A DNA stretch of 64,000 nucleotides from Bacteroidales bacterium (GTDB lineage Bacteria > Bacteroidota > Bacteroidia > Bacteroidales > WCHB1-69). Made by a program: the position numbers and the translations under genes. The notes below the pieces were generated by a model. It did not search any database, was not told the DNA's origin, and worked only from the letters and a program-made list of their open reading frames with translations. Positions 1-64,000 of this stretch are shown here, in pieces. The stretch's first letter is position 1; the number at the start of each line of letters is the position of its first letter. The stretch is from NCBI GenBank assembly GCA_016285145.1, contig JAEEQE010000011.1:363-64362 (forward strand). Reading direction: 5' to 3'.

Positions 1-715
1 CATTATATTCTTCGACAAGAATAAGCCCGAAGAGCGTAAGAACAAGGTGCTGATGGTGTATGCCGCCAAGAAAGGCTGGTACCGCGAAGAGGCCAACATG
101 AGCGTATTGGAGCCACAGGATGTGTTGCGCATTTCCACTATGCTCGAAAGCTGGGGCGATGTTGAAAAGGCTCAGAAATGGATTGCACAGCAAAAGAACA
201 GGCTTCATAATCAGATTGACGAAGAACTCGTTTTTCAACTGTCTGAGGTAGAGAACGACACGGCGGAAGAGATGGCCAAGATGCGCGACAGATTGGCAAA
301 AGCGGAATCAACCATAAAAGAGAAAGAGGCTTTAGGCAAGAAAACGACGGCAAGTGAGAGAAAAGCAGTGGAAACAGCGCAGAAGGCTTTAGAAAAGCTG
401 ACTTCCGACAAGACTGCCCGCGAAACAGCCTTCCGGGAAAAAGCTGAAAAAATTCGTCAAGCCATTGCCAATGTGGAGACCGAACTGCTACAGATGTTCG
501 CCGACCCCGAACTGCGCAAGCGTTATTTCTCCATTGTGGATATGGACGAGATTGAGGAAAACGAGTTCAACCTCAATATTCCGCGCTATGTGGATACCTT
601 TGAGCCCGAGGAACAGATTGACCTGAAAGAAGCCATTGCCGATTTCCAAAAGGCGATGCAGACGGAATCGGATGTGGAGAAAGAGTTGGAGACACTGTTG
701 AAGAATTTACAATGA
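1..715 (+). CDS. hsdM: Type I restriction-modification methyltransferase subunit M, C-terminal part (5' end outside window)
   Basis: Frame is open from base 2 (IIFFDKNKPEERKNKVLMVYA...). C-terminal motif EIEENEFNLNIPRYVDTFEPEEQIDL is typical of HsdM; hsdS and hsdR lie downstream. Confidence 0.9.
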   Translation, partial: IIFFDKNKPEERKNKVLMVYAAKKGWYREEANMSVLEPQDVLRISTMLESWGDVEKAQKWIAQQKNRLHNQIDEELVFQLSEVENDTAEEMAKMRDRLAKAESTIKEKEALGKKTTASERKAVETAQKALEKLTSDKTARETAFREKAEKIRQAIANVETELLQMFADPELRKRYFSIVDMDEIEENEFNLNIPRYVDTFEPEEQIDLKEAIADFQKAMQTESDVEKELETLLKNLQ

Positions 716-718
716 ACG

Positions 719-2539
719 ATGATGCAGTACGATATACATACTTTACAGTACCAGCCGGAGGGTCAGCAGTTTGACCGCAAGAGTTTTCGTGTTGAACCGA
801 AAGCCTTGGCGGTGATTGCCGTGGCTTTTGCCAATGCTGACGGCGGCGATATCGTAATCGGCATTGAGGATGACGGACGAATCACAGGCGTTAATGGAAA
901 CGAAGACCATTTGAATGAGCTTTTGCGTGTGCCATTTGACTTTTGTATTCCTTCGATCAATGCAGAAGCGCATTTTGTGGATTGTACGGATGATGGTGGA
1001 GATGCCAACCGCGTGTTAGTGATGCATATCGAACCCAGTATGCGCGTTCATGCCAACCAGTCCGACGAAGCTTATTATCGCGTTGGCGACAAGTCGAAAA
1101 AGCTGAACTTTGAGATGCGGATGCAGCTGTTCTATGCCAAAGGGGGACGCTATTTCGAGGACGAACCCGTGTATGGAGCTACGATGGACGACTTGGACCT
1201 TGATTTTGTAAAGCAGTATTGCGACAAGATTGGTTACGCCAAAGATGCCGAGACATACCTTCGCACCAACAAAGATTATGTTACCGCTGTAAACGGAGTG
1301 GATAAAGTTTCCGGGGCAGCTATCTTGCTGTTTGGCAAGGACCCGCAGAAGTTCTTCCAGCGAGCGCGAATCCGAATTGTACGTTATGATGGCGACGAGG
1401 AACGTTTCGGGCGTGAAATGAACGTGGTGAAAGATGTCTGGTTTGAGGGACGCATTGTAGAGATGACCCAAAAAGCCATTGATTTTGTGGATACACAGAT
1501 CAAGGAGTACAGCTTTTTGGGGGAGGATGCCCGATTTGTCACCATTCCCCAATATCCACCGTTCTGCTGGACAGAGCTCATCGTGAATGCCGTGGCCCAC
1601 CGCGACTACAGCATTTTGGGAACCGACATCATGGTGAAAATATTCGACCACCATTATGAGGTTGAAAGTCCGGGCATACTGCCGGGTATGGTGCGCATCG
1701 ACAATATCCGCCAGATGCATTTTTCACGCAATCCCAAGATTGTACAGTTTATGCAGCAGTACAAGTTGGTGAAGGAATTTGGCGAAGGTGTTGACCGTTT
1801 GTTCCGCGAAATGGCCGAGGCGGGAAATCCTGCGCCAATATTTAAGCAGGTGGACTTTATGGTGAAGGTTAGACTTAATTCTGCGTTACGAGAAGACAAT
1901 GTTACCAAAAAAAAGTATCATGATACTTTTTTGGACTCTCAAGAAAGTAACATGAAAAGTAACATGAAAAGTAACATGAAAAGTAACATGAAGAATGAGC
2001 TGCTCATTATCGAAACGATAAAGGCAAATCCATCTACTCCAATTCCCATCTTTCAAAAAATCACTGGATTATCACGAAGTGGTGTATGGAAGATTTTAAA
2101 CAGACTGCGTGAAAAGGGACTTGTCAAGCGTGTAGGCTCCGACAAGGATGGCCGTTGGGAAGTGTGTGAATATGAGTTAAATGCAAAGTCGGGAAGTGGA
2201 CCAAAAAGTACGCGAAATAGCAGGAGTAAAACCACAAAGACAAGCGACAAGCAAGCGATAAATTTAAAAACAGGCGATAAAGCAAGCGACAAACAGGCGA
2301 CAAATTCAAAAACAGGCGACAAAACAAGCGATAAACAGGCGATAATATTAGAATACTTGTCAAAGAACACCGATGTTACAACGAATCAAATGTCTGAGGT
2401 TCTAAAAATAAGCCTGTCGAGAACGCGCTATTATCTAAATTCCATGGTAAAATCCGGGCTAATAGTTGCATACGGTGCAAACAAGAACAGAACCTATAGA
2501 ATTAACAATGAACAATGTACAATTGATAATGAACAATGA
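719..2539 (+). CDS. AlbA_2 (Schlafen-like) + HATPase_c_4 + two C-terminal wHTH domains (RecG-C/'ATP-binding protein' family)
   Basis: EGQQFDRKS...AFANADGGDIVIGIEDDG (AlbA_2); ELIVNAVAHRDY, SPG, SRNPKI, EFGEGV (HATPase_c_4); two HTH-like ends (LSRSGVWKILNRLREKGLVKRVGSDKDGRW; ISLSRTRYYLNSMVKSGLIVAYGANKNRTY). Confidence 0.85.
   Translation: MMQYDIHTLQYQPEGQQFDRKSFRVEPKALAVIAVAFANADGGDIVIGIEDDGRITGVNGNEDHLNELLRVPFDFCIPSINAEAHFVDCTDDGGDANRVLVMHIEPSMRVHANQSDEAYYRVGDKSKKLNFEMRMQLFYAKGGRYFEDEPVYGATMDDLDLDFVKQYCDKIGYAKDAETYLRTNKDYVTAVNGVDKVSGAAILLFGKDPQKFFQRARIRIVRYDGDEERFGREMNVVKDVWFEGRIVEMTQKAIDFVDTQIKEYSFLGEDARFVTIPQYPPFCWTELIVNAVAHRDYSILGTDIMVKIFDHHYEVESPGILPGMVRIDNIRQMHFSRNPKIVQFMQQYKLVKEFGEGVDRLFREMAEAGNPAPIFKQVDFMVKVRLNSALREDNVTKKKYHDTFLDSQESNMKSNMKSNMKSNMKNELLIIETIKANPSTPIPIFQKITGLSRSGVWKILNRLREKGLVKRVGSDKDGRWEVCEYELNAKSGSGPKSTRNSRSKTTKTSDKQAINLKTGDKASDKQATNSKTGDKTSDKQAIILEYLSKNTDVTTNQMSEVLKISLSRTRYYLNSMVKSGLIVAYGANKNRTYRINNEQCTIDNEQ
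1944..1991 (+). repeat. In-frame 12-bp tandem repeat (AAAGTAACATGA)x4 encoding (SNMK)x4
   Basis: Read directly in the sequence. Confidence 0.95.
2240..2344 (+). repeat. Degenerate in-frame 42-bp repeat, about 2.5 copies (TSDKQAINLKTGDK / ASDKQATNSKTGDK / TSDKQAI)
   Basis: Visible in both DNA and protein. Confidence 0.85.
2500..2539 (+). repeat. Degenerate heptamer array (ACAATGA-like) forming the end of the AlbA gene
   Basis: aattaacaatgaacaatgtacaattgataatgaacaatga; an inverted copy lies at 5469-5493. Confidence 0.8.
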
Positions 2540-3822
2540 TGGAGAAACAGACTAAAATAGGAACTATTCCCGAGGGATGGAAAGTGAAGAAACTTAAAGA
2601 GGTTTTTCACATTAATGAATTGTCGTTGCCTTCGAACACGGACGCAAATTATAAGTTCAAGTATATTCCAATTGAATTTGTTTCAACGAATCATATTGAC
2701 TATGGGAATTGTGAAAGCTTTCGTTTTGTAGATGCGCCAGGAAGAGCAAGGCGTATTGTTAGAGAAAATGACATTCTCATTTCTGGTGTAAGACCAAATC
2801 TGAAGTCTTTTGCAGTATTTAAAAAGCCCGATGATAGCAATTGGATTTGTTCTACAGGTTTTTATGTGCTTACGGCAAAGGAAGAAAGTGACAATCTATT
2901 TTCCTATTATGAATTGTTAAGTGAAATCGGTGAAAGTCAATTTTATAGCTATGTGGCAGGTTCTAATTATCCTGCTATAGGAGATGGTGACATTCGCAAT
3001 ATGAAATTGATGTTTCCAAAGGACAAGTCCGAGCAATCCGCCATAGCCGCCATTCTCTCCAAGGTTGACGAGGCGATAGCAACAGTGCAAGCCAGCATAT
3101 CCGCCGCCGAGCGGTTGAAGAAGAGCCTGATGCAGAACCTCCTCACCGGCCGCATGAAACCCGACGGCACGCTTCGCAAAGAGGATGAGTTTTATGTGGA
3201 TGAGAAGTTCGGAAAAGTGCCCGTGGGGTGGGAGGTGAAGAGGATTGATGAGATTGCTGATTTTGTGCAATATGGATTGAATCAAGCTTCATCTGAAACT
3301 GGCAATATCCCAATGTTTCGCATGAATAACATTGTGAATGGTGAAATGCAAAACTATCCTTTGGTCTATGTGAACTTGAATGAAACCGCATTGTGTCAAT
3401 ACAAATTGGAAAAAGGGGATATATTGTTCAACCGTACCAATAGTATGGATCTTGTAGGCAAAGTGGGTGTCTTTAAATTGGACGGAGATTACGTATTTGC
3501 TTCCTATTTGATTAGAATTCGAGTCTCGAAAGATAACAATCCGTATTTTGTCAATTATGCATTGAATTCATATCCAATTCAATGTTCGTTAAGGTCGAAG
3601 GCGACACCAGCTGTAAGTCAAGCAAATATTAATTCTAAAAGTCTTAGGAATACTTCTATCATTATTCCAACGAATAAGAAGGAACAAGACGAAATTGTTT
3701 CTAGAATAAATAATGTTGAAAACGAAATAATTAACAAACAAAACAAAATCGTCGTCCTCGAAAGACTGAAGAAGTCATTGATGCAGAATTTGCTGACGGG
3801 GAAAGTGAGTATTAATAAATAG
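2536..3822 (+). CDS. hsdS: Type I restriction-modification specificity subunit S (two TRDs)
   Basis: IPEGWKVKKL...EQSAIAAILSKVD...LKKSLMQNLLTG is repeated as VPVGWEVKRI...EQDEIVSRI...LKKSLMQNLLTGK. Confidence 0.95.
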   Translation: MMEKQTKIGTIPEGWKVKKLKEVFHINELSLPSNTDANYKFKYIPIEFVSTNHIDYGNCESFRFVDAPGRARRIVRENDILISGVRPNLKSFAVFKKPDDSNWICSTGFYVLTAKEESDNLFSYYELLSEIGESQFYSYVAGSNYPAIGDGDIRNMKLMFPKDKSEQSAIAAILSKVDEAIATVQASISAAERLKKSLMQNLLTGRMKPDGTLRKEDEFYVDEKFGKVPVGWEVKRIDEIADFVQYGLNQASSETGNIPMFRMNNIVNGEMQNYPLVYVNLNETALCQYKLEKGDILFNRTNSMDLVGKVGVFKLDGDYVFASYLIRIRVSKDNNPYFVNYALNSYPIQCSLRSKATPAVSQANINSKSLRNTSIIIPTNKKEQDEIVSRINNVENEIINKQNKIVVLERLKKSLMQNLLTGKVSINK

Positions 3823-3833
3823 TTTAAAATATT

Positions 3834-4028
3834 ATGGGAGACAGTTTTAAAATGAAATGCCCTAATTGTGGCGCATTATTAAAGATTAATGAAACAGGAG
3901 AGTTATTTCCTGGAGGAAAAGAACGGGAAGAAGCTTATTGTCCAAAATGTCATCATGAAGTATATTCGGCAATGACATCCGGATTTGTAAAGGCATTTGA
4001 GATTTCTGAAGATGAGTTTAATGAATAA
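3834..4028 (+). CDS. Small Zn-ribbon protein (CPNC...CPKC), 64 aa, function unknown
   Basis: Two CxxC pairs; 11-nt gaps to hsdS upstream and to the dGTPase downstream. Confidence 0.7.
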   Translation: MGDSFKMKCPNCGALLKINETGELFPGGKEREEAYCPKCHHEVYSAMTSGFVKAFEISEDEFNE

Positions 4029-4039
4029 TCCTAATTGTA

Positions 4040-5392
4040 ATGGCTATGGATAAGTTTGAAACATCTATTATTGAACAGATTTCGAATATATATGAAAAAC
4101 TCCAGAATCCTGAATGTAAGGGTCGTGAATATACTGAAGATAGTGCTGATGGCAGATCCGAATATGCGAGGGATTATGCAAGAATATTATATTCATCGTC
4201 GTTTCGTAGGCTTCAAGGTAAAATGCAGATATTAGGAATTGAAACAACTGCATTTTATAGGAATCGATTGACTCATAGCCTTGAAGTGTCTCAAATTGCA
4301 CGATCTTTGGCGAAAACATTAGCATTGAAATGCGGAAAAGAAAATGAAATGTATTGTGACGAGGAATTATATCTTTTAGATGCGGCAGCATTGGCACATG
4401 ATATTGGACATCCTGCATTTGGACACAAAGGTGAACGGGTGTTAGATGAAATCGCAAGGCTCTACGGTCATAGGTTTGAAGGCAATGCTCAAAATTTTAG
4501 AGTTTTACGTAAACTGGATAGACATGGGTCATCTCCAAAAGGTCTTAACTTGACTCACAGAACATTACTCGCAATCAATAAATATATCATTGATGAAAAT
4601 ATTGAAAAGAAAGGTAATCCCAAAAAGTTCATGTATCATGAAGATTATTGTTTTATGGATGAATTTCGTCAAAAGAATGATATAAAAGATCGAACTCTTG
4701 ATGTCCAAATAATAGAAATTGCCGATGATATTGCTTATGCTGTACATGATTTAGAAGACGGTTTGGCTCAAGGATTGTTTACAATTGACGAGATCACACA
4801 TGAAATCAAGACATTTAAAGACGTAAAGGATAGAATAAAAAAAGAGGATATAGATAGAGCGGCAAATGAGTTTTGGGAGATTGTTAAAGGAATCAAAGAA
4901 GGTCTTGATAATGAAGAAAAGTCAACTACAATACAAGAATACTCACACCTGTTCAGAAAACAATTGACATCGAAATTAACTGACGATTTTGTAAGAAGTA
5001 TTGTATTTGAAAATTACGCAGATATAAATGAGAACGAATTATGCATGGATTCAATGCATAGAGTATTATGCTCCATTTTGTCTAAAATTATATTCAAAGG
5101 AGTAACCCGTAACACATCAATTGCTTTGTATGAATTGAAAGGCGAAATAATTATCAAATCTTTGTTCAATATCTTTGTTGATAAGAATATAAATAAGAAT
5201 TACTTGCTTTTACCACCTGATTACAGACCAAAAGAAAGCGACAGCCAAGAACAGATTGCTAGATGTGTTATTGATTATATTGCTGGTATGATGGATACTT
5301 ATGCGATTTCAGAATTTGAACGTTTAACAGGGGTGTCTTACGATAGTATTGATGTAGCTAAAATTCCAAATGTTAATAGAAAATCCTCATAA
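4040..5392 (+). CDS. dgt: dGTP triphosphohydrolase (HD family), probably defence-type
   Basis: RDYARILYSSSFRRLQGKMQ, RNRLTHSLEV, LAHDIGHPAFGHKGE, FEGNAQNFR, ADDIAYAVHDLEDG, DYIAGMMD; AT-rich and embedded in the RM locus. Confidence 0.92.
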   Translation: MAMDKFETSIIEQISNIYEKLQNPECKGREYTEDSADGRSEYARDYARILYSSSFRRLQGKMQILGIETTAFYRNRLTHSLEVSQIARSLAKTLALKCGKENEMYCDEELYLLDAAALAHDIGHPAFGHKGERVLDEIARLYGHRFEGNAQNFRVLRKLDRHGSSPKGLNLTHRTLLAINKYIIDENIEKKGNPKKFMYHEDYCFMDEFRQKNDIKDRTLDVQIIEIADDIAYAVHDLEDGLAQGLFTIDEITHEIKTFKDVKDRIKKEDIDRAANEFWEIVKGIKEGLDNEEKSTTIQEYSHLFRKQLTSKLTDDFVRSIVFENYADINENELCMDSMHRVLCSILSKIIFKGVTRNTSIALYELKGEIIIKSLFNIFVDKNINKNYLLLPPDYRPKESDSQEQIARCVIDYIAGMMDTYAISEFERLTGVSYDSIDVAKIPNVNRKSS

Positions 5393-5403
5393 CTAAAAAA
5401 TAT

Positions 5404-5463
5404 GTGTCACAACTGCACGAAAACAAGCCCGTAGAATCCAAAGTCACCGAATGGCTCACCCAA
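5404..5463 (+). pseudogene. Vestigial hsdR 5' fragment (20 codons)
   Basis: 5429-5463 matches hsdR 8283-8317 at 34/35 nt; translates GTG-SQLHENKPVESKVTEWLTQ versus MAKLSESKSVESKVTEWLTQ. Confidence 0.8.
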
Positions 5464-5468
5464 ATAAT

Positions 5469-5501
5469 AATTGTACATTGTAAATTGTTAATTGTCAATT
5501 G
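5469..5501 (+). repeat. Degenerate heptamer array (ATTGTnA-like), inverted relative to 2500-2524
   Basis: aattgtacattgtaaattgttaattgtcaattg; its first 25 nt match the reverse complement of 2500-2524 at 23/25. Confidence 0.8.
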
Positions 5502-5503
5502 AA

Positions 5504-6376
5504 ATGAAAACTTCCATCCGCTTTTATAACGATCGCGAGGTGCGGGCTGTGTGGGACGAGAGCCAGAACAAATGGTGGTTCTCGGCTGTTGACATTGTTG
5601 CCGCCATCACCGAAAGCCCCAATCCGAGAAAATATTGGAGCGTGCTCAAAACCCGACTGAGAAAAGCCGGAAACGAGTTGACTACAAAATGTAGCCAACT
5701 CAAAATGACCGCTGCAGATGGTAAAAAATACGCTACCGATTGCTTTTCTCAAGACGATATAACTGAATTGGTGAAACTTATCCCCAGCAAAAAGACTGCC
5801 GATTTCCTCGACTGGTTTACCTACAGCGACAACACCATCGACGGGCAGAGCCGCAAAAAAGCATACGAACTGTGGGAAAGCCATCTAGTGGAGGATAGCG
5901 ACGTGGGCTCCACCAAAGGCCTGCAACAAATCCATGCCTACCTGTTTGGCGGTTTGTACGATTTTGCGGGTCAAATCCGCACCAAGACCATTTCAAAAGG
6001 CGGATTCACATTCTGTGTGGCCCAATACCTGCCCCAAGCCCTGCAAACCATTGACAAAATGCCCGAAACCACCTTTGAAGAAATCGTGGACAAATACGTG
6101 GAAATGAACGTGGCGCACCCCTTTATGGAAGGCAACGGTCGCTCAACGCGCATCTGGCTCGACATGATCCTGAAAAAACGGCTGAAAAGTTGCATTGATT
6201 GGAGCAAGATCAACAAGAACGACTATCTCCATGCTATGGAACTAAGCGCCGCCGACACCACTCTCATCCGTCAGTTGTTAACCGGAGCCCTTACCGACAA
6301 GATTGACGACCGAGAATTGTTTATGAAAGGGATTGATTATTCATATTATTACGAGGAAACAAATCGAATAGAATGA
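5504..6376 (+). CDS. fic: BroN-domain/Fic protein adenylyltransferase (class III-like)
   Basis: Fic motif HPFMEGNGRSTR; C-terminal GIDYSYYYEE resembles the class III inhibitory helix; N-terminal VRAVWDE..KWWFSAVDIV...PRKYWSVLK is Bro-N-like. ATG at 5504 preferred over TTG at 5492. Confidence 0.88.
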   Translation: MKTSIRFYNDREVRAVWDESQNKWWFSAVDIVAAITESPNPRKYWSVLKTRLRKAGNELTTKCSQLKMTAADGKKYATDCFSQDDITELVKLIPSKKTADFLDWFTYSDNTIDGQSRKKAYELWESHLVEDSDVGSTKGLQQIHAYLFGGLYDFAGQIRTKTISKGGFTFCVAQYLPQALQTIDKMPETTFEEIVDKYVEMNVAHPFMEGNGRSTRIWLDMILKKRLKSCIDWSKINKNDYLHAMELSAADTTLIRQLLTGALTDKIDDRELFMKGIDYSYYYEETNRIE

Positions 6377-6402
6377 TTATTTTTGCAGAACAAACATAGC
6401 CT

Positions 6403-8052
6403 ATGACTATCGAAGATATAAGGAACAAATTTGAAGAACTCCGTTCGACTTCGGAGAATGAAACGGTTGAGTTCAAGGAGGCCAAGGAAAACTTTGATTT
6501 CAATACACTTGGCAAGTATTTCTCCGCTTTGAGCAACGAGGCCAATCTGCAAGGTGTGCGTTGCGGTTGGCTTGTGTTCGGGGTTCACGACAAGAAGCGA
6601 GGAGTGGTCGGAACCTCCTACAGAAACGACCCAAAGAAACTGCAATCGCTGAAACACGAAATTGCCCAAAAAACAACGGGAAATCTTACGTTTTCAAATG
6701 TTTTTGAATTAGAAGTGGAAGGCAAACGTGTTCTTTTGTTTGAGATACCCGCCGCACCGCAAGGCGTTCCGATTGCTTTTGACGGACATTTCTATGGGCG
6801 AGATGGAGAGAGTTTGGTTGCCCTCAACCTGCAAGAGATGGAAACCATACGGAACCAGAGATCATTTGACTGGTCGGCTCAAGTTGCAGAAGGTGCTACC
6901 ATGGATGATTTGGACAGCGAGGCATTGAACAAAGCCCGGTTTGAGTTCAGAAAGAAAAACCCCGACATTGCCGATGAAATCAACCACTGGAGCGATGCAA
7001 CTTTCTTGAACAAGGCAAGACTGACAGTCAACGGCAAGATTACCAATGCAGCCCTCATCCTTTTAGGGACACCCGAATCGGCAGTCCGTCTTATGCCTGC
7101 AATTGCACAAATGACTTGGATTTTGAAAGATGAAGATGGTATAGAAGTGGACTACAAGCACTTTTATCCGCCTTTCCTGATGTCGGTGGACAAGTTGCTC
7201 TCCCAAATCAGGAATATCACTTTCCGCTATCTTCCTGACAACACTTTGTTTCCGGACGAAGTGATGAAATACGACAATTATGTCATCCGAGAGGCTTTGC
7301 ACAATTGCATAGCCCATCAGGATTATTCGCTGAGTGAACGAATCAATGTGGTGGAAACCCCAGATTCATTGTTGTTTTCGAATGGAGGTGCCTTTATTCC
7401 ACAAACTATTGAAAATGTGATAGAAAAGGATGCTCCGCAAAGGTATTACCGCAACACCTTTCTATGTGTTGCAATGGTCAATTTGAACATGATTGACACC
7501 ATAGGAAGCGGCATTAAAAGAATGTTTGTCTGTCAAAGGAAACGTCTTTTCCCATTGCCAGATTATACTATAACAGAAAAAGAGGTTTCAGTAACTATCT
7601 ATGGCAAAGTTATTAACGAAAAGTATGTCAAGCTGTTGAAGGAAGACGAAAATCTTACACTTGCACACATTATTGCTTTGGATAAGGTTCAGAAACAACA
7701 GCCGATTGATGCTAAGATGGCAAAACTGTTGAAGTCAAAGACGTTGATTGACGGAAGGAAGGGAAATTACTTTTTGTCGGAAACAGCATCAGCACAAGTG
7801 GGAGAAATGGTAGAATATGTTCAGAACAAGGCTTTCAACAAGAAATATTACATTGATTTGTCATACGAACTCATTAAGAAGCAAAATGCAAAAGGAACAA
7901 CCAGAAAAGAGATAGATTCTCTTATCATTCCAAAATTGTCTAAGATCTTGAATGATGATCAAAAACGAAACTTTGTTAGAAATATGCTTCATCAAATGGT
8001 TGTAGAAGAGATGATTGTATCCAAAGAAAGACGGTATTATTTAAAGACATAG
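6403..8052 (+). CDS. AlbA_2 (Schlafen-like) + HATPase_c_4 + wHTH protein
   Basis: ENETVEFKEAK...YFSALSNEANL...WLVFGVHD; REALHNCIAHQDY; YRNTFL...MIDTIGSGI. Confidence 0.85.
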   Translation: MTIEDIRNKFEELRSTSENETVEFKEAKENFDFNTLGKYFSALSNEANLQGVRCGWLVFGVHDKKRGVVGTSYRNDPKKLQSLKHEIAQKTTGNLTFSNVFELEVEGKRVLLFEIPAAPQGVPIAFDGHFYGRDGESLVALNLQEMETIRNQRSFDWSAQVAEGATMDDLDSEALNKARFEFRKKNPDIADEINHWSDATFLNKARLTVNGKITNAALILLGTPESAVRLMPAIAQMTWILKDEDGIEVDYKHFYPPFLMSVDKLLSQIRNITFRYLPDNTLFPDEVMKYDNYVIREALHNCIAHQDYSLSERINVVETPDSLLFSNGGAFIPQTIENVIEKDAPQRYYRNTFLCVAMVNLNMIDTIGSGIKRMFVCQRKRLFPLPDYTITEKEVSVTIYGKVINEKYVKLLKEDENLTLAHIIALDKVQKQQPIDAKMAKLLKSKTLIDGRKGNYFLSETASAQVGEMVEYVQNKAFNKKYYIDLSYELIKKQNAKGTTRKEIDSLIIPKLSKILNDDQKRNFVRNMLHQMVVEEMIVSKERRYYLKT

Positions 8053-8206
8053 CAGACGTTTTCCAGACGTTTTCCAGATGTTTTCCAGATGTTTTCCAGA
8101 TGTTTTCCTAATGTTTTCCTAATGTTTTCCTAATGTTTTCCAGACGATTTCTAGACGATTTCTAGACGATTTCTAGACGATTTCTAGACGATTTTTAAAC
8201 GTTTTC
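8053..8206 (+). repeat. Tandem array of 14 x 11-bp units (CAGACGTTTTC / CAGATGTTTTC / CTAATGTTTTC / TAGACGATTTC variants)
   Basis: Counted directly; begins at the base after the AlbA stop codon. Confidence 0.95.
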
Positions 8207-8257
8207 TATTGTAATAATTTGATATTCAAAGAAATATAATAATACGTTTTTTTTGAT

Positions 8258-11200
8258 ATGGCAAAATTATCCGAATCCAAATCCGTAGAGTCCAAAGTCA
8301 CCGAATGGCTCACCCAATTGGGTTGGGAGTATCGCTCGGCGGAGGATTTGAAACCCTATAACCGCTTGCAGATGAACGCAGTGGTGGAGCCGATACTGGT
8401 GGAGCAGGTGATGGCACTGAACAGCATCAGCCAGCAGGCGGCCAAGATGGCGGTGGAGACTTTGCTCAACAACCTGCGCAATCCCATCCCCATCGAGGGC
8501 AACGAGAAGTTCCTCAACCAGCTCTGCGACGGCGTCAATATCACGATTGAACATAAAGACCGCACCATACGCTTCATCAACTTTGAGGATATATGGCAAA
8601 ACAGCCTTATCGTCACCAACCAATACGCGGTGCAACAGGTTCGTGCGGATATCTGCCTGTTGGTAAATGGCATACCGTTAGTGCCCATCGAGGCTAAGCA
8701 GTGCGCACGGCGCGGCACCAATTGGCTTGAAGGTGTGCGTCAGTTCCAGACCTACGACCGCCGCAGCGAGAAACTGTTTATGTGCCATCTCTTTGGCGTT
8801 GCTTGCAACGGAAGGCTGAGCAAATACGGCATTCCGGGCGCGTCGTCGTCCTATTTCAACGAATGGAAGGATTCGGTCATCGCCGACAAATACGACAATC
8901 CGTTGTTGCACCCCGAAAACGAGTTGTGCCGTGTCTATAAGGACGAAAACGATGGCCTGATGCACTTCGATGTAGAACGGCTGCCCAACGGACAGCTATT
9001 GGAGCAGATGAAGTTCGGCATCATCGGTTTGTTGCAACCTGAGCGTGTACTCGACATCCTGCAACATTTCATCGTATTTGAGCGCGACGACAACAAGATC
9101 ATCAAGAAAGTGGCGCGTTACCAGCAACTGCGTGCCGCCAACAAGATTGTGGATAGGGTAGTGCAGTCCGACAAGGCGCAAGGCGTGATTTGGCACACCC
9201 AAGGTTCGGGCAAGTCGCTCACCATGCTTTACACTGCCTACAAACTCCGCAAGACCGAAACCTTGAACGACCCGACCATTTTCATCGTGGTGGACCGCAA
9301 GGACCTGAAAGACCAGATGGACGACACCTTCTTCAACTGTGTGTTTCCGAATGCGAGGGTGGTGATGAGTATCGGCGACTTGAAAAGCATACTCCGAAAC
9401 CAACCCGCTGGCGTGTTCATCACCACCATTCAGAAGTTCAAGGAGTTGGGCGAGATCAAGGACGAGCGCGACAATGTCATCGTGCTCATCGATGAGGCCC
9501 ATCGTACGGAATACGGCGACTATCAGATGGAACTGCGTGCCGTGTTGCCTAACGCCAAGCGTTTCGCATTCACGGGAACGCCGATTCCCAAGACCCATCG
9601 GGAGTTTGGCATCAAGGATGAGAACGGCAAGATAGAGTATTATTTGGACAAATACAGCGTCATCGATGCCATCAACGACGGGGCCACCAAGCCCATCCGC
9701 TACACTTTGGGCCCTTCGCAGTGGTTCTTGGACAAGGAAAACCTCAAACAAGGCTATGCCGAAATCACTGCCGAGTTGGAGGAAGACCAGAAACGCTTAG
9801 TGGAACAACGCGTGCAGCCCTGGAAAACCCTGATGAAAAAGCCTGAGCGCATCAAGACCTTGGCCGCCGACATCGCCAAGGACTTTCGCGAACGTTTGGA
9901 GCCGCAAGGCTTCAAGGCGCAAGTGGTGGCCATCGACAAGGAGGCATGTGTGTTGTATTACAACGAATTGCTCAACTATTTCGACCCATCGGAAATCCGC
10001 ATCATCTTTTCCACAGGACAATACGAAACCAGTGAGCGTTACGACCTGTTTTCGCCGTTCTACATCGACGACAAGGAGCGCAAACGCCTGATCGACAACT
10101 TCAAGAAGCGGATTTCTGATGAAGAGATTGCCAAAGGCAACAACCTGAAAATCTTCATTGTCTGCAATATGCTGCTCACGGGATTTGACGCACCCATCGA
10201 GCAGACCATGTATCTCGACAGTCCTTTGCGCGACCATAACCTCTTGCAAGCCGTGGCACGCACTAACCGCCCGTATGACTATGGCGAGGGCGAAAACAAA
10301 CTCTCCAAAGAGTTTGGTCGCATCGTCGATTATGTGGGCGTATTCCAGAACTATAAGGAAGCCTTGAACTATGATCCCGAAGACATTGGTGAGTTTGAGG
10401 ATGTGGATGCTTTATTGGAGGTATTCCCCAAGGAACTCGATGCTGCTTTTGAGCCTTTTGCCGAAATCAAGTTGGAGGACAGTTACGAGTGCGAAATAGC
10501 TATCATTCGCAAGTTGAGCGAGATTGACCACGGGCTGTTTGAAAATCGTTTCCATCGCGTAGTGCAGCTTTGGGAAGCTATCAGTCCCAATCCAGGTTTG
10601 CGTCCGTTCCGTACAAAATACCTGTGGTTAGTGACTATTTACGAACTCTACATGGAGGAATTCCGTCGCGTGGATTTCGATGCCGAGTTCTATGCTGCAC
10701 AGACGCGCAAGTTGTTGGAAGAGAGTGCCACCTTGCTGGATTTCCGAGGCCATTTGCCCGAAATCGCCATTGATGCGGACTATCTCGCCAAATTGCAGGA
10801 AACTCGGTTGTCGCCTTCCGACAAAGCCGAGAAGATTATCCGCGACATTGAGACGATGATTCGCACCAACCAGAACAGTAGTGCCATCTATATCGAGTTT
10901 CAGGAACGCTTGGATGCGCTTATCCGCTTGAAGAACGCCAATGCCATTGAGATTGAGGGGCTTTTGAAGAAACTCAGCGAGCTTTACACCGAAGTGGATG
11001 AGGCGGTTGAAATCCCCAAAAAGATGGGTTTTGATGACAAAGGCACTTTTGAAATTTATCAGATTCTCAAAAATGAACTTCCGCATTTCGATGAATCATT
11101 GGCAAGAGAATTTGCCAACGAATTGGCAGCCAAAATTCAGTCGAGAATTTATATCGGTTGGCAGGAAGTCACACAGGAATACAACCGTTTGTTGGGCGAG

Positions 11201-11311
11201 GTGGCTTTATTGGCGGCCAACGAAAAATATGATGCCTTGGACGTGTACGGAAAAGACATTTTACATGAGACCATCATGGATTCTATTGTGAGAAATTTCA
11301 GTTTGAATTGA
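8258..11311 (+). CDS. hsdR: Type I restriction endonuclease subunit R
   Basis: Nuclease motif RADICLLVNGIPLVPIEAK; Walker A WHTQGSGKS; DEAHR; FTGTP; MLLTGFDAP; LQAVARTNR. Confidence 0.97.
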   Translation: MAKLSESKSVESKVTEWLTQLGWEYRSAEDLKPYNRLQMNAVVEPILVEQVMALNSISQQAAKMAVETLLNNLRNPIPIEGNEKFLNQLCDGVNITIEHKDRTIRFINFEDIWQNSLIVTNQYAVQQVRADICLLVNGIPLVPIEAKQCARRGTNWLEGVRQFQTYDRRSEKLFMCHLFGVACNGRLSKYGIPGASSSYFNEWKDSVIADKYDNPLLHPENELCRVYKDENDGLMHFDVERLPNGQLLEQMKFGIIGLLQPERVLDILQHFIVFERDDNKIIKKVARYQQLRAANKIVDRVVQSDKAQGVIWHTQGSGKSLTMLYTAYKLRKTETLNDPTIFIVVDRKDLKDQMDDTFFNCVFPNARVVMSIGDLKSILRNQPAGVFITTIQKFKELGEIKDERDNVIVLIDEAHRTEYGDYQMELRAVLPNAKRFAFTGTPIPKTHREFGIKDENGKIEYYLDKYSVIDAINDGATKPIRYTLGPSQWFLDKENLKQGYAEITAELEEDQKRLVEQRVQPWKTLMKKPERIKTLAADIAKDFRERLEPQGFKAQVVAIDKEACVLYYNELLNYFDPSEIRIIFSTGQYETSERYDLFSPFYIDDKERKRLIDNFKKRISDEEIAKGNNLKIFIVCNMLLTGFDAPIEQTMYLDSPLRDHNLLQAVARTNRPYDYGEGENKLSKEFGRIVDYVGVFQNYKEALNYDPEDIGEFEDVDALLEVFPKELDAAFEPFAEIKLEDSYECEIAIIRKLSEIDHGLFENRFHRVVQLWEAISPNPGLRPFRTKYLWLVTIYELYMEEFRRVDFDAEFYAAQTRKLLEESATLLDFRGHLPEIAIDADYLAKLQETRLSPSDKAEKIIRDIETMIRTNQNSSAIYIEFQERLDALIRLKNANAIEIEGLLKKLSELYTEVDEAVEIPKKMGFDDKGTFEIYQILKNELPHFDESLAREFANELAAKIQSRIYIGWQEVTQEYNRLLGEVALLAANEKYDALDVYGKDILHETIMDSIVRNFSLN

Positions 11312-11312
11312 T

Positions 11313-11966
11313 ATGCTGCCTGATAATTGCTCAGTCATACGTCGAGAAGTCAAGAATGCCCGTCTTCGTGTTCGCGAAGATGGCACTGTGCAGTTGTTTG
11401 TCCCTGTGGCGTTCACAGATGAGGATGTCGAAAAGCTTTTGGAGAAAAAGGCACAATGGATAGCCTCGAAACGGCAATTCTTTGAGCAGAAAACCAAGAT
11501 CAAACTGCGACGCAACGAAATATTGCTTTTTGGCAACCGTTATGCCTATTTTTATTCGTCCCAATATCAGAATAAGGTGGTCGTCAATCACGAAAGCAAG
11601 ACCATTCAGGCAAAACGTGACTTGTTGGATGCGAAAGTACAGGAAAAATGGCTGAAATCGGTGGCACGGAAGTATATCTTATCACGAGTCGAGACGCTTT
11701 CCGAGGCGCTGCTTCTGCCTTACAACAAACTTTACATTCGCAGTCAGAAACGGAAGTGGGGGAATTGCTCGTCTGAAAAAAACATCTCTATCAATTGGCG
11801 ACTGATTAAAGCTCCCGAGTTTGTCATTGACTATGTTATCATTCACGAACTGTGCCATACTGTCATTATGAATCACAGTGCCCGTTTTTACACTTTGCTT
11901 CGTTCACATTGTCCAGATGGAGAGCAAGCACAGGCGTGGTTGGATAAGTATGGGAATAGTTTGTAA
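11313..11966 (+). CDS. M48/YgjP (DUF45/SprT-like) zinc metallopeptidase
   Basis: KRKWGNCS, INWRLI, DYVIIHELCH..MNHS..FY; commonly found after hsdR. Confidence 0.88.
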   Translation: MLPDNCSVIRREVKNARLRVREDGTVQLFVPVAFTDEDVEKLLEKKAQWIASKRQFFEQKTKIKLRRNEILLFGNRYAYFYSSQYQNKVVVNHESKTIQAKRDLLDAKVQEKWLKSVARKYILSRVETLSEALLLPYNKLYIRSQKRKWGNCSSEKNISINWRLIKAPEFVIDYVIIHELCHTVIMNHSARFYTLLRSHCPDGEQAQAWLDKYGNSL

Positions 11967-11989
11967 ATAGTTGTTTCTCACATTTATCC

Positions 11990-12841
11990 TTATTCTTCCC
12001 CGAACTTCTCCATTACGCCAGAGTAGGGAAGGTGCATTCCGGCCACCACTTTGTGGTGGTCTTTGATGTATTGGTACATCTGCTGGCGCGTGGCGACGGC
12101 TTTCTTTTGGTCCATATCATAACGGGCGCAGTATTCGGGGTGCGGAATCTGCAACGCCGCCGCGTGGAGCAGGTCGCCCACAATGAGCACCGGTCCGATT
12201 TCGTAAATAGTGTGCCCCGGTGTGTGCCCTGGCGCATCAATGGTAGCAATAAATCCTAACAGCGTGTCTCCGGCGGTGAACCGGTGCACACGGTCGCCGT
12301 AAACCTTCAACATCTCTTGCGTGGTCTTGTCGCCCTGGAAACTCTTGAGTTCCTTGTCGGCACAATACACCTTCGCATTCGGGAAGGAGGCCTGCCCATT
12401 GGTCAGCATACCGCCGATATGGTCTCTGTGACAATGCGTAATACACACAGCTTCAATTTCTTCGGGCTTAATGTTGAGCATAGTGAGCTTGTCCAACAAT
12501 GCTCCGCCCTTGTCCAAGCCAAGACCGCTGTCGAATAGAATATATTTGCCATTTTTTCTCAAAAGGAATCCGTTGATGGCGGATTCGGCCTCCCCGTTGG
12601 GCATCAGTTCGGCCAATATTTTTTTGTCCGCTGTCGGAAAAAGAGATGCGGACATCGTGTTTTGCTTGTCCTGAAGGGTCCAAAGGTCGAAATCATCGAA
12701 ATGAAAATGATAGACACCGGCTATGATGGTGGTGTCTTTCGGCGGTTCGGGGGAGGTTGGAGAGGGGTTTTGTTTGCTGTTGGAATGGCATCCGGCAAGG
12801 CAGAATATCGCAAGGCAAAGAAGGAAAGCTGTTTTTTTCAT
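11990..12841 (-). CDS. MBL-fold metallo-hydrolase lipoprotein (MPH/lactonase-like)
   Basis: Lipobox-like LAGC; THCHRDHIGG, PGHTPGH, GDLLH, GMHLP. Confidence 0.85.
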   Translation of the reverse strand: MKKTAFLLCLAIFCLAGCHSNSKQNPSPTSPEPPKDTTIIAGVYHFHFDDFDLWTLQDKQNTMSASLFPTADKKILAELMPNGEAESAINGFLLRKNGKYILFDSGLGLDKGGALLDKLTMLNIKPEEIEAVCITHCHRDHIGGMLTNGQASFPNAKVYCADKELKSFQGDKTTQEMLKVYGDRVHRFTAGDTLLGFIATIDAPGHTPGHTIYEIGPVLIVGDLLHAAALQIPHPEYCARYDMDQKKAVATRQQMYQYIKDHHKVVAGMHLPYSGVMEKFGEE

Positions 12842-12919
12842 ATTGTTGTTTATTTTATAGGGTGCAAAAATAAAATATTTAATCGTTAAACCGTACCTTT
12901 GCAGCCGAATTTTTCAGAC

Positions 12920-14119
12920 ATGCAAGAAGCGCAGGAATATCAGAATCAGGAACAGCTTTGGAACAGTAACTACTTGAAAATCTGGATTGCCAATTTCATG
13001 ATTTTCTTTTCGTTCATGTTGCTCACACCGCTATTGCCCCTGTATCTGAATGAGACATTTGGTGCTGACAAGCAAATGATTGGCATTGTGCTTTCAGGAT
13101 ATACGCTGACGGCCCTGCTGATCAGGCCTTTCAGCGGTTTTTTTGTGGATAGTTTCCCCCGAAAGATAGTGCTGCTGATTTGTTATGGAGTATTCAGTCT
13201 TTTGTTTGGCGGATATCTTGTTGCCGGATCACTGCTTCTGTTTGCCATCGTGCGTACGCTGCACGGGGCTCCGTTCGGTGCGGTGACGGTGGCCAACAGC
13301 ACGGTGGCTATCGATGTGCTGCATCCTACACGAAGGGCGGAAGGAATTGGTTATTATGGACTTAGTAACAATATCGCTTCGGCTATTGCTCCGGCATTTG
13401 CCATCTATGTGTTGAATATCACCAACAATTTCCCTTTGCTCTTCTGGATTTCTTTGGGCACGTCGGCAATTGGTTTTGCCATTAACAGCTCTTTGCAATT
13501 AGAAAAGAGGGAACTGGTAAAGGATAAGCCTAAGATTTCCCTTGACCGTTTCTTTCTCCTAAAAGGATGGAGCCAGGCAATGACCATGGCCTGTTTTGCC
13601 TTTTCGTATGGGGTGTTGTCCACATACGTGGCCATTTATGGCAAGGAAGAGTTGGGAATCCGTGGCGGTTCGGCACTCTTTTTCATGTTGTTATCCATAG
13701 GCCTGATTCTTTCACGGCTGGTGGGCAGCCGGACATTGCGGCAGGGCAAAATCACCCAAAATGCGGCTGTGGGTGTGTTGGTGTCGTTGTGTGGATATAT
13801 GGTGTTTGCCGCACTGCACAATCCCATAGGCTATTATGGGGCTGCGTTCATCATTGGTTTAGGCAACGGGCACATGTGGCCTGCGTATCAGACTATGTTC
13901 ATCAACTTGGCCCCGCACACGCAACGAGGAACGGCCAATTCCTCTATCCTTATCAGCTGGGATATCGGAATCGGATTGGGTGTCTTGGTCGGTGGGGTGA
14001 TTTCCGAGCATATAGGATACCATTGGGCCTTTTGGGCCGCCTGGCTTGTGAATCTTGTCGGCGTATCCGCCTTTTTCGCGTATGTGCGGGGACACTATCT
14101 GAAAAACCGTCTGCGGTAG
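12920..14119 (+). CDS. MFS transporter
   Basis: About 12 hydrophobic segments; motif-A-like RPFSGFFVDSFPRK. Confidence 0.88.
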   Translation: MQEAQEYQNQEQLWNSNYLKIWIANFMIFFSFMLLTPLLPLYLNETFGADKQMIGIVLSGYTLTALLIRPFSGFFVDSFPRKIVLLICYGVFSLLFGGYLVAGSLLLFAIVRTLHGAPFGAVTVANSTVAIDVLHPTRRAEGIGYYGLSNNIASAIAPAFAIYVLNITNNFPLLFWISLGTSAIGFAINSSLQLEKRELVKDKPKISLDRFFLLKGWSQAMTMACFAFSYGVLSTYVAIYGKEELGIRGGSALFFMLLSIGLILSRLVGSRTLRQGKITQNAAVGVLVSLCGYMVFAALHNPIGYYGAAFIIGLGNGHMWPAYQTMFINLAPHTQRGTANSSILISWDIGIGLGVLVGGVISEHIGYHWAFWAAWLVNLVGVSAFFAYVRGHYLKNRLR

Positions 14120-14127
14120 AGAAGAGG

Positions 14128-16176
14128 CTATTTTACTGTACTTCCCTCTTTGAGAGGTTTTTGCGGTTGCATCAGGCTGAGGCTGCCGTCGGCGTTTTCG
14201 GCCATCAGCACCATGCCGTGCGATTCCACGCCCTTGATGTTCTTCGGGGCGAGGTTGATCAGCATCAGCACTTGCTTGCCGATGAGGTCCTGCGGCTCGT
14301 AATATTCCGCTATGCCGGACACGATTTCGCGAGTGTCCACACCCGTGTTCACTTTCAGTTTGAGCAGTTTTTTGGTCTTCGCCACTTTTTCGGCTTCCAA
14401 AACGGTGACCACTCTCAAGTCCATTTTCTGGAAATCGTCAAAAGAGACATCGTCCTTGGCGGGAACGGCATCAGCAGCGGCAATCTCGTTGGCCTTCTTG
14501 GTGTCCTGCAACTTCTGAACCTGTCGTGCAATAGTTTCATCATCAATTTTTTCAAACAGATATTCTGCCGGATTGAGCTGTCTGCCCACCTGAAGGAGGT
14601 CGGCACGGCCGCCATCTTTCCAGTTCTTGTTGTCGATGTTCAAGATATGTTGCAGTTTCTTGGCGGTGAAAGGCAGGAACGGCTCGCACAGCACGGATAA
14701 GGAAGCGCAAATTTGCAAAGAAAGGTGCAGAATCGTCTTTACGGTTTCCGGATCTTCTTTTTGTTTCTTCCACGGTTCAGTATCGGTGAGGTACTTGTTG
14801 CCGATACGGGCCAGGTTCATGAACTCCTGCAAAGCCTCACGGAAGCGGAAATGTTCGATGGAATCGCCAATCAGTTTGGGGAATTCGGCCATCTTGGCCA
14901 CGATTTCCTTCTCATAGTCGGAATATTCGCCGGGCGCGGGCACGATGCCACCGTAATATTTATGTGTGAGTACGACCGTTCGGTTCACGAAGTTGCCGAA
15001 GATGGCTAACAGTTCGTTGTTGTTGCGCGCCTGGAAGTCAGCCCATGTGAAATCAGCGTCTTTTGTTTCCGGCGCGATGGCGGTGAGTGTGTAGCGTAAT
15101 ACGTCCTGCTTGCCCGGGAAATCTTCCACGTACTCGTGTGCCCACACGGCCCAGTTGCGGGAAGTGGAGATCTTGTCTCCCTCAAGGTTGAGGAACTCGT
15201 TAGCGGGCACATTGTCGGGCAGAATGTAGGATCCGTCGGCTTTCAACATGCAGGGGAAAATGATGCAGTGGAACACGATGTTGTCCTTGCCGATGAAGTG
15301 TACCAGCTTGGTCTCGTCGTCTTTCCACCATTTTTCCCAATCGGTCTGATGCTCGGCGGCCCACTCCTTGGTGGCGGAGATATAGCCAATGGGAGCGTCA
15401 AACCAGACATAGAGCACCTTGCCATCGGCATCGGGCAGCGGCACTTTCACGCCCCAGTTGAGGTCACGGGTCACGGCGCGGGGTTGCAGGCCCTGATCAA
15501 TCCATGATTTGCATTGGCCGTAAACGGTAGGACGCCAATCGTCTTTATGGCCTTTGAGAATCCACTCGCGCAGCCAAGGATCGTATTGATCCAACGGAAG
15601 ATACCAGTGTTTGGTCTCTTTCAGCACCGGTGTGTTGCCGCTGAGTGCCGACCGAGGGTTGATGAGGTCGGTGGCGTTGAGCGACGTGCCGCACACTTCA
15701 CACTGGTCGCCATAGGCGTGCTCGTTCTTGCAGTGCGGGCATGTGCCGGTGATGTAGCGGTCGGCGAGGAACTGTTTGGCCTCCTCGTCGTAATATTGCA
15801 TGGAGGTCTTCTCAATCAACTTGCCCTCGTCATACAGTTTCTTGAAATAGGCGGATGCCGTCTCGTGGTGCGTGGGGTTGGACGTCCGCGAGTAGATGTC
15901 GAACGAGATGCCGAGGTCTTCGAAGGACTTCTTGATAATGTTATGGTAGCGGTCCACGATGTCTTGCGGGGTAACGCCCTCTTTGCGGGCCTTGATGGTG
16001 ATGGGGACGCCGTGTTCGTCGGAGCCGCCGATGAAGAGTACCTCCTCACCGTTGTTGCGCAGGTAGCGCGCATAGATGTCGGCAGGGATATATACGCCGG
16101 CCAGGTGACCGATATGGACGGGGCCATTAGCGTAAGGAAGGGCGGAGGTAATCGTGTGACGGGCTATCTTTTTCAT
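14128..16176 (-). CDS. metG: Methionine--tRNA ligase
   Basis: [29 protein letters not shown]-terminal tRNA-binding domain. Confidence 0.98.
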
Positions 16177-16212
16177 ATTTAATGTTTTAAATAATTGTCA
16201 AAAAATGAGAGA

Positions 16213-17067
16213 CTAAAGGTCGGAAAAACGTTTCATAACCTCTTCCGCGTATGATTTGGAAATTGGTATCTTGCTGACTGCGTTGGTGTTAAAGGTTATA
16301 TACAAACCGTCTTTCTCGTAATTGATCATTTTCACGTTTTGGAGGTTGACCATATAGGAGCGGTGGCATCGCACAATTGTGTTGGATGTGATGGTTTCCT
16401 CTAACGATTTCAGGTTGTTGCGCAGCATGGTGTAACCTACCGTATCGTTATCTAAATAATAGATATTCACGTAGTTATCATTGGCACCCAAATACAGGAG
16501 GTTGTTTCTTTTGAGGGAAATACGTGCCTTTCCGTTGGTGTCGAAGAAGGTGAGGGTGTCGTCCAAACTGACATTGGGTGTTTTCACCTCGTTTTTCCCC
16601 TGTTCTATCAGTTGGTTGATGGCCGCATCCTTGGAGCGCAATCCCAGGAAAAGGTAGGAAACGAGGTAGGGGATGGTCAGGATAGCCGGCACGAAAATCA
16701 GAGCCCGCTGGAAGATGATGGAGGGGTTACGGGAGTCGTGCAGGAATACCTTGGTTATCAGGGTGTAAAGCATCACGATGACCATAATCTCCGCGGCTAA
16801 CCACAATACGTATGAGATTAAGGAGATGAGCTCTTTTTTATTGACATAATACATAATGATACGGCTGATGATAAGCACCACCATACCGCCCAGAATTGTG
16901 CAGGTGGAGTAGAGGAAGTTCAGCGATTCGCTGTTGGAGTTGAACCAGGTGGAAAATTCAAAGGGTGTATAGACGTTTACAAAGAACATGGAGAAAATAA
17001 AGACAAAGACCAACAGGTTGATGTTGGTGCTTTTTTTCGCCAGGAATTCGGGTATTTTTTTCGTCAT
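16213..17067 (-). CDS. Membrane-anchored LytTR-family transcriptional regulator
   Basis: Four N-terminal hydrophobic segments; ANDNYVNIYY...RCHRSYMVN...IPISKSY. ATG start (MTKKIP) chosen because it lies downstream of a TATCTTTG element. Confidence 0.88.
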   Translation of the reverse strand: MTKKIPEFLAKKSTNINLLVFVFIFSMFFVNVYTPFEFSTWFNSNSESLNFLYSTCTILGGMVVLIISRIIMYYVNKKELISLISYVLWLAAEIMVIVMLYTLITKVFLHDSRNPSIIFQRALIFVPAILTIPYLVSYLFLGLRSKDAAINQLIEQGKNEVKTPNVSLDDTLTFFDTNGKARISLKRNNLLYLGANDNYVNIYYLDNDTVGYTMLRNNLKSLEETITSNTIVRCHRSYMVNLQNVKMINYEKDGLYITFNTNAVSKIPISKSYAEEVMKRFSDL

Positions 17068-17106
17068 AAAAGCCCTTTTTATTTTGGGGTGCAAAGATAC
17101 TAAAAT

Positions 17107-17158
17107 AATTTTCACCCCTGTATTTTAATTTTCACCCCATATATTGAATTTTCACCCC
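17107..17158. promoter_or_regulatory. Three direct repeats AATTTTCACCCC at 20-bp period; putative LytTR operator between divergent lytTR and fadD
   Basis: Copies at 17107, 17127 and 17147; LytTR domains bind direct repeats about two helical turns apart. Confidence 0.7.
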
Positions 17159-17266
17159 ATTTTGGCTTTGTTTCGCCACTTTTTTTTGATAAAAAGTTAT
17201 AAAAAGTGTTCTTTTGCAAATTGATTGAAAACAACCATTAATTCTAATAATAATCAAATTTTTTTT

Positions 17267-19069
17267 ATGAGTAAAAAACAAAAACCTTTTGCAAGGAACA
17301 CGCGCGACATCTCAAGATTGTTTGATATCTTGACGTATTATTCTGAAACTTTTCCCAAGCAAACAACGGCTTTGTCCATCCGAACCAGCAAAGGATGGGA
17401 TTCCTATTCCCCTCAGGAATACAAAAGCATCACAGACAAATTAAGTTACGCATTCATAAAGCTCGGCATTGAGCAGGGTGACAAGGTGGGCATCATCTCC
17501 ACCAACCGTCCCGAGTGGAACATGCTGGATATGGCCATTATGCAGATCGGGGCCATCACGGTGCCGGTGTATCCGACCATCAGCGAGGATGACTATAAAT
17601 ACATCATCAACCATTCAGAGATGAAGTTGGCTGTGATTGAAGGTCATGAGGTGATGACGAAGTTCAGTAATATAATTTCCGAGACGCCCAACCTGAAGTT
17701 GGTCTATACGTTCAAGGACCGCAAGCGCTTCCCATATTTTGCGCAGTTGGTGCAGTTGGGCGAAGAGAATCCGAACCCGGAAGAGCTGAAGCGTCGGAGA
17801 GACAGTGTGAAACCCGAGGACTGCAGCACCATCATGTACACGTCGGGCACCACGGGATTGCCCAAAGGCGTGATGCTGTCCCATTATAATATTGTAAGCC
17901 AGTTGATGAACCTGCGCCAGACGCCGGCCCTCTGGTCCGACAAGGCGTTGAGCTTCCTGCCTTTGTGTCACGCGTACGAACGTATGTTGGTGTTCTTGTA
18001 CCAATATCTCGGCATGACGGTCTATTATGTGCAGAGTCTGGCCACGATAGGGGAGAACATCAAAGAAGTACAGCCCACCATGATGTCGGCCGTGCCTCGC
18101 GTGTTGGAAAAGATGTTCGACAAGATCATGAGTGCCAAGAAGAGCATGAAGCCCCTGCCGCGCAAGATTTTCACGTGGGCCATGGACCTGGCGCAGGAGT
18201 ACAAACTGCAGGATCAGGACAGAACGGGCTGGTACAATTTCCGTCATTGGTTTGCCGATAAGTTGATTTATAGAAAGATACGGAAGAATGTGGGTGGCAA
18301 TTTCGACATTGTGGTGTCGGGTGCGGCCAGCATTCAGCCCAAGTTGGCTTCTTTCTTTTCCGCCATCGGGATGCCGGTGTTCGAGGGTTATGGTGCCACG
18401 GAGACCTCACCGGTGATTGCCGTCAGCTGCCGCGACCGCAACGGTCGTGAGGTGGGCACGGTGGGATTCCCGCTGCCGGGCGTGGAAGTGCGCATTGCGG
18501 AAAGCGGCGAGATCCTGTGCCGCGGGCACAATGTGATGATGGGCTACTACAAGGCCCCCGACCTCACCGCCGAGGTAATTGATGACGAAGGCTGGTATCA
18601 TACCGGCGATACGGGCCGCTTCACCAAGTACGGGCAAGTGGTCATCACCGGACGTATCAAGAACCTCTTCAAGACCTCCTTCGGCAAGTATGTGAACCCG
18701 CAGATCATTGAGGAGAAATTCTGCGAGTCGCCGTTCATCGAAAATATGGTTGTGGTGGGCGAGAACCAAAAATTTGCCGCCGCCATCATCTCGCCCGACT
18801 TCGAGTATCTGAAATCCTGGTGCCGCCAGCAGAACATTACCTGTGCCGACAATGAGGAGATGATACGGAACAGTGAGGTGGTGAAGGCGTTTGCCACGGA
18901 AATCGCCAAATACAACCCGCTTTTCGGTGCCGCCGAGCAGATCAAGAAGTTCGAACTGGTGCCGGAAGCCTGGACGCAACAAAACAACATCCTCACGCCA
19001 ACGCTCAAGGTGAAACGCTTCATCGTGCAGCAACGGTATAGTGATTTGATTGACAAGATTTACAAGTAA
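17267..19069 (+). CDS. fadD: Long-chain fatty acid--CoA ligase (AMP-binding)
   Basis: YTSGTTGLPKGV, EGYGATETSP, YHTGDTG, LTPTLKVKR. Confidence 0.92.
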   Translation: MSKKQKPFARNTRDISRLFDILTYYSETFPKQTTALSIRTSKGWDSYSPQEYKSITDKLSYAFIKLGIEQGDKVGIISTNRPEWNMLDMAIMQIGAITVPVYPTISEDDYKYIINHSEMKLAVIEGHEVMTKFSNIISETPNLKLVYTFKDRKRFPYFAQLVQLGEENPNPEELKRRRDSVKPEDCSTIMYTSGTTGLPKGVMLSHYNIVSQLMNLRQTPALWSDKALSFLPLCHAYERMLVFLYQYLGMTVYYVQSLATIGENIKEVQPTMMSAVPRVLEKMFDKIMSAKKSMKPLPRKIFTWAMDLAQEYKLQDQDRTGWYNFRHWFADKLIYRKIRKNVGGNFDIVVSGAASIQPKLASFFSAIGMPVFEGYGATETSPVIAVSCRDRNGREVGTVGFPLPGVEVRIAESGEILCRGHNVMMGYYKAPDLTAEVIDDEGWYHTGDTGRFTKYGQVVITGRIKNLFKTSFGKYVNPQIIEEKFCESPFIENMVVVGENQKFAAAIISPDFEYLKSWCRQQNITCADNEEMIRNSEVVKAFATEIAKYNPLFGAAEQIKKFELVPEAWTQQNNILTPTLKVKRFIVQQRYSDLIDKIYK

Positions 19070-19099
19070 AAAAAAGAGGCGCTTAAGCGCCTCTTTTTT
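19070..19099. terminator. Bidirectional intrinsic terminator
   Basis: aaaaaagaggcgc-ttaa-gcgcctctttttt between convergent genes. Confidence 0.88.
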
Positions 19100-19117
19100 G
19101 CATTATAAAAAAATGGT

Positions 19118-21265
<2,148 letters not shown>

Positions 21266-21346
21266 AGTATTGAATCTTCTTTACATTATATTGGGGGTGC
21301 AAAGGTACATATTTTTCAAAAACACGGACGGGTATTTTTGTTAGAT

Positions 21347-21376
21347 TGTAGAGACGCGCCATAGCGCGTCTCTACA
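21347..21376. repeat. GTAG-type REP-like palindrome
   Basis: tgtagagacgcgc-cata-gcgcgtctctaca (13-bp stem); a related copy lies at 58539. Confidence 0.8.
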
Positions 21377-21384
21377 GGTTGTAT

Positions 21385-23136
21385 TTACTTCGCTTGGATG
21401 TTCTTGCCGCAGTCATCGACAATCATCTTGTACCATTCTTTGCGGTATTTCGGTTGGTCGGGGAAGGCGCATTGCGGAATTTTCGTGTCGGAGACCTGGA
21501 ATTTGCCGTTTTCTTCCTTCTTGACATTTCCGTCATGGTATTTCACTAACAGGTAAATGAAGAGATCGTTCCAGTCGGCGCACACCTTCTTGGCGGCATC
21601 GTTGGAGTAGCGGTTGAGTTCCTTGCGGGCCTTGTCGGGGTTGTTTTCGCAAAGGTCCTTCATGGAGGATGCCATATTGTTGATGTCCTTCACGAATTTG
21701 CCTTCCCAGTAGGCCTGTTTTTCGTTCACATGCTTGATCATGTCGCAGTAGCGGGAATAGACGAAGTTGCTGACTTTGGTAAAGGTCCAGAAGGCGGCGG
21801 TGTTGGAGTATTCCACCATGGAACCGTTGCCTTGGGCATATTCCATCGGGATGTCGGTGATGCCGCAGAACATGGGCACGTAGCAGCAGCTTGCCGCATC
21901 GTCCACGCCGAACCAGAAGATGCCACCGAACCAGTTGGGCAGCCAGTTGCGGCATTGGGCCACGAAGGAGAAGCCGGTCTGCTGGGTGGCGGTGGCGCGC
22001 TCGTGGACGTATCCTTTGCCGTCATATTCCCAGGTCATCGGACGCCAGCGGTACGGGCATTTGAACGGGCCGGCACCGAGATCCTTGGTCATGTCCATGG
22101 AGGTACCCTCGAAATGGTCGCGCATCATCTGCATCATAAACTGTGCGTCAATCTTGCTCTTGTCGGCAGGCTTGATCCACAGCGGGAAGCGGTGCTTGAG
22201 GTTATCGCCGCGAGCATAATCCTCATACTGAGCCATTTCGGCATGGTTGCAGTGGTTGAAGAAAGCCCATACGCGCGCTTCGCAGAAACGGGCACCGTCG
22301 AAGTTGATGGGATTGTAGGTGTCGCAGAAGCTGAAGTCGGCATCCGGAGCCTGTTTGGGGTCTTTCGGATAGAGCCCTTTCATTCTGGCAAACGAAATGA
22401 CATCATAGGAATAGACAGTCTCCACAGATGGCAAGAAGATCTTGTCCAGCTCCTTGCTGGTGATGGAGGTCTTGCCGTCACGCAGCGGGAAAGTGGAGAT
22501 GCGTGATTGGTTGGCGTGGCCGCTGATGTATCCGTCGGGGATGCGACGGGCCACCCACACGGCGCCGTTGCTCCAGCCTTTCACGATTTTGCCTTTGGCA
22601 TCCAGCATCTTCTCGCCCTTGCCGATGAGGTCCATGACCCACGCCTCGTTGGGATCCACGATGGAGAACGACTCGCCCTCGCTGGCGTAGCCGTAGGTGT
22701 CCATCAGTTCGGCAATGACCTTGATGGCCTCACGGGCGTTCTTGGCCCGTTGCAACGCGATGTATATCAGGGAACCGTAGTCAATCATGCCCTGGCCCTG
22801 TTCCAGTTCTTCGATGCCGCCGTAAGTGGTCTCGCCGATGGCTAACTGCCATTCGTTCATGTTGCCGATGACCGAGTAGGTGTGGGCCACCTGCGGAATC
22901 TGACCCAGCAGCTTGCCAGTGTCCCATTCGATGACGTCCATCATGGTGCCGGCGGGATAATCTTTAGCAGGACGGTAATAGAGTTCGCCGTACAGCTGGT
23001 GCGAATCGGCGGCGTAAGTGAGGAAGCAGGAGCCGTCTTTGCTGGCACCCTTCGTCACGATGAAGTTGGTGCAGGCCATCGAGGTGGTGAATGCCATCAG
23101 GCCCAGCACAAGGGTGAGGAGAAAGGATTTTTTCAT
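21385..23136 (-). CDS. C69-family dipeptidase
   Basis: Signal peptide followed by ACTNFIVTKGASKDGS (N-terminal nucleophile Cys); MNEWQLAIGETT, SEGESFSI, HANQSRI. Confidence 0.9.
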   Translation of the reverse strand: MKKSFLLTLVLGLMAFTTSMACTNFIVTKGASKDGSCFLTYAADSHQLYGELYYRPAKDYPAGTMMDVIEWDTGKLLGQIPQVAHTYSVIGNMNEWQLAIGETTYGGIEELEQGQGMIDYGSLIYIALQRAKNAREAIKVIAELMDTYGYASEGESFSIVDPNEAWVMDLIGKGEKMLDAKGKIVKGWSNGAVWVARRIPDGYISGHANQSRISTFPLRDGKTSITSKELDKIFLPSVETVYSYDVISFARMKGLYPKDPKQAPDADFSFCDTYNPINFDGARFCEARVWAFFNHCNHAEMAQYEDYARGDNLKHRFPLWIKPADKSKIDAQFMMQMMRDHFEGTSMDMTKDLGAGPFKCPYRWRPMTWEYDGKGYVHERATATQQTGFSFVAQCRNWLPNWFGGIFWFGVDDAASCCYVPMFCGITDIPMEYAQGNGSMVEYSNTAAFWTFTKVSNFVYSRYCDMIKHVNEKQAYWEGKFVKDINNMASSMKDLCENNPDKARKELNRYSNDAAKKVCADWNDLFIYLLVKYHDGNVKKEENGKFQVSDTKIPQCAFPDQPKYRKEWYKMIVDDCGKNIQAK

Positions 23137-23179
23137 AAAATGCTTTTTTTATTGATTATTAATGATGATTCGTATTTTG

Positions 23180-23668
23180 TCATTCTACTGATAGAATCTT
23201 GATGGTCCGCATTCCGGCGGGGAGCTGTATGTCGAAGATGTCGTTCGGACGGTGGCCGAACAGAGCCTTGGCCATCGGAGAGGTGAAGGGGACCTTGCCT
23301 TTGGTGGCGTTGGCCTCGTCCACGCCGGTGATCTGGATGCGTATCTCCTGCCCGTTCATGCGCATGGCCACGGTGGAGCCGAACGCGATTTCACCCGTTT
23401 TTTTGGGTTCCATCACTTTTGCGATTTTGATGCGGTTTTCTAGTAGTTCCAGTTTGGCGTTGAGGAAGTTGCGGGTCACGCGGGCGTCGGTTTCCTGCCC
23501 GTCGGCGCGGATGCCGTCACGCTCGTTCAGCAGATCTTCCCGTTCTTGCAGCAACTGCTCCATGCCGGCGGGCGTCACATAGTTGACGACTCCTGCAGGC
23601 AGGAAAGCACGCGGCGGTACCAACGGGACCTCTTCCTGGTCTCCTTCTTTTACAAATCCCCTGCTCAT
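23180..23668 (-). CDS. GreA/GreB-family elongation factor-like protein
   Basis: NYVTPAG...coiled coil...IAFGSTV...ITGVDEA...FTSPMAKAL. Confidence 0.85.
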   Translation of the reverse strand: MSRGFVKEGDQEEVPLVPPRAFLPAGVVNYVTPAGMEQLLQEREDLLNERDGIRADGQETDARVTRNFLNAKLELLENRIKIAKVMEPKKTGEIAFGSTVAMRMNGQEIRIQITGVDEANATKGKVPFTSPMAKALFGHRPNDIFDIQLPAGMRTIKILSVE

Positions 23669-23674
23669 AACCTG

Positions 23675-24760
23675 TTACATGAATTTCCGACGTAAAAGGT
23701 CGCACAAGGCCAGATAGGCGGTGGAGGTGGAATCCCAGAAATACTGCTTTTTGTAATTCTCCAGACAGTCGAATGCCGCCTCCAAGTTGGGGCACTGGTT
23801 GAGTTTCTGGATGGCCGCGCTGAACTCTTCGCCCCGGTTTTGGAACAGTTCTTTGATAAAGGTGAACTTGTCGTTGATGGAGATGGCCTTCGTCAGGTCG
23901 TGGACTTTCGCGTGCTGGTATTGCGCGCTCAGGGAGCGGTCCTCCTTCTGCTCGTTGAACAGGTCGTTCAGTGAACGTTGGGGGGCGGCTGCCGATATGG
24001 AGGGCTTCTCCGCCGGTTTGACCGGTTGTGCGGGTGTTGCGGGTTCGGGTCTTGACGGAGCTGCAGGGGCCGGTTGGGCCACGGGAGCCTTGGGGGCCGC
24101 TTCGGGCTGCTCATGCCGTTTGGGACGTGGAATGAATTGCAGCAAATCATCCTCTTCGTTGGAGAACAAAGATTCCGGCTCTATCTGGTCGTCGCGTTTG
24201 GGCTTGGAGGTGGGCACTCGCTCGGCGATTGAGGGGCGCGCGGGCTCAGAAATCACTTTTTTCTCTTCCTGTTGCGGCGCTGGCGCTTCCTGCTGGACAG
24301 GTTTCTCCTCGGGTTTCGGCATTTCTTTCTCGGGTTCTGCCGGTTTCGCTTCCGGTTGCGGCGTTTCAGCCACTGGTTGCGGAATATCCTCAGCTACATC
24401 ATCCACAATCTGCACGTCAACGGGCTCTTCTTCCTTCGGTTGGTAGCTTTCGTGTTCCGTGTCAAAAAAGAGGTCCACATCCTCCGTCAAGCCCGGGTGC
24501 ACGGCATATTCGCGGGGCTCTTCCTGCGCTTGCGGTTCCGGTTCGGGCTTTTGCGGCGTGGCCGGAACGGGAGAATCCACAGCAGTTTCCGGCTCCGATG
24601 ATGTCCCCTGAACGGGCTTTTTCGTCTGCAATTCTACATAGATGTGACGGAGTCGTTCCAGAACGGCATCCCGTTCAATGGGGGGCATGACGGATGTTTC
24701 GCCACATATAAGTTCAAGGTTGTCAAGAATTTCGATGATTTGTGCAAAACTATTCTGCAT
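23675..24760 (-). CDS. Hypothetical protein with Pro/Glu-rich linker and conserved-looking C-terminal domain
   Basis: Long ORF ending DLTKAISINDKFTFIKELF...LLRRKF, a Bacteroidetes hypothetical-family-like terminus. Confidence 0.75.
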   Translation of the reverse strand: MQNSFAQIIEILDNLELICGETSVMPPIERDAVLERLRHIYVELQTKKPVQGTSSEPETAVDSPVPATPQKPEPEPQAQEEPREYAVHPGLTEDVDLFFDTEHESYQPKEEEPVDVQIVDDVAEDIPQPVAETPQPEAKPAEPEKEMPKPEEKPVQQEAPAPQQEEKKVISEPARPSIAERVPTSKPKRDDQIEPESLFSNEEDDLLQFIPRPKRHEQPEAAPKAPVAQPAPAAPSRPEPATPAQPVKPAEKPSISAAAPQRSLNDLFNEQKEDRSLSAQYQHAKVHDLTKAISINDKFTFIKELFQNRGEEFSAAIQKLNQCPNLEAAFDCLENYKKQYFWDSTSTAYLALCDLLRRKFM

Positions 24761-24861
24761 TTTAGTAAGAATTAATGGTTGTTGGAAAGACAAATTATTA
24801 TAATTTTGCCGTTCCGAAAAAACGGACAAAAATACAAAATTCTTTTAATCGAAACAGGCGC

Positions 24862-25455
24862 ATGTTTTTAGAAAATAAAGCGAGTAGAAATAATCAACGG
24901 GGATGGATTGAGGTGATATGCGGGTCAATGTTTTCCGGCAAGACGGAGGAGTTGCTCCGGCGCATCCGCCGTGCGGAGTTTGCCAACCAGCAGATCGAGC
25001 TTTTCAAGCCCGCCATCGACACCCGCTACGACGAGGTGGATGTGGTGTCGCATGACGAGGCCTCCAGGGTCTCCACGCCTGTCCATAACTCCTCGGAGAT
25101 CCTTCTGTATGTGAATATGGAATCGGTACAGGTGGTGGCCATTGATGAAATCCAGTTTTTCGATGATGGTATCGTGGATGTGTGCAATACGTTGGCCAAT
25201 GCGGGTATCCGTGTGATTGTCAGTGGGTTGGATATGGACTATTTGGGCAATCCTTTTGGACCGATGCCGAAGCTGATCGCGGTGGCGGAGTATGTGAGCA
25301 AACAACACGCCATCTGCACCCACTGCGGCGACCTGGCCCAATATTCCCACCGCATCGTGGCCGGCGACGGACAAGTGCTTTTAGGCGAGAAAGAGGCGTA
25401 TGAGCCCCTTTGTCGCCATTGTTTTAATGAAGCTTTGAAAAAAGAGAACCGCTAA
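24862..25455 (+). CDS. tdk: Thymidine kinase
   Basis: [35 protein letters not shown]. Confidence 0.97.
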
Positions 25456-25456
25456 C

Positions 25457-26404
25457 CTATCGGTTGTTCAGCCACTGCATCACATTATGGTAAATCCGGT
25501 CGGCGGCGTTCTCGGTGTCAGCTGGCACGAATTTCTCCCCGGTGATGTTTTCATACAATTCTATATAACGTTCCGTGATTCCCTTCACCACTTCGGGAGT
25601 CATATCCGGCACCTGTTGTCCCTCCTGACCTTGGAATCCGTTGGCCATCAGCCACTCACGCACAAACTCCTTTGACAATTGCTTTTGAGGTTTGCCTTGG
25701 GCAAAATTCTCTTCGTATCCTTTCGCATAGAAATAACGGGAAGAGTCGGGGGTGTGGATTTCGTCGATGAGGTAGATTTTGTCGCCGGCCTTGCCGAACT
25801 CGTATTTGGTGTCCACCAGGATGAGGCCCTGCTTGGCAGCCATTTCCGTGCCGCGCTGGAAGAGCTTCATGGTGTAATCTTCAATGATGGCATAATCTTC
25901 GGGACTGACAAGACCTTTGGCCAGTATTTCCTCCTTGGAGATGTCGGCGTCGTGTTCGCCTTGTTCAGCCTTGGTGGTGGGGGTGATGATGGGAGTGGGG
26001 AATTTCTGGTTCTCGCGCATCCCTTCGGGCAGGATATTGCCGCACAGGTTGCGACCGCCGTTCTTGTAGAAACGCCAGGCGCTGCCGCACAGATAGCCAC
26101 GCACAATCATCTCCACCGGAAAACCTTGACAAAGAACGCCCACCGTTACCATCGGATCGGGAGTGGCTAACTTCCAGTTGGGGCAGATGTCGGCCGTGGC
26201 ATCTAAGAAACGGGCGGCAATCTGATTCAGAATCTGACCCTTGCAGGGAATGCCCTCGGGCAGGATGACGTCAAAGGCGGAGATGCGGTCGGACGCGACC
26301 ATGGCCAGCACTTCGTCATTGATATTATACACATCGCGGACTTTGCCGTGATAAACACTTTTCTGATTCGGAAAATTGAATTCTGTATGGGTAATAGCTG
26401 CCAT
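25457..26404 (-). CDS. purC: SAICAR synthetase
   Basis: [36 protein letters not shown]. Confidence 0.97.
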
Positions 26405-26425
26405 TGTGTAAGGATTTTAAAGACG

Positions 26426-26461
26426 GGCGCAAAGATACGATTAAAATTGTATCTTTGCGCC
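26426..26461. promoter_or_regulatory. Symmetric back-to-back promoter elements for purC and alaS
   Basis: ggcgcaaagatac-N10-gtatctttgcgcc; each arm carries the Bacteroidetes -7 element TATCTTTG on its own strand. Confidence 0.65.
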
Positions 26462-26480
26462 TCTTAAAACCAGCAATTTT

Positions 26481-29084
26481 ATGACTTCTTCCGAAATTCG
26501 TAACGCATTTTTGCAATTCTTTAATTCCAAAGAACATACCATCGTTCCTTCCGCCCCGATGGTCATTAAAAACGACCCCACACTGATGTTCACCAATGCC
26601 GGCATGAACCAGTTTAAGGATATCTTTTTAGGGAATCAGAAACCGGAACATCCCCGCGTGGCCGACTCGCAGAAGTGTCTGCGCGTGTCGGGCAAACATA
26701 ACGATCTGGAAGAGGTGGGCCGCGACACGTACCACCATACCATGTTCGAGATGCTCGGCAACTGGTCGTTTGGCGATTATTTCAAAAAAGAGGCTATCGC
26801 CTACGCGTGGGAGTTTCTCACCGAGGTGATGAAACTGGATAAAAACCGCCTCTATGCCACTGTTTTCCAAGGTGATGAAAAAGACGGTACCCAATTTGAC
26901 CAGGAGGCTTATGACTTTTGGAAGGAACATCTTCCTGAAGACCGCATCTTGAAAGGCAACAAGAAAGACAACTTCTGGGAAATGGGCGACACCGGTCCTT
27001 GCGGCCCTTGCTCGGAAATCCACATCGACCTGCGCGATGACAGCGAGCGGGCCAAGGTGCCCGGCCACGAGTTGGTCAACAAGGACAATCCGCTGGTAAT
27101 TGAGATTTGGAACCTTGTGTTCATGCAGTTCAACCGGATAGCCTCCGGTGAGCTGAAACCCTTGGCTGCCAAGCATGTGGACACGGGCATGGGCTTCGAG
27201 CGCCTCTGCATGGCGGTGCAGAACAAGAAGTCAAACTATGATACGGATGTGTTTCAGCCCATTATCCAAAAAATCGCCGCCAGCGCTAACGTCCGCTATG
27301 GTGACAAGACAGAGACGGACATTGCCTTGCGCGTGGTGGCCGACCATCTGCGGGCCGTGAGTTTCGCCATTGCCGACGGTCAGTTGCCCTCTAACACGGG
27401 AGCCGGCTACGTCATCCGCCGCATCCTGCGCCGTGCTATCCGCTACGGCTTCACCTTCTTGGGCTTCAAAGATCCTTTCATGCACAGTCTTGTTCCTGAT
27501 TTGGTTGCCCAAATGGGACACCAGTTCCCCGAGTTGCAGCGGCAGCAGGAGCTCATCCAGCGCATCATGCTGGAGGAAGAACAGTCATTCCTGAAGACCT
27601 TGGCCAAGGGCATCAATCGCTTTGAAGAGTATGTGGCCAAATCCAATAACGACCAAATTGACGGCGACTTCGCCTTCGAATTGTTCGACACATACGGCTT
27701 TCCGGTGGACCTTACGCAACTGCTGGCCTCCGAAAAAGGTAAAACGGTGGACATGGAGGGCTTCCAACGCGGTCTGCAACAGCAAAAGGAACGTTCTCGT
27801 GCCGCCGCCACCGTCACCACCGATGACTGGGTGGAGCTAATCCATACGGATACACCGACTCAATTTGTTGGTTATCATGAAAATCAATGTGAATGTCACG
27901 TGGTGAAGTACCGGAAAGTGTCCGCCAAAGGCAAGACCTATTTCCAGGTTGTGTTAGACAAAACGCCCTTCTATGCCGAATCTGGTGGTCAGGTGGGCGA
28001 CACAGGGATCTTGGAAGGTGTAAATGATGCCGTTGAGGTTTACAACACCACCAAAGAGAATAATCTGACCATTCATCATACTGCCCGTCTGCCTGAAAAC
28101 ATGGAGGCTCCGATGACCGCCAAGATTGACGTGGTCAAGCGGCAGATGACGGCTAACAACCACTCTGCCACGCACTTGTTGGACCATGCGTTGCGCGCTG
28201 TGCTCGGTACCCATGTGGAGCAGAAAGGTTCGATGGTGGCTTCCGACCGTCTGCGTTTCGATTTCTCGCATTTTGCCAAGATGACGGAAGAGGAGATCAT
28301 CCAGACTGAAAAGATGGTTAACGCCTTGATTCGTAAGAACCTGCCATTACAGGAGCATGTGGACATCCCCATTGAGGAAGCCCGTGCCAAGGGGGCCATC
28401 GCTTTGTTTGGCGAGAAATACGGCAAATTCGTGCGGGTAATCCAGTTTGGCGATGCCGTGGAGTTGTGCGGGGGCACACACACGTCCGCCACGGGCAATA
28501 TCGGCTTCTTCAAGATTGTGTCTGAAGGGGCCGTGGCCGCCGGCGTGCGCCGTATCGAGGCCGTCACCGGCACCGCCGCAGAGGCCATCGTGTATGCCAA
28601 TCAGAACCTCATCAAGCATATCAAGGAGATGCTCGGATCCAATAACCTTGAACAAGCTGTACAGAAACTCACCGACGACAATCTGCAATTCCGTCATAAA
28701 ATTGAAGATTTCGAAAAACAGAAAGTTTTGGAGTTTTGCAAGGAATCCGAAGAGGCAGCTCAATGCATCAATGGTATTCAAGTGATTGCGCAGACGACCA
28801 CGTTTAGTCCTGACATCCTGCGTAATGCGGCTTTCATGTTGCGTGTGAGGCCCAACCGTATCGTGGTGTTAGGCAGTGTGTTTGACAACAAGCCGAATTT
28901 GGCGGTGGCGGTTTCCGATGACCTGGTGGGCCGTTTTGAGGCTCCGAAGTTAGTGCGTGCCGCTGGCAAACTCATACAAGGTGGCGGCGGCGGACAACCT
29001 ACGCTCTCCATGGCAGGCGGCAAAAACCCTGCTGGCGTGCCTGATGCCGTTCAGGAAGTGTTACGTCTTATTGAGGAAGGCTAA
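26481..29084 (+). CDS. alaS: Alanine--tRNA ligase
   Basis: LMFTNAGMNQFK, HHTMFEMLGNWSFGDYFK, DTGMGFERL, NHSATHLL, ELCGGTH, GGGGGQ. Confidence 0.99.
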   Translation: MTSSEIRNAFLQFFNSKEHTIVPSAPMVIKNDPTLMFTNAGMNQFKDIFLGNQKPEHPRVADSQKCLRVSGKHNDLEEVGRDTYHHTMFEMLGNWSFGDYFKKEAIAYAWEFLTEVMKLDKNRLYATVFQGDEKDGTQFDQEAYDFWKEHLPEDRILKGNKKDNFWEMGDTGPCGPCSEIHIDLRDDSERAKVPGHELVNKDNPLVIEIWNLVFMQFNRIASGELKPLAAKHVDTGMGFERLCMAVQNKKSNYDTDVFQPIIQKIAASANVRYGDKTETDIALRVVADHLRAVSFAIADGQLPSNTGAGYVIRRILRRAIRYGFTFLGFKDPFMHSLVPDLVAQMGHQFPELQRQQELIQRIMLEEEQSFLKTLAKGINRFEEYVAKSNNDQIDGDFAFELFDTYGFPVDLTQLLASEKGKTVDMEGFQRGLQQQKERSRAAATVTTDDWVELIHTDTPTQFVGYHENQCECHVVKYRKVSAKGKTYFQVVLDKTPFYAESGGQVGDTGILEGVNDAVEVYNTTKENNLTIHHTARLPENMEAPMTAKIDVVKRQMTANNHSATHLLDHALRAVLGTHVEQKGSMVASDRLRFDFSHFAKMTEEEIIQTEKMVNALIRKNLPLQEHVDIPIEEARAKGAIALFGEKYGKFVRVIQFGDAVELCGGTHTSATGNIGFFKIVSEGAVAAGVRRIEAVTGTAAEAIVYANQNLIKHIKEMLGSNNLEQAVQKLTDDNLQFRHKIEDFEKQKVLEFCKESEEAAQCINGIQVIAQTTTFSPDILRNAAFMLRVRPNRIVVLGSVFDNKPNLAVAVSDDLVGRFEAPKLVRAAGKLIQGGGGGQPTLSMAGGKNPAGVPDAVQEVLRLIEEG

Positions 29085-29643
29085 AAAGATAAGCCATATC
29101 CACATCATTCAACAACTCCATTCCGCGCTCCGTAAGCAGGGGAAGGAGCAAATAGCGGATTATCTGTTCTTGATTCACCCCCCAGTCTTCTTCCACACAT
29201 ACATTGTGCAGGAAAAAGATGGAATATAAGGGTATATTGATATTCTCTTGGAAATGATATTGTCGTATTCCCTTTTGAATCAATGTGTTCAAAATGCTCA
29301 TAAAGGGTGAGTCGTTTGTGGTGAAGAGCTTGTGCTGTAGCGCATGTTGGAAAAAGGTACTTTCTGTTTCCCGGATATTGCGCATCTCCCATACAAACAA
29401 CAGCAGTTCTTCCACCGGATGGTTGCATTCAAGGCTCTTCTCCCGGATGCGTTCCTGAATGCACGTGTGCCAGAACCGCCGCGCGATCTCCACCGACTGG
29501 GCTTTCCCCTCATAACGGTTGAAAAAGGTTTTCCGGCTGATGCCCATGCCGGCTACAATCTCATCGGTCGTATGGTCGAAACCGTTTTTGAGATAATAGT
29601 GGAAAATATCGAACGTCTTCTGTTGATTCAGTGGTCGTTTCAT
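29068..29643 (-). CDS. TetR/AcrR-family regulator (divergent)
   Basis: N-terminal GFDHTTDEIVAGMGISRKTFFNRY HTH. Confidence 0.7.
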   Translation of the reverse strand: MKRPLNQQKTFDIFHYYLKNGFDHTTDEIVAGMGISRKTFFNRYEGKAQSVEIARRFWHTCIQERIREKSLECNHPVEELLLFVWEMRNIRETESTFFQHALQHKLFTTNDSPFMSILNTLIQKGIRQYHFQENINIPLYSIFFLHNVCVEEDWGVNQEQIIRYLLLPLLTERGMELLNDVDMAYLFSLPQ

Positions 29644-29654
29644 GGAGGATGTCT

Positions 29655-30650
29655 TTAGTTGGGCTTTGAAAGATGTTTCACCACCTCGGATTCCACCATG
29701 CTGTGAAGGTCGACAGCCTTAACTTGTTTTCCATCATGTATATAAAGGAAGGTGGGGAATTTCCCGTTCACCACTTCAATAGCAGTGAAAGGGTCAATGG
29801 TGACATACCGGAAATGGGTGGCGCCGCTCTCTTCCTTGAATTTTTGGATGCTCTCATCCTTGCCCCAGATGAAGAATATGACCTTGTTGGTGTCCAAATG
29901 GTTGTTTTCAACGATGGAGTTGAGTTTTTTGCCGCTGGTTTTGCAATATTTGCATCCGGCAGCCACATATCCTAAGATATAATTGCCGTCATCAATATCC
30001 AGAGATAGTGCAATGGTATCCTGCATGAATTCTTCAAAACGTGGTTCGTTTATGGATTGACCGTCGCGGTCAAAAAGATTCCATACGGAGTCCATGGGAA
30101 ACAGGGCGAAGGGCGCGGCGAAGGCGGCCACGGCTAACACAATCCCAACGGCTTTCCAACCCTTGAACCGCGCAGTTTCCTCTTTCCGTATCAGCAGCAT
30201 CAACGCCATGGTTATGATGTTCTTGAAGATGGACCAAGTGGGGTTCAGTTCCACTAACTCGCCCATACAATGGCAGTTGGCATCTTGCCGGAAAAGGGCC
30301 ACATAAATCAGAAGGAGGGTGAAACCCACCAGCATGGCCATCGTTGTCCACCAGACGGGTTTGTACAGGATTTTCAGGATGAGGAAGGCACCAAGCAGCA
30401 GTTCAGCCATAATCACCAGGCGGGCTATCACGGTGCATAGTAAATAGTTGAACAGATGGAAACTGTAAATGTACAGTTCGAAACTGTCAAGGGAGAGCAG
30501 TTTCAAAATACCCGTGGTGATGAAGAAGGCACCAATCAGCAGGCGGAGTATAAGCTTCAGCACGCGCACTGGCTGCCAGCGACGGGTTACCTCTTCGGGT
30601 TGATTGTTAAGGTCATATTCGGTTACGGGTTCTTGGATAATTTCATTCAT
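29655..30650 (-). CDS. DoxX/MauE-family membrane protein with C-terminal thioredoxin-like domain
   Basis: RLLIGAFFITTGILK, NCHCMGE, and CKYC in the C-terminal domain. Confidence 0.75.
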   Translation of the reverse strand: MNEIIQEPVTEYDLNNQPEEVTRRWQPVRVLKLILRLLIGAFFITTGILKLLSLDSFELYIYSFHLFNYLLCTVIARLVIMAELLLGAFLILKILYKPVWWTTMAMLVGFTLLLIYVALFRQDANCHCMGELVELNPTWSIFKNIITMALMLLIRKEETARFKGWKAVGIVLAVAAFAAPFALFPMDSVWNLFDRDGQSINEPRFEEFMQDTIALSLDIDDGNYILGYVAAGCKYCKTSGKKLNSIVENNHLDTNKVIFFIWGKDESIQKFKEESGATHFRYVTIDPFTAIEVVNGKFPTFLYIHDGKQVKAVDLHSMVESEVVKHLSKPN

Positions 30651-30654
30651 AACT

Positions 30655-32400
30655 TCAGATAATATCGGGTTCTATTCCTTTGGGGATGGCCCCAATCAGT
30701 TTTTTGGTGTAATCCGTCTGCGGATGGTCGCAGATGGCGTCGGCGTCATCCATTTCCACGATGCGTCCGTTCTGCATGACGGCAATGCGGTCCGACATGA
30801 AGCGGACCACGGAGAGGTCGTGCGAGATGAAAATATAGGTGAAATGGTATTCCTGCTTCAGTTCGTTCAGCAGGTTCAGCACCTGGGCTTGTACTGACAC
30901 ATCAAGGGCGGAGACTGATTCGTCGCAGATGATGAAGCGCGGGTTGACGGCCAGGGCGCGGGCGATGGAGATGCGCTGGCGCTGGCCGCCGGAGAACTCG
31001 TGCGGATAGCGGTAGAAGTGCGATTCGTTGAGGTTCACCCGTTCCAATAGGGCGATGGCTTTCGCGCGCCGCTCTTTGTCGTTGTGGCCAATACCGTGTA
31101 CCCGCATGGGCTCAATGAGCGCATCGCCAACGGTAAGCCGCTGGTTCAGCGATGAATAAGGGTCTTGCAGGATGATCTGCAATTCTTTGCGCATCCGACG
31201 CATATCGGCGCTGTTGAGGCTCATCAGGTTGGTGCCGCGATAGTGGACCTCCCCGGAGGTGGCCTCTATCAGTCGTATCATGCAGCGTCCCAAGGTGGTC
31301 TTGCCGCAGCCGGATTCGCCCACCAGTCCGAGCGTTTCCCCCTCATAAACATCGAAGGTGATGTTCTCCAAAGCCTGCACATATTGTCTTTTCTCAAAGA
31401 GCTTCCGCTTGCGCACAGGGTACAGTTTGGAGATGTTGCGGATGGAAATAAGCGGTTTTTCAGCATACAACTTGGTGTGAAACGCCTGACGCTCGTCGGC
31501 GGACACGCACAGTTTTTCGAAGGTTTCGCGGATGCCCTCCTGCCTGTGCTGCATGAAGTCGTCCACCGTGGGCAGCTGGCGCAGGCGCACGCGCATGGAG
31601 GGCCTGCACGCTAAAAGCCCTTGTGTATAAGGATGTTTTGGATTTAAGAACAGGTCTCTCACGGAGCCTTCCTCCACAATGTTCCCTTTGTACATCACCA
31701 GGACGCGGTCGGCGATCTCCGCCACCACGCCCAAATCGTGGGTGATGAACAGGACACTCATGCCGTATTTGGCCTGCAGTTTGCGGATGAGTTCGAGGAT
31801 TCCCTTTTGCACGGTTACGTCCAAGGCGGTGGTCGGCTCGTCGGCAATCAGCAGGTCGGGCTGGCAGCTCATGGCCATGGCGATCATCACGCGCTGCTTC
31901 TGCCCGCCGGAAAGCTCGTGCGGGTAGGAGTCGAAAATCTGCTCCGGGCGCGGGAGCATCACCTCCTTGAAGAGCTCGATAACATGCTTGCGGGCGGCCT
32001 CCTTGTCCATACGGGTGTGCAAAAGCATCTGCTCCGTGATCTGCTGCCCGCACCGGATAACCGGATTTAGCGAAGTCATCGGCTCCTGGAAAATCATGGC
32101 GATCTTGTTGCCACGGATGCGTTCCATCTCCTTTTCCGTGCAGCGCGACAGGTTGACCGTCGTGTCGGGCTGGGCGGGGTCGTGGAACAGAATCTGCCCG
32201 TCGGGATAGCGCGCGACGGAAGCGTTGAGCAAACGCATCACCGACAGCGCCGTCACCGACTTGCCGGAACCCGATTCGCCCACCACACCAAGGGTCTCGC
32301 CTCGTCCGATGTGGAATGATAGACCGTGAAGAATGGGATTCCATTCCTCATCCCGCTTCATCTCCAGCGCCAGATCCGTAATTTCGAGCAGTTTTTCCAT
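30655..32400 (-). CDS. ABC transporter ATP-binding protein, fused double domain (dipeptide/oligopeptide type)
   Basis: GESGSGKS and GESGCGKT; [12 protein letters not shown] and [12 protein letters not shown]. Confidence 0.95.
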
Positions 32401-32444
32401 AGAAAGCGCAAAAGTACAAAAAACATTTGGTTTGCAAAGGACAT

Positions 32445-32474
32445 AAAAAAAACAGGCAGCAAATCTGCTGCCTG
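32445..32474 (-). terminator. Intrinsic terminator after tRNA-Lys
   Basis: caggcagca-aatc-tgctgcctg stem followed by a T-run on the minus strand. Confidence 0.8.
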
Positions 32475-32476
32475 CC

Positions 32477-32552
32477 TGGTGTCTCAGCTGGGATTCGAAC
32501 CCAGGACCCCATCCTTAAAAGGGATGTGCTCTACCTGCTGAGCTACTGGGAC
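32477..32552 (-). tRNA. tRNA-Lys(TTT), CCA encoded
   Basis: Minus strand GTCCCAGTAGCTCAGCAGGTAGAGCACATCCCTTTTAAGGATGGGGTCCTGGGTTCGAATCCCAGCTGAGACACCA folds as a 76-nt cloverleaf. Confidence 0.96.
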
Positions 32553-32881
32553 ATCCTTTCGCTTTTAGCGGCTGCAAAAGTACGATTTTTTCATTACACT
32601 CTATTCATTCTCGGTAATTTTTTTGGTATAATATTTTATCTTACTGATAATCATTCTGTTAATTATAATTTTTAATAAAAACTAAAAACAAACCATAGAG
32701 TGCGAGTTTTTTCTATATTTGTGTTTTAACATATTGGATATAAATATGTTAAAAATGTTGTTCTATTTTTTGCAACCGATTGTGGGAAAACAGGGCATTT
32801 GTGTCGGAGATGAGAGGAAAAATGTAATTTTTCAAACAAATGACACCGAAAAACTGCAATCATAAATGTCTCTTAAAACAG

Positions 32882-33121
32882 ATGAAAAAACTAATCCTAA
32901 CTCCGAAAAAAGACACATTGACCATTTGCCTGCCGCCGGACTGGGTAGGCAAACCGCTTGTCTGTATTTTGAAGGATCCGGACGAACAAGACGAGGGGAT
33001 GATCTCGTATGTAAGTGATGTGTCCATCGGTTACCAGGCGGAACGCTACCGGTGGGCCAAGCGTGGTCGTCGTCCCCGTCGGCACCGTTTGCGTAAAAAG
33101 AGTGTCGATGTGATTCTCTAA
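32882..33121 (+). CDS. Small hypothetical protein (79 aa) with Arg-rich C-terminus
   Basis: ATG after an AT-rich region; [26 protein letters not shown]...; stop overlaps the convergent folE stop. Confidence 0.55.
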
Positions 33122-33729
33122 TGCAGGTCTGCTCCGATGAGGTGCATGAATTCCTGACGGGTGTTTTCGTTTTTCAGGAAGGCCCCGGTGAATTCCGATG
33201 TGGTGGTCACAGAGTTCTGTTTCTGGATGCCCCGCATGGACATGCAGAGGTGCTGGGCTTCGATGACGACGGCCACTCCCAGAGGGTTCAAGACCTCTTG
33301 GAGGCAGTCCTTGATTTGAGTGGTGAGGCGTTCCTGCAGTTGCAGACGGCGGGCGAAACACTCCACCACGCGGGGAATCTTGCTCAGTCCCACGATGGTG
33401 CCGTTGGGGATGTATCCGATGTGCGCTTTTCCGAAAAATGGCAATAGATGATGCTCGCACAACGAGTATATTTCGATGTCTTTCACCACTACAATCTGTT
33501 TGTAATCCTCATGAAACAAGGCACTTTTCAAGATGGCCTTGGGATCCAGTCGATAGCCGTGGGTGAGGAAGTCAAGGGATTTGGCGGCCCGCATCGGCGT
33601 CTTGATCAGGCCCTCCCGCTTGGGGTCTTCGCCAATATTTTGCAAGAGCGAACGATAGCTTTCGGAGAGCGCTGTCAGATTGTCTTCCGATAGCTTGGGT
33701 ATCACATTGATAGAGTCGGTGATTTTCAT
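33118..33729 (-). CDS. folE: GTP cyclohydrolase I
   Basis: [37 protein letters not shown]. Confidence 0.98.
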
Positions 33730-33734
33730 ATTTT

Positions 33735-34433
33735 TTATACTAAGTAAGGATTATACAGTTTCTCATCGCCGACCGTGGTGAGTCCGCCGTGGCCGGGATA
33801 TACCGTTGTGGTGTCCGGGAGGGTTAGGATTTTGGTTTTGATCATCTCGATCAGCAGCCGTCCGTTGCCGGTAGGCAGGTCGCTGCGGCCCACGCTGCCT
33901 TCGAAGAGCAGGTCGCCGCAGATCACATACCCGTTGGCGGCATCGTAGAGGGAGATGCTGCCGTCGCAATGGCCCGGCGTGTACAGCACTTGCAGGGCCT
34001 GCTTCCCGAAACGCACCTCGTCGCCCTCGTGCAGATAGCGGTCCGGCTGCGGCATCTCATCCACCGATAGCCCGAACGCCATCGCGTAGGCGTATGACTT
34101 GTTGTAGATGGGCATGCCTGCCTCGTGGCACCAGACGGGAGCCTCAAAGGTTCTGTGGCACCAGTTGTTGCCGGCAATATGGTCGATGTGCGGGTGCGTG
34201 TTCACGATGGCTTTGACGGACAGCCCGTGCTGCCGCACGTACTCCTCCAACTGGGCATCCTCGTACGACTGGCAGTTGCCAGGATCCACAAGGATGGCCT
34301 CCCCTGTGTCATCGTGCAGCACCAACGTGTTGACTTGTATGGGGTTGAAATGGAATATCCGTATGTTGATGTTCTCCATGTTCTGGTTTAGCGCGTTCAT
34401 GAATTCCGAAATCGAGATGTGTTTCTTCCCCAT
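33735..34433 (-). CDS. MBL-fold hydrolase (glyoxalase II-like); true start may be downstream
   Basis: [34 protein letters not shown]. Confidence 0.9.
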
Positions 34434-34434
34434 G

Positions 34435-35751
34435 TTAGAAAGTCTTGGACTTGGGGTCGGAAACGTAGAGGTCTTTCACTTTGTTGCCGTTTTCAAACAA
34501 AGCGCTGTAGTGGAGGGTGCCGTCGGGTTTCCAGCACGACCACTTGCCCTCGCGCAGATGATTCTTGAACTGGCCTTGGAAGTGCTTCTTACCATTATTA
34601 TAATATTCGATGAAGGTGCCGTTGGGGATGTCGTGCACGAAATTCTGCTCCCGCACCTTGACCTCCTGCACATTGTAAAACACCCATTTGCCCTCTTTCA
34701 GGTCGTTGACATATTTGCCTTTGGCCACCGCTTTCCCGTTCTGTGCGTAATCGGTCCAGGGTCCGTTTTTGAGATTGTCCTTATAGGTGCCCTTGTGTGA
34801 CATTTTCCCGTTTTCCTCCCAGAAATAGGTGTACGGGCCGTTCCATTTGTTCTGCTTATAGGTGATGATGTATTTCTGTTTGCCGTCGTCGTACCATCCT
34901 TGCCACTGGCCGTCCATCTCACCATCCTTGAATGTGCCTTTGTCTTGGGTTTGGCCGTTGTGGTAATAGGAGGTCCAAAGACCGTTTTCCTTGTCGTGGG
35001 CAAAAGGCCCTTCACGCTGCAGGCGGCCGTCCTCATACCAGGCTTTCCAAATGCCTTCCCGCTTTCCGTTTACATAACTGCCTTTCTTCCATACTTTCCC
35101 GTTTTCATAATAATAGGTCCACTCACCCTGTTGCAATCCTTTTTCGAAAATGCCCCGGCTGCCGAGTGTGCCGTTCTCATGGTAGAATTTCCATTCGCCC
35201 TGTTGCAATCCTTTCACCGACGAGCCTTCCATGTCTTTCTGGCCGGTGCGGGTCCACCAGCAGGCATAGCCTTCTAATTCGCCCATTTGGTAAGTGCCTT
35301 CAAAATATTTGGCTCCGTCGTCAAAGTATTCTGTCACATGCCCGTCCACGCTGTCGGCTACATAAGTTACCTCTTTGAAAATTTTGCCGTTGGTGTGGTA
35401 AAATGTCCAGTTGCCACTGCGTTTGCCGTTGGCGAACTGGCCTTTCGATTCCACTTGGCCCGATTGGTACCAGCTGGTGAAGGGACCGTTTTCGGCGTTG
35501 TATTCCTGGGCCAGTTTACCGTTGTCGAACCAGACTTTCCAGACACCGACCTTTTTCCCGTCGCGATAGTCGCCTTCGGTCCATTTCATCCCATTGATGT
35601 GATAATAGACCCAGCGGCCCTGTTCCAGGCCTTGGGCTTCCACGCCCACCGACATCAGTTTGTTGTTTTTCCAATAGGTCTTAACCGTATCTTGGGCACT
35701 GGCGGTCAAGCATATCCATGCCAGGAGGATTACAAGAGATAAGTTGCGCAT
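34435..35751 (-). CDS. Secreted MORN-variant (YwqK-like) repeat protein
   Basis: Signal peptide followed by many roughly 24-aa G.W..YY.NG repeats. Confidence 0.88.
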   Translation of the reverse strand: MRNLSLVILLAWICLTASAQDTVKTYWKNNKLMSVGVEAQGLEQGRWVYYHINGMKWTEGDYRDGKKVGVWKVWFDNGKLAQEYNAENGPFTSWYQSGQVESKGQFANGKRSGNWTFYHTNGKIFKEVTYVADSVDGHVTEYFDDGAKYFEGTYQMGELEGYACWWTRTGQKDMEGSSVKGLQQGEWKFYHENGTLGSRGIFEKGLQQGEWTYYYENGKVWKKGSYVNGKREGIWKAWYEDGRLQREGPFAHDKENGLWTSYYHNGQTQDKGTFKDGEMDGQWQGWYDDGKQKYIITYKQNKWNGPYTYFWEENGKMSHKGTYKDNLKNGPWTDYAQNGKAVAKGKYVNDLKEGKWVFYNVQEVKVREQNFVHDIPNGTFIEYYNNGKKHFQGQFKNHLREGKWSCWKPDGTLHYSALFENGNKVKDLYVSDPKSKTF

Positions 35752-35797
35752 ATTCTCATTTATTAAAAGCGTGCAAAGATACTACAAAATCCGATAT

Positions 35798-37150
35798 TTA
35801 CCCTATAATACCGGAAATGATGATGATAATGAGGGCCAACGGGGACAAGTAGCGCAGCACGAAATAGTACAGTTCGAATGCCTTGGCCTTGATGGCTCCG
35901 CCGTTGGAAAGCTCGTCGCGCACTTCCGCCTTCGGGAAGAACCAGCCCAAGAAAATGGTCATCATCAGTGCCCCGATGGGCATCAGGTAAGAGGCGGTGA
36001 TGAGGTCGAAGAGGTCGAAGATGGTGCGGCTGAAGATGTGGAAATCTTTCAGGATGCCGAATGAAAGGGTGCAGAATATGCCGATGACGAAGACCAGCAG
36101 CGTGCTGACAAAGGAGGCTGTGCGCCGTTTCCAATGGAGTTCCTCCACGCCAAAGGCCACCAAGATTTCCAATAGGGAAATGGTGGAGGTGAGTGCGGCA
36201 ATGCCCAGTAACATGAAGAAAATGACGGCAAAGAGCGTACCCGCCGGCATACTGTTGAACACGTTGGGCAGTACAATATAGACGAGTTCCGGACCGCTGG
36301 CCGGGTTCATCCCGAAGGCAAACACCGCCGGAAAGATGACGATGCCCGCTAAGATGGCCACCAGAGAATCACAGCCGGCAATCCAAAGACTGGTGGGGAA
36401 GAGCTTGTCCTGCTTGCGGATGTAGGATCCGTAGGTCACCATGGCGCCCATGCCGATGCTGAGAGAGAAAAAGGATTGTCCCAAGGCGGATAGAATGCAG
36501 GTGCCATTGAGTTTGCTGAAATCGGGTTTGAACAGGAAACGAAGGCCTTCAGCGGCTCCGTCGAGGGTGACCGAGCGCACGCACATAAGCAGAAGGAGCA
36601 GGAAGAGTATGGGCATCAGCACTTTGCTTACCTTTTCAATGCCTTTTTGCACTCCCATGGTGATGACGGTGGCGGTTAGCGACAGAAACAACAGCTGATA
36701 CAACAACGGCCAGAAAGAGCCTTGCGTGAAGTCGGAGAACAGGGTTGTGATGGCTGTCGGGTCTTTGCCGGCAAGGCCGCCGCTGCAGGAGAGCACAATG
36801 TAGTTGAGCGTCCAGCCGGCCACCACGCTGTAAAAAGCATATATAAGGAAGGCGGCCACAATGCCGAACACGCCCAGCAACATCCAGCCTTTGCTGCCGT
36901 TGCTCAGCTTGCGGTAGGCGCCCACCACGTTGCTCTGCGAACGGCGCCCGATGATGAACTCCGTCATCATCAAAGGCACCCCGATGAGTAGGACGAAGAA
37001 AACATAGACGAGCAGGAATGCGCCGCCGCCGTTTTGCCCTAACATGTAGGGGAAGCGCCAGATATTACCCAAACCGACAGCCCCACCGGCCGCCGCCAAA
37101 ATCGCACCAAGGTTGGAGGTAAAACCTCTTTGAGTGTTTGTTGTTGCCAT
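35798..37150 (-). CDS. Sodium-dependent transporter, NSS/SNF family
   Basis: GGAVGLGNIWRFPY...GGGAFL; ALGQSFFSLSIGMG. Confidence 0.95.
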   Translation of the reverse strand: MATTNTQRGFTSNLGAILAAAGGAVGLGNIWRFPYMLGQNGGGAFLLVYVFFVLLIGVPLMMTEFIIGRRSQSNVVGAYRKLSNGSKGWMLLGVFGIVAAFLIYAFYSVVAGWTLNYIVLSCSGGLAGKDPTAITTLFSDFTQGSFWPLLYQLLFLSLTATVITMGVQKGIEKVSKVLMPILFLLLLLMCVRSVTLDGAAEGLRFLFKPDFSKLNGTCILSALGQSFFSLSIGMGAMVTYGSYIRKQDKLFPTSLWIAGCDSLVAILAGIVIFPAVFAFGMNPASGPELVYIVLPNVFNSMPAGTLFAVIFFMLLGIAALTSTISLLEILVAFGVEELHWKRRTASFVSTLLVFVIGIFCTLSFGILKDFHIFSRTIFDLFDLITASYLMPIGALMMTIFLGWFFPKAEVRDELSNGGAIKAKAFELYYFVLRYLSPLALIIIIISGIIG

Positions 37151-37259
37151 AATTTCAATTAAGGCGGCAAAGATAAACAAAACAAACTTTGGATGCGACC
37201 TTTCTTGTTTTTTTTGCTATTTTTGCGCCTCTATAATTTTGAAATAAAACTCTTTAAAA

Positions 37260-37670
37260 ATGAAAAAGTTAATGATTCTGATGGCGGTATGTTGCCTCGT
37301 GTTCGCATCTTGTGACAACAAACAGAAGGAAGAACCCGCCCTCACCCCGGAACAACAGGAAATGGCTGAAAAGCAAAAACAGTTCATGAAGGACCGCGAG
37401 GATTGGAACAATTGGGAGAATCAGACTGATGAGCGTAAGGCCGAGCTGCTGAACAAGAGCAAAACGGCTTATGAAAAACGTAAAGCCGCCCAGGAGGAGA
37501 AAGAGGCCCGCAAGGCCAAATTTGAAGAGGCTCTGGCCAATTGGGACAACCTCTCCCTGGATGAACGAAGAGCCGCCTTCGACCTCTTGGCTCCAGCCAA
37601 GCCCAATAGCAAAAGTGAGGTCAAAAGTTCTGACGAAGGCGACGAAACCACTGACAAAGACAAGAAATAA
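37260..37670 (+). CDS. Hypothetical lipoprotein (helical, charged)
   Basis: MKKLMILMAVCCLVFASC lipobox; stop overlaps the purN start (TAATG). Confidence 0.75.
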   Translation: MKKLMILMAVCCLVFASCDNKQKEEPALTPEQQEMAEKQKQFMKDREDWNNWENQTDERKAELLNKSKTAYEKRKAAQEEKEARKAKFEEALANWDNLSLDERRAAFDLLAPAKPNSKSEVKSSDEGDETTDKDKK

Positions 37671-38236
37671 TGCATACAATCGCAGTTTTCGCTTCGGGCT
37701 TCGGCTCCAACTTCCAAGCCTTGATTGAGGCGGTGCAGCAGCATACGCTGGATGCCCGCATCGCTCTTTTAGTTACCGACAAGCCAGGCTGCAAGGCCGA
37801 GCAAAGAGCTGTCAGTCACGGAATTGATGTGTTTGCCTTCTCCTCGAAGGATTACAACGGCAAGGAGGCATACGAGACGGCTATCTTGCAGGAACTCCGC
37901 CAGCGGGGGGTTGAATACATTGTCTTGGCCGGCTACATGCGTTATATCGGCAAGGTGCTTTTGGAGAACTTCCCGATGCGCATCATCAACCTCCATCCGG
38001 CACTGCTGCCTTCGTTCCCGGGCGCGCACGGCATCGCCGACGCCTATCATCACGGCGTGAAGGTGTTCGGCATCACCATCCACTTTGTGGATGAAGGGGT
38101 GGACACTGGCCGTATCATCGACCAGTTCGCCTTCCACGCCGATGGCAACGAAACGCTGGAGGAAATCGAGACCAAAATACATCAGTTAGAACACCAATAT
38201 TATCCGATTACCGTCAACAGGGTTGTGAACGGGTAG
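37670..38236 (+). CDS. purN: Phosphoribosylglycinamide formyltransferase
   Basis: FASGFGSNFQA, LAGYMR, INLHPALLPSFPG, DEGVDTG. Confidence 0.97.
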   Translation: MHTIAVFASGFGSNFQALIEAVQQHTLDARIALLVTDKPGCKAEQRAVSHGIDVFAFSSKDYNGKEAYETAILQELRQRGVEYIVLAGYMRYIGKVLLENFPMRIINLHPALLPSFPGAHGIADAYHHGVKVFGITIHFVDEGVDTGRIIDQFAFHADGNETLEEIETKIHQLEHQYYPITVNRVVNG

Positions 38237-38258
38237 TTGTTCTTTGCTAAAAACATAT

Positions 38259-38293
38259 AGGCTGCTTCATTATGAATGGGGCAGCCTTTTTTA
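38259..38293 (+). terminator. Intrinsic terminator after purN
   Basis: aggctgcttcatt-atg-aatggggcagcct followed by a T-run. Confidence 0.7.
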
Positions 38294-38306
38294 ATGCCTA
38301 ATACGC

Positions 38307-38335
38307 AAAAGAGGGCCTAAAAAGCCCTCTTTTTT
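38307..38335. terminator. Intrinsic terminator after ftsZ (possibly bidirectional)
   Basis: aaaagagggc...gccctctttttt. Confidence 0.7.
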
Positions 38336-38361
38336 ATATATTGCAATTGTATCGCGGCAAA

Positions 38362-39825
38362 TTAGTCCGCCAAGTCGCTGAAGAACTCGCTGAGATCGTT
38401 GGCCACCTCGTACATGGGGGTGTATTCCATGGTGGGCGTGGCGGGCGTGGCAGTGGTCTGCAGCGTGCTTACGCGCTGCTGTGTCTGGCGCAGGATGGCG
38501 GGGGTCTCTATCTTGTATTGGAAATCTTCTTCATCGTGGAACAGCGGGTCAACGGGTTCTTCAATGCGTTGGGGACCGCTTCCCGGGGTGAAGAAGGATT
38601 GCGGTGCGGGTTGCACCTGCGGCTCCATGGCAACAGCTGGCTCCTGATAGTCGAAAATGGATACATTCGGAGTCTGCTGTACGTTGGCCTCCTCACGAGG
38701 GGTGGTCAGGGTCTCATAATCATCCGCCTTGGGCGCAGCGGGCGCGTTGTTGGCTTCCACTTTCGTGCCCATCTGGATGTCGGTCTTGAAAATATCATCC
38801 TGCTTTTTGTCGTCGGTAACGACCGTGGTGAGCTCCTTCTCCAAGATTTCGCGGGCCTGGGAGTTGAAGTTGGTCACGATGACCGACAGCTTGAGGGCGT
38901 CGCCAAGGCTCTCGTCCACGCCACGGCCCCAAATGACTTCCGCTTCCGGACTCTTGACGGCTTCGAACTTCTCGGTAAGGGCTTCCAGTTCGGAAACCTT
39001 AAGCTCGTTGTCGGGACCGTAGCTGATGAAGAAGAGGAAGTTCTGGGCGTCGGCGATGACGGGGTTGTCCAACAGCGGGCAGCGCAGGGCGTCGTCCACC
39101 ACACGTTCCACACGGTCGGCACCGCTGGCCACGGCTAAGCCCAACATGGCCTTGCCGCTCTCCTTCATGATGGTCTCGATATCGTGGAAGTCCACATTCT
39201 GCTCGTAGTTGACAGTGATAAGCTCGGCGATGCACTTGACGGCATTCTTCAGCACGTCATCGGCATAGCTGTAGGCTTTGCTCAAAGTGTCTTCCTGATA
39301 GAATTTGAGGATGTTCTGGTTCTTGACCACAATCAGGGAGTCCACGTATTTGTCCAGTTCGGCGATTCCCCTTTCGGCTTGTTTGATACGGGCGGACCCT
39401 TCGAACTTGAAGGGGGCGGTAACCACACCGATGGTGAGGATGCCCATCTCATGGGCGATTTCAGCAATCACCGGGGAGGCTCCTGTACCGGTACCCTTGC
39501 CCATACCGGCAGTGATGAACAGCATCTTGGTCTCCCGACCGATGAAGTCCATGATCTTCTCCTTGCTGTCCAAAGCATATTGGCGGGCGATTTCGGGTTT
39601 CGCGCCGGCTCCGAGGCCGGTGCCCAACAAAAGCTTCTCGGGAACGGGGCTCTTGCTCAAATGCCCCTGGTCGGTGTTGCACACCAGAAAGTCCACACCC
39701 ACAATGCCTTCGCTGTACATGTGCTTGACCGCATTGCTGCCGCCGCCGCCGACACCGATAACTTTGATGATGGAGGAGTTCTCTCTTGCGCCGTAATCCG
39801 CTGTAATGTCAATTCTGTCTGTCAT
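38362..39825 (-). CDS. ftsZ: Cell division protein FtsZ
   Basis: IKVIGVGGGGSNAV, GLGAGAKPE, PFKFEG, NVDFHD; downstream of ftsA. Confidence 0.96.
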   Translation of the reverse strand: MTDRIDITADYGARENSSIIKVIGVGGGGSNAVKHMYSEGIVGVDFLVCNTDQGHLSKSPVPEKLLLGTGLGAGAKPEIARQYALDSKEKIMDFIGRETKMLFITAGMGKGTGTGASPVIAEIAHEMGILTIGVVTAPFKFEGSARIKQAERGIAELDKYVDSLIVVKNQNILKFYQEDTLSKAYSYADDVLKNAVKCIAELITVNYEQNVDFHDIETIMKESGKAMLGLAVASGADRVERVVDDALRCPLLDNPVIADAQNFLFFISYGPDNELKVSELEALTEKFEAVKSPEAEVIWGRGVDESLGDALKLSVIVTNFNSQAREILEKELTTVVTDDKKQDDIFKTDIQMGTKVEANNAPAAPKADDYETLTTPREEANVQQTPNVSIFDYQEPAVAMEPQVQPAPQSFFTPGSGPQRIEEPVDPLFHDEEDFQYKIETPAILRQTQQRVSTLQTTATPATPTMEYTPMYEVANDLSEFFSDLAD

Positions 39826-39891
39826 ATCTGTTTATGTTCTTAATTATCTTAAAAAAGGTTAATGATTCGGTTTGGTTTGGATGATATGGGG

Positions 39892-41211
39892 TTAGGAGAC
39901 GTTTTCTAACATCTCCTTCAGATAGTCATGTACTTTTTTGAAGAGGCCCCACCGTGAAGCACCATCGGGTTTCGGATCTGAGTCCGGACCTGGGTTTTGA
40001 ATGGGTGTGGTGCCGCGTTCCGAGGTGGTCAGATGCAGGTTCTCTTCGGTCTCGATGCCGTATTTGAGCAAGCCGAGGGCTGTGGAGAAGGCCGGCTGCT
40101 TCAATTCCGTGGGGATGGAGTGTGCGAACCCGTTGTCGGGGATGCCGATGCGGGTGGGCATCTGGAGCATGTATTGGCACAGCTCCTTGATGTGGCGGAG
40201 GTTAGAGCCGCCACCCGTGAGGACGAGGCCTGCGAAGAGGCGATCCTTATAGCCGGAGTTGTCAATCTCTTTCTGGATGGCGCTGAGAATCTCGCCCTGC
40301 ACGCGGCTGTTGATGATCTGCGCCAAATAGTTTTCGTTGATCTGGATGGGCTCCTGGCCGTGCGGCTTGGGGATGGTGATGAGGTTGTTGGAATGGCTCT
40401 TCTCCACAATGCAGGTGCCGTAGGAGATCTTCAGTTTCTCGGCCACATCCTCGGAGATTTTGCATACCTGCGCGATGTCGCGGGTGATGACGTTGCCGCC
40501 CATGGCGATGACTTTGGTATAAACGGGATTTCCGTCCACGAAGATGATAAGGTCGGAGGTGCCGCCGCCGATATCGACCAGTGCCACGCCATGGCGTTTC
40601 TCCTCCTCGGTGAGGCAGGCTATGCCGGAGGCGATGGGCTCCAGTATAATGTCGTTCAGATGAATGCCCGATTCTTCACCGCACATTTTGATGCGGTCGA
40701 TTTCGGAGATCTTGCCTGTGATGAGCTGGTAGGTTCCAATGACTTCGTTGCCGAGCTCACCCACGGGTTCGAAGGTGACACGATCCTTGTCAATGAGATA
40801 TTTCTGCGGAATAACGTCGATGATCTCTTCGCCGGGAGGCACGGTGGCGTGGAAAACCTCGTTCTTCAGGTTCTCAATCTCTTCGCTGGTGATGGGCGTC
40901 TTCTTGCCCTGGCGGAAAAGGTGGTGGTTGTACCGGCTGGTCTTGATGTGATGGCCGGCAATGCCCACATACACGCTTTTGATCTCCTGGTTGGAACGCT
41001 GGCTGGCCATGCTGGTGGAGAGCGTTATGCCGGTGACGGTTTTGTTGATGTTGCGGATCTCGCCGAACTCCACACCGGTGGACTCGCTTTTGCCGTAGCC
41101 GATAATGTCAATCTGACCGTTCTCGTTCCGATAGCCGATAACGGTGGCGATCTTGGTGGTGCCGATGTCCAGACCGACAATCATGTTGTCATTGTTGTAA
41201 ACGTTCTCCAT
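39892..41211 (-). CDS. ftsA: Cell division protein FtsA
   Basis: VGLDIGTTKI, LVDIGGGTSD, VLTGGGS. Confidence 0.97.
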   Translation of the reverse strand: MENVYNNDNMIVGLDIGTTKIATVIGYRNENGQIDIIGYGKSESTGVEFGEIRNINKTVTGITLSTSMASQRSNQEIKSVYVGIAGHHIKTSRYNHHLFRQGKKTPITSEEIENLKNEVFHATVPPGEEIIDVIPQKYLIDKDRVTFEPVGELGNEVIGTYQLITGKISEIDRIKMCGEESGIHLNDIILEPIASGIACLTEEEKRHGVALVDIGGGTSDLIIFVDGNPVYTKVIAMGGNVITRDIAQVCKISEDVAEKLKISYGTCIVEKSHSNNLITIPKPHGQEPIQINENYLAQIINSRVQGEILSAIQKEIDNSGYKDRLFAGLVLTGGGSNLRHIKELCQYMLQMPTRIGIPDNGFAHSIPTELKQPAFSTALGLLKYGIETEENLHLTTSERGTTPIQNPGPDSDPKPDGASRWGLFKKVHDYLKEMLENVS

Positions 41212-41223
41212 AGACAGTTGAAT

Positions 41224-41976
41224 TTATTTTCGTTTTGCTATTATCCTGTTCTTAAAACGCACATCCAGTTGCGCATACGTGTCAAATCCCTTCCGCGTCA
41301 ATCCCTCCTGATAGACCAGTTTGAGGTTTTCTAACTTCTCCTCTATGTTTTGGTCGTCCCCGAAAAGCACCACATGGTTCCCTACTGACGGCACCAACTC
41401 TATCTGGTTGTGTTCGTTGAGGTAGAGCTGTTGGAACTGCGCTTGGCAGAACTCGTCCTTTTGGATGGCGTTGGCAATGTTCACCATCTCGGCGAGCCGC
41501 CCGCGGGCAGTATCTCCCTGCTTGTAATGCTGGTGGATGTGGCCGTTGGCGATGGGCAGATCGTCCTGCATCTTGGCGGTGAAGGGCAGAAGACAGCCGC
41601 TGTCGTCCACGAAATACTGGTCCCCGTCCTGGCTGAAGGCGTGCAGGATGATGTGCTTCAGCGTGTAGTCAATCACTAAACGGCTGCCTGAGAAGTGGAT
41701 GAAGTTCACCTCCTCCACGTACGGGTTCGCTGACAGCAAGTGGGTGATGGCCGCCACGTCAATGTCCTTCATCGGCATACCGAGAATGGCGATGCTGTCC
41801 GCCGACAACATCCGATCCACCTCCGCCTGACCGAGCACCAAGCTCTCATTCTGCGTGTGCGGGGCTACGGTTATGCTCTCGCATTGGTGTTTCGGTACAG
41901 ATACAATAGCCCAAATGATAATTATCAATACGCTGATAATCAAAATAATACGGGTAATTGCTTTAACGTATCTCAT
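41224..41976 (-). CDS. ftsQ: Cell division protein FtsQ/DivIB
   Basis: N-terminal TM segment, POTRA-like region, C-terminal LDVRFKNRIIAK; upstream of ftsA. Confidence 0.85.
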   Translation of the reverse strand: MRYVKAITRIILIISVLIIIIWAIVSVPKHQCESITVAPHTQNESLVLGQAEVDRMLSADSIAILGMPMKDIDVAAITHLLSANPYVEEVNFIHFSGSRLVIDYTLKHIILHAFSQDGDQYFVDDSGCLLPFTAKMQDDLPIANGHIHQHYKQGDTARGRLAEMVNIANAIQKDEFCQAQFQQLYLNEHNQIELVPSVGNHVVLFGDDQNIEEKLENLKLVYQEGLTRKGFDTYAQLDVRFKNRIIAKRK

Positions 41977-42087
41977 TTGGCTGCTATAATACTGTAGAAT
42001 AGCTACAAAAATAGCATTTAGCGGCGAGACATAAAAGGCCGTCCGCATAAAAAATAAACAAAAAAGTGTTGATAATGTAAAAAAATG

Positions 42088-42954
42088 TTAGGCGTTGCGT
42101 TTGTCCAATCCCCACAACAATTTTTCCCGTATAATGTTGTAAAAGTTGTTGTTATGGAAAAGGACCGTCTGGATTTGGAAATCCTCCTGCCGGATGCTCA
42201 GTCGGGTCCGGTTATCCACAATGACCTTGCGGGTGTCGGTGCAAAGGGTGAACCGTCCGTTACGGCTTTCCACCTCGATGGTGAGCGTCGTGTCGGACGG
42301 GATGACTAACGGGCGTACACTCAGCGAGTGCGGAGCGATGGGGGTCAGCACGTTGACCTGCGACTGCGGATGCAGGATGGGTCCGCCACAACTCATCGAG
42401 TAGGCGGTGGAGCCCGTGGGGGTGGAAATGATCAGCCCGTCGGCCCAGTAGGTGTTGACCTTCTGGCCGTCGGCCCACACGGTGATGGCACTGATGGAGT
42501 CCGTGTCGGTGGCCCGGATGGTGATGTCGTTCACGGCAAACGTGCCCGACAAGGCCATCGGCTCGCTGCTGTCCACATGCAGCAACGACCTCTGTTCAAG
42601 TGAGTAACGACGCTCCTTCAACATCTGGAAACACTCTTTGAAGTTATCCTTCTTGATGCCCGAGAGGAAGCCTATACGCCCGGTGTTGATGCCCACTAAC
42701 GGGATGTTCAGATTCCCGACTAAATTGGCGGCGTCGATGAAGGAGCCGTCGCCCCCGATGGAGACCATGAAGTCGATGGGCAGATGGCGGGAAAGCTCCT
42801 CATGATTGTGGAAAAAAGCATGGCAACCGCCCACCTCCGGGCAGTTGCCATGAATGATTAAGTCGAATTGCTGCGATTGCAGATGTTCGATGACCGTGCA
42901 GATGAAAGCCTGTTCCTCCGCACCATTCTGGCGGCTGTAAAGCGCGATTTTCAT
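42088..42954 (-). CDS. nadK: NAD kinase
   Basis: SIGGDGS, GINTGRIGFL, ADGLIISTPTGSTAYSMSCGGP. Confidence 0.96.
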   Translation of the reverse strand: MKIALYSRQNGAEEQAFICTVIEHLQSQQFDLIIHGNCPEVGGCHAFFHNHEELSRHLPIDFMVSIGGDGSFIDAANLVGNLNIPLVGINTGRIGFLSGIKKDNFKECFQMLKERRYSLEQRSLLHVDSSEPMALSGTFAVNDITIRATDTDSISAITVWADGQKVNTYWADGLIISTPTGSTAYSMSCGGPILHPQSQVNVLTPIAPHSLSVRPLVIPSDTTLTIEVESRNGRFTLCTDTRKVIVDNRTRLSIRQEDFQIQTVLFHNNNFYNIIREKLLWGLDKRNA

Positions 42955-44024
42955 TAGACGTAGTCTTGCACTTCCACTTCGCTGTTCAGGATCATGTTGG
43001 CATTGAGGGCCATGGCGGCCATCTCGTCCTCGCCGGGATATACGGCCACCGGGGCAATCCAGTCGATGTAGCGTTTGATGCGGGCGATGACAGGCTTTCC
43101 GTAGGCGATGCCGCCCGTCAGGATGATGGCGTCGATCTTGCCCTTGAGCACCACGGCGTTTTCGCCGATCTGCTTGGCCACCTGATAGGCGAAAGCCTCC
43201 TCTAATAACTCGGCTTTCGGGTCGCCGGCGATGGCTGCCTTCTCAACCGCCAAGGCGTCGTTGCTGCCAAAATAACCGACATATCCACCTTTGCCCACTA
43301 ATATTTTCTGCATGTCTTCCTGGGTGTATTTGCCGCTGAAACAAGCTTTTAAGAACTGGTTCATCGGCAGGCTTCCGGAGCGTTCCGGAGAGAACGGGCC
43401 TTCGCCGTCCAAGGCTTGGTTTACGTCGATGACGCGGCCCTGACGATGGGCACCCACGCTCACGCCGCCGCCCATGTGGCAGACAATGAGGTTCAGCTCC
43501 TCATATTTCTTGCCGCTGTCTTTGGCGTACATGCGGGCGATGGCCTTCTGGTTCAGGGCATGGAAAATGGACTTGCGCTCGAAGTCGGGATGGCCGGTGA
43601 TGCGGGCCACCTCTTCCATCTCGTCCACAATCACAGGATCGGCGATGTAGGCTTCCTTCAGACCGATGAACTTCGCGATGCTGTCGGCGATGAGGCCGCC
43701 CAAGTTACAGGCGTGCTGGCCGTTATAGCCCATCATGAGATGCTCTTTCATGAGCTCGTTGATGCGGTAAACGCCGGATTTCAAGGGCTTGATCAAACCG
43801 CCACGACCCATGACTAAGTCGATGGAGTGCAGGTCTATGTTTTCGGCTTCCAGCACCGAAATGATGACGTCGCGGCGGAACTCGTATTGGTCAGCAATCG
43901 TGGCGTAGCCGGAAAGCTCTTCTGTGGAATGTTTGATGTTCTTGACGAATTTCTGTTCGTTACCCTCGAAAATGGCTATCTTCGTGGATGTTGAACCGGG
44001 GTTGATGGCAAGTATTTTTTTCAT
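42954..44024 (-). CDS. buk: Butyrate kinase
   Basis: INPGSTSTK, GRGGL, HACNLG, HALNQKA, HMGGGVSV, PGEDEM. Confidence 0.96.
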   Translation of the reverse strand: MKKILAINPGSTSTKIAIFEGNEQKFVKNIKHSTEELSGYATIADQYEFRRDVIISVLEAENIDLHSIDLVMGRGGLIKPLKSGVYRINELMKEHLMMGYNGQHACNLGGLIADSIAKFIGLKEAYIADPVIVDEMEEVARITGHPDFERKSIFHALNQKAIARMYAKDSGKKYEELNLIVCHMGGGVSVGAHRQGRVIDVNQALDGEGPFSPERSGSLPMNQFLKACFSGKYTQEDMQKILVGKGGYVGYFGSNDALAVEKAAIAGDPKAELLEEAFAYQVAKQIGENAVVLKGKIDAIILTGGIAYGKPVIARIKRYIDWIAPVAVYPGEDEMAAMALNANMILNSEVEVQDYV

Positions 44025-44130
44025 AAAACAAATTATTGGTTATAGACTAAAAAAGCCGTGTCAAACACGGCTGCAAATATAGGGAAAAAAGTTCAATAAT
44101 CAAAGGGGAGAATGTCGAATCATTTGGAAA

Positions 44131-44517
44131 TCATTCTTCCGCTTCAACAAGCCAGTGTTTTTTCAAGATGGCATCCTCTACCGGAAACCAGACAGCCATG
44201 CTGTCAAATTCGTGGGAAAATATGATCATCGCTTGATAGTGACAAGTAAGGTCATAGTAGTTATCGCCAGATCGCAATAAAAGGTATTGCGATGCGGCTG
44301 CTTTGTCATGGTCATTTTCAATATAGGCACATTTGATGGAGTCTCTAAGTTGTTTGGCATTTATAATAAAAGCCTTGAATGCCGAATCATTTTGTCGAAT
44401 CATTTCAAGCTCTTCAGCAGTAAAATCGGTGTTGTTGATTGTACTTGCATGGTTGGTTTTATTATTGCATCCTACAAAAACCAGACAGCAAAAACTAATC
44501 AGAATACAATTCTTCAG
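44131..44517 (-). CDS. Putative lipoprotein (candidate immunity protein); start uncertain (CTG)
   Basis: (M)KNCILISFCCLVFVGC|NNK signal-II-like sequence overlapping the end of the upstream lysozyme-like ORF; AT-rich. Confidence 0.6.
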   Translation of the reverse strand: MKNCILISFCCLVFVGCNNKTNHASTINNTDFTAEELEMIRQNDSAFKAFIINAKQLRDSIKCAYIENDHDKAAASQYLLLRSGDNYYDLTCHYQAMIIFSHEFDSMAVWFPVEDAILKKHWLVEAEE

Positions 44518-45052
44518 CTCTTTTAAGCATTTCCTTGTTTCTTCCAAGAGGTTCTTTTGAAATGACATTTCCATTTTTGTCTCTTTTAATCTCATAACGC
44601 AGACTTTCATTCTTTATTGATTCAACATCCTTCTTGAACATAGCTTTCATCAGATTCGGGAATGTGGCGACACCCCCTTTGACATTATATTCAAAATCCA
44701 TCAGGTAGGCCTTTTCTTTTGCATTTAATTTATCCCATGCATTATATTCCCCAAATGTTTCCTTTATTATTCGATTGTATGCCGTTTTTGAATTGTCATA
44801 GTCAATGCTTAGCCTCTGATTTATTGCATTGTCTTGTTGCTCTTTTGTGATGTAGTGCAATCCTCTTCCGTCAGTTTGGCTATTATATATTTTTAGTAGT
44901 TTCGGATTTGCGGTTTCTGTGAGCTTCAGTCCATCACCTATGTCTAAAGTGAAGAAATCCTCTATAGCTGAATAAGCGTAATATCTCTGGAATAATGAAT
45001 CATAAGAATACCTTAATTTAAGACATGAAGAGAATCCATAAGGAATAACACA
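44495..45052 (-). pseudogene. Lysozyme/muramidase-like (GH24/T4-lysozyme-like) domain lacking a clear start
   Basis: Hand translation extends the open frame 64 codons upstream of the TTG at 44860: RYYAYSAIEDFFTLDIGDGLKL...ITKEQQD...WDKLNAKEKAYLMDFEYNV...FPNLMKAM...LGRN. Confidence 0.55.
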
Positions 45053-45351
45053 TCATATTACTACCTTGGCCTACGGCCACTCCTTCTATATAACTTATTT
45101 TAACTCGCTGTTTCATAAATCTTTGTTTCAGATTGTCTGCGGTGGTTGTTATTTTCTATTTATTATAGGTATGGCCGATTCGGTACTTCTAAAATAGAAG
45201 GGGAATTAATCCTGCGTGGCACCAATGTGCCACGAGTTTAATTAGCAGTGGTGTATGCTTGTCATTATGGAAGCAACTTCTATATTTCGCCAAAACTGAT
45301 TTCTAGAATTATGGCGACGGATACATGGACGTGATACGGGATTCCTTGCCC

Positions 45352-45873
45352 CTACGACAGATACACGTCAATAAGCCCTTCCGGGGCGTTGATGTGCAGC
45401 GTCTTGTTGTCGCGGTCCACGCGCGCGATGAACTGGTGGTTGGCGGGGATGAGGATGTCGGTGCCGTCGTGGTCCACCACCATGATGGGGTTGTTGCTGA
45501 CTTCCAAGAACTCGCGGCATGTGCCGATGTCGCCTTTTGCGGCATCCGTCACGGTGAAGCCGATGACTTCATGGAAATAGAAGCGGTTGTCGGGCAGCTT
45601 GGGGAGGTCGCTGAGGGGCAGGTACAGCTCTGTGCCCACAAAGTCGCGGGCCTCGTTGACGCCCACACCCTCGAACTGGAGGATGAACTGGTTGTTGCCG
45701 CGGCAGATGATGCTTTCGATGGTGTAGGGGATTTTCTCGCCGTCGATGTCGAGGAACACGGCGGGGAGGTTGAGGTAGTTTTCAGGGTTGTCGGTATCAA
45801 AAAAGGCACACAAACCGCCTTTCAGTCCGAAAGGTTTGGTCAGTGTGCCTAAATAGAAGAATTCGTCTTTCAT
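45352..45873 (-). CDS. rimM: Ribosome maturation factor RimM
   Basis: LGTLTKPFGLKG, FYFHEVIGFTV, ILIP, PEGLIDVY; follows rpsP. Confidence 0.95.
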   Translation of the reverse strand: MKDEFFYLGTLTKPFGLKGGLCAFFDTDNPENYLNLPAVFLDIDGEKIPYTIESIICRGNNQFILQFEGVGVNEARDFVGTELYLPLSDLPKLPDNRFYFHEVIGFTVTDAAKGDIGTCREFLEVSNNPIMVVDHDGTDILIPANHQFIARVDRDNKTLHINAPEGLIDVYLS

Positions 45874-46466
45874 TATGCTTCAGCGGGAGCGGCTTCTTCA
45901 GCGGCCGGAGCCTCTTCGGTTTGGGCTTCAGCTTCAGCGTTTGCGGCAGCCTCTGCGGCAGCGGCTTCGGCGGCTTCCTGAGCGGCCTTGGCGGCGGCAG
46001 CGGCCAGTTCGGCGTTGTGGGCGGCTATCTTGGCAGCCATGGCTTCCTTGACCTTGGTCTCGGCAGCCAGACGCTCCTTGACGATGGCGCGTTTCTTGTC
46101 GCGCTCTTCAATAGCCACATTGTTCAACTTGCTGTCTTTCTCCTTCTTCCAAGCCTCGAACTTCTGCTGGGCCTGAGCTTCGGAGAGAGCACCCTTGGCG
46201 ATACCGCCTCTGAGGTGCTTCATCAAATAAACGCCTTCACGTTTGAGAATCGCACGGGCCGTATCCGTAGGCGTGGCACCGGTCTCCAACCAATAGAGGG
46301 CGCGGTCAAAATTGATGTTAAGCGTTGCCGGATTGGTCAGGGGATTGTAAGTACCAAGATCTTCGATAAAACGTCCGTCACGTGGTGCACGACCATCCGC
46401 AATTACAAGGTGGTAGAAAGGTTGGTTCTTTTTACCTCTTCTCTGTAATCTGATTCTTGTTGCCAT
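45873..46466 (-). CDS. rpsP: 30S ribosomal protein S16 with Ala/Glu-rich extension
   Basis: MATRIRLQRRGKKNQPFYHLVIADGRAPRDGRFIE. Confidence 0.98.
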   Translation of the reverse strand: MATRIRLQRRGKKNQPFYHLVIADGRAPRDGRFIEDLGTYNPLTNPATLNINFDRALYWLETGATPTDTARAILKREGVYLMKHLRGGIAKGALSEAQAQQKFEAWKKEKDSKLNNVAIEERDKKRAIVKERLAAETKVKEAMAAKIAAHNAELAAAAAKAAQEAAEAAAAEAAANAEAEAQTEEAPAAEEAAPAEA

Positions 46467-46633
46467 AAAATTTTAATTTTTAGATAATTATGTTAATAAT
46501 AATCCCTGTAAAGAACTCGTCTTTTTTGGGGCGACAAAAGTACAAAAATTTTGTTATCAAACCGTTGGGGATGTTGATAATTTTTTGAAAGGGATGATGG
46601 GAAAAAATCGGAGCGCTTTCTTCTTCCGTTGGT

Positions 46634-47212
46634 TTAAAAATCAAAGCTGTTGATTTCCCCGCGTGGGTGAATGATGATGTATTTGGTAAAATGCTCGTCG
46701 GCGGTGAACCCGTCGCCGTAATTAACGGATCCGTCGGCTTTCTTCTGCTTCACCAACACATTGGAATAGATGGTCTTGGTGCGCTGGTCCCAATTGATTT
46801 CCTCCGTTTCCAATGTGTCGCCTTGTATCACATCGCAGATGACAACATTTTTGGAGGCCTTATAAATAGCGTTGTTGATAGCACAGGCATATCCGGCAGT
46901 GAGGATGGCCTGCTTCCGACCCATCTCGTTGAACGAGATGATGGTAACGCCTTTCGGACAGTCCATATAGGTGGAGTCCCCCGAATAGCTGTTCATCAGC
47001 GGGGCTTTGACGATGAAGCTGGTTCTTCCCGAATCGCTGGTGGTGATTACCATGTTCTCCGCCGACTCGTCGGGGAAGCGGCCGTTGTATTCCAGCAACT
47101 GTTTCTCCTTGGACGAAGAACTGCAACCAACAAAAAACATCATAAGGCATAAAGCCGTTATGATGTTTTTTGTGATTGGACTTGTTTGTCGGGAAAGAGA
47201 CCAAGCCGTCAT
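46634..47212 (-). CDS. lptC: LPS export periplasmic protein LptC
   Basis: Beta-rich; GDTLETEEINWDQ...IYSNVLV...GDGF; conserved position after coaX/OMP/TPR. Confidence 0.8.
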   Translation of the reverse strand: MTAWSLSRQTSPITKNIITALCLMMFFVGCSSSSKEKQLLEYNGRFPDESAENMVITTSDSGRTSFIVKAPLMNSYSGDSTYMDCPKGVTIISFNEMGRKQAILTAGYACAINNAIYKASKNVVICDVIQGDTLETEEINWDQRTKTIYSNVLVKQKKADGSVNYGDGFTADEHFTKYIIIHPRGEINSFDF

Positions 47213-47218
47213 ATCTGA

Positions 47219-48694
47219 TTATCTGACAGTGGTGTTTTCCTGAATCCAGCAACCAACATGGTAAGAAGAACCTGCGTTGAGACCGCGTTTGAAGAGTTCT
47301 TCCTTGCTCGGGAATCTCAGCTTGGCGCGTTGCTGGTTGGCCTTTTCAGCGCAACTCGGGTCAACGGCAGCGGCTCTGGCGTATTTGTCGGCAGCGGCCC
47401 ATGCGCAGGCGGCCGGGATTTCCTCACCACCGCATCTTCCGTAAGAATTGGCATAAAGGTCGCCAATCAGGATATAAGCTTTGCCCATGTTGGGTTGTGC
47501 CTTGAGGGCAGCCAGAGCGGCGGAACGGGCCTCGGCGTAAGAGTTTTTCAGCTGATAGGCCAGGGCAAGCATGTAGTTGGCATCGCCTTTCTGCTCGTTG
47601 GTTTCGCTCAGTCTCACAGCTTCCGTGAAGTAGTTGATGGCAGCATCCAATTCGGCCGGGTCTTTTTCTTTCGTGAAACTTCTCAAAGAGAGGTTACCCA
47701 TCCAGTAGGCGGAACTGCGGTTCGGGTTGGACTTGTGCAGGATTTCCAAAGCTTCCTTGAAGACAGGGCTGGTAACGCATTCGCCATTGTTGCTCTTCGA
47801 CATGGTGATGACGATCTTGTTGACAGCGGAAAGGTCATCTTTGATTTGCGGCAATTTCTTACCGTAAACATCTTCCAGCACCTGGCAGGAAGCATACGGC
47901 GTGATGGACTTTTCAATCTTGCTCAACGATTTCCTGTAGTTCACGATGTATTTCATCTGACGGGCCGTGTCTTTGCCCAAAGCCTTGGTCTGACGATCGT
48001 AGTTGACACCGTCCAGCTGGCCTTTGTTGTAGAGTTCCGTAAGACTGTCGATTTCTGCGACGGCCTTCTCGTACTGCACTTGGGCGTTGTCGATGGAGAT
48101 ACCCAGATAGTCGGTGGCACGACCGTATGATTCAATCACGATGGAGGTGTCCTTGGTGGCCTTGGTCACCTGCTCGGCCAAGCGGAAATAGGCATCCCAG
48201 ATGGCGGGTTGCGTCTTTTCCTTTTCCAATTCAACTGATTGGATGAACAGGTTCAGGTTCTCTTGGATGAGATTGAAATCTTTGGATAATTGTTTTCCTC
48301 TGTATTTCAATGTGTTGTATGCCTTGAATCCCATGCAGTAACCTTTGCTGAACTTGTTCGGGAAGTAGTTGTTCCGCGTGTCAAACGTGGCCAACAGGTC
48401 ATCGATCAGCTGCTCTTTCTTCAAGGAGTCTTTTTCGTTCTTGATAAGAGCATCGAAAAGCGTTTGGGCGTTGGTGAAAATGCCGTCCCATGCGCAAGGG
48501 CATTTTTGAACGATATACTGCCAGGCCTCGTAGGCATCGGTGTAGTTTTTAGCCTTGTAAAACATGTTGAAATTAGTCATCTGTTCCAGACATTTCAACG
48601 AGTCTTCTTCCGTAGCACCGTATTTGTACGGGCATTGGGCAAACAAGGAAGTGCTGGCTAAAAGCAAAAATGCGGCTACAATTAATTTTTTCAT
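47219..48694 (-). CDS. Secreted TPR-containing protein
   Basis: Signal peptide, helical repeats, AYILIGDLYA, C-terminal VGCWIQENTTVR. Confidence 0.8.
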   Translation of the reverse strand: MKKLIVAAFLLLASTSLFAQCPYKYGATEEDSLKCLEQMTNFNMFYKAKNYTDAYEAWQYIVQKCPCAWDGIFTNAQTLFDALIKNEKDSLKKEQLIDDLLATFDTRNNYFPNKFSKGYCMGFKAYNTLKYRGKQLSKDFNLIQENLNLFIQSVELEKEKTQPAIWDAYFRLAEQVTKATKDTSIVIESYGRATDYLGISIDNAQVQYEKAVAEIDSLTELYNKGQLDGVNYDRQTKALGKDTARQMKYIVNYRKSLSKIEKSITPYASCQVLEDVYGKKLPQIKDDLSAVNKIVITMSKSNNGECVTSPVFKEALEILHKSNPNRSSAYWMGNLSLRSFTKEKDPAELDAAINYFTEAVRLSETNEQKGDANYMLALAYQLKNSYAEARSAALAALKAQPNMGKAYILIGDLYANSYGRCGGEEIPAACAWAAADKYARAAAVDPSCAEKANQQRAKLRFPSKEELFKRGLNAGSSYHVGCWIQENTTVR

Positions 48695-48740
48695 CTCTTT
48701 ATGTTTTAAAATAGGTTTATATTCAGTTTGTTTTTGTCTT

Positions 48741-50021
48741 TTAATCCATTTTCAACCGTTGGTACCATCTCTCCTGCAAGGTGAAGTTCAAGGTGCATCT
48801 GAAGTAGTTCTGCCGAATCAAGTTGTTGACCAAAGTTCCCATCTTTCCGTATTCTAATGCAATATTGATAGATGAATGTGTATTGAAGGTGGTCAGGGGG
48901 AATCCAACGCCGAGAGAGACTGCAAATTCGGTGACAGGTTTATTGCGTATCATAAAAATACCGGTGGAATACTTGGCACCCAAGCGGAACGACATCCGCT
49001 GTACGAATTTGGTGGACTGGGCGTTGGGCACATATTGGACCCCCACGGAGGATATGATGGCGTTTTTGGTGGAGTCGCCACGACCCATCAGGCTGTATTT
49101 GGCCCAATTCTGCCAAGTCACATCGGCGGCCACGGTCAGCTTGTCCTTATAAGTATAGGAAAGTCCGCCGCCGATGGCCTGCGGGAGGACAAGTCTGCCC
49201 CCCTTATGCTCGTCCAAAAGGAGTGTGTCGTACGTGGTGGTAGTGCTGTAATCGCCTGTGTAATAGTTGATAAACGTCTTTTCCTTGGCCCAGATATAAG
49301 CGGAGTTGCTATAAGTGGCACCCAAGCCAAGGGTGTGGTTGTCCTTTATTTTCACCAGATATTGCAAGCCTCCGGAAAGATAAATGCCGTCAATATTGTA
49401 AGAATGGAGTATATATGTGTTGAAGTAGTTGCTGCCATCGAAAGAGGTGTTACTGGAATAGTAGAGCGAGCCGAACATATAGGAGGCGTTCAAGCCAATG
49501 GAGAGGCCTTTGCAGATGCGGAATGCATTGCCCCAATAGAGTTGATTGAGGCCGCCCTTGCCCGTGTAGTTGTAGGAAACTCCGCCCACGTCCTCGAGGG
49601 TCTGCTTGTCGGCAATGTCGTATCCTACGGTGCTGTAGGGCACAATGCCGACAGATGTCCGCCAATGTTTGGTTACCGGCAGTCCGATGGTGAGGTAGCC
49701 GGCTTTGGCGAATGAGTTCTTCTGGGTGAGGTTTCCCTGCCGGATATTGGACACATACAGGGAAGCTGCGGCGTCGGCTACAAACGAGAGCGAGTCGAAA
49801 GCGGCGTATGAGGCGGGGTTCCTGAAATTGATGCGGTAGGGGTTCTGCATGGCGTAGGAAACACCGCCCATGCCATCCAGATGGCCATTGGAGGTTGTGT
49901 TCAGCAATCCCACCCCGAAGCTCGAATAGGGCATACTGATTTCGTTTTGCGCCCGAAGAACGGAGGCAATGCCCAGCAGAAGCAAGATCGTAAATATGAA
50001 CCTATTGTGTTTCAGAAACAT
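48741..50021 (-). CDS. Outer-membrane beta-barrel protein (FadL-like)
   Basis: SMPYSSFGVG, NFRNPASY, C-terminal ERWYQRLKMD. Confidence 0.75.
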   Translation of the reverse strand: MFLKHNRFIFTILLLLGIASVLRAQNEISMPYSSFGVGLLNTTSNGHLDGMGGVSYAMQNPYRINFRNPASYAAFDSLSFVADAAASLYVSNIRQGNLTQKNSFAKAGYLTIGLPVTKHWRTSVGIVPYSTVGYDIADKQTLEDVGGVSYNYTGKGGLNQLYWGNAFRICKGLSIGLNASYMFGSLYYSSNTSFDGSNYFNTYILHSYNIDGIYLSGGLQYLVKIKDNHTLGLGATYSNSAYIWAKEKTFINYYTGDYSTTTTYDTLLLDEHKGGRLVLPQAIGGGLSYTYKDKLTVAADVTWQNWAKYSLMGRGDSTKNAIISSVGVQYVPNAQSTKFVQRMSFRLGAKYSTGIFMIRNKPVTEFAVSLGVGFPLTTFNTHSSINIALEYGKMGTLVNNLIRQNYFRCTLNFTLQERWYQRLKMD

Positions 50022-50736
50022 TTAAAATCAAGGTTTTAAACAAACCCAAAAGAACTAAATTTGGGGCGGCAAATATACGATTTTTTATCATTCCCGAAAG
50101 CATTGGAGCATCACCACCTGTCAGGAGTGTGATTAAGTCGGGATATTGGGTCTGATACTGATGAATGAAGCCTTCGATTTCAAACAGGAACCCGTTGACC
50201 GTGCCGGAAAGGATGGACTCCTCGGTGGTTTGTCCCGTGATGGGCGTGGGCAGGATAGGTTCCACCAGCGGTAGCCGGGCGGTGAAGTGCGGCAGGGCGG
50301 CGCAGCGCATCCGCAAACCCGGGGAGATGCTGCCGCCCCGGTATTCGTTGTCGCGACTGACGAAATCCGTCACCAGACAGGTGCCGGCTTGGATGACAAG
50401 AACGGAAGTGTTGTTGTACAATGAGTTGGCTCCGATGGCGGCGGCAATACGGTCGGTGCCGAGAGTTTCGGGCGTATGGTATCCAATAGTCAGAGGCAAT
50501 CTCAGGCGGGTAGAGAATGTAAGGGTGTTCACTTGGCCAGCGAGCCATTCTGAGAGTTGCGGATGTGGGTTCCCCACGGAGGAGAGGATGGCGGCCTGTA
50601 CCGCATGACGGGCAAGCAAGGGCTGCAGCTCCTCGGGAGAAAGCAGCGTACTTTGGTATAATTCCACAACCTCGCCGTGTTTGTTGAAGATGGCGGCTTT
50701 CTGCCGTGTGTTGCCTATGTCAATTACTAAAAACAT
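50002..50736 (-). CDS. coaX: Type III pantothenate kinase
   Basis: VIDIGNT, TLGTDR, GGSISPG, LTGGDA. Confidence 0.94.
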   Translation of the reverse strand: MFLVIDIGNTRQKAAIFNKHGEVVELYQSTLLSPEELQPLLARHAVQAAILSSVGNPHPQLSEWLAGQVNTLTFSTRLRLPLTIGYHTPETLGTDRIAAAIGANSLYNNTSVLVIQAGTCLVTDFVSRDNEYRGGSISPGLRMRCAALPHFTARLPLVEPILPTPITGQTTEESILSGTVNGFLFEIEGFIHQYQTQYPDLITLLTGGDAPMLSGMIKNRIFAAPNLVLLGLFKTLILNVSETQ

Positions 50737-50770
50737 GTGTCAATAACGGAATAATGAGCGTTTTAGTATA

Positions 50771-51382
50771 TCAGAAAAGAGTGGGTTCCCAATGAGTTTT
50801 TCCGTCGGTCCGAATGAAAGCGCGGGCCTCCTGGTTGAGGAATTTGATTTTCCGGTTGATGCCCCAGCGGTAACCGCCCAGATTGCCGTTGGAACAGATG
50901 ACGCGGTGGCAGGGGACGATGTACATCACGGGGTTGCTACCGACAGCCCCACCCACAGGCCTTGCCGCCTTGGGCATCCCGATGCGGCGGGCGATGTTCA
51001 AATACGTGGTGACCAAGCCAGAAGGAATCGTCAGAAGATCGCGCCAGACGGCCAATTGGAATCCGGTGCCCCAAAGGTGCAGGTCCAAATGTCCCGCCTT
51101 TTCGGGTTTCCGTTTCAGCATCCAGACCGCCTTACGGTGAAACTCCACCTGCCGGCATCGGAACTGGGCGTGCGGGAAATGCCGTTTCAACTGCTCGATA
51201 GGCTCCCAACGCATCTCGCCGGGCATGAGGTAGCAGATGCCCTTGGAGGTGGAGGCAATCAGGTATCGATGGGAGGCAACATTGATCAGACAATAGTTGA
51301 TGGTCAGCCGCTTCTCCTTGCCGGAAAATTCGCCCTTGGTCATCGGAATTATCCGGATGGGACAGGATGTGTTTTGTTCCAT
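50771..51382 (-). CDS. ogt: Methylated-DNA--protein-cysteine methyltransferase
   Basis: GTGFQLAVW, NPVMYIVPCHRVI, GGYRWG. Confidence 0.92.
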   Translation of the reverse strand: MEQNTSCPIRIIPMTKGEFSGKEKRLTINYCLINVASHRYLIASTSKGICYLMPGEMRWEPIEQLKRHFPHAQFRCRQVEFHRKAVWMLKRKPEKAGHLDLHLWGTGFQLAVWRDLLTIPSGLVTTYLNIARRIGMPKAARPVGGAVGSNPVMYIVPCHRVICSNGNLGGYRWGINRKIKFLNQEARAFIRTDGKTHWEPTLF

Positions 51383-51472
51383 AACAATGTGAAATAGAAT
51401 GCAAAAATAATAAAAAATGTGATTTTGCGCTTTTTTTGTATTTTTGCCCTCCAATTGTAAAATATTGAAAGT

Positions 51473-53152
51473 ATGAAAAAATTAGGTCGACTGTTACTTT
51501 TACTATTTGTTTTACAGGTAGTTATCTTATCAAACAATATTCTTTCCGCCCAAAAACTGAAGCCTTCGGAAGTGCCTGCGGATGTGACGCAAACGTTGGA
51601 ATTCCAATATCCGTACGTCAAAGTGACAGGTTGGGTAAAAGATGGCGGTAATTATGTGGCCAACATCAAAGATGAAGGATCTGCGGGGAAAGTCTATATT
51701 TCTTCCAATGGTACTTGGCTGCGCACCACCTTCAATGTGCCACAATCCGAACTTCCCACTACCATTTGGGATTATGTGAAGACCAATTATCCCGACTTCA
51801 TCATTGCTGTTTCCTGTTTGGAGGAAAAGGAGAATGAGAAGACGCGTTATTATCTGGAAGTGAAACCGGACGGTGTGGGACAGCAGGCATCTGTGCTGAC
51901 GTTCAGCACAACGGGCAAGAATGAGCTGATATCGCGTAAGGATCCGGATAATTTCAAAGACCCGTTGGCTCCTGCGGAGAAACCCGCTCCGAAGCCTGTT
52001 GCCGCCAAGGAGAAAGACACCAAGCCGGCTCCCGCCAGCACTGCTTCCACAAAACCTGCTACTCCTGCCAAGCCTGCCCAGACCAAGCCGGCTACGCCAT
52101 CGAAACCGGTTGCAGAAAAACCCGCTCCGAAACCCGAAAACAAAAAGCCGGAGGCCAAACCCGAACCCAAACCAAAGCCGGTAGCCGCCAAGACAGAAGA
52201 GCCTAAGCCCCAAAAAGAGGCCAAACCTGAAAAGCCCAAAAAAGAGAAACCAGAACCGGTTATCACAGACGAACATGGCAATGTGGCCCTCAAACCCAAT
52301 GTTGTACCTGAGCTTGTGAAGAAGTCGCTGGCGAAGAAAATCATGCACCCCGAGGAACTGAACTGGTACCTTATTGACAGCATGTATGTGGCCAAGTGCC
52401 TGAACACCGGCAAGAAAACGGCCTGCTACATCACCCCGCAGGGTATGTGGGAGAAAACCCTAACGGCCCTTACTGAAGAATCAGTGACAGGCCCGATGCT
52501 GAAACATCTGAACGACTACTACAAAGGATGGAAATTCAAGTCGGCCATGAAAGAGCAGCGCGCCGACAAGAACGACAAGACGATGGTGGAGTTTTATGAG
52601 AAGGCCAATTACAAGTCCAAGCTGGTGACCACTGCCCTGTTTGACAAAACCGGCAAGCTTATCCGCACTATCGATCCCGACTACGAATTGGGTGGAGGCA
52701 AAGCTGGTGGCAATGGCGAGGATGAAGATCTGATCAAGTACTATGAAAAGATGAACATGAGTTTGGAGAGCGACGATGCACACAGTGTGCCCGAAAATGT
52801 GGTGGCGGTGTTCAAACTCAAATATCCCAAGGTGGCCAATGTGGAATGGAAAGAGGACGATAATATGAACTATCAGGCTGTTTATTACAGCGCGAGAGGA
52901 AAAGAGATATGCGTCATCAACAGTTATGGCGAGATTGTGGAGACGATGGTGATGGGTAAGTTGGACAACCTTTCCACTACGATTCAGGACAACATCAAGA
53001 AGGACCATAAGGGATTCAAGGTGGTGGAATATTACTCCGTAAAGAAAATTGCCGAAAAACTGAATTTATACAAAGTGTTGATTCAGAATAAGAAAACCGG
53101 TGAAGAGGATGTCTTGTGGTTCAACCTGTCGGGGAAACCGGTAGAATACTAA
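51473..53152 (+). CDS. Secreted PepSY-like (BLIP-like) repeat protein with Pro/Lys/Ala linker
   Basis: VPADV...QYP, ELPTTIWDYVKTNYP, VPENVVAVFKLKYP repeats; low-complexity central linker. Confidence 0.75.
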   Translation: MKKLGRLLLLLFVLQVVILSNNILSAQKLKPSEVPADVTQTLEFQYPYVKVTGWVKDGGNYVANIKDEGSAGKVYISSNGTWLRTTFNVPQSELPTTIWDYVKTNYPDFIIAVSCLEEKENEKTRYYLEVKPDGVGQQASVLTFSTTGKNELISRKDPDNFKDPLAPAEKPAPKPVAAKEKDTKPAPASTASTKPATPAKPAQTKPATPSKPVAEKPAPKPENKKPEAKPEPKPKPVAAKTEEPKPQKEAKPEKPKKEKPEPVITDEHGNVALKPNVVPELVKKSLAKKIMHPEELNWYLIDSMYVAKCLNTGKKTACYITPQGMWEKTLTALTEESVTGPMLKHLNDYYKGWKFKSAMKEQRADKNDKTMVEFYEKANYKSKLVTTALFDKTGKLIRTIDPDYELGGGKAGGNGEDEDLIKYYEKMNMSLESDDAHSVPENVVAVFKLKYPKVANVEWKEDDNMNYQAVYYSARGKEICVINSYGEIVETMVMGKLDNLSTTIQDNIKKDHKGFKVVEYYSVKKIAEKLNLYKVLIQNKKTGEEDVLWFNLSGKPVEY

Positions 53153-53182
53153 GTAAGCCAAACCAAAACCATTAACCAACCC

Positions 53183-54028
53183 ATGCAATACAACGAGATC
53201 AAACTCACGATCACGCCAGCCGATCCGTGGAAGGATATTTTCACCTCCATGATGGCCGATGCCGGCTGTGACAGTTTTATGGACGGGGAGAGCGACAATG
53301 AGCTTCTCTGTTATATACCAGTGAAAGATTACGATGAGGCGGTCATCCGCAGCATTGTGGAAGAGCACGGCTTCGACGGCGTGCAGGTGACCTGTGCGGT
53401 GCAGGCTATGCCTGACAAGGATTGGAACGCCGAATGGGAGGCGAATTACACCCCGGTGCTGATTGACGACCGTTGCTATATTCGCGCCCCGTTCCACCCC
53501 GCCATGCCGGAGAGCGAATACGAAATCATCATCGAGCCCAAAATGTCGTTCGGAACGGCACACCACGCCACCACCTTCCAGATGGCACAGTACGTGATGG
53601 AGACCGACGTGGAGGGCAAGTCCCTCTTGGATATGGGCTCGGGGACGGGTGTGCTGGCCATTCTGGCCCGTATGAGGGGCGCGTCGCCGGTGACCGCCAT
53701 CGACAATGACGAGTGGGCATACCGGAATGCATTAGAAAATGTGGAGCACAATCATTGTACGGACATCAAAGTGTTTTTGGGCGATGCATCTTTGCTTGGC
53801 ACCGAAAACTACGACATCATTTTGGCCAATATCAACCGGAATATCCTGCTGAACGACATTCCCACATACGTGAAATGCCTGAATCCGAAAGGATTGTTGT
53901 TTATGAGTGGCTTTTATGACGGTAACGATTTGGAAGCCATCCGGAAATGTTGCGCCGCAAACGGCATGGAATATGTCTCCCACAAAGTGAAAGACCAATG
54001 GGTGGCGGTCAAATTCATTAAAGCATAA
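53183..54028 (+). CDS. prmA: Ribosomal protein L11 methyltransferase
   Basis: IEPKMSFGTAHHATT, LDMGSGTGVLAI, ILANINRNILL. Confidence 0.95.
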   Translation: MQYNEIKLTITPADPWKDIFTSMMADAGCDSFMDGESDNELLCYIPVKDYDEAVIRSIVEEHGFDGVQVTCAVQAMPDKDWNAEWEANYTPVLIDDRCYIRAPFHPAMPESEYEIIIEPKMSFGTAHHATTFQMAQYVMETDVEGKSLLDMGSGTGVLAILARMRGASPVTAIDNDEWAYRNALENVEHNHCTDIKVFLGDASLLGTENYDIILANINRNILLNDIPTYVKCLNPKGLLFMSGFYDGNDLEAIRKCCAANGMEYVSHKVKDQWVAVKFIKA

Positions 54029-54030
54029 GT

Positions 54031-57000
54031 ATGAAAAAATTAGCGCTGTTATTCGTGCTGTTGTGCCCGGTTTTATGGAGTCAGGCGCAGCGTTTCACCT
54101 CTTTTTCCACGAATCCCGAACAGACGGTGGAGGAGATGAAAACCTTTTTCTCTTCCGTACCCAAAGAGCGTCAGAAGGAGGCCTCCGCCCTGTTGGATGA
54201 GTTCACCCTTTTCTGGACCACCTCAGTGGATTATGAGACCCAGGAGGCTTTCATTGAGGCGGCCAACAAGATGGTGAAGAAGAAAATGCGTCCCATTCCG
54301 CACTTCCAGGCTCTCATCCATGCTTATTCGGCGTTTGTGCACAGCGATTTTGCCACTGAAACGGAAACGTGGAACAAGATCGTGGATTATCATGCCACGC
54401 ACAATGTGACGCAGTTTCAAACGAAAATGCAGCTGTATGTGCTGTTCTTTAAGGATAATGTATTAAACAAAGAGGATAATGTACGGTGGGTGTCGCAAGG
54501 ATGGCCGGAAGCCATCGGTTTTGACAAGGAACCGTACGTGGACTTCAAAGATGTGGATTTAGTGGGCTATTCCAACAAAGACAGTCTGATCATCCAGAAT
54601 GTTTCCGGTCGATATTTCCCAGGCACCTTGAAATTCCAGGCACGTGGTGGCAAGACCTATTGGGAGCGTGCCGGCCTTGGAGAGGATGTGTATGCCGAAT
54701 ATGGTCAGTACACCATTGATTTGCGCTTCCCGCACGTGACGGTGGAGCATGCGCTATTCCATTACCCACAGCTCTTCTCAACCCCCATTCGGGGACGGGT
54801 GGAAGATAAGGCTATGTTGCCAGTTTCCGAAGAGAAGGCTGTTTATCCCCGTTTTTTAAGTGATGATAAAACCTTGACAATCAAAAATCTGTATAAGGAT
54901 GTGGACTATCAGGGCGGTTTCGACCTGCGTGGCGCGTCCATCTATGGCACTACCACTGGCGATACGTTAGCCTATGTGACCATTTTCCGTGAAGGGAAAC
55001 CGATTATCAGCGCCTCCTCTCACAGCTTCCTTATCAAGCCCACCAACCTCCTGTCGGAAGATGCCAAGGTGAGCATCTACTTGGGCGAGGATTCCATTTA
55101 CCATCCTGCTGCCAATTTCAAATATGATAATGAAAAAAAGAACCTGTTGATTTCCAGACCCAAACAGGGTGTGGGACGTTCGCCGTTTTTCGATTCTTAT
55201 CATAAATTGGATATTACGGTTGAATCCGTGCAGTGGAACACGGAGGAGGCCCGCATCGAATTCAAGCCCATCGTGGGTAAGACCAGCGAGCAGCCTGCAT
55301 TCTTCGAATCTCAAAACTATTTTGACAAATCGGTGATGCATGAGATTGAAGGCTACAACAATGTGAACCCGCTTTACACGCTCTGGCAGTTGTTCAACAG
55401 TGCCGGCTACGAGGATCTCACCATCGAGGATGTGATCCGTTGGTTCAACAAGCCGCCGTTGGACATCAAGGCCATGATGATTGACTTTGCCGCCAGGGGT
55501 TTTGTGGAGTACGACATCAACCAGAACCATATCCGTTATCGTAGCAAAATCGCCCGTTATCTGAACAATCAGGTGAAAAAGAAAGACTACGACTACATCA
55601 AATTGGAGTCCAAGACCCATTATGCCTCCATGGATTTGCTTACCAACGATTTGAAAATCACGGGATGTGACTTTTTCGTCTATAGCGATCCGCAGATTGT
55701 GAACGTTTATCCGAGTAACGAGGTGGTGACCGTCAAGAAGAACCGCGACATGACCTTCTCGGGTCGGGTGATTGGTGGATTGTTCGATTTCGTGGCCCAC
55801 AACTGCTATTTTGACTATGACCGTTTCCAAGTGGATATGAAGGTCATTGACACGCTCATCATGTATGTGGAGGACAAAAACGGCCCGCAGGATATGTACG
55901 GCGACTACCAGTTGCGGCGCGTGCGCAGCGCCATCGAGGAGATCTCCGGTATCCTCTACATCGACGCGCCGGGCAATAAGAGCGGCATGACCGACTACCC
56001 CGAGTATCCTATCTTCGAGGCCCGCAAAGGCGGCAAGGTCTTCTATGACCAGCCTTACGTGCTGAACGGCGTTTACAATCGCGACCGCTTCTACTATGCG
56101 GTGAATCAGTTCAGGGTGGTGAATCTCGACAACTTCGAAATCGACTCTATGAAATTCACCGGCGCTCTCGTCTCCGGCGGCATCTTCCCCGACATTGCCG
56201 AGCCCTTGCAGGTACGTCCCGACTTCTCGTTAGGCTTCCGTCACAGGACCGCCGGACTGCCGATGTATGCCGGTCGTGGCAACTATCAGGGTCTGGTGGA
56301 CTTGAGCAACCGTGGTCTGCGCGGGCGGGGCAACATCGACTACGTGACCTCGCACACCACATCCGACAGCATAGTCTTCTATCTGGATTCCACCAACGGA
56401 AGCGCCGACAAGCATATTGTGGATGAGCAGGTGGCCGGCACGGAATTCCCGCCTGCCTCTGTGAACGACGCCTATCTGCACTGGGAACCGTACAAAGACA
56501 GGATGTTCATCCACTCTGTTTCGGAACCAGTGGACATCTTCAAGGAGACCAAGTTGGCCGGCAACACGGAAATCACACCGCACGGCATGTACGGTGCCGG
56601 CACGCAGACCTTCGGACGGGCCGACATCACCTCCAAGCGATTCTCGTACAAACATCATGAGCTGCTGGCGGACACAGCCGACCTGCGAATCTACGATATC
56701 AGCAATGGCAATGACAACATTGCCTTCTCTACCGACAACTACCGCTCTCACATCGACTTCGAAACCCGCAAGGGTAATTTCAAAGCCAATGGCGAGGCTT
56801 CAGAGGTCTTCTTTGTGAAAAACGAGTTTAAGGCCAAAGCCCATGAGTTTGACTGGGATCCCATCGACTCCACCTTGTTACGTTTCAAGTGGGACGATCC
56901 TTACAAGGATGTGGATATCAACAACACGCCCTCGCGGGAGTTGGTGGACATGCGGAGCCAGGGCAACGAACTTTATGCCTCCGACCCATCCAAAGGCTTC

Positions 57001-58530
57001 CGTTTCACCGCGCTGAGTGCGGAATTTGATTTCACGAAAAATGTCATCTATGCTCATGGTGTACGCTATATCAATGTGGGCGATGCGGCGGTGATTCCCC
57101 ACGACGGTGAGGTGGTCATCCGGAAGAAAGCCACCATCGACCTGCTGCAAAAATCGAGGATTCTTGCCGGTCGCGAAAACAAATACCATGAATTGTACGA
57201 CTGCAACGTGCGTCTGCAGACAGCCACCAAGTTTTATGGCAACGGCTATTACGATTATGTGGATGAGAACAAACTGGTGCAGCAGCTTTATTTTGACACC
57301 GTATATTTTATGAAGGAGACCTTCGGTGAGGCGAAAATCCCTCGGGAGAAGGACTTCCAATTCAGCGACCAGTTTGGCTTTGACGGTCGGGCGGAGCTGC
57401 ACAGCACGCAACCATTCCTTTCCTATTTCGGTGGCGTGGAAATCCGTACAGGCTGCGACACGCTCCGTCACGCACGCATGAAGATCCTGCAGCAGGTGGA
57501 CCCCAACAACATCATGCTTCAGGTGCATGAGCGCACCAAGGACATGGACGAACGCAAGGTGGTGGTGGCCATCACCTCCTCCAACCAGACCGGACGCATC
57601 TATACGGCTTTTGGCGTGGCCAAGGACCAATTCAACGATGCTGAATACATCAACGTGTTCGGATATATCACTTACGACAAGGAAACGCATGAGTTCAAGG
57701 CGGCCTCCAAAGAGAAGCTGATGGATCCCACCGTGCCGGGTAATATCATCACTGTAAACAAGGACAACTGTGTGGCCACCGGTACCGGAAAAATTGACAT
57801 GGGTACCAAATTGGGCCGTGTGGATTTTGTGACGAATGGTACTATTGTGAATTACATCACCGCCGACTCGGCAGAAATGCACCTCACCACCTCCATCGAT
57901 TTCTTCTTCAATGAAGAGTCCATGAGGCTTATGAACAAGGCATTGGAAAACACCACCACCTTGGATTTTGTGGATGTCTCCAACGATGAGGCTTACGACC
58001 AAGCTTTGTACAACATATTAGGGAAGACGGAATACGAGCGCTATACCCGTAATGTGGCGTTGGGTAACCAGCGTCGTCTGCCTGAAAAATTGCAGGTCCG
58101 TTTCCTGTTTTCCAATATCGATTTCGAATGGGACAAGGACAAATCCACGTTCAAATCGCAAACTATTTTGCCTTTGATTATTTGTGGGTCCAAAACGGTA
58201 TATAAGATGGTCCCTGGTCGTATCGTGATTGAAAAACGTGGTTCCCGCAACAAGTTGTATCTATACTTCGAGTTTGACGAGCAGTTCTACTATTTCCAAT
58301 TCGACAACAATGTCGTGTCGGCTTTCTCTTCTGACAAGAACTTCAACGATGCCATCAAGAACACCAAGCCCAAGAACAAATCATTAGCTCCGGACAATAC
58401 CAAAGGACTTCCGTCGTTCTCCTACAAGTTGGGCAACCGTGGATGGAAGAACAAATTTGTGAAGAATTATTTTACCAACATAGATAAAGAGGAAGAGGAA
58501 GACGAACCCGAAACCGAAACCAACGAATAA
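54031..58530 (+). CDS. Large secreted beta-rich hypothetical protein (1499 aa)
   Basis: Signal peptide; uninterrupted ORF with host-like codon usage; no motif recognised. Confidence 0.8.
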   Translation: MKKLALLFVLLCPVLWSQAQRFTSFSTNPEQTVEEMKTFFSSVPKERQKEASALLDEFTLFWTTSVDYETQEAFIEAANKMVKKKMRPIPHFQALIHAYSAFVHSDFATETETWNKIVDYHATHNVTQFQTKMQLYVLFFKDNVLNKEDNVRWVSQGWPEAIGFDKEPYVDFKDVDLVGYSNKDSLIIQNVSGRYFPGTLKFQARGGKTYWERAGLGEDVYAEYGQYTIDLRFPHVTVEHALFHYPQLFSTPIRGRVEDKAMLPVSEEKAVYPRFLSDDKTLTIKNLYKDVDYQGGFDLRGASIYGTTTGDTLAYVTIFREGKPIISASSHSFLIKPTNLLSEDAKVSIYLGEDSIYHPAANFKYDNEKKNLLISRPKQGVGRSPFFDSYHKLDITVESVQWNTEEARIEFKPIVGKTSEQPAFFESQNYFDKSVMHEIEGYNNVNPLYTLWQLFNSAGYEDLTIEDVIRWFNKPPLDIKAMMIDFAARGFVEYDINQNHIRYRSKIARYLNNQVKKKDYDYIKLESKTHYASMDLLTNDLKITGCDFFVYSDPQIVNVYPSNEVVTVKKNRDMTFSGRVIGGLFDFVAHNCYFDYDRFQVDMKVIDTLIMYVEDKNGPQDMYGDYQLRRVRSAIEEISGILYIDAPGNKSGMTDYPEYPIFEARKGGKVFYDQPYVLNGVYNRDRFYYAVNQFRVVNLDNFEIDSMKFTGALVSGGIFPDIAEPLQVRPDFSLGFRHRTAGLPMYAGRGNYQGLVDLSNRGLRGRGNIDYVTSHTTSDSIVFYLDSTNGSADKHIVDEQVAGTEFPPASVNDAYLHWEPYKDRMFIHSVSEPVDIFKETKLAGNTEITPHGMYGAGTQTFGRADITSKRFSYKHHELLADTADLRIYDISNGNDNIAFSTDNYRSHIDFETRKGNFKANGEASEVFFVKNEFKAKAHEFDWDPIDSTLLRFKWDDPYKDVDINNTPSRELVDMRSQGNELYASDPSKGFRFTALSAEFDFTKNVIYAHGVRYINVGDAAVIPHDGEVVIRKKATIDLLQKSRILAGRENKYHELYDCNVRLQTATKFYGNGYYDYVDENKLVQQLYFDTVYFMKETFGEAKIPREKDFQFSDQFGFDGRAELHSTQPFLSYFGGVEIRTGCDTLRHARMKILQQVDPNNIMLQVHERTKDMDERKVVVAITSSNQTGRIYTAFGVAKDQFNDAEYINVFGYITYDKETHEFKAASKEKLMDPTVPGNIITVNKDNCVATGTGKIDMGTKLGRVDFVTNGTIVNYITADSAEMHLTTSIDFFFNEESMRLMNKALENTTTLDFVDVSNDEAYDQALYNILGKTEYERYTRNVALGNQRRLPEKLQVRFLFSNIDFEWDKDKSTFKSQTILPLIICGSKTVYKMVPGRIVIEKRGSRNKLYLYFEFDEQFYYFQFDNNVVSAFSSDKNFNDAIKNTKPKNKSLAPDNTKGLPSFSYKLGNRGWKNKFVKNYFTNIDKEEEEDEPETETNE

Positions 58531-58538
58531 CCTTTCCT

Positions 58539-58568
58539 TGTAGAGATGTGCCATGGCGCGTCTCTACA
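58539..58568. repeat. GTAG-type REP-like palindrome (second copy)
   Basis: tgtagagatgtgccatggcgcgtctctaca. Confidence 0.78.
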
Positions 58569-58607
58569 TCTCATTTTTAAAACATAAACCTAAAAGAATA
58601 CAACCCT

Positions 58608-59636
58608 ATGTCTCATCCCATCCTCATAGCTGGACCTTGCGCCGCGGAGAGCGAGCAGCAGTTGAACAGGACTGCGACGCAGTTGTATGATGCGGTGCAG
58701 GCACGTGGGCGACGCTTGGACTTCTTCCGGGCTGGCGTTTGGAAGCCGCGCAGCCATCCCGACAGCTTCACCGGCTTGGGGGAGCAGGCACTTCCCTGGT
58801 TGGCGGAAATACACCGGCAGTTCGGATTTGACATCTGTGTGGAGGTGATGACGGCACAGCAGGTGGAATTGTGCGAAAAGCATGGCATCACCGCTTTTTG
58901 GGTGGGTGCGCGCACGGGCGTGAACCCCTTGGATGTGCAGAAGATTGCCGACGCGGTAAAAGGCAAGCCTTTCACGGTAATGGTGAAAAACCCGTTGGTG
59001 GCGGATTTCAAACTGTGGGTTGGCAATGTGGAACGCTTCCTGAATGCCGACATTGCCGCCGTGATGGCCATCCACCGGGGCTTCTCCGACCGCAATGAGA
59101 ATGTGTATCGGAATGCTCCCTGCTGGGAGATTCCCGTGGAGCTGAAAATCCGCTATCCGGAATTGCCTATTCTCTGCGATCCCTCGCACCTCTGCGGCGA
59201 TGTGCGCTATATCCCGCAGATGGCACAGCTGTCGCAGGTGTATGGCTTCAACGGACTGATGGTGGAGTGTCATTGCGATCCCACACACGCACTCAGTGAT
59301 GCCGCGCAGCAGATGACACCCGCACAGTGGGGAGAAATGCTTGACGGAATCCAATTCACGACCAATGCACCCAACTTGGATCTGGTACGGCAGCGGGCCA
59401 TTTTGGAAAACATTGATACCCAGCTTAGTGCTCTCTTGGAACAACGAATGCAGGTGGTGGACGATATTTCCAAGATAAAACAGGAAAACCATCTGCCGGT
59501 GGTCCAACCGATGCAGTGGCAAAAAGTGGTGGAACGCTATCGCAAACCCTCCCAAGATGAAGCCTATCAAGCATTTATACAGCGGTTCTTGGATCTTCTG
59601 CACCAGGCATCCATCTCCCGCCAACAACACGATTGA
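58608..59636 (+). CDS. Bifunctional DAHP synthase (I-beta) / chorismate mutase
   Basis: IAGPCAAES, RAGVWKPRS, IHRGF, DPSHLCG, plus a C-terminal chorismate mutase type II domain. Confidence 0.9.
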   Translation: MSHPILIAGPCAAESEQQLNRTATQLYDAVQARGRRLDFFRAGVWKPRSHPDSFTGLGEQALPWLAEIHRQFGFDICVEVMTAQQVELCEKHGITAFWVGARTGVNPLDVQKIADAVKGKPFTVMVKNPLVADFKLWVGNVERFLNADIAAVMAIHRGFSDRNENVYRNAPCWEIPVELKIRYPELPILCDPSHLCGDVRYIPQMAQLSQVYGFNGLMVECHCDPTHALSDAAQQMTPAQWGEMLDGIQFTTNAPNLDLVRQRAILENIDTQLSALLEQRMQVVDDISKIKQENHLPVVQPMQWQKVVERYRKPSQDEAYQAFIQRFLDLLHQASISRQQHD

Positions 59637-59678
59637 TTCGACTATACCATATATTATTAATAACAAAAACATAATTCC

Positions 59679-61283
59679 TTGGCTACTAAACAATACAACG
59701 GTTGGATTCTGTTCCTCTATCTGCTTATCGCATTCTTATTCGGAGTGTCGGTAGCGGTGAACTTTTTACCTTCCAAAAAGCAGACATACGCACATCGTCA
59801 GCTAAGCAAGCTGGATGAGGTGTTGCATTATATTGATGCTTATTACGTGGATTCGGTGGATATGGATTCGGTGTATGACTTGGCCATCAGCACAGTGTTG
59901 CAAAGTCTGGATCCGCACTCCGCCTATTCCTCTTTTGAAGATAATAAAACCATGATGGAATCGCTGAACGGGGCGTTTGAAGGAGTGGGCATACAGTTCA
60001 ACATCATGAACGACACGGTGATGGTGATAGCCACCATTTCGGGCGGACCTTCGGAGAAGGCGGGTGTGCGCGCCGGCGACCGCATCGTGAGTGTGGACGG
60101 AAAATCCATGATAAAAGCAACAAACGAACAGGTTTTTAAAATGTTGCGTGGCAAGAAGGGCACCAAGGTGAAGATGGGTATCCGGCGGCCCGGATTTTCA
60201 GAGACCTATACATACGAGGTGAAACGCGACGTAATTCCGACGTATACTGTAGATGTGGCGTATATGTTGGACAAGCAGACGGGATACATCCGGCTGAATG
60301 AGTTTGGAGCCACCACGACGGAAGAATTCCGGAAGGCCATTACCAAGCTGCAGCGCAGTGGGATGCGGCAGATGGTGCTGGACCTGCGTGGCAATGCGGG
60401 CGGGTTTCTGGACGCGGCCATCGGTGTGTGCGACGAGCTGCTTCCCAACCAGCAGCGCATCGTGTCGGTAGAGGGGTTGAAAGTGCGGCCCGAAATCTTC
60501 AAAGCCACCCGCAGGGGCAGTTTTGAACAAGGCGCGGTAGTGATCCTCATTGATGATTTCAGCGCCTCGGCCTCCGAGATTGTGGCAGGTGCCGTGCAGG
60601 ACAACGACCGCGGCTATGTGGTGGGTCGCCGTTCCTTTGGCAAGGGGTTGGTGCAGAGACAATTCGACCTGTCCGACAAATCCACCATACGGCTTACCAC
60701 AGCCCGTTATCATACGCCCAGTGGACGATGCATCCAGCGCGATTACCGCAAAGGCATCGAAGCCTACTATGAGGAACTTTATGAACGGTACTTGCGCGGC
60801 GAGATGGAAAATGCCGACAGTATTAAGATGGATAAAACATTGGAGTACAAGACTGTGGGTGGTCGTAGCGTGTATGGCGGCGGCGGTGTCATGCCTGACT
60901 ATTTCGTGCCCCTTGACCGCGGCAACGCCTTGGACGGCTATTACCAGGTGGCCAACACCGCCGCCCTCAACCAGTATTCCTTCCATTATACGAACAGTCA
61001 CAAAGAATCGTTGACGAAAGCTTATCCGAATGCCGCTTCTTTTGTGTCTAAAATGACCGTCACGGATGCGCAAATCAGCGAACTGCTGCGGTATTATCAA
61101 ACCTTAAGCAAACAACAGGCTCCAACGCTCTCCACAGAATCCAGAAAGGAACTGAAAGTGTGGTTGAAGGCTCTTATCGGGCGCAACCTCTACGGCAACG
61201 ATGCCTTCTATCCCGTTATCAACCAATCCGACAAGACCATAGCCAAGGCTTTGGAGGTGATAGGGGATGTGAAGACGGAATAA
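59679..61283 (+). CDS. S41 C-terminal processing peptidase with PDZ domain
   Basis: LDPHSAY, FEGVGIQF, LDLRGNAGG, SASASEIVAGAVQD, SFGKGLVQ. Confidence 0.94.
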   Translation: MATKQYNGWILFLYLLIAFLFGVSVAVNFLPSKKQTYAHRQLSKLDEVLHYIDAYYVDSVDMDSVYDLAISTVLQSLDPHSAYSSFEDNKTMMESLNGAFEGVGIQFNIMNDTVMVIATISGGPSEKAGVRAGDRIVSVDGKSMIKATNEQVFKMLRGKKGTKVKMGIRRPGFSETYTYEVKRDVIPTYTVDVAYMLDKQTGYIRLNEFGATTTEEFRKAITKLQRSGMRQMVLDLRGNAGGFLDAAIGVCDELLPNQQRIVSVEGLKVRPEIFKATRRGSFEQGAVVILIDDFSASASEIVAGAVQDNDRGYVVGRRSFGKGLVQRQFDLSDKSTIRLTTARYHTPSGRCIQRDYRKGIEAYYEELYERYLRGEMENADSIKMDKTLEYKTVGGRSVYGGGGVMPDYFVPLDRGNALDGYYQVANTAALNQYSFHYTNSHKESLTKAYPNAASFVSKMTVTDAQISELLRYYQTLSKQQAPTLSTESRKELKVWLKALIGRNLYGNDAFYPVINQSDKTIAKALEVIGDVKTE

Positions 61284-61315
61284 AAAAAAGGACGCGGAAA
61301 CCGCGTCCTTTTTTT
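61283..61315. terminator. Bidirectional intrinsic terminator
   Basis: aaaaaaaggacgcgg-aaa-ccgcgtccttttttt. Confidence 0.9.
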
Positions 61316-61333
61316 CAGTGAAATCATGAACTG

Positions 61334-62251
61334 TTATTTGTTCACTTGGAATTTCTTGTCACCGTTGACGAAGAAGTTCACAATCTGGTTGGCGGCGGCC
61401 AAACCGGCGTTGATGTTGGCCTCGGCGGTTTCGGCACCCTGTTTTTTCGGGGTGGCGAAGAAGCGTTTCTCAAACTTGCTGAACTCTTCCATGGCATCGG
61501 GAGCGATGTCGGTGCAGTATTTGAGGTCTTCGCGCTCAGCCATCAGGGCGATGAGTTCTTCCTCGTTGATGACTTCCTTGCGGGCGGTGTTGATCACGCA
61601 GCCGCCTTTCGGCATCAGACCTACCAGAGCCTTGTTGATGGACTTCTTAGTCTGGTCGTTGGCCGGGATGTGCAGGGAAATGTAATTGCAGTTCTTGTAC
61701 ATCTCTTCGAGGGTAGCCGGAACGACAACGCCTTCGGCTTCCATCTTCTCTTTCGGCACAAACGGGTCGAAGGCCCAGACTTCCATACCGAGGGCGCGGG
61801 CCTTTTCAGCCACGAGGCGACCCACGTTGCCGTAAGCCTGGATACCGACTTTCTTGCCCTTCAGCTCGGCGCCGGTGCCGGGTTTGAAAGTGTTGCGGGC
61901 CATGTAGATCATCATGCCGAGGGCGAGTTCGGCCACGGCGTTGGAGTTTTGGCCGGGGGTGTTCATCGCCACGATGTTGTTGGCGGTGCAGGCGGCAAGG
62001 TCGAGGTTGTCGAAGCCGGCGCCGGCGCGCACGACCACCTTGAGATTCTTGGCGGCATCAATCACTTGGGCCGTCACTTTGTCGGAGCGGACGATCATAG
62101 CGTCCACGTCGGCGACAGCGGCGTAGAGTTCTTCGGGAGTCTCGTATTTCTCCAGCAGAACTAATTCATAACCCGCTTTTTCCACGATAGCGCGAATGCC
62201 ATCGACAGCGGCTTTTGCAAAAGGTTTTTGGGTTGCAACTAATACTTTCAT
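61334..62251 (-). CDS. serA: D-3-phosphoglycerate dehydrogenase (short form)
   Basis: RAGAGFDN, NTPGQNSNAVAEL, AYGNVG, INTAR; downstream of serC. Confidence 0.9.
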   Translation of the reverse strand: MKVLVATQKPFAKAAVDGIRAIVEKAGYELVLLEKYETPEELYAAVADVDAMIVRSDKVTAQVIDAAKNLKVVVRAGAGFDNLDLAACTANNIVAMNTPGQNSNAVAELALGMMIYMARNTFKPGTGAELKGKKVGIQAYGNVGRLVAEKARALGMEVWAFDPFVPKEKMEAEGVVVPATLEEMYKNCNYISLHIPANDQTKKSINKALVGLMPKGGCVINTARKEVINEEELIALMAEREDLKYCTDIAPDAMEEFSKFEKRFFATPKKQGAETAEANINAGLAAANQIVNFFVNGDKKFQVNK

Positions 62252-62279
62252 TATTCTGATTATTAAATTGTTAAATCAT

Positions 62280-62710
62280 TAAGATATTAAATTATTTTTT
62301 GCCTTTTTCTATTTCGAGATTGTTTTTTGCTGTTTTTAAACTTTTTGTGAGCATATTAATAATGAAATTCAATTCTTTTATCAATTCATCATACTCTTCC
62401 AAAGTTATTAAACCGCTATCCTTCAACAATCTTAACCAGTAATTTGATTCCCTTGCTTCTTTCAGTGATATATGAAATTTCGCAATGAAGTCATTAGTTG
62501 ACTGTGCTCCAGATGCCTCTTCTATATTGGCTCCTATTGATGTTCCGGATTTGGCAAGTTGCTTTGAAATGATATATTCCTTTTCTTCAATCTGCAATTT
62601 TCTGCATAAAAGAATGATTTTTAGAGCAAATTGATAAGAATTATCCTTCAAAGCATCCTTCTTGCCATCTTCAGACATTATAGTTTAATATTTAATAATT
62701 TAATATCTTA
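62280..62710. repeat. Perfect 17-bp inverted repeat (TAAGATATTAAATTATT at 62280-62296; AATAATTTAATATCTTA at 62694-62710) flanking the four-helix-bundle gene
   Basis: Read directly; both arms sit inside degenerate 7-8-bp periodic arrays. Confidence 0.85.
62292..62678 (-). CDS. Four-helix-bundle protein (23S rRNA IVS-protein / TIGR02436-like family)
   Basis: SYQFALKII...QLAKSGTSIGANIEEA...DFIAKFHISLKEARESNYWLRLL; AT-rich. Confidence 0.92.
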   Translation of the reverse strand: MSEDGKKDALKDNSYQFALKIILLCRKLQIEEKEYIISKQLAKSGTSIGANIEEASGAQSTNDFIAKFHISLKEARESNYWLRLLKDSGLITLEEYDELIKELNFIINMLTKSLKTAKNNLEIEKGKK

Positions 62711-62717
62711 GTAAATA

Positions 62718-63836
62718 CTATTTATTTGCCTTCTCAAACTCTTGCATACAAGCGACGAGAGCTTCGACATCTTCCACAGTACAGGCGTTGTAGAGGGAGG
62801 CGCGGAAACCGCCCACGGAACGGTGACCCTTGATGCCGATCATGCCGCGCTCTTTGGCGAAAGCCATGAAAGCATCCTGCTTGTCTTCGTAACCGGGAGC
62901 CATCACCCAGCAATGGTTCATGATGGAACGGTCGGCTTTGTCGGCCACGGTGCCCACGAACATGCTGTTGCGGTCGATTTCTTCGTACAGGAGGTTGGAT
63001 TTCTTCATGTTGATTTTGTTCATTTCCTCAACGCCGCCGATGGTGTTCTTCAGCCAGGTGAGGGTTTCATGCATCACGAAGATGGGCAGCACAGGAGGTG
63101 TGTTGAACATGGAGATGTTCTTGGCTTCCTCTGCGGCGTGCGTGCGGTAGTCCACCATGGTGGGCAGCGGGTTCATGTAAGCGCGGTCGCCGATCTGGCC
63201 GAGGATGTCCTTGCGTACAATGACAAAGGTAACGCCGGCAGGACCCACGTTCTTCTGCGCACCACCGTAGATGAGACCGTATTTGGTCACGTCAACGGGA
63301 CGGCTCATGATATCGGAACTCATGTCGGCCACGAGCATCACATTGTTGCACTCTTCAGCGGTGAAGTCTTTGCGGATCTCGGTACCATAGATGGTGTTGT
63401 TGGTTGTGATGTGGAAATAGTCGGCATCAGCGGGAACGGTCCATCCTTTCGGGATGTAGTTGTAAGTCTTGTCTTCGGAAGAGGCGATGATCTCCGTTTT
63501 ACCGAAATTCTTGGCTTCTTTGGCGGCTTTCTTAGCCCAAACGCCGGTCTGCAGATAGGCGGCTTTGGTCTTCATCAGGTTGGCAGGCACCATGAAGAAC
63601 TGGGTGCTGGCACCACCACCGAGGAAGAGCACCTCGTAATTGTCGGGGATGTTGAGCAGGTCGCGCCACAGTTGGCGGGTCTCAGCCATAACACGCTCCC
63701 AACCCGGAGTACGATGGGAGATTTCCATCAGACCTACACCGGTGTTGTCAAAATTGCGGATGGCGTTGATTGTGGATTCAACGGCTTCTTTCGGAAGGAC
63801 GCACGGTCCCGCATTAAAATTATGCACTTCTTTCAT
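62718..63836 (-). CDS. serC: Phosphoserine aminotransferase
   Basis: HNFNAGPC, FLGGGASTQF, GAQKNVGPAG, FNTPP, GHRSVGGFRAS. Confidence 0.97.
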   Translation of the reverse strand: MKEVHNFNAGPCVLPKEAVESTINAIRNFDNTGVGLMEISHRTPGWERVMAETRQLWRDLLNIPDNYEVLFLGGGASTQFFMVPANLMKTKAAYLQTGVWAKKAAKEAKNFGKTEIIASSEDKTYNYIPKGWTVPADADYFHITTNNTIYGTEIRKDFTAEECNNVMLVADMSSDIMSRPVDVTKYGLIYGGAQKNVGPAGVTFVIVRKDILGQIGDRAYMNPLPTMVDYRTHAAEEAKNISMFNTPPVLPIFVMHETLTWLKNTIGGVEEMNKINMKKSNLLYEEIDRNSMFVGTVADKADRSIMNHCWVMAPGYEDKQDAFMAFAKERGMIGIKGHRSVGGFRASLYNACTVEDVEALVACMQEFEKANK

Positions 63837-64000
63837 AATTAATTGGTTATGTGTTTTTTATAATAAAATGATTGATTTTTTTTTCTTCGGCAAAGATACA
63901 AAATATATCAGATAAAACAATCTTTCCAAATAAGAGTTATTTTATTGATATAAAGACTGTTAATAAAATATGACACAAAATCGGTCCAAAAGGGGAAGAG

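What the first reader, a model, noticed from the sequence alone, without database searches (positions are those of the whole stretch)
1..11966. Type I RM locus carrying five candidate back-up effectors (two AlbA/Schlafen proteins, Zn-ribbon, dGTPase, BroN-Fic)
Seen: the order is hsdM-[AlbA-HATPase-2xHTH]-hsdS-[Zn-ribbon]-[dGTPase]-[BroN-Fic]-[AlbA-HATPase-HTH]-hsdR-M48, all co-oriented and mostly closely spaced. Established: PrrC sits between hsdS and hsdR and fires when the RM enzyme is inhibited; dGTPases deplete dGTP as anti-phage defence; Fic proteins AMPylate targets; Schlafen domains can be RNases. Inference: a layered RM-plus-abortive-infection locus in which several effectors may guard the same RM complex. 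I do not recognise this combination as a named system.
Basis: partly seen in the sequence, partly recalled or inferred. Interest (0 to 1): 0.8.

Follow-up and report, generated by a model that had tools for sequence, protein, structure and literature searches.

The report
Restriction operon packed with defence cassettes
This is a bacterial type I restriction-modification operon into which several separate anti-phage gene cassettes have been inserted, a known kind of arrangement, but one of the inserted genes carries a short DNA repeat array after its end that may show what this common protein family binds.

Summary
It runs hsdM, Schlafen-GHKL-wHTH (Slf1), hsdS, 4-Cys Zn-ribbon, dGTPase, BroN-Fic, a second Schlafen-GHKL-wHTH (Slf2), hsdR and a YgjP-type metallopeptidase, all on the + strand, with every checked catalytic motif intact.

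This is not a new kind of system. Genes embedded in type I RM loci are a published source of defence candidates (Payne et al. 2024). BroN-Fic is PADLOC candidate PDC-S04, the dGTPase matches the PADLOC dGTPase model, and Schlafen-ATPase-HTH proteins linked to RM are already described.

The closest orthologous loci keep hsdM/hsdS/hsdR/YgjP but carry other cargo: a kinase+TPR pair (PDC-M71) in one, RhuM plus a TMEM43-like protein in another. Scars of hsdR and BroFic 5' ends mark past exchanges. BroN-Fic and Slf2 mostly occur outside type I loci. The cargo is therefore best read as independent cassettes in a hot spot, not five guards of one enzyme. Slf1 and the Zn-ribbon/dGTPase pair are the conserved units.

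Unexpected: an 11-nt x14 tandem array starts right after the Slf2 stop. Similar arrays follow 14 of 29 Slf2 homologues, and 10 of those 29 share a TTAGA core.

The parts
2..715 (+). hsdM, C-terminal 237 codons. The N-terminal part lies on contig C64 of the same assembly.
   Evidence: N6_Mtase PF02384 1.8e-8 and PADLOC MTase_I. The C64 start and C6 start overlap by 78 nt, and the frame continues across the junction. Motif IV reads NFPF in the N-terminal part on contig C64 and in all 3 orthologues.
719..2539 (+). Slf1: Schlafen (AlbA_2) nuclease domain, GHKL ATPase and two winged-helix domains, 606 aa. An in-frame 12-nt x4 repeat (SNMK x4) lies at 1944-1992.
   Evidence: Pfam SLFN_AlbA_2 2.9e-19, HATPase_c_4 5.7e-16, HTH_24 and MarR_2. 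PADLOC pAgo model PDLC02394 positions 61-452, 2.8e-37. E14/D19/K21 fit Ex4(E/D)xK (motif from PMC13056530). 71.5% identical in G035 and 72% in L071, at the same position.
2536..3822 (+). hsdS specificity subunit with two target-recognition domains. It overlaps the Slf1 stop by 4 nt.
   Evidence: Methylase_S 1.5e-33 in 2 stretches; PADLOC Specificity_I 7.5e-60. Only 38-45% identical to the hsdS of the related loci, mostly over the C-terminal two-thirds of the protein.
3834..4028 (+). Small 4-Cys Zn-ribbon protein (64 aa), paired with the dGTPase.
   Evidence: C9, C12, C36 and C39 are invariant in 11 sequences. Only 9 clusters were found among 5.8 billion proteins. A 48% identical copy sits in front of the 73% identical dGTPase in metagenome contig L071.
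4040..5392 (+). dGTPase-family HD phosphohydrolase (450 aa), GC 0.33.
   Evidence: PADLOC dGTPase 5.8e-106. TIGR01353 329 bits (cut-off 152). NF041026 antiphage_dGTPase 282 bits, below its cut-off of 400. H79, H120, D121 and D229 are invariant in a 30-sequence alignment. It is the only copy in the genome at E<1e-5. The best relative in 400 genomes of the order is 44% identical.
5402..5470 (+). Decayed copy of the hsdR 5' end (a scar).
   Evidence: 5402-5446 against 8256-8300: 73% over 45 nt. Sequence read. A like remnant (31 codons) lies in front of BroFic in G014.
5469..5505 (+). AT-rich AATTGTA-repeat leader in front of BroN-Fic. It is the right arm of an inverted repeat whose left arm is 2500-2524.
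   Evidence: TRF 7 nt x5.4. Inverted repeat of 25 nt, 92% complementary. The same leader precedes hsdR in G035. It is a common motif in metagenomes, with depth spikes and loose ends at 5468-5501.
5504..6376 (+). BroN-Fic: Bro-N domain fused to a class III (NmFic-like) Fic AMP-transferase. An alternative TTG start lies at 5492.
   Evidence: PADLOC PDC-S04 3.1e-150; NF046029 268 bits; Fic and Bro-N Pfam. NmFic structure 5CKL 7.6e-65, with HPFMEGNGRSTR and C-terminal SYYYEE.
6403..8052 (+). Slf2: second Schlafen-GHKL protein (549 aa) with two modelled C-terminal winged-helix modules.
   Evidence: Pfam. E18, E23, K25 and the GHKL residues N301, D307, G368, G370 are invariant or nearly so in 19 homologues. 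Model pLDDT 84. Foldseek gives 3LMM at 6.5e-25, plus SLFN11/13/14 and PDK kinases. Only 25% identical to Slf1 over 227 residues.
8053..8206 (+). Tandem array, 11 nt x14 (CAGACGTTTTC and variants). It starts 1 nt after the Slf2 stop and ends 51 nt before hsdR.
   Evidence: TRF score 140. It is the only run of 4 or more such cores at 10-12 nt spacing in the 2.73 Mb genome. Like arrays follow 14 of 29 Slf2 homologues against 12 of 94 other long ORFs. Copy number differs in metagenome contigs.
8258..11311 (+). hsdR restriction/translocase subunit (1017 aa).
   Evidence: HSDR_N 2.1e-30, SWI2_SNF2 3.1e-63, T1R_D3-like; TIGR00348 539 bits. GSGKS and DEAH motifs read. 88% identical in G035.
11313..11966 (+). 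YgjP-like Zn metallopeptidase (217 aa), 1 nt after hsdR.
   Evidence: PF01863 8.2e-51. HELCH motif. It follows hsdR also in G035, G006 and G403.

Best explanation
The stretch is one type I restriction-modification operon (hsdM-hsdS-hsdR plus a YgjP-type peptidase). Its inner gaps serve as a landing place for independently mobile defence cassettes. I count four cassettes.

1. Slf1 lies between hsdM and hsdS, coupled to hsdS by a 4-nt overlap.
2. A low-GC pair, Zn-ribbon plus dGTPase.
3. BroN-Fic.
4. Slf2 with a 3' repeat array.

Shown here: the genes, their intact motifs, the cargo swaps between orthologous loci, and the recombination scars.

Inferred from the families:
- The RM enzyme cuts unmethylated DNA.
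- The two Schlafen-GHKL proteins would oligomerise on ATP binding and cleave tRNA once triggered.
- The dGTPase would drain dGTP/dNTP pools.
- The class III Fic would AMPylate a target such as GyrB once its C-terminal inhibitory helix is released.

Each effector would act on its own cue. The layering would then arise from co-location and probably co-transcription, not from a shared sensor. Cassettes seem to be gained and lost by recombination that uses the conserved hsdR 5' end and the leader in front of it.
For: Domains and motifs.

Cargo turnover in the same frame:
- G035 (hsdR 88%, YgjP 79%, Slf1 71.5%) has PDC-M71A kinase (4.9e-153) plus PDC-M71B TPR (1.7e-177), and a 25-codon BroFic remnant, where the window has Znr-dGTPase-BroFic-Slf2.
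- G014 has a 701-aa TMEM43-like protein, RhuM/PDC-S05 (6e-140), an hsdR 5' remnant, then BroFic directly on hsdR.
- Metagenome contig L071 has hsdM-Slf1-hsdS-Znr-dGTPase.

Scars: 5402-5446 matches 8256-8300.

Composition: gene GC is 0.33-0.39 for hsdS, Znr and dGTPase, against 0.505 for the genome. The dGTPase has no match in 3 of 3 sampled congeners, and at best 44% identity in the order.

Metagenome contigs: joints 3809->5500 and 5462->8552 in run X5.

Same habit elsewhere: the two other type I loci of this genome also hold cargo. One holds PDC-S01 and a DUF4062-GHKL protein. The other holds an integrase, a second hsdS and an OLD-type ATPase. BroN-Fic (64%) follows hsdS in a Treponema plasmid type I locus.

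Autonomy of the cargo:
- BroN-Fic occurs nearly full length in about 60 of 400 other genomes of the order. Only 3 of 29 sampled loci have hsd-like neighbours within 1.5 kb.
- Slf2 homologues sit in type I, type III-like and BREX settings.

Literature: embedding as a general rule (Payne et al. 2024, sections read).
Against: No phage phenotype is known for three of the four cassette types:
- PDC-S04 showed no defence in one native-host test (10.1101/2024.12.20.629700, passage).
- The two histidine-kinase-type Schlafen fusions tested by Taboada et al. were not among the two that protected (PMC13056530).
- The dGTPase scores below NCBI's cut-off for the anti-phage subfamily (282 against 400).

Slf1 is kept with hsdM/hsdS in 2 of the 3 comparable related loci (G035 and L071). 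Slf2 homologues often lie inside methylation-based systems: 6 of the 10 downstream genes scanned are hsdR, Res helicase, Mod or PglZ. This leaves room for real functional coupling.

The comparison rests on few loci (3 orthologous loci, low-depth contigs). My tblastn panel misses distant hsd genes.
Confidence: 0.7

Rival explanations
1. Integrated guard system. One or more cargo proteins, most plausibly Slf1 and perhaps Slf2, are physically or regulatorily tied to the RM enzyme. They fire when it is blocked, as PrrC does with EcoprrI.
For: Slf1 lies between hsdM and hsdS with a 4-nt overlap. It is kept at that place in G035 and L071 at 71-72% identity, as well conserved as hsdM at 61-77%. In G229 a 48% homologue abuts hsdM. 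The Schlatpase preprint reports a Schlafen-ATPase module fused to a type I specificity subunit. Slf2 homologues sit directly upstream of hsdR, Res or PglZ genes in several systems.
Against: G014 has the orthologous RM without Slf1. Of 6 Slf1 homologues in the order sample, 3 have no hsd gene detected within about 9 kb. Among the listed PADLOC matches of the five cargo proteins none is named PrrC or RloC. The cargo set differs between orthologous loci.
Confidence: 0.15
2. Slf2 is mainly a DNA-binding controller. Its winged-helix domains bind the repeat array after its own gene and set the expression of the gene downstream (here hsdR), in the way C proteins time restriction genes.
For: The array fills the Slf2-hsdR gap (8053-8206). 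Arrays or iteron triplets also lie between Slf2 homologues and hsdR (L126, L128), a Res-type helicase (L129, Sulfitobacter and Phaeobacter plasmids) or PglZ (L127). The period is mostly 10-12 nt, near one helical turn. The shared core TTAGA occurs on the sense strand only: 10 of 29, against 1 of 29 on the antisense strand.
Against: Many arrays are followed by unrelated genes, or by no same-strand gene within 700 nt: 7 of 28 loci, 2 of them cut by a contig end. The nuclease triad and ATPase motifs are invariant in the family, so regulation alone does not explain the protein. No binding data exist.
Confidence: 0.25
3. The cargo genes are ordinary housekeeping or regulatory genes that merely lie inside the operon: a dNTP-pool dGTPase, a Fic regulator and COG2865-type transcription factors.
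For: Proteins of this architecture are usually annotated as regulators or ATP-binding proteins. NCBI names seen here are 'ATP-binding protein' and 'RNA-binding domain-containing protein'. PDC-S04 gave no defence in one test. 70 of 400 genomes in the order have dGTPase homologues.
Against: The dGTPase is foreign by composition and absent from the sampled congeners. The cargo is not conserved between close relatives. Neighbours of Slf2 homologues are led by RM families: ResIII 6, N6_Mtase 5 and Methylase_S 4 of 116 ORFs. Schlafen-domain proteins with other sensor domains do defend (PMC13056530 and PMC13462974).
Confidence: 0.07

Closest known systems
Genes embedded in type I RM, BREX and DISARM loci ('guilt by embedding', PADLOC PDC candidates; Payne et al. 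2024, bioRxiv 10.1101/2024.01.29.577857)
   Same: Co-oriented extra genes lie inside a type I RM operon. BroN-Fic matches PDC-S04 over its full length. The relatives' cargo matches PDC-M71, PDC-S05 and PDC-S01.
   Different: Five embedded genes in one locus. The two Schlafen-GHKL proteins and the Zn-ribbon match no dedicated PADLOC 2.0 model, only parts of pAgo, Aga and Csa3-type models. I could not see the paper's supplementary tables, which list the PDC families.
PrrC / EcoprrI (anticodon nuclease kept silent by a type I RM enzyme); recalled, not read here
   Same: An RNA-cutting effector gene sits inside a type I RM operon. tRNA is the expected target of Schlafen nucleases.
   Different: Different proteins: no listed PADLOC match named PrrC or RloC. 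No evidence of binding to, or release from, the RM enzyme. The cargo varies between orthologous loci.
Prokaryotic Schlafen-GHKL 'Schlatpase' proteins (pSlfn HisKinase-HTH class): 10.64898/2026.05.29.728809, PMC13056530, PMC13462974; solved relative PDB 3LMM
   Same: AlbA_2 domain with Ex4(E/D)xK, a PF13749 ATPase and C-terminal HTH modules. RM association is reported for this class.
   Different: For this class, the passages I read report neither a trigger nor a defence phenotype. They also do not mention the repeat arrays after the stop codon described here: 'tandem' and 'iteron' occur 0 times in the preprint, and 'repeat' occurs only in unrelated senses in PMC13056530.
Anti-phage dGTPase (dNTP depletion; Tal et al. 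2022, recalled)
   Same: HD-domain dGTPase family. Strong match to the PADLOC dGTPase model.
   Different: Below NCBI's cut-off for the anti-phage subfamily. It comes with a conserved small Zn-ribbon gene upstream, which, as I recall it, is not part of the described single-gene system.
NmFic, class III Fic AMP-transferase (PDB 5CKL and others)
   Same: The Fic core and the C-terminal inhibitory helix align over 176 residues, E 7.6e-65. The active-site motif is intact.
   Different: An N-terminal Bro-N domain of about 105 residues is added. The last motif residue is E, not G (SYYYEE).
ToxIN-type (type III) toxin-antitoxin pairs with repeat-RNA antitoxins; recalled
   Same: A tandem repeat array lies next to an endoribonuclease gene.
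   Different: The array is downstream, not upstream. The units are 9-12 nt, not about 36 nt. The predicted RNA fold is no better than shuffles (z -1.19). There is no Rfam match.

Membership tests
Type I restriction-modification system | HsdM: gamma-class N6-adenine methyltransferase with a SAM-binding motif and catalytic motif IV | tested here: met
   PF02384 matches on both contig parts. DPTCGSGGF is present. Motif IV reads NFPF instead of NPPF, with N, P and F invariant in the three orthologues and in this genome's two other HsdM proteins; the window's own N-terminal part reads NFPF too. Activity was not tested.
Type I restriction-modification system | HsdS with two target-recognition domains | tested here: met
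   Methylase_S in 2 stretches, 1.5e-33; PADLOC Specificity_I 7.5e-60 over residues 8-426.
Type I restriction-modification system | HsdR: N-terminal nuclease domain plus SF2 translocase | tested here: met
   HSDR_N, SWI2_SNF2, ResIII and T1R_D3-like; TIGR00348 539 bits against 285. Walker A GSGKS and DEAH read.
PADLOC candidate PDC-S04 / class III Fic (NmFic type) | Full-length match to the PDC-S04 model; Fic motif HxFx(D/E)GNGRxxR; C-terminal inhibitory helix (S/T)xxxE(G/N) | tested here: met
   PDLC04841 3.1e-150 over 2-291 of 292. HPFMEGNGRSTR. The C-terminus SYYYEE aligns to NmFic SYYYEG, with the last residue E instead of G/N (the motif wording is recalled).
PADLOC candidate PDC-S04 / class III Fic (NmFic type) | Anti-phage phenotype | not testable with these tools
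   One native-host study found none for a PDC-S04 gene (10.1101/2024.12.20.629700).
Anti-phage dGTPase | dGTP triphosphohydrolase family with HD metal-binding residues | tested here: met
   TIGR01353 329 bits against 152; PADLOC dGTPase 5.8e-106. H79, H120, D121 and D229 invariant.
Anti-phage dGTPase | Membership of NCBI's curated anti-phage subfamily (NF041026) | tested here: not met
   282 bits, cut-off 400.
Prokaryotic Schlafen-GHKL-HTH proteins (Schlatpase / pSlfn HisKinase-HTH) | AlbA_2 Schlafen domain with Ex4(E/D)xK | tested here: met
   Slf1 E14-x4-D19-x-K21; Slf2 E18-x4-E23-x-K25, invariant in 19 homologues. Motif from PMC13056530.
Prokaryotic Schlafen-GHKL-HTH proteins (Schlatpase / pSlfn HisKinase-HTH) | PF13749 GHKL-type ATPase following the Schlafen domain, then HTH module(s) | tested here: met
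   HATPase_c_4 in both. Slf1 HTH_24/MarR_2 x2. Slf2 by model and 3LMM match.
Prokaryotic Schlafen-GHKL-HTH proteins (Schlatpase / pSlfn HisKinase-HTH) | tRNA cleavage on activation | not testable with these tools
   Shown for other Schlafen architectures only.
PrrC/RloC-type RM-linked anticodon nuclease | ABC-type ATPase N-domain with a C-terminal anticodon-nuclease domain | tested here: not met
   Among the listed PADLOC matches of the five cargo proteins none is named PrrC or RloC. Pfam shows Schlafen/GHKL, HD, Fic and Zn-ribbon domains instead. The defining architecture is recalled.
PrrC/RloC-type RM-linked anticodon nuclease | Silencing by, and release from, the RM enzyme | not testable with these tools
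Type III toxin-antitoxin (ToxIN type) | Tandem repeats upstream of the RNase gene that encode a structured antitoxin RNA | tested here: not met
   The array is downstream, with a period of 11 nt. Fold z-score -1.19; no Rfam match.

The most novel reading that the evidence does not exclude
Slf2-type Schlafen-GHKL-winged-helix proteins belong to the commonest class of bacterial Schlafens, for which the passages I read report no trigger. I propose that they recognise a short-period iteron array laid down directly after, and often overlapping, their own stop codon. The core resembles TTAGAC(G/A)A, the spacing is 10-12 nt, and the motif lies on the sense strand only.

The protein would be parked on this DNA, or on the matching 3' RNA, as an inactive oligomer. 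Alternatively it would use the array to control the restriction gene downstream. Either way, the tRNA-cutting kill switch would be tied to the state of its own locus.

The window's 11-nt x14 array between Slf2 and hsdR would be such a site. Its copy number varies between populations.
Probability: 0.35. Interest if true: 0.7.

Novelty: new member of a known kind. Interest (0 to 1): 0.42.

Why it matters
As first posed, the finding is one more example of defence genes nested in a type I RM operon. It is useful as a well-resolved case: four cassettes, visible recombination scars, and cargo swaps among congeners that probably live in ruminant guts (the runs that hold the stretch are recorded as bovine, sheep or unspecified gut metagenomes). 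It does not change the picture.

Two by-products could matter more.

First, the Zn-ribbon/dGTPase pair suggests a two-gene variant of the dNTP-depletion defence.

Second, the repeat arrays after Slf2-type genes offer a concrete, cheap test of what the winged-helix domains of the most abundant bacterial Schlafen class bind. The passages I read from the three recent Schlafen papers do not address this.

Tried and rejected
1. Complex prediction of the dGTPase (30-row alignment) with the Zn-ribbon (11 rows): verdict 'no answer', score 0.00 against a mark of 0.32. This is evidence neither for nor against binding.

2. Genome-collection scan with the Zn-ribbon: one 16-residue chance-like match in a Porcincola contig. 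Not informative.

3. The 39-nt similarity of 2500-2538 to three other places in the genome is low-complexity ACAATGA-type sequence inside T9SS sorting-domain coding regions. I rejected it as a meaningful repeat.

4. Inverted repeat 2500-2524 / 5469-5493 (25 nt, 92%) around the low-GC block, with a like pair in G035. I considered an invertible or exchangeable segment. The arms are 7-nt-period AT-rich leaders that are very common in the metagenomes (depth up to about 320 at 5469-5476 against 5-30 beside it). No strand-changing joint was listed, although only contigs, not reads, covered the place. Left open; not claimed.

5. Sigma-70 promoter and terminator scans. Terminator-like sites were at chance level (13 found, 13.1 expected), and the promoter model may not suit this organism. 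A recalled Bacteroides -7 motif, TAnnTTTG, gave 5 + strand matches in 12 kb, near chance by my estimate. No operon claim rests on these.

6. RNA reading of the array: no fold better than shuffles (z -1.19) and no Rfam family in 1-13000.

7. Raw-read run X21 gave 1 laid read, so starts, ends and inversions could not be examined.

8. My tblastn panel of hsd proteins found type I genes next to only 2 of 20 Slf2 homologues. Pfam scans of the neighbours showed that the panel under-detects RM genes, so the 2 of 20 figure is a lower bound.

9. The literature search for YgjP/COG1451 with type I RM gave nothing usable. The link is stated from my own four loci and from recall.

Full report
WHAT IS THERE.

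Window 1-11966 holds nine + strand genes:
- hsdM C-terminal part, 2-715
- Slf1, 719-2539
- hsdS, 2536-3822
- a 64-aa Zn-ribbon, 3834-4028
- a dGTPase, 4040-5392
- BroN-Fic, 5504-6376 (an upstream TTG lies at 5492)
- Slf2, 6403-8052
- hsdR, 8258-11311
- a YgjP-like peptidase, 11313-11966

The window starts 362 nt into contig C6. The N-terminal half of hsdM lies at the start of contig C64 in reverse orientation. The two contig ends overlap by 78 nt and the frame continues across them. A TolC-like gene lies upstream, so hsdM is the first gene of the locus.

Pfam, PADLOC and NCBIfam agree on every assignment. The figures are given in the observation check.

INTEGRITY OF THE PARTS (motifs read unless noted).

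- HsdR has GSGKS and DEAH.
- YgjP has HELCH.
- The dGTPase keeps the HD residues. H79, H120, D121 and D229 are invariant among 30 aligned homologues.
- The Fic part reads HPFMEGNGRSTR. It aligns to NmFic (PDB 5CKL) over 176 residues at E 7.6e-65, including the C-terminal SYYYE helix, with E in place of the final G.
- Slf1 has E14-x4-D19-x-K21 and Slf2 has E18-x4-E23-x-K25. This is the Ex4(E/D)xK motif given for prokaryotic Schlafens (PMC13056530, passages). In Slf2 these three residues and the GHKL residues N301, D307 and G370 are invariant in 19 homologues, and G368 nearly so.
- Slf1 and Slf2 are only distant paralogues: 25% identity over 227 residues.
- Pfam sees two winged helices in Slf1 and none in Slf2. 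An AlphaFold2 model of Slf2 (pLDDT 84, pTM 0.64) shows two helix-helix-helix-hairpin modules at 406-458 and 480-547. Foldseek aligns the whole model to the DIP2311 structure 3LMM (6.5e-25). It aligns the N-terminal and middle parts to SLFN11/13/14 and to PDK/histidine-kinase ATPase domains.
- HsdM has NFPF instead of NPPF at motif IV, plus long insertions. It reads NFPF in the window's own N-terminal part on contig C64 and in all three orthologues, so it is a lineage trait, not decay.

HOW IT COMPARES WITH WHAT IS IN PRINT.

Payne et al. 2024 (bioRxiv 10.1101/2024.01.29.577857; abstract and sections 10 and 17 read) report that type I RM, BREX and DISARM systems frequently contain embedded genes. 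They derived 145 PADLOC 'PDC' candidates from such genes and name PrrC as an almost exclusively type-I-embedded system. BroN-Fic is their PDC-S04.

Schlafen+GHKL ('Schlatpase') proteins, mostly with a C-terminal HTH, make up 58.6% of 103,533 prokaryotic Schlafen proteins. An exchange of this module with a type I specificity subunit is described (10.64898/2026.05.29.728809, passages). Schlafen-ATPase-DNA-binding proteins 'tightly associated' with RM and BREX are reported in PMC13462974 (passage).

Defence is not shown for these particular kinds:
- One PDC-S04 gene gave no protection in its native host (10.1101/2024.12.20.629700, one passage).
- In PMC13056530 the protecting constructs were the DUF262 and Ig-like fusions, not the histidine-kinase-type ones.

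IS IT ONE SYSTEM OR A COLLECTION? Comparative evidence favours a collection.

Among 59 other relatives searched with HsdR, 17 match at E<=1e-50. Only three hold orthologues: G035 88%, G014 about 70% in pieces, G006 61% and broken.

- G035 reads hsdM (77%) - Slf1 (71.5%) - hsdS (45% over 294 residues, 140-428) - PDC-M71A kinase - PDC-M71B TPR protein - a 25-codon BroFic remnant - hsdR - YgjP.
- G014 reads hsdM - hsdS - a 701-aa TMEM43-like protein - RhuM/PDC-S05 - a 31-codon hsdR remnant - BroFic - hsdR.
- A metagenome contig (L071) reads hsdM - Slf1 (72%) - hsdS - Zn-ribbon (48%) - dGTPase (73%), then ends.

DNA alignment shows that the frame (hsdM-Slf1 and hsdR-YgjP) is 78-80% identical between the window and G035, while the middle is unrelated.

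The window carries a decayed hsdR 5' end at 5402-5470, in front of the BroFic leader. The same AT-rich leader that precedes BroFic here precedes hsdR in G035. These scars fit gain and loss of cassettes by recombination at the hsdR 5' end.

The hsdS-Znr-dGTPase block has gene GC of 0.33-0.39, against 0.505 for the genome. The dGTPase has no match at E<=1e-30 in 3 of 3 sampled congeners. In the order, 70 of 400 other genomes match, the best at 44%.

Contigs of public gut metagenomes (coded runs) include one that joins 3809 to 5500, with Znr-dGTPase apparently missing. Another joins 5462 to 8552, with BroFic-Slf2 apparently missing. Each is a single contig, at depth 12.2 and 5.8, with the sequence between the two sides not known. 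They were laid at 90% likeness, so they may stem from relatives.

The two other type I loci of this genome are also loaded:
- WYL - hsdR - PDC-S01 - hsdS - DUF4062+GHKL protein - hsdM - RmuC.
- hsdM - integrase - hsdS - hsdS - OLD-type ATPase - hsdR.

THE CARGO FAMILIES ELSEWHERE.

BroN-Fic is very common in the order. 100 of 400 other genomes match at E<=1e-30. By my count of the table, about 60 of them carry near-full-length copies at 58-76% identity.
- In 29 loci with 1.5 kb flanks, my hsd panel hit 3.
- Among 52 flanking ORF segments, Pfam found Methylase_S in 2. N6_Mtase, SWI2_SNF2, EcoRI methylase and RhuM appeared once each, beside many housekeeping families.
- In a Treponema plasmid a 64% homologue follows hsdS inside a type I locus.

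Slf2 homologues occur in 30 of 400 other genomes at E<=1e-40.
- Among 116 ORFs around 20 of them, the commonest families are ResIII (6), N6_Mtase (5), DEAD (5) and Methylase_S (4). Eco57I, MmeI, type III methylases and BrxL also appear.
- I scanned the 10 longest of the 21 same-strand genes found within 700 nt downstream of 28 Slf2 homologues. Two are hsdR, one is a Res-type helicase, two are N6_N4 methylases, one is PglZ, two are Fic proteins and two are others.
- On Sulfitobacter and Phaeobacter plasmids a 46% homologue sits between a methyltransferase and a DEAD/DEAH helicase gene.

Slf1 homologues are rare: 6 of 400 at E<=1e-40. Of these, two are in or beside type I loci, one is 4 kb from one, and three have none detected.

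Slf2, and to a lesser degree Slf1, is therefore drawn to methylation-based systems of several types. That keeps a functional link possible. BroN-Fic and the dGTPase look autonomous.

THE Zn-RIBBON/dGTPase PAIR.

The Zn-ribbon family is tiny. Nine clusters at 73-95% identity were found among 5.8 billion proteins. None has a Pfam domain or a name. The four Cys are invariant.

The gene lies 11 nt upstream of the dGTPase, both here and, in diverged form, in L071. I read the two genes as one cassette, on the strength of two loci.

THE UNEXPECTED FEATURE.

Directly after the Slf2 stop codon lies a tandem array of 14 units of 11 nt, at 8053-8206 (CAGACGTTTTC and variants). It is unique in the genome. 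It is the only run of four or more such cores at 10-12 nt spacing on either strand of 2.73 Mb.

Arrays of different sequence stand at the same place after Slf2 homologues of other genomes. They have periods 11 (7 cases with the window), 10 or 20 (4), 12 (1), 9 (1) and 6 (2).
- 14 of 29 genes with a readable 3' flank have an array within 150 nt of the stop.
- The same holds for 12 of 94 other ORFs of 300 aa or more in the same loci. One of those is a further Slf2 homologue, L133, with a 47-nt x5.5 array.
- 0 of 27 Slf2 upstream regions have one.
- Fisher p = 1.4e-4. The genes are kin, so this overstates the case.

Several arrays begin inside the last codons. Many share a core. TTAGA occurs three or more times in the 270 nt around and after the stop in 10 of 29 loci on the sense strand. 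The figures are 1 of 29 on the antisense strand, 1 of 29 inside the gene and 1 of 27 upstream. Random windows give an expectation of 0.6 of 29. Spacings are mostly 10-12 nt.

The genome's own broken Slf2 paralogue on contig C62 is followed by TTTACGAGCAAA units. The alphaproteobacterial plasmid copies are followed by three TA(A/C)GAAAG-type units in the 61-nt gap before the helicase gene.

Metagenome contigs show the window's array shorter by 44 nt (depth 2.2, one contig) and by 11 nt (depth 16, one contig).

As RNA the array is not predicted to fold better than shuffles (z -1.19). No Rfam family matches.

I found no mention of such arrays in the passages searched in the Schlatpase preprint ('tandem' 0, 'iteron' 0) or in PMC13056530 ('repeat' only in unrelated senses). 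In the full-text search that combined Schlafen terms with 'tandem repeats', every listed Schlafen paper had 0 occurrences. This is not a complete literature check.

The simplest reading is a set of iterons for the protein's own winged-helix domains. What they do is inference: parking of an inactive oligomer, control of the downstream restriction gene, or slippage-prone tuning.

Slf1-family genes instead carry in-frame 12-nt repeats in the linker after the ATPase domain. They occur in the window and at five places in four other loci, with different units. Slf1-family genes have no array after the stop.

VERDICT.

The interpretation as a layered defence locus is reasonable but already a known kind. 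The specific claim of several effectors guarding one RM complex is not supported by the comparative data, and it remains open for Slf1 only. The locus is a new member of a known kind.

The repeat arrays after Slf2-type genes are the part most worth a bench test.

Limits:
- few orthologous loci
- contig-level population data only
- no expression data
- supplementary tables of the cited papers not seen
- statements on PrrC, ToxIN, C proteins, NmFic targets and Tal et al. 2022 are recalled, not read here

Noticed in passing
window 8053-8206, and loci L113, L123, L124, L126-L129, L132, L136, L138-L142, L145, L088, L176-L178: Short-period tandem arrays (mostly 10-12 nt; core often TTAGAC/TTAGTC/TTTACGA) start at or just after the stop codon of Slf2-type Schlafen-GHKL-wHTH genes in many genomes, including alphaproteobacterial plasmids. 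14 of 29 homologues have one, against 12 of 94 control ORFs. The motif lies on the sense strand only.
   Followed up: yes
window 5402-5470; L034 15559-15633; L037 16246-16338: Recombination scars. There is a decayed hsdR 5' end in front of BroFic here and in G014, and a 25-codon BroFic 5' remnant in front of hsdR in G035.
   Followed up: partly
window 2500-2524 and 5469-5493; L034 11684-11715 and 15711-15742: Inverted repeat (25 nt, 92% here; 32 nt, 78% in G035) made of 7-nt-period AT-rich leader sequence. It brackets the variable block that starts with hsdS. The motif is very common in gut metagenomes, so it may be a generic leader and not a recombination site.
   Followed up: partly
window 1944-1992 and 2234-2345; L034 11426-11505; L071 3684-3734; L080 10431-10518 and 12613-12688; L083 10728-10783: Slf1-family genes carry in-frame 12-nt tandem repeats (here SNMK x4) in the linker after the ATPase domain, with different units in each genome. 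The window also has a 42-nt x2.6 repeat between its two winged helices.
   Followed up: partly
contig C64 start (locus L089) and window 2-715; alignment A1: This hsdM lineage (about 680 aa in the orthologues) has NFPF instead of NPPF at motif IV, two charged insertions and a long coiled-coil-like insert. All are conserved in three orthologues.
   Followed up: no
G000 contig C26 (locus L086 3551-16123): A second type I locus reads WYL - hsdR - AAA_14/DUF4143 (PDC-S01) - hsdS - DUF4062+HATPase_c_4 protein - hsdM - RmuC. The GHKL protein sits between hsdS and hsdM, as Slf1 does, but has DUF4062 in place of the Schlafen domain. This looks like an effector-domain swap.
   Followed up: partly
G000 contig C42 (locus L087 3578-11816): A third type I locus reads hsdM - tyrosine recombinase - two hsdS genes - OLD-type ATPase/TOPRIM - hsdR, cut by the contig end. 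It looks like a shufflon-type specificity switch with an embedded OLD nuclease.
   Followed up: partly
G000 contig C62 384-1944 (locus L088): A Slf2 paralogue (about 40% identical) interrupted by a TGA, with its own TTTACGAGCAAA units after the stop.
   Followed up: partly
L145 8583-8783 and 10880-12379; L121 147-1319: Fic-domain genes or Bro-N fragments lie next to Slf2 homologues in other genomes: a Bro-N fragment upstream and a Fic gene downstream in G054, and a Fic gene downstream in G394. This hints at a recurrent Slf2-Fic neighbourhood like BroFic-Slf2 in the window.
   Followed up: no
loci L147-L175: BroN-Fic is highly conserved (58-76% identity) across about 60 of 400 genomes from many families of the order. 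It often lies within 1 kb of a contig end, which suggests a mobile or repeat-flanked gene.
   Followed up: partly
window 1 / contig C6 start and contig C64 start: The assembly breaks inside hsdM with a 78-nt overlap between the two contig ends. This may reflect strain variation in the RM locus within the sample.
   Followed up: no
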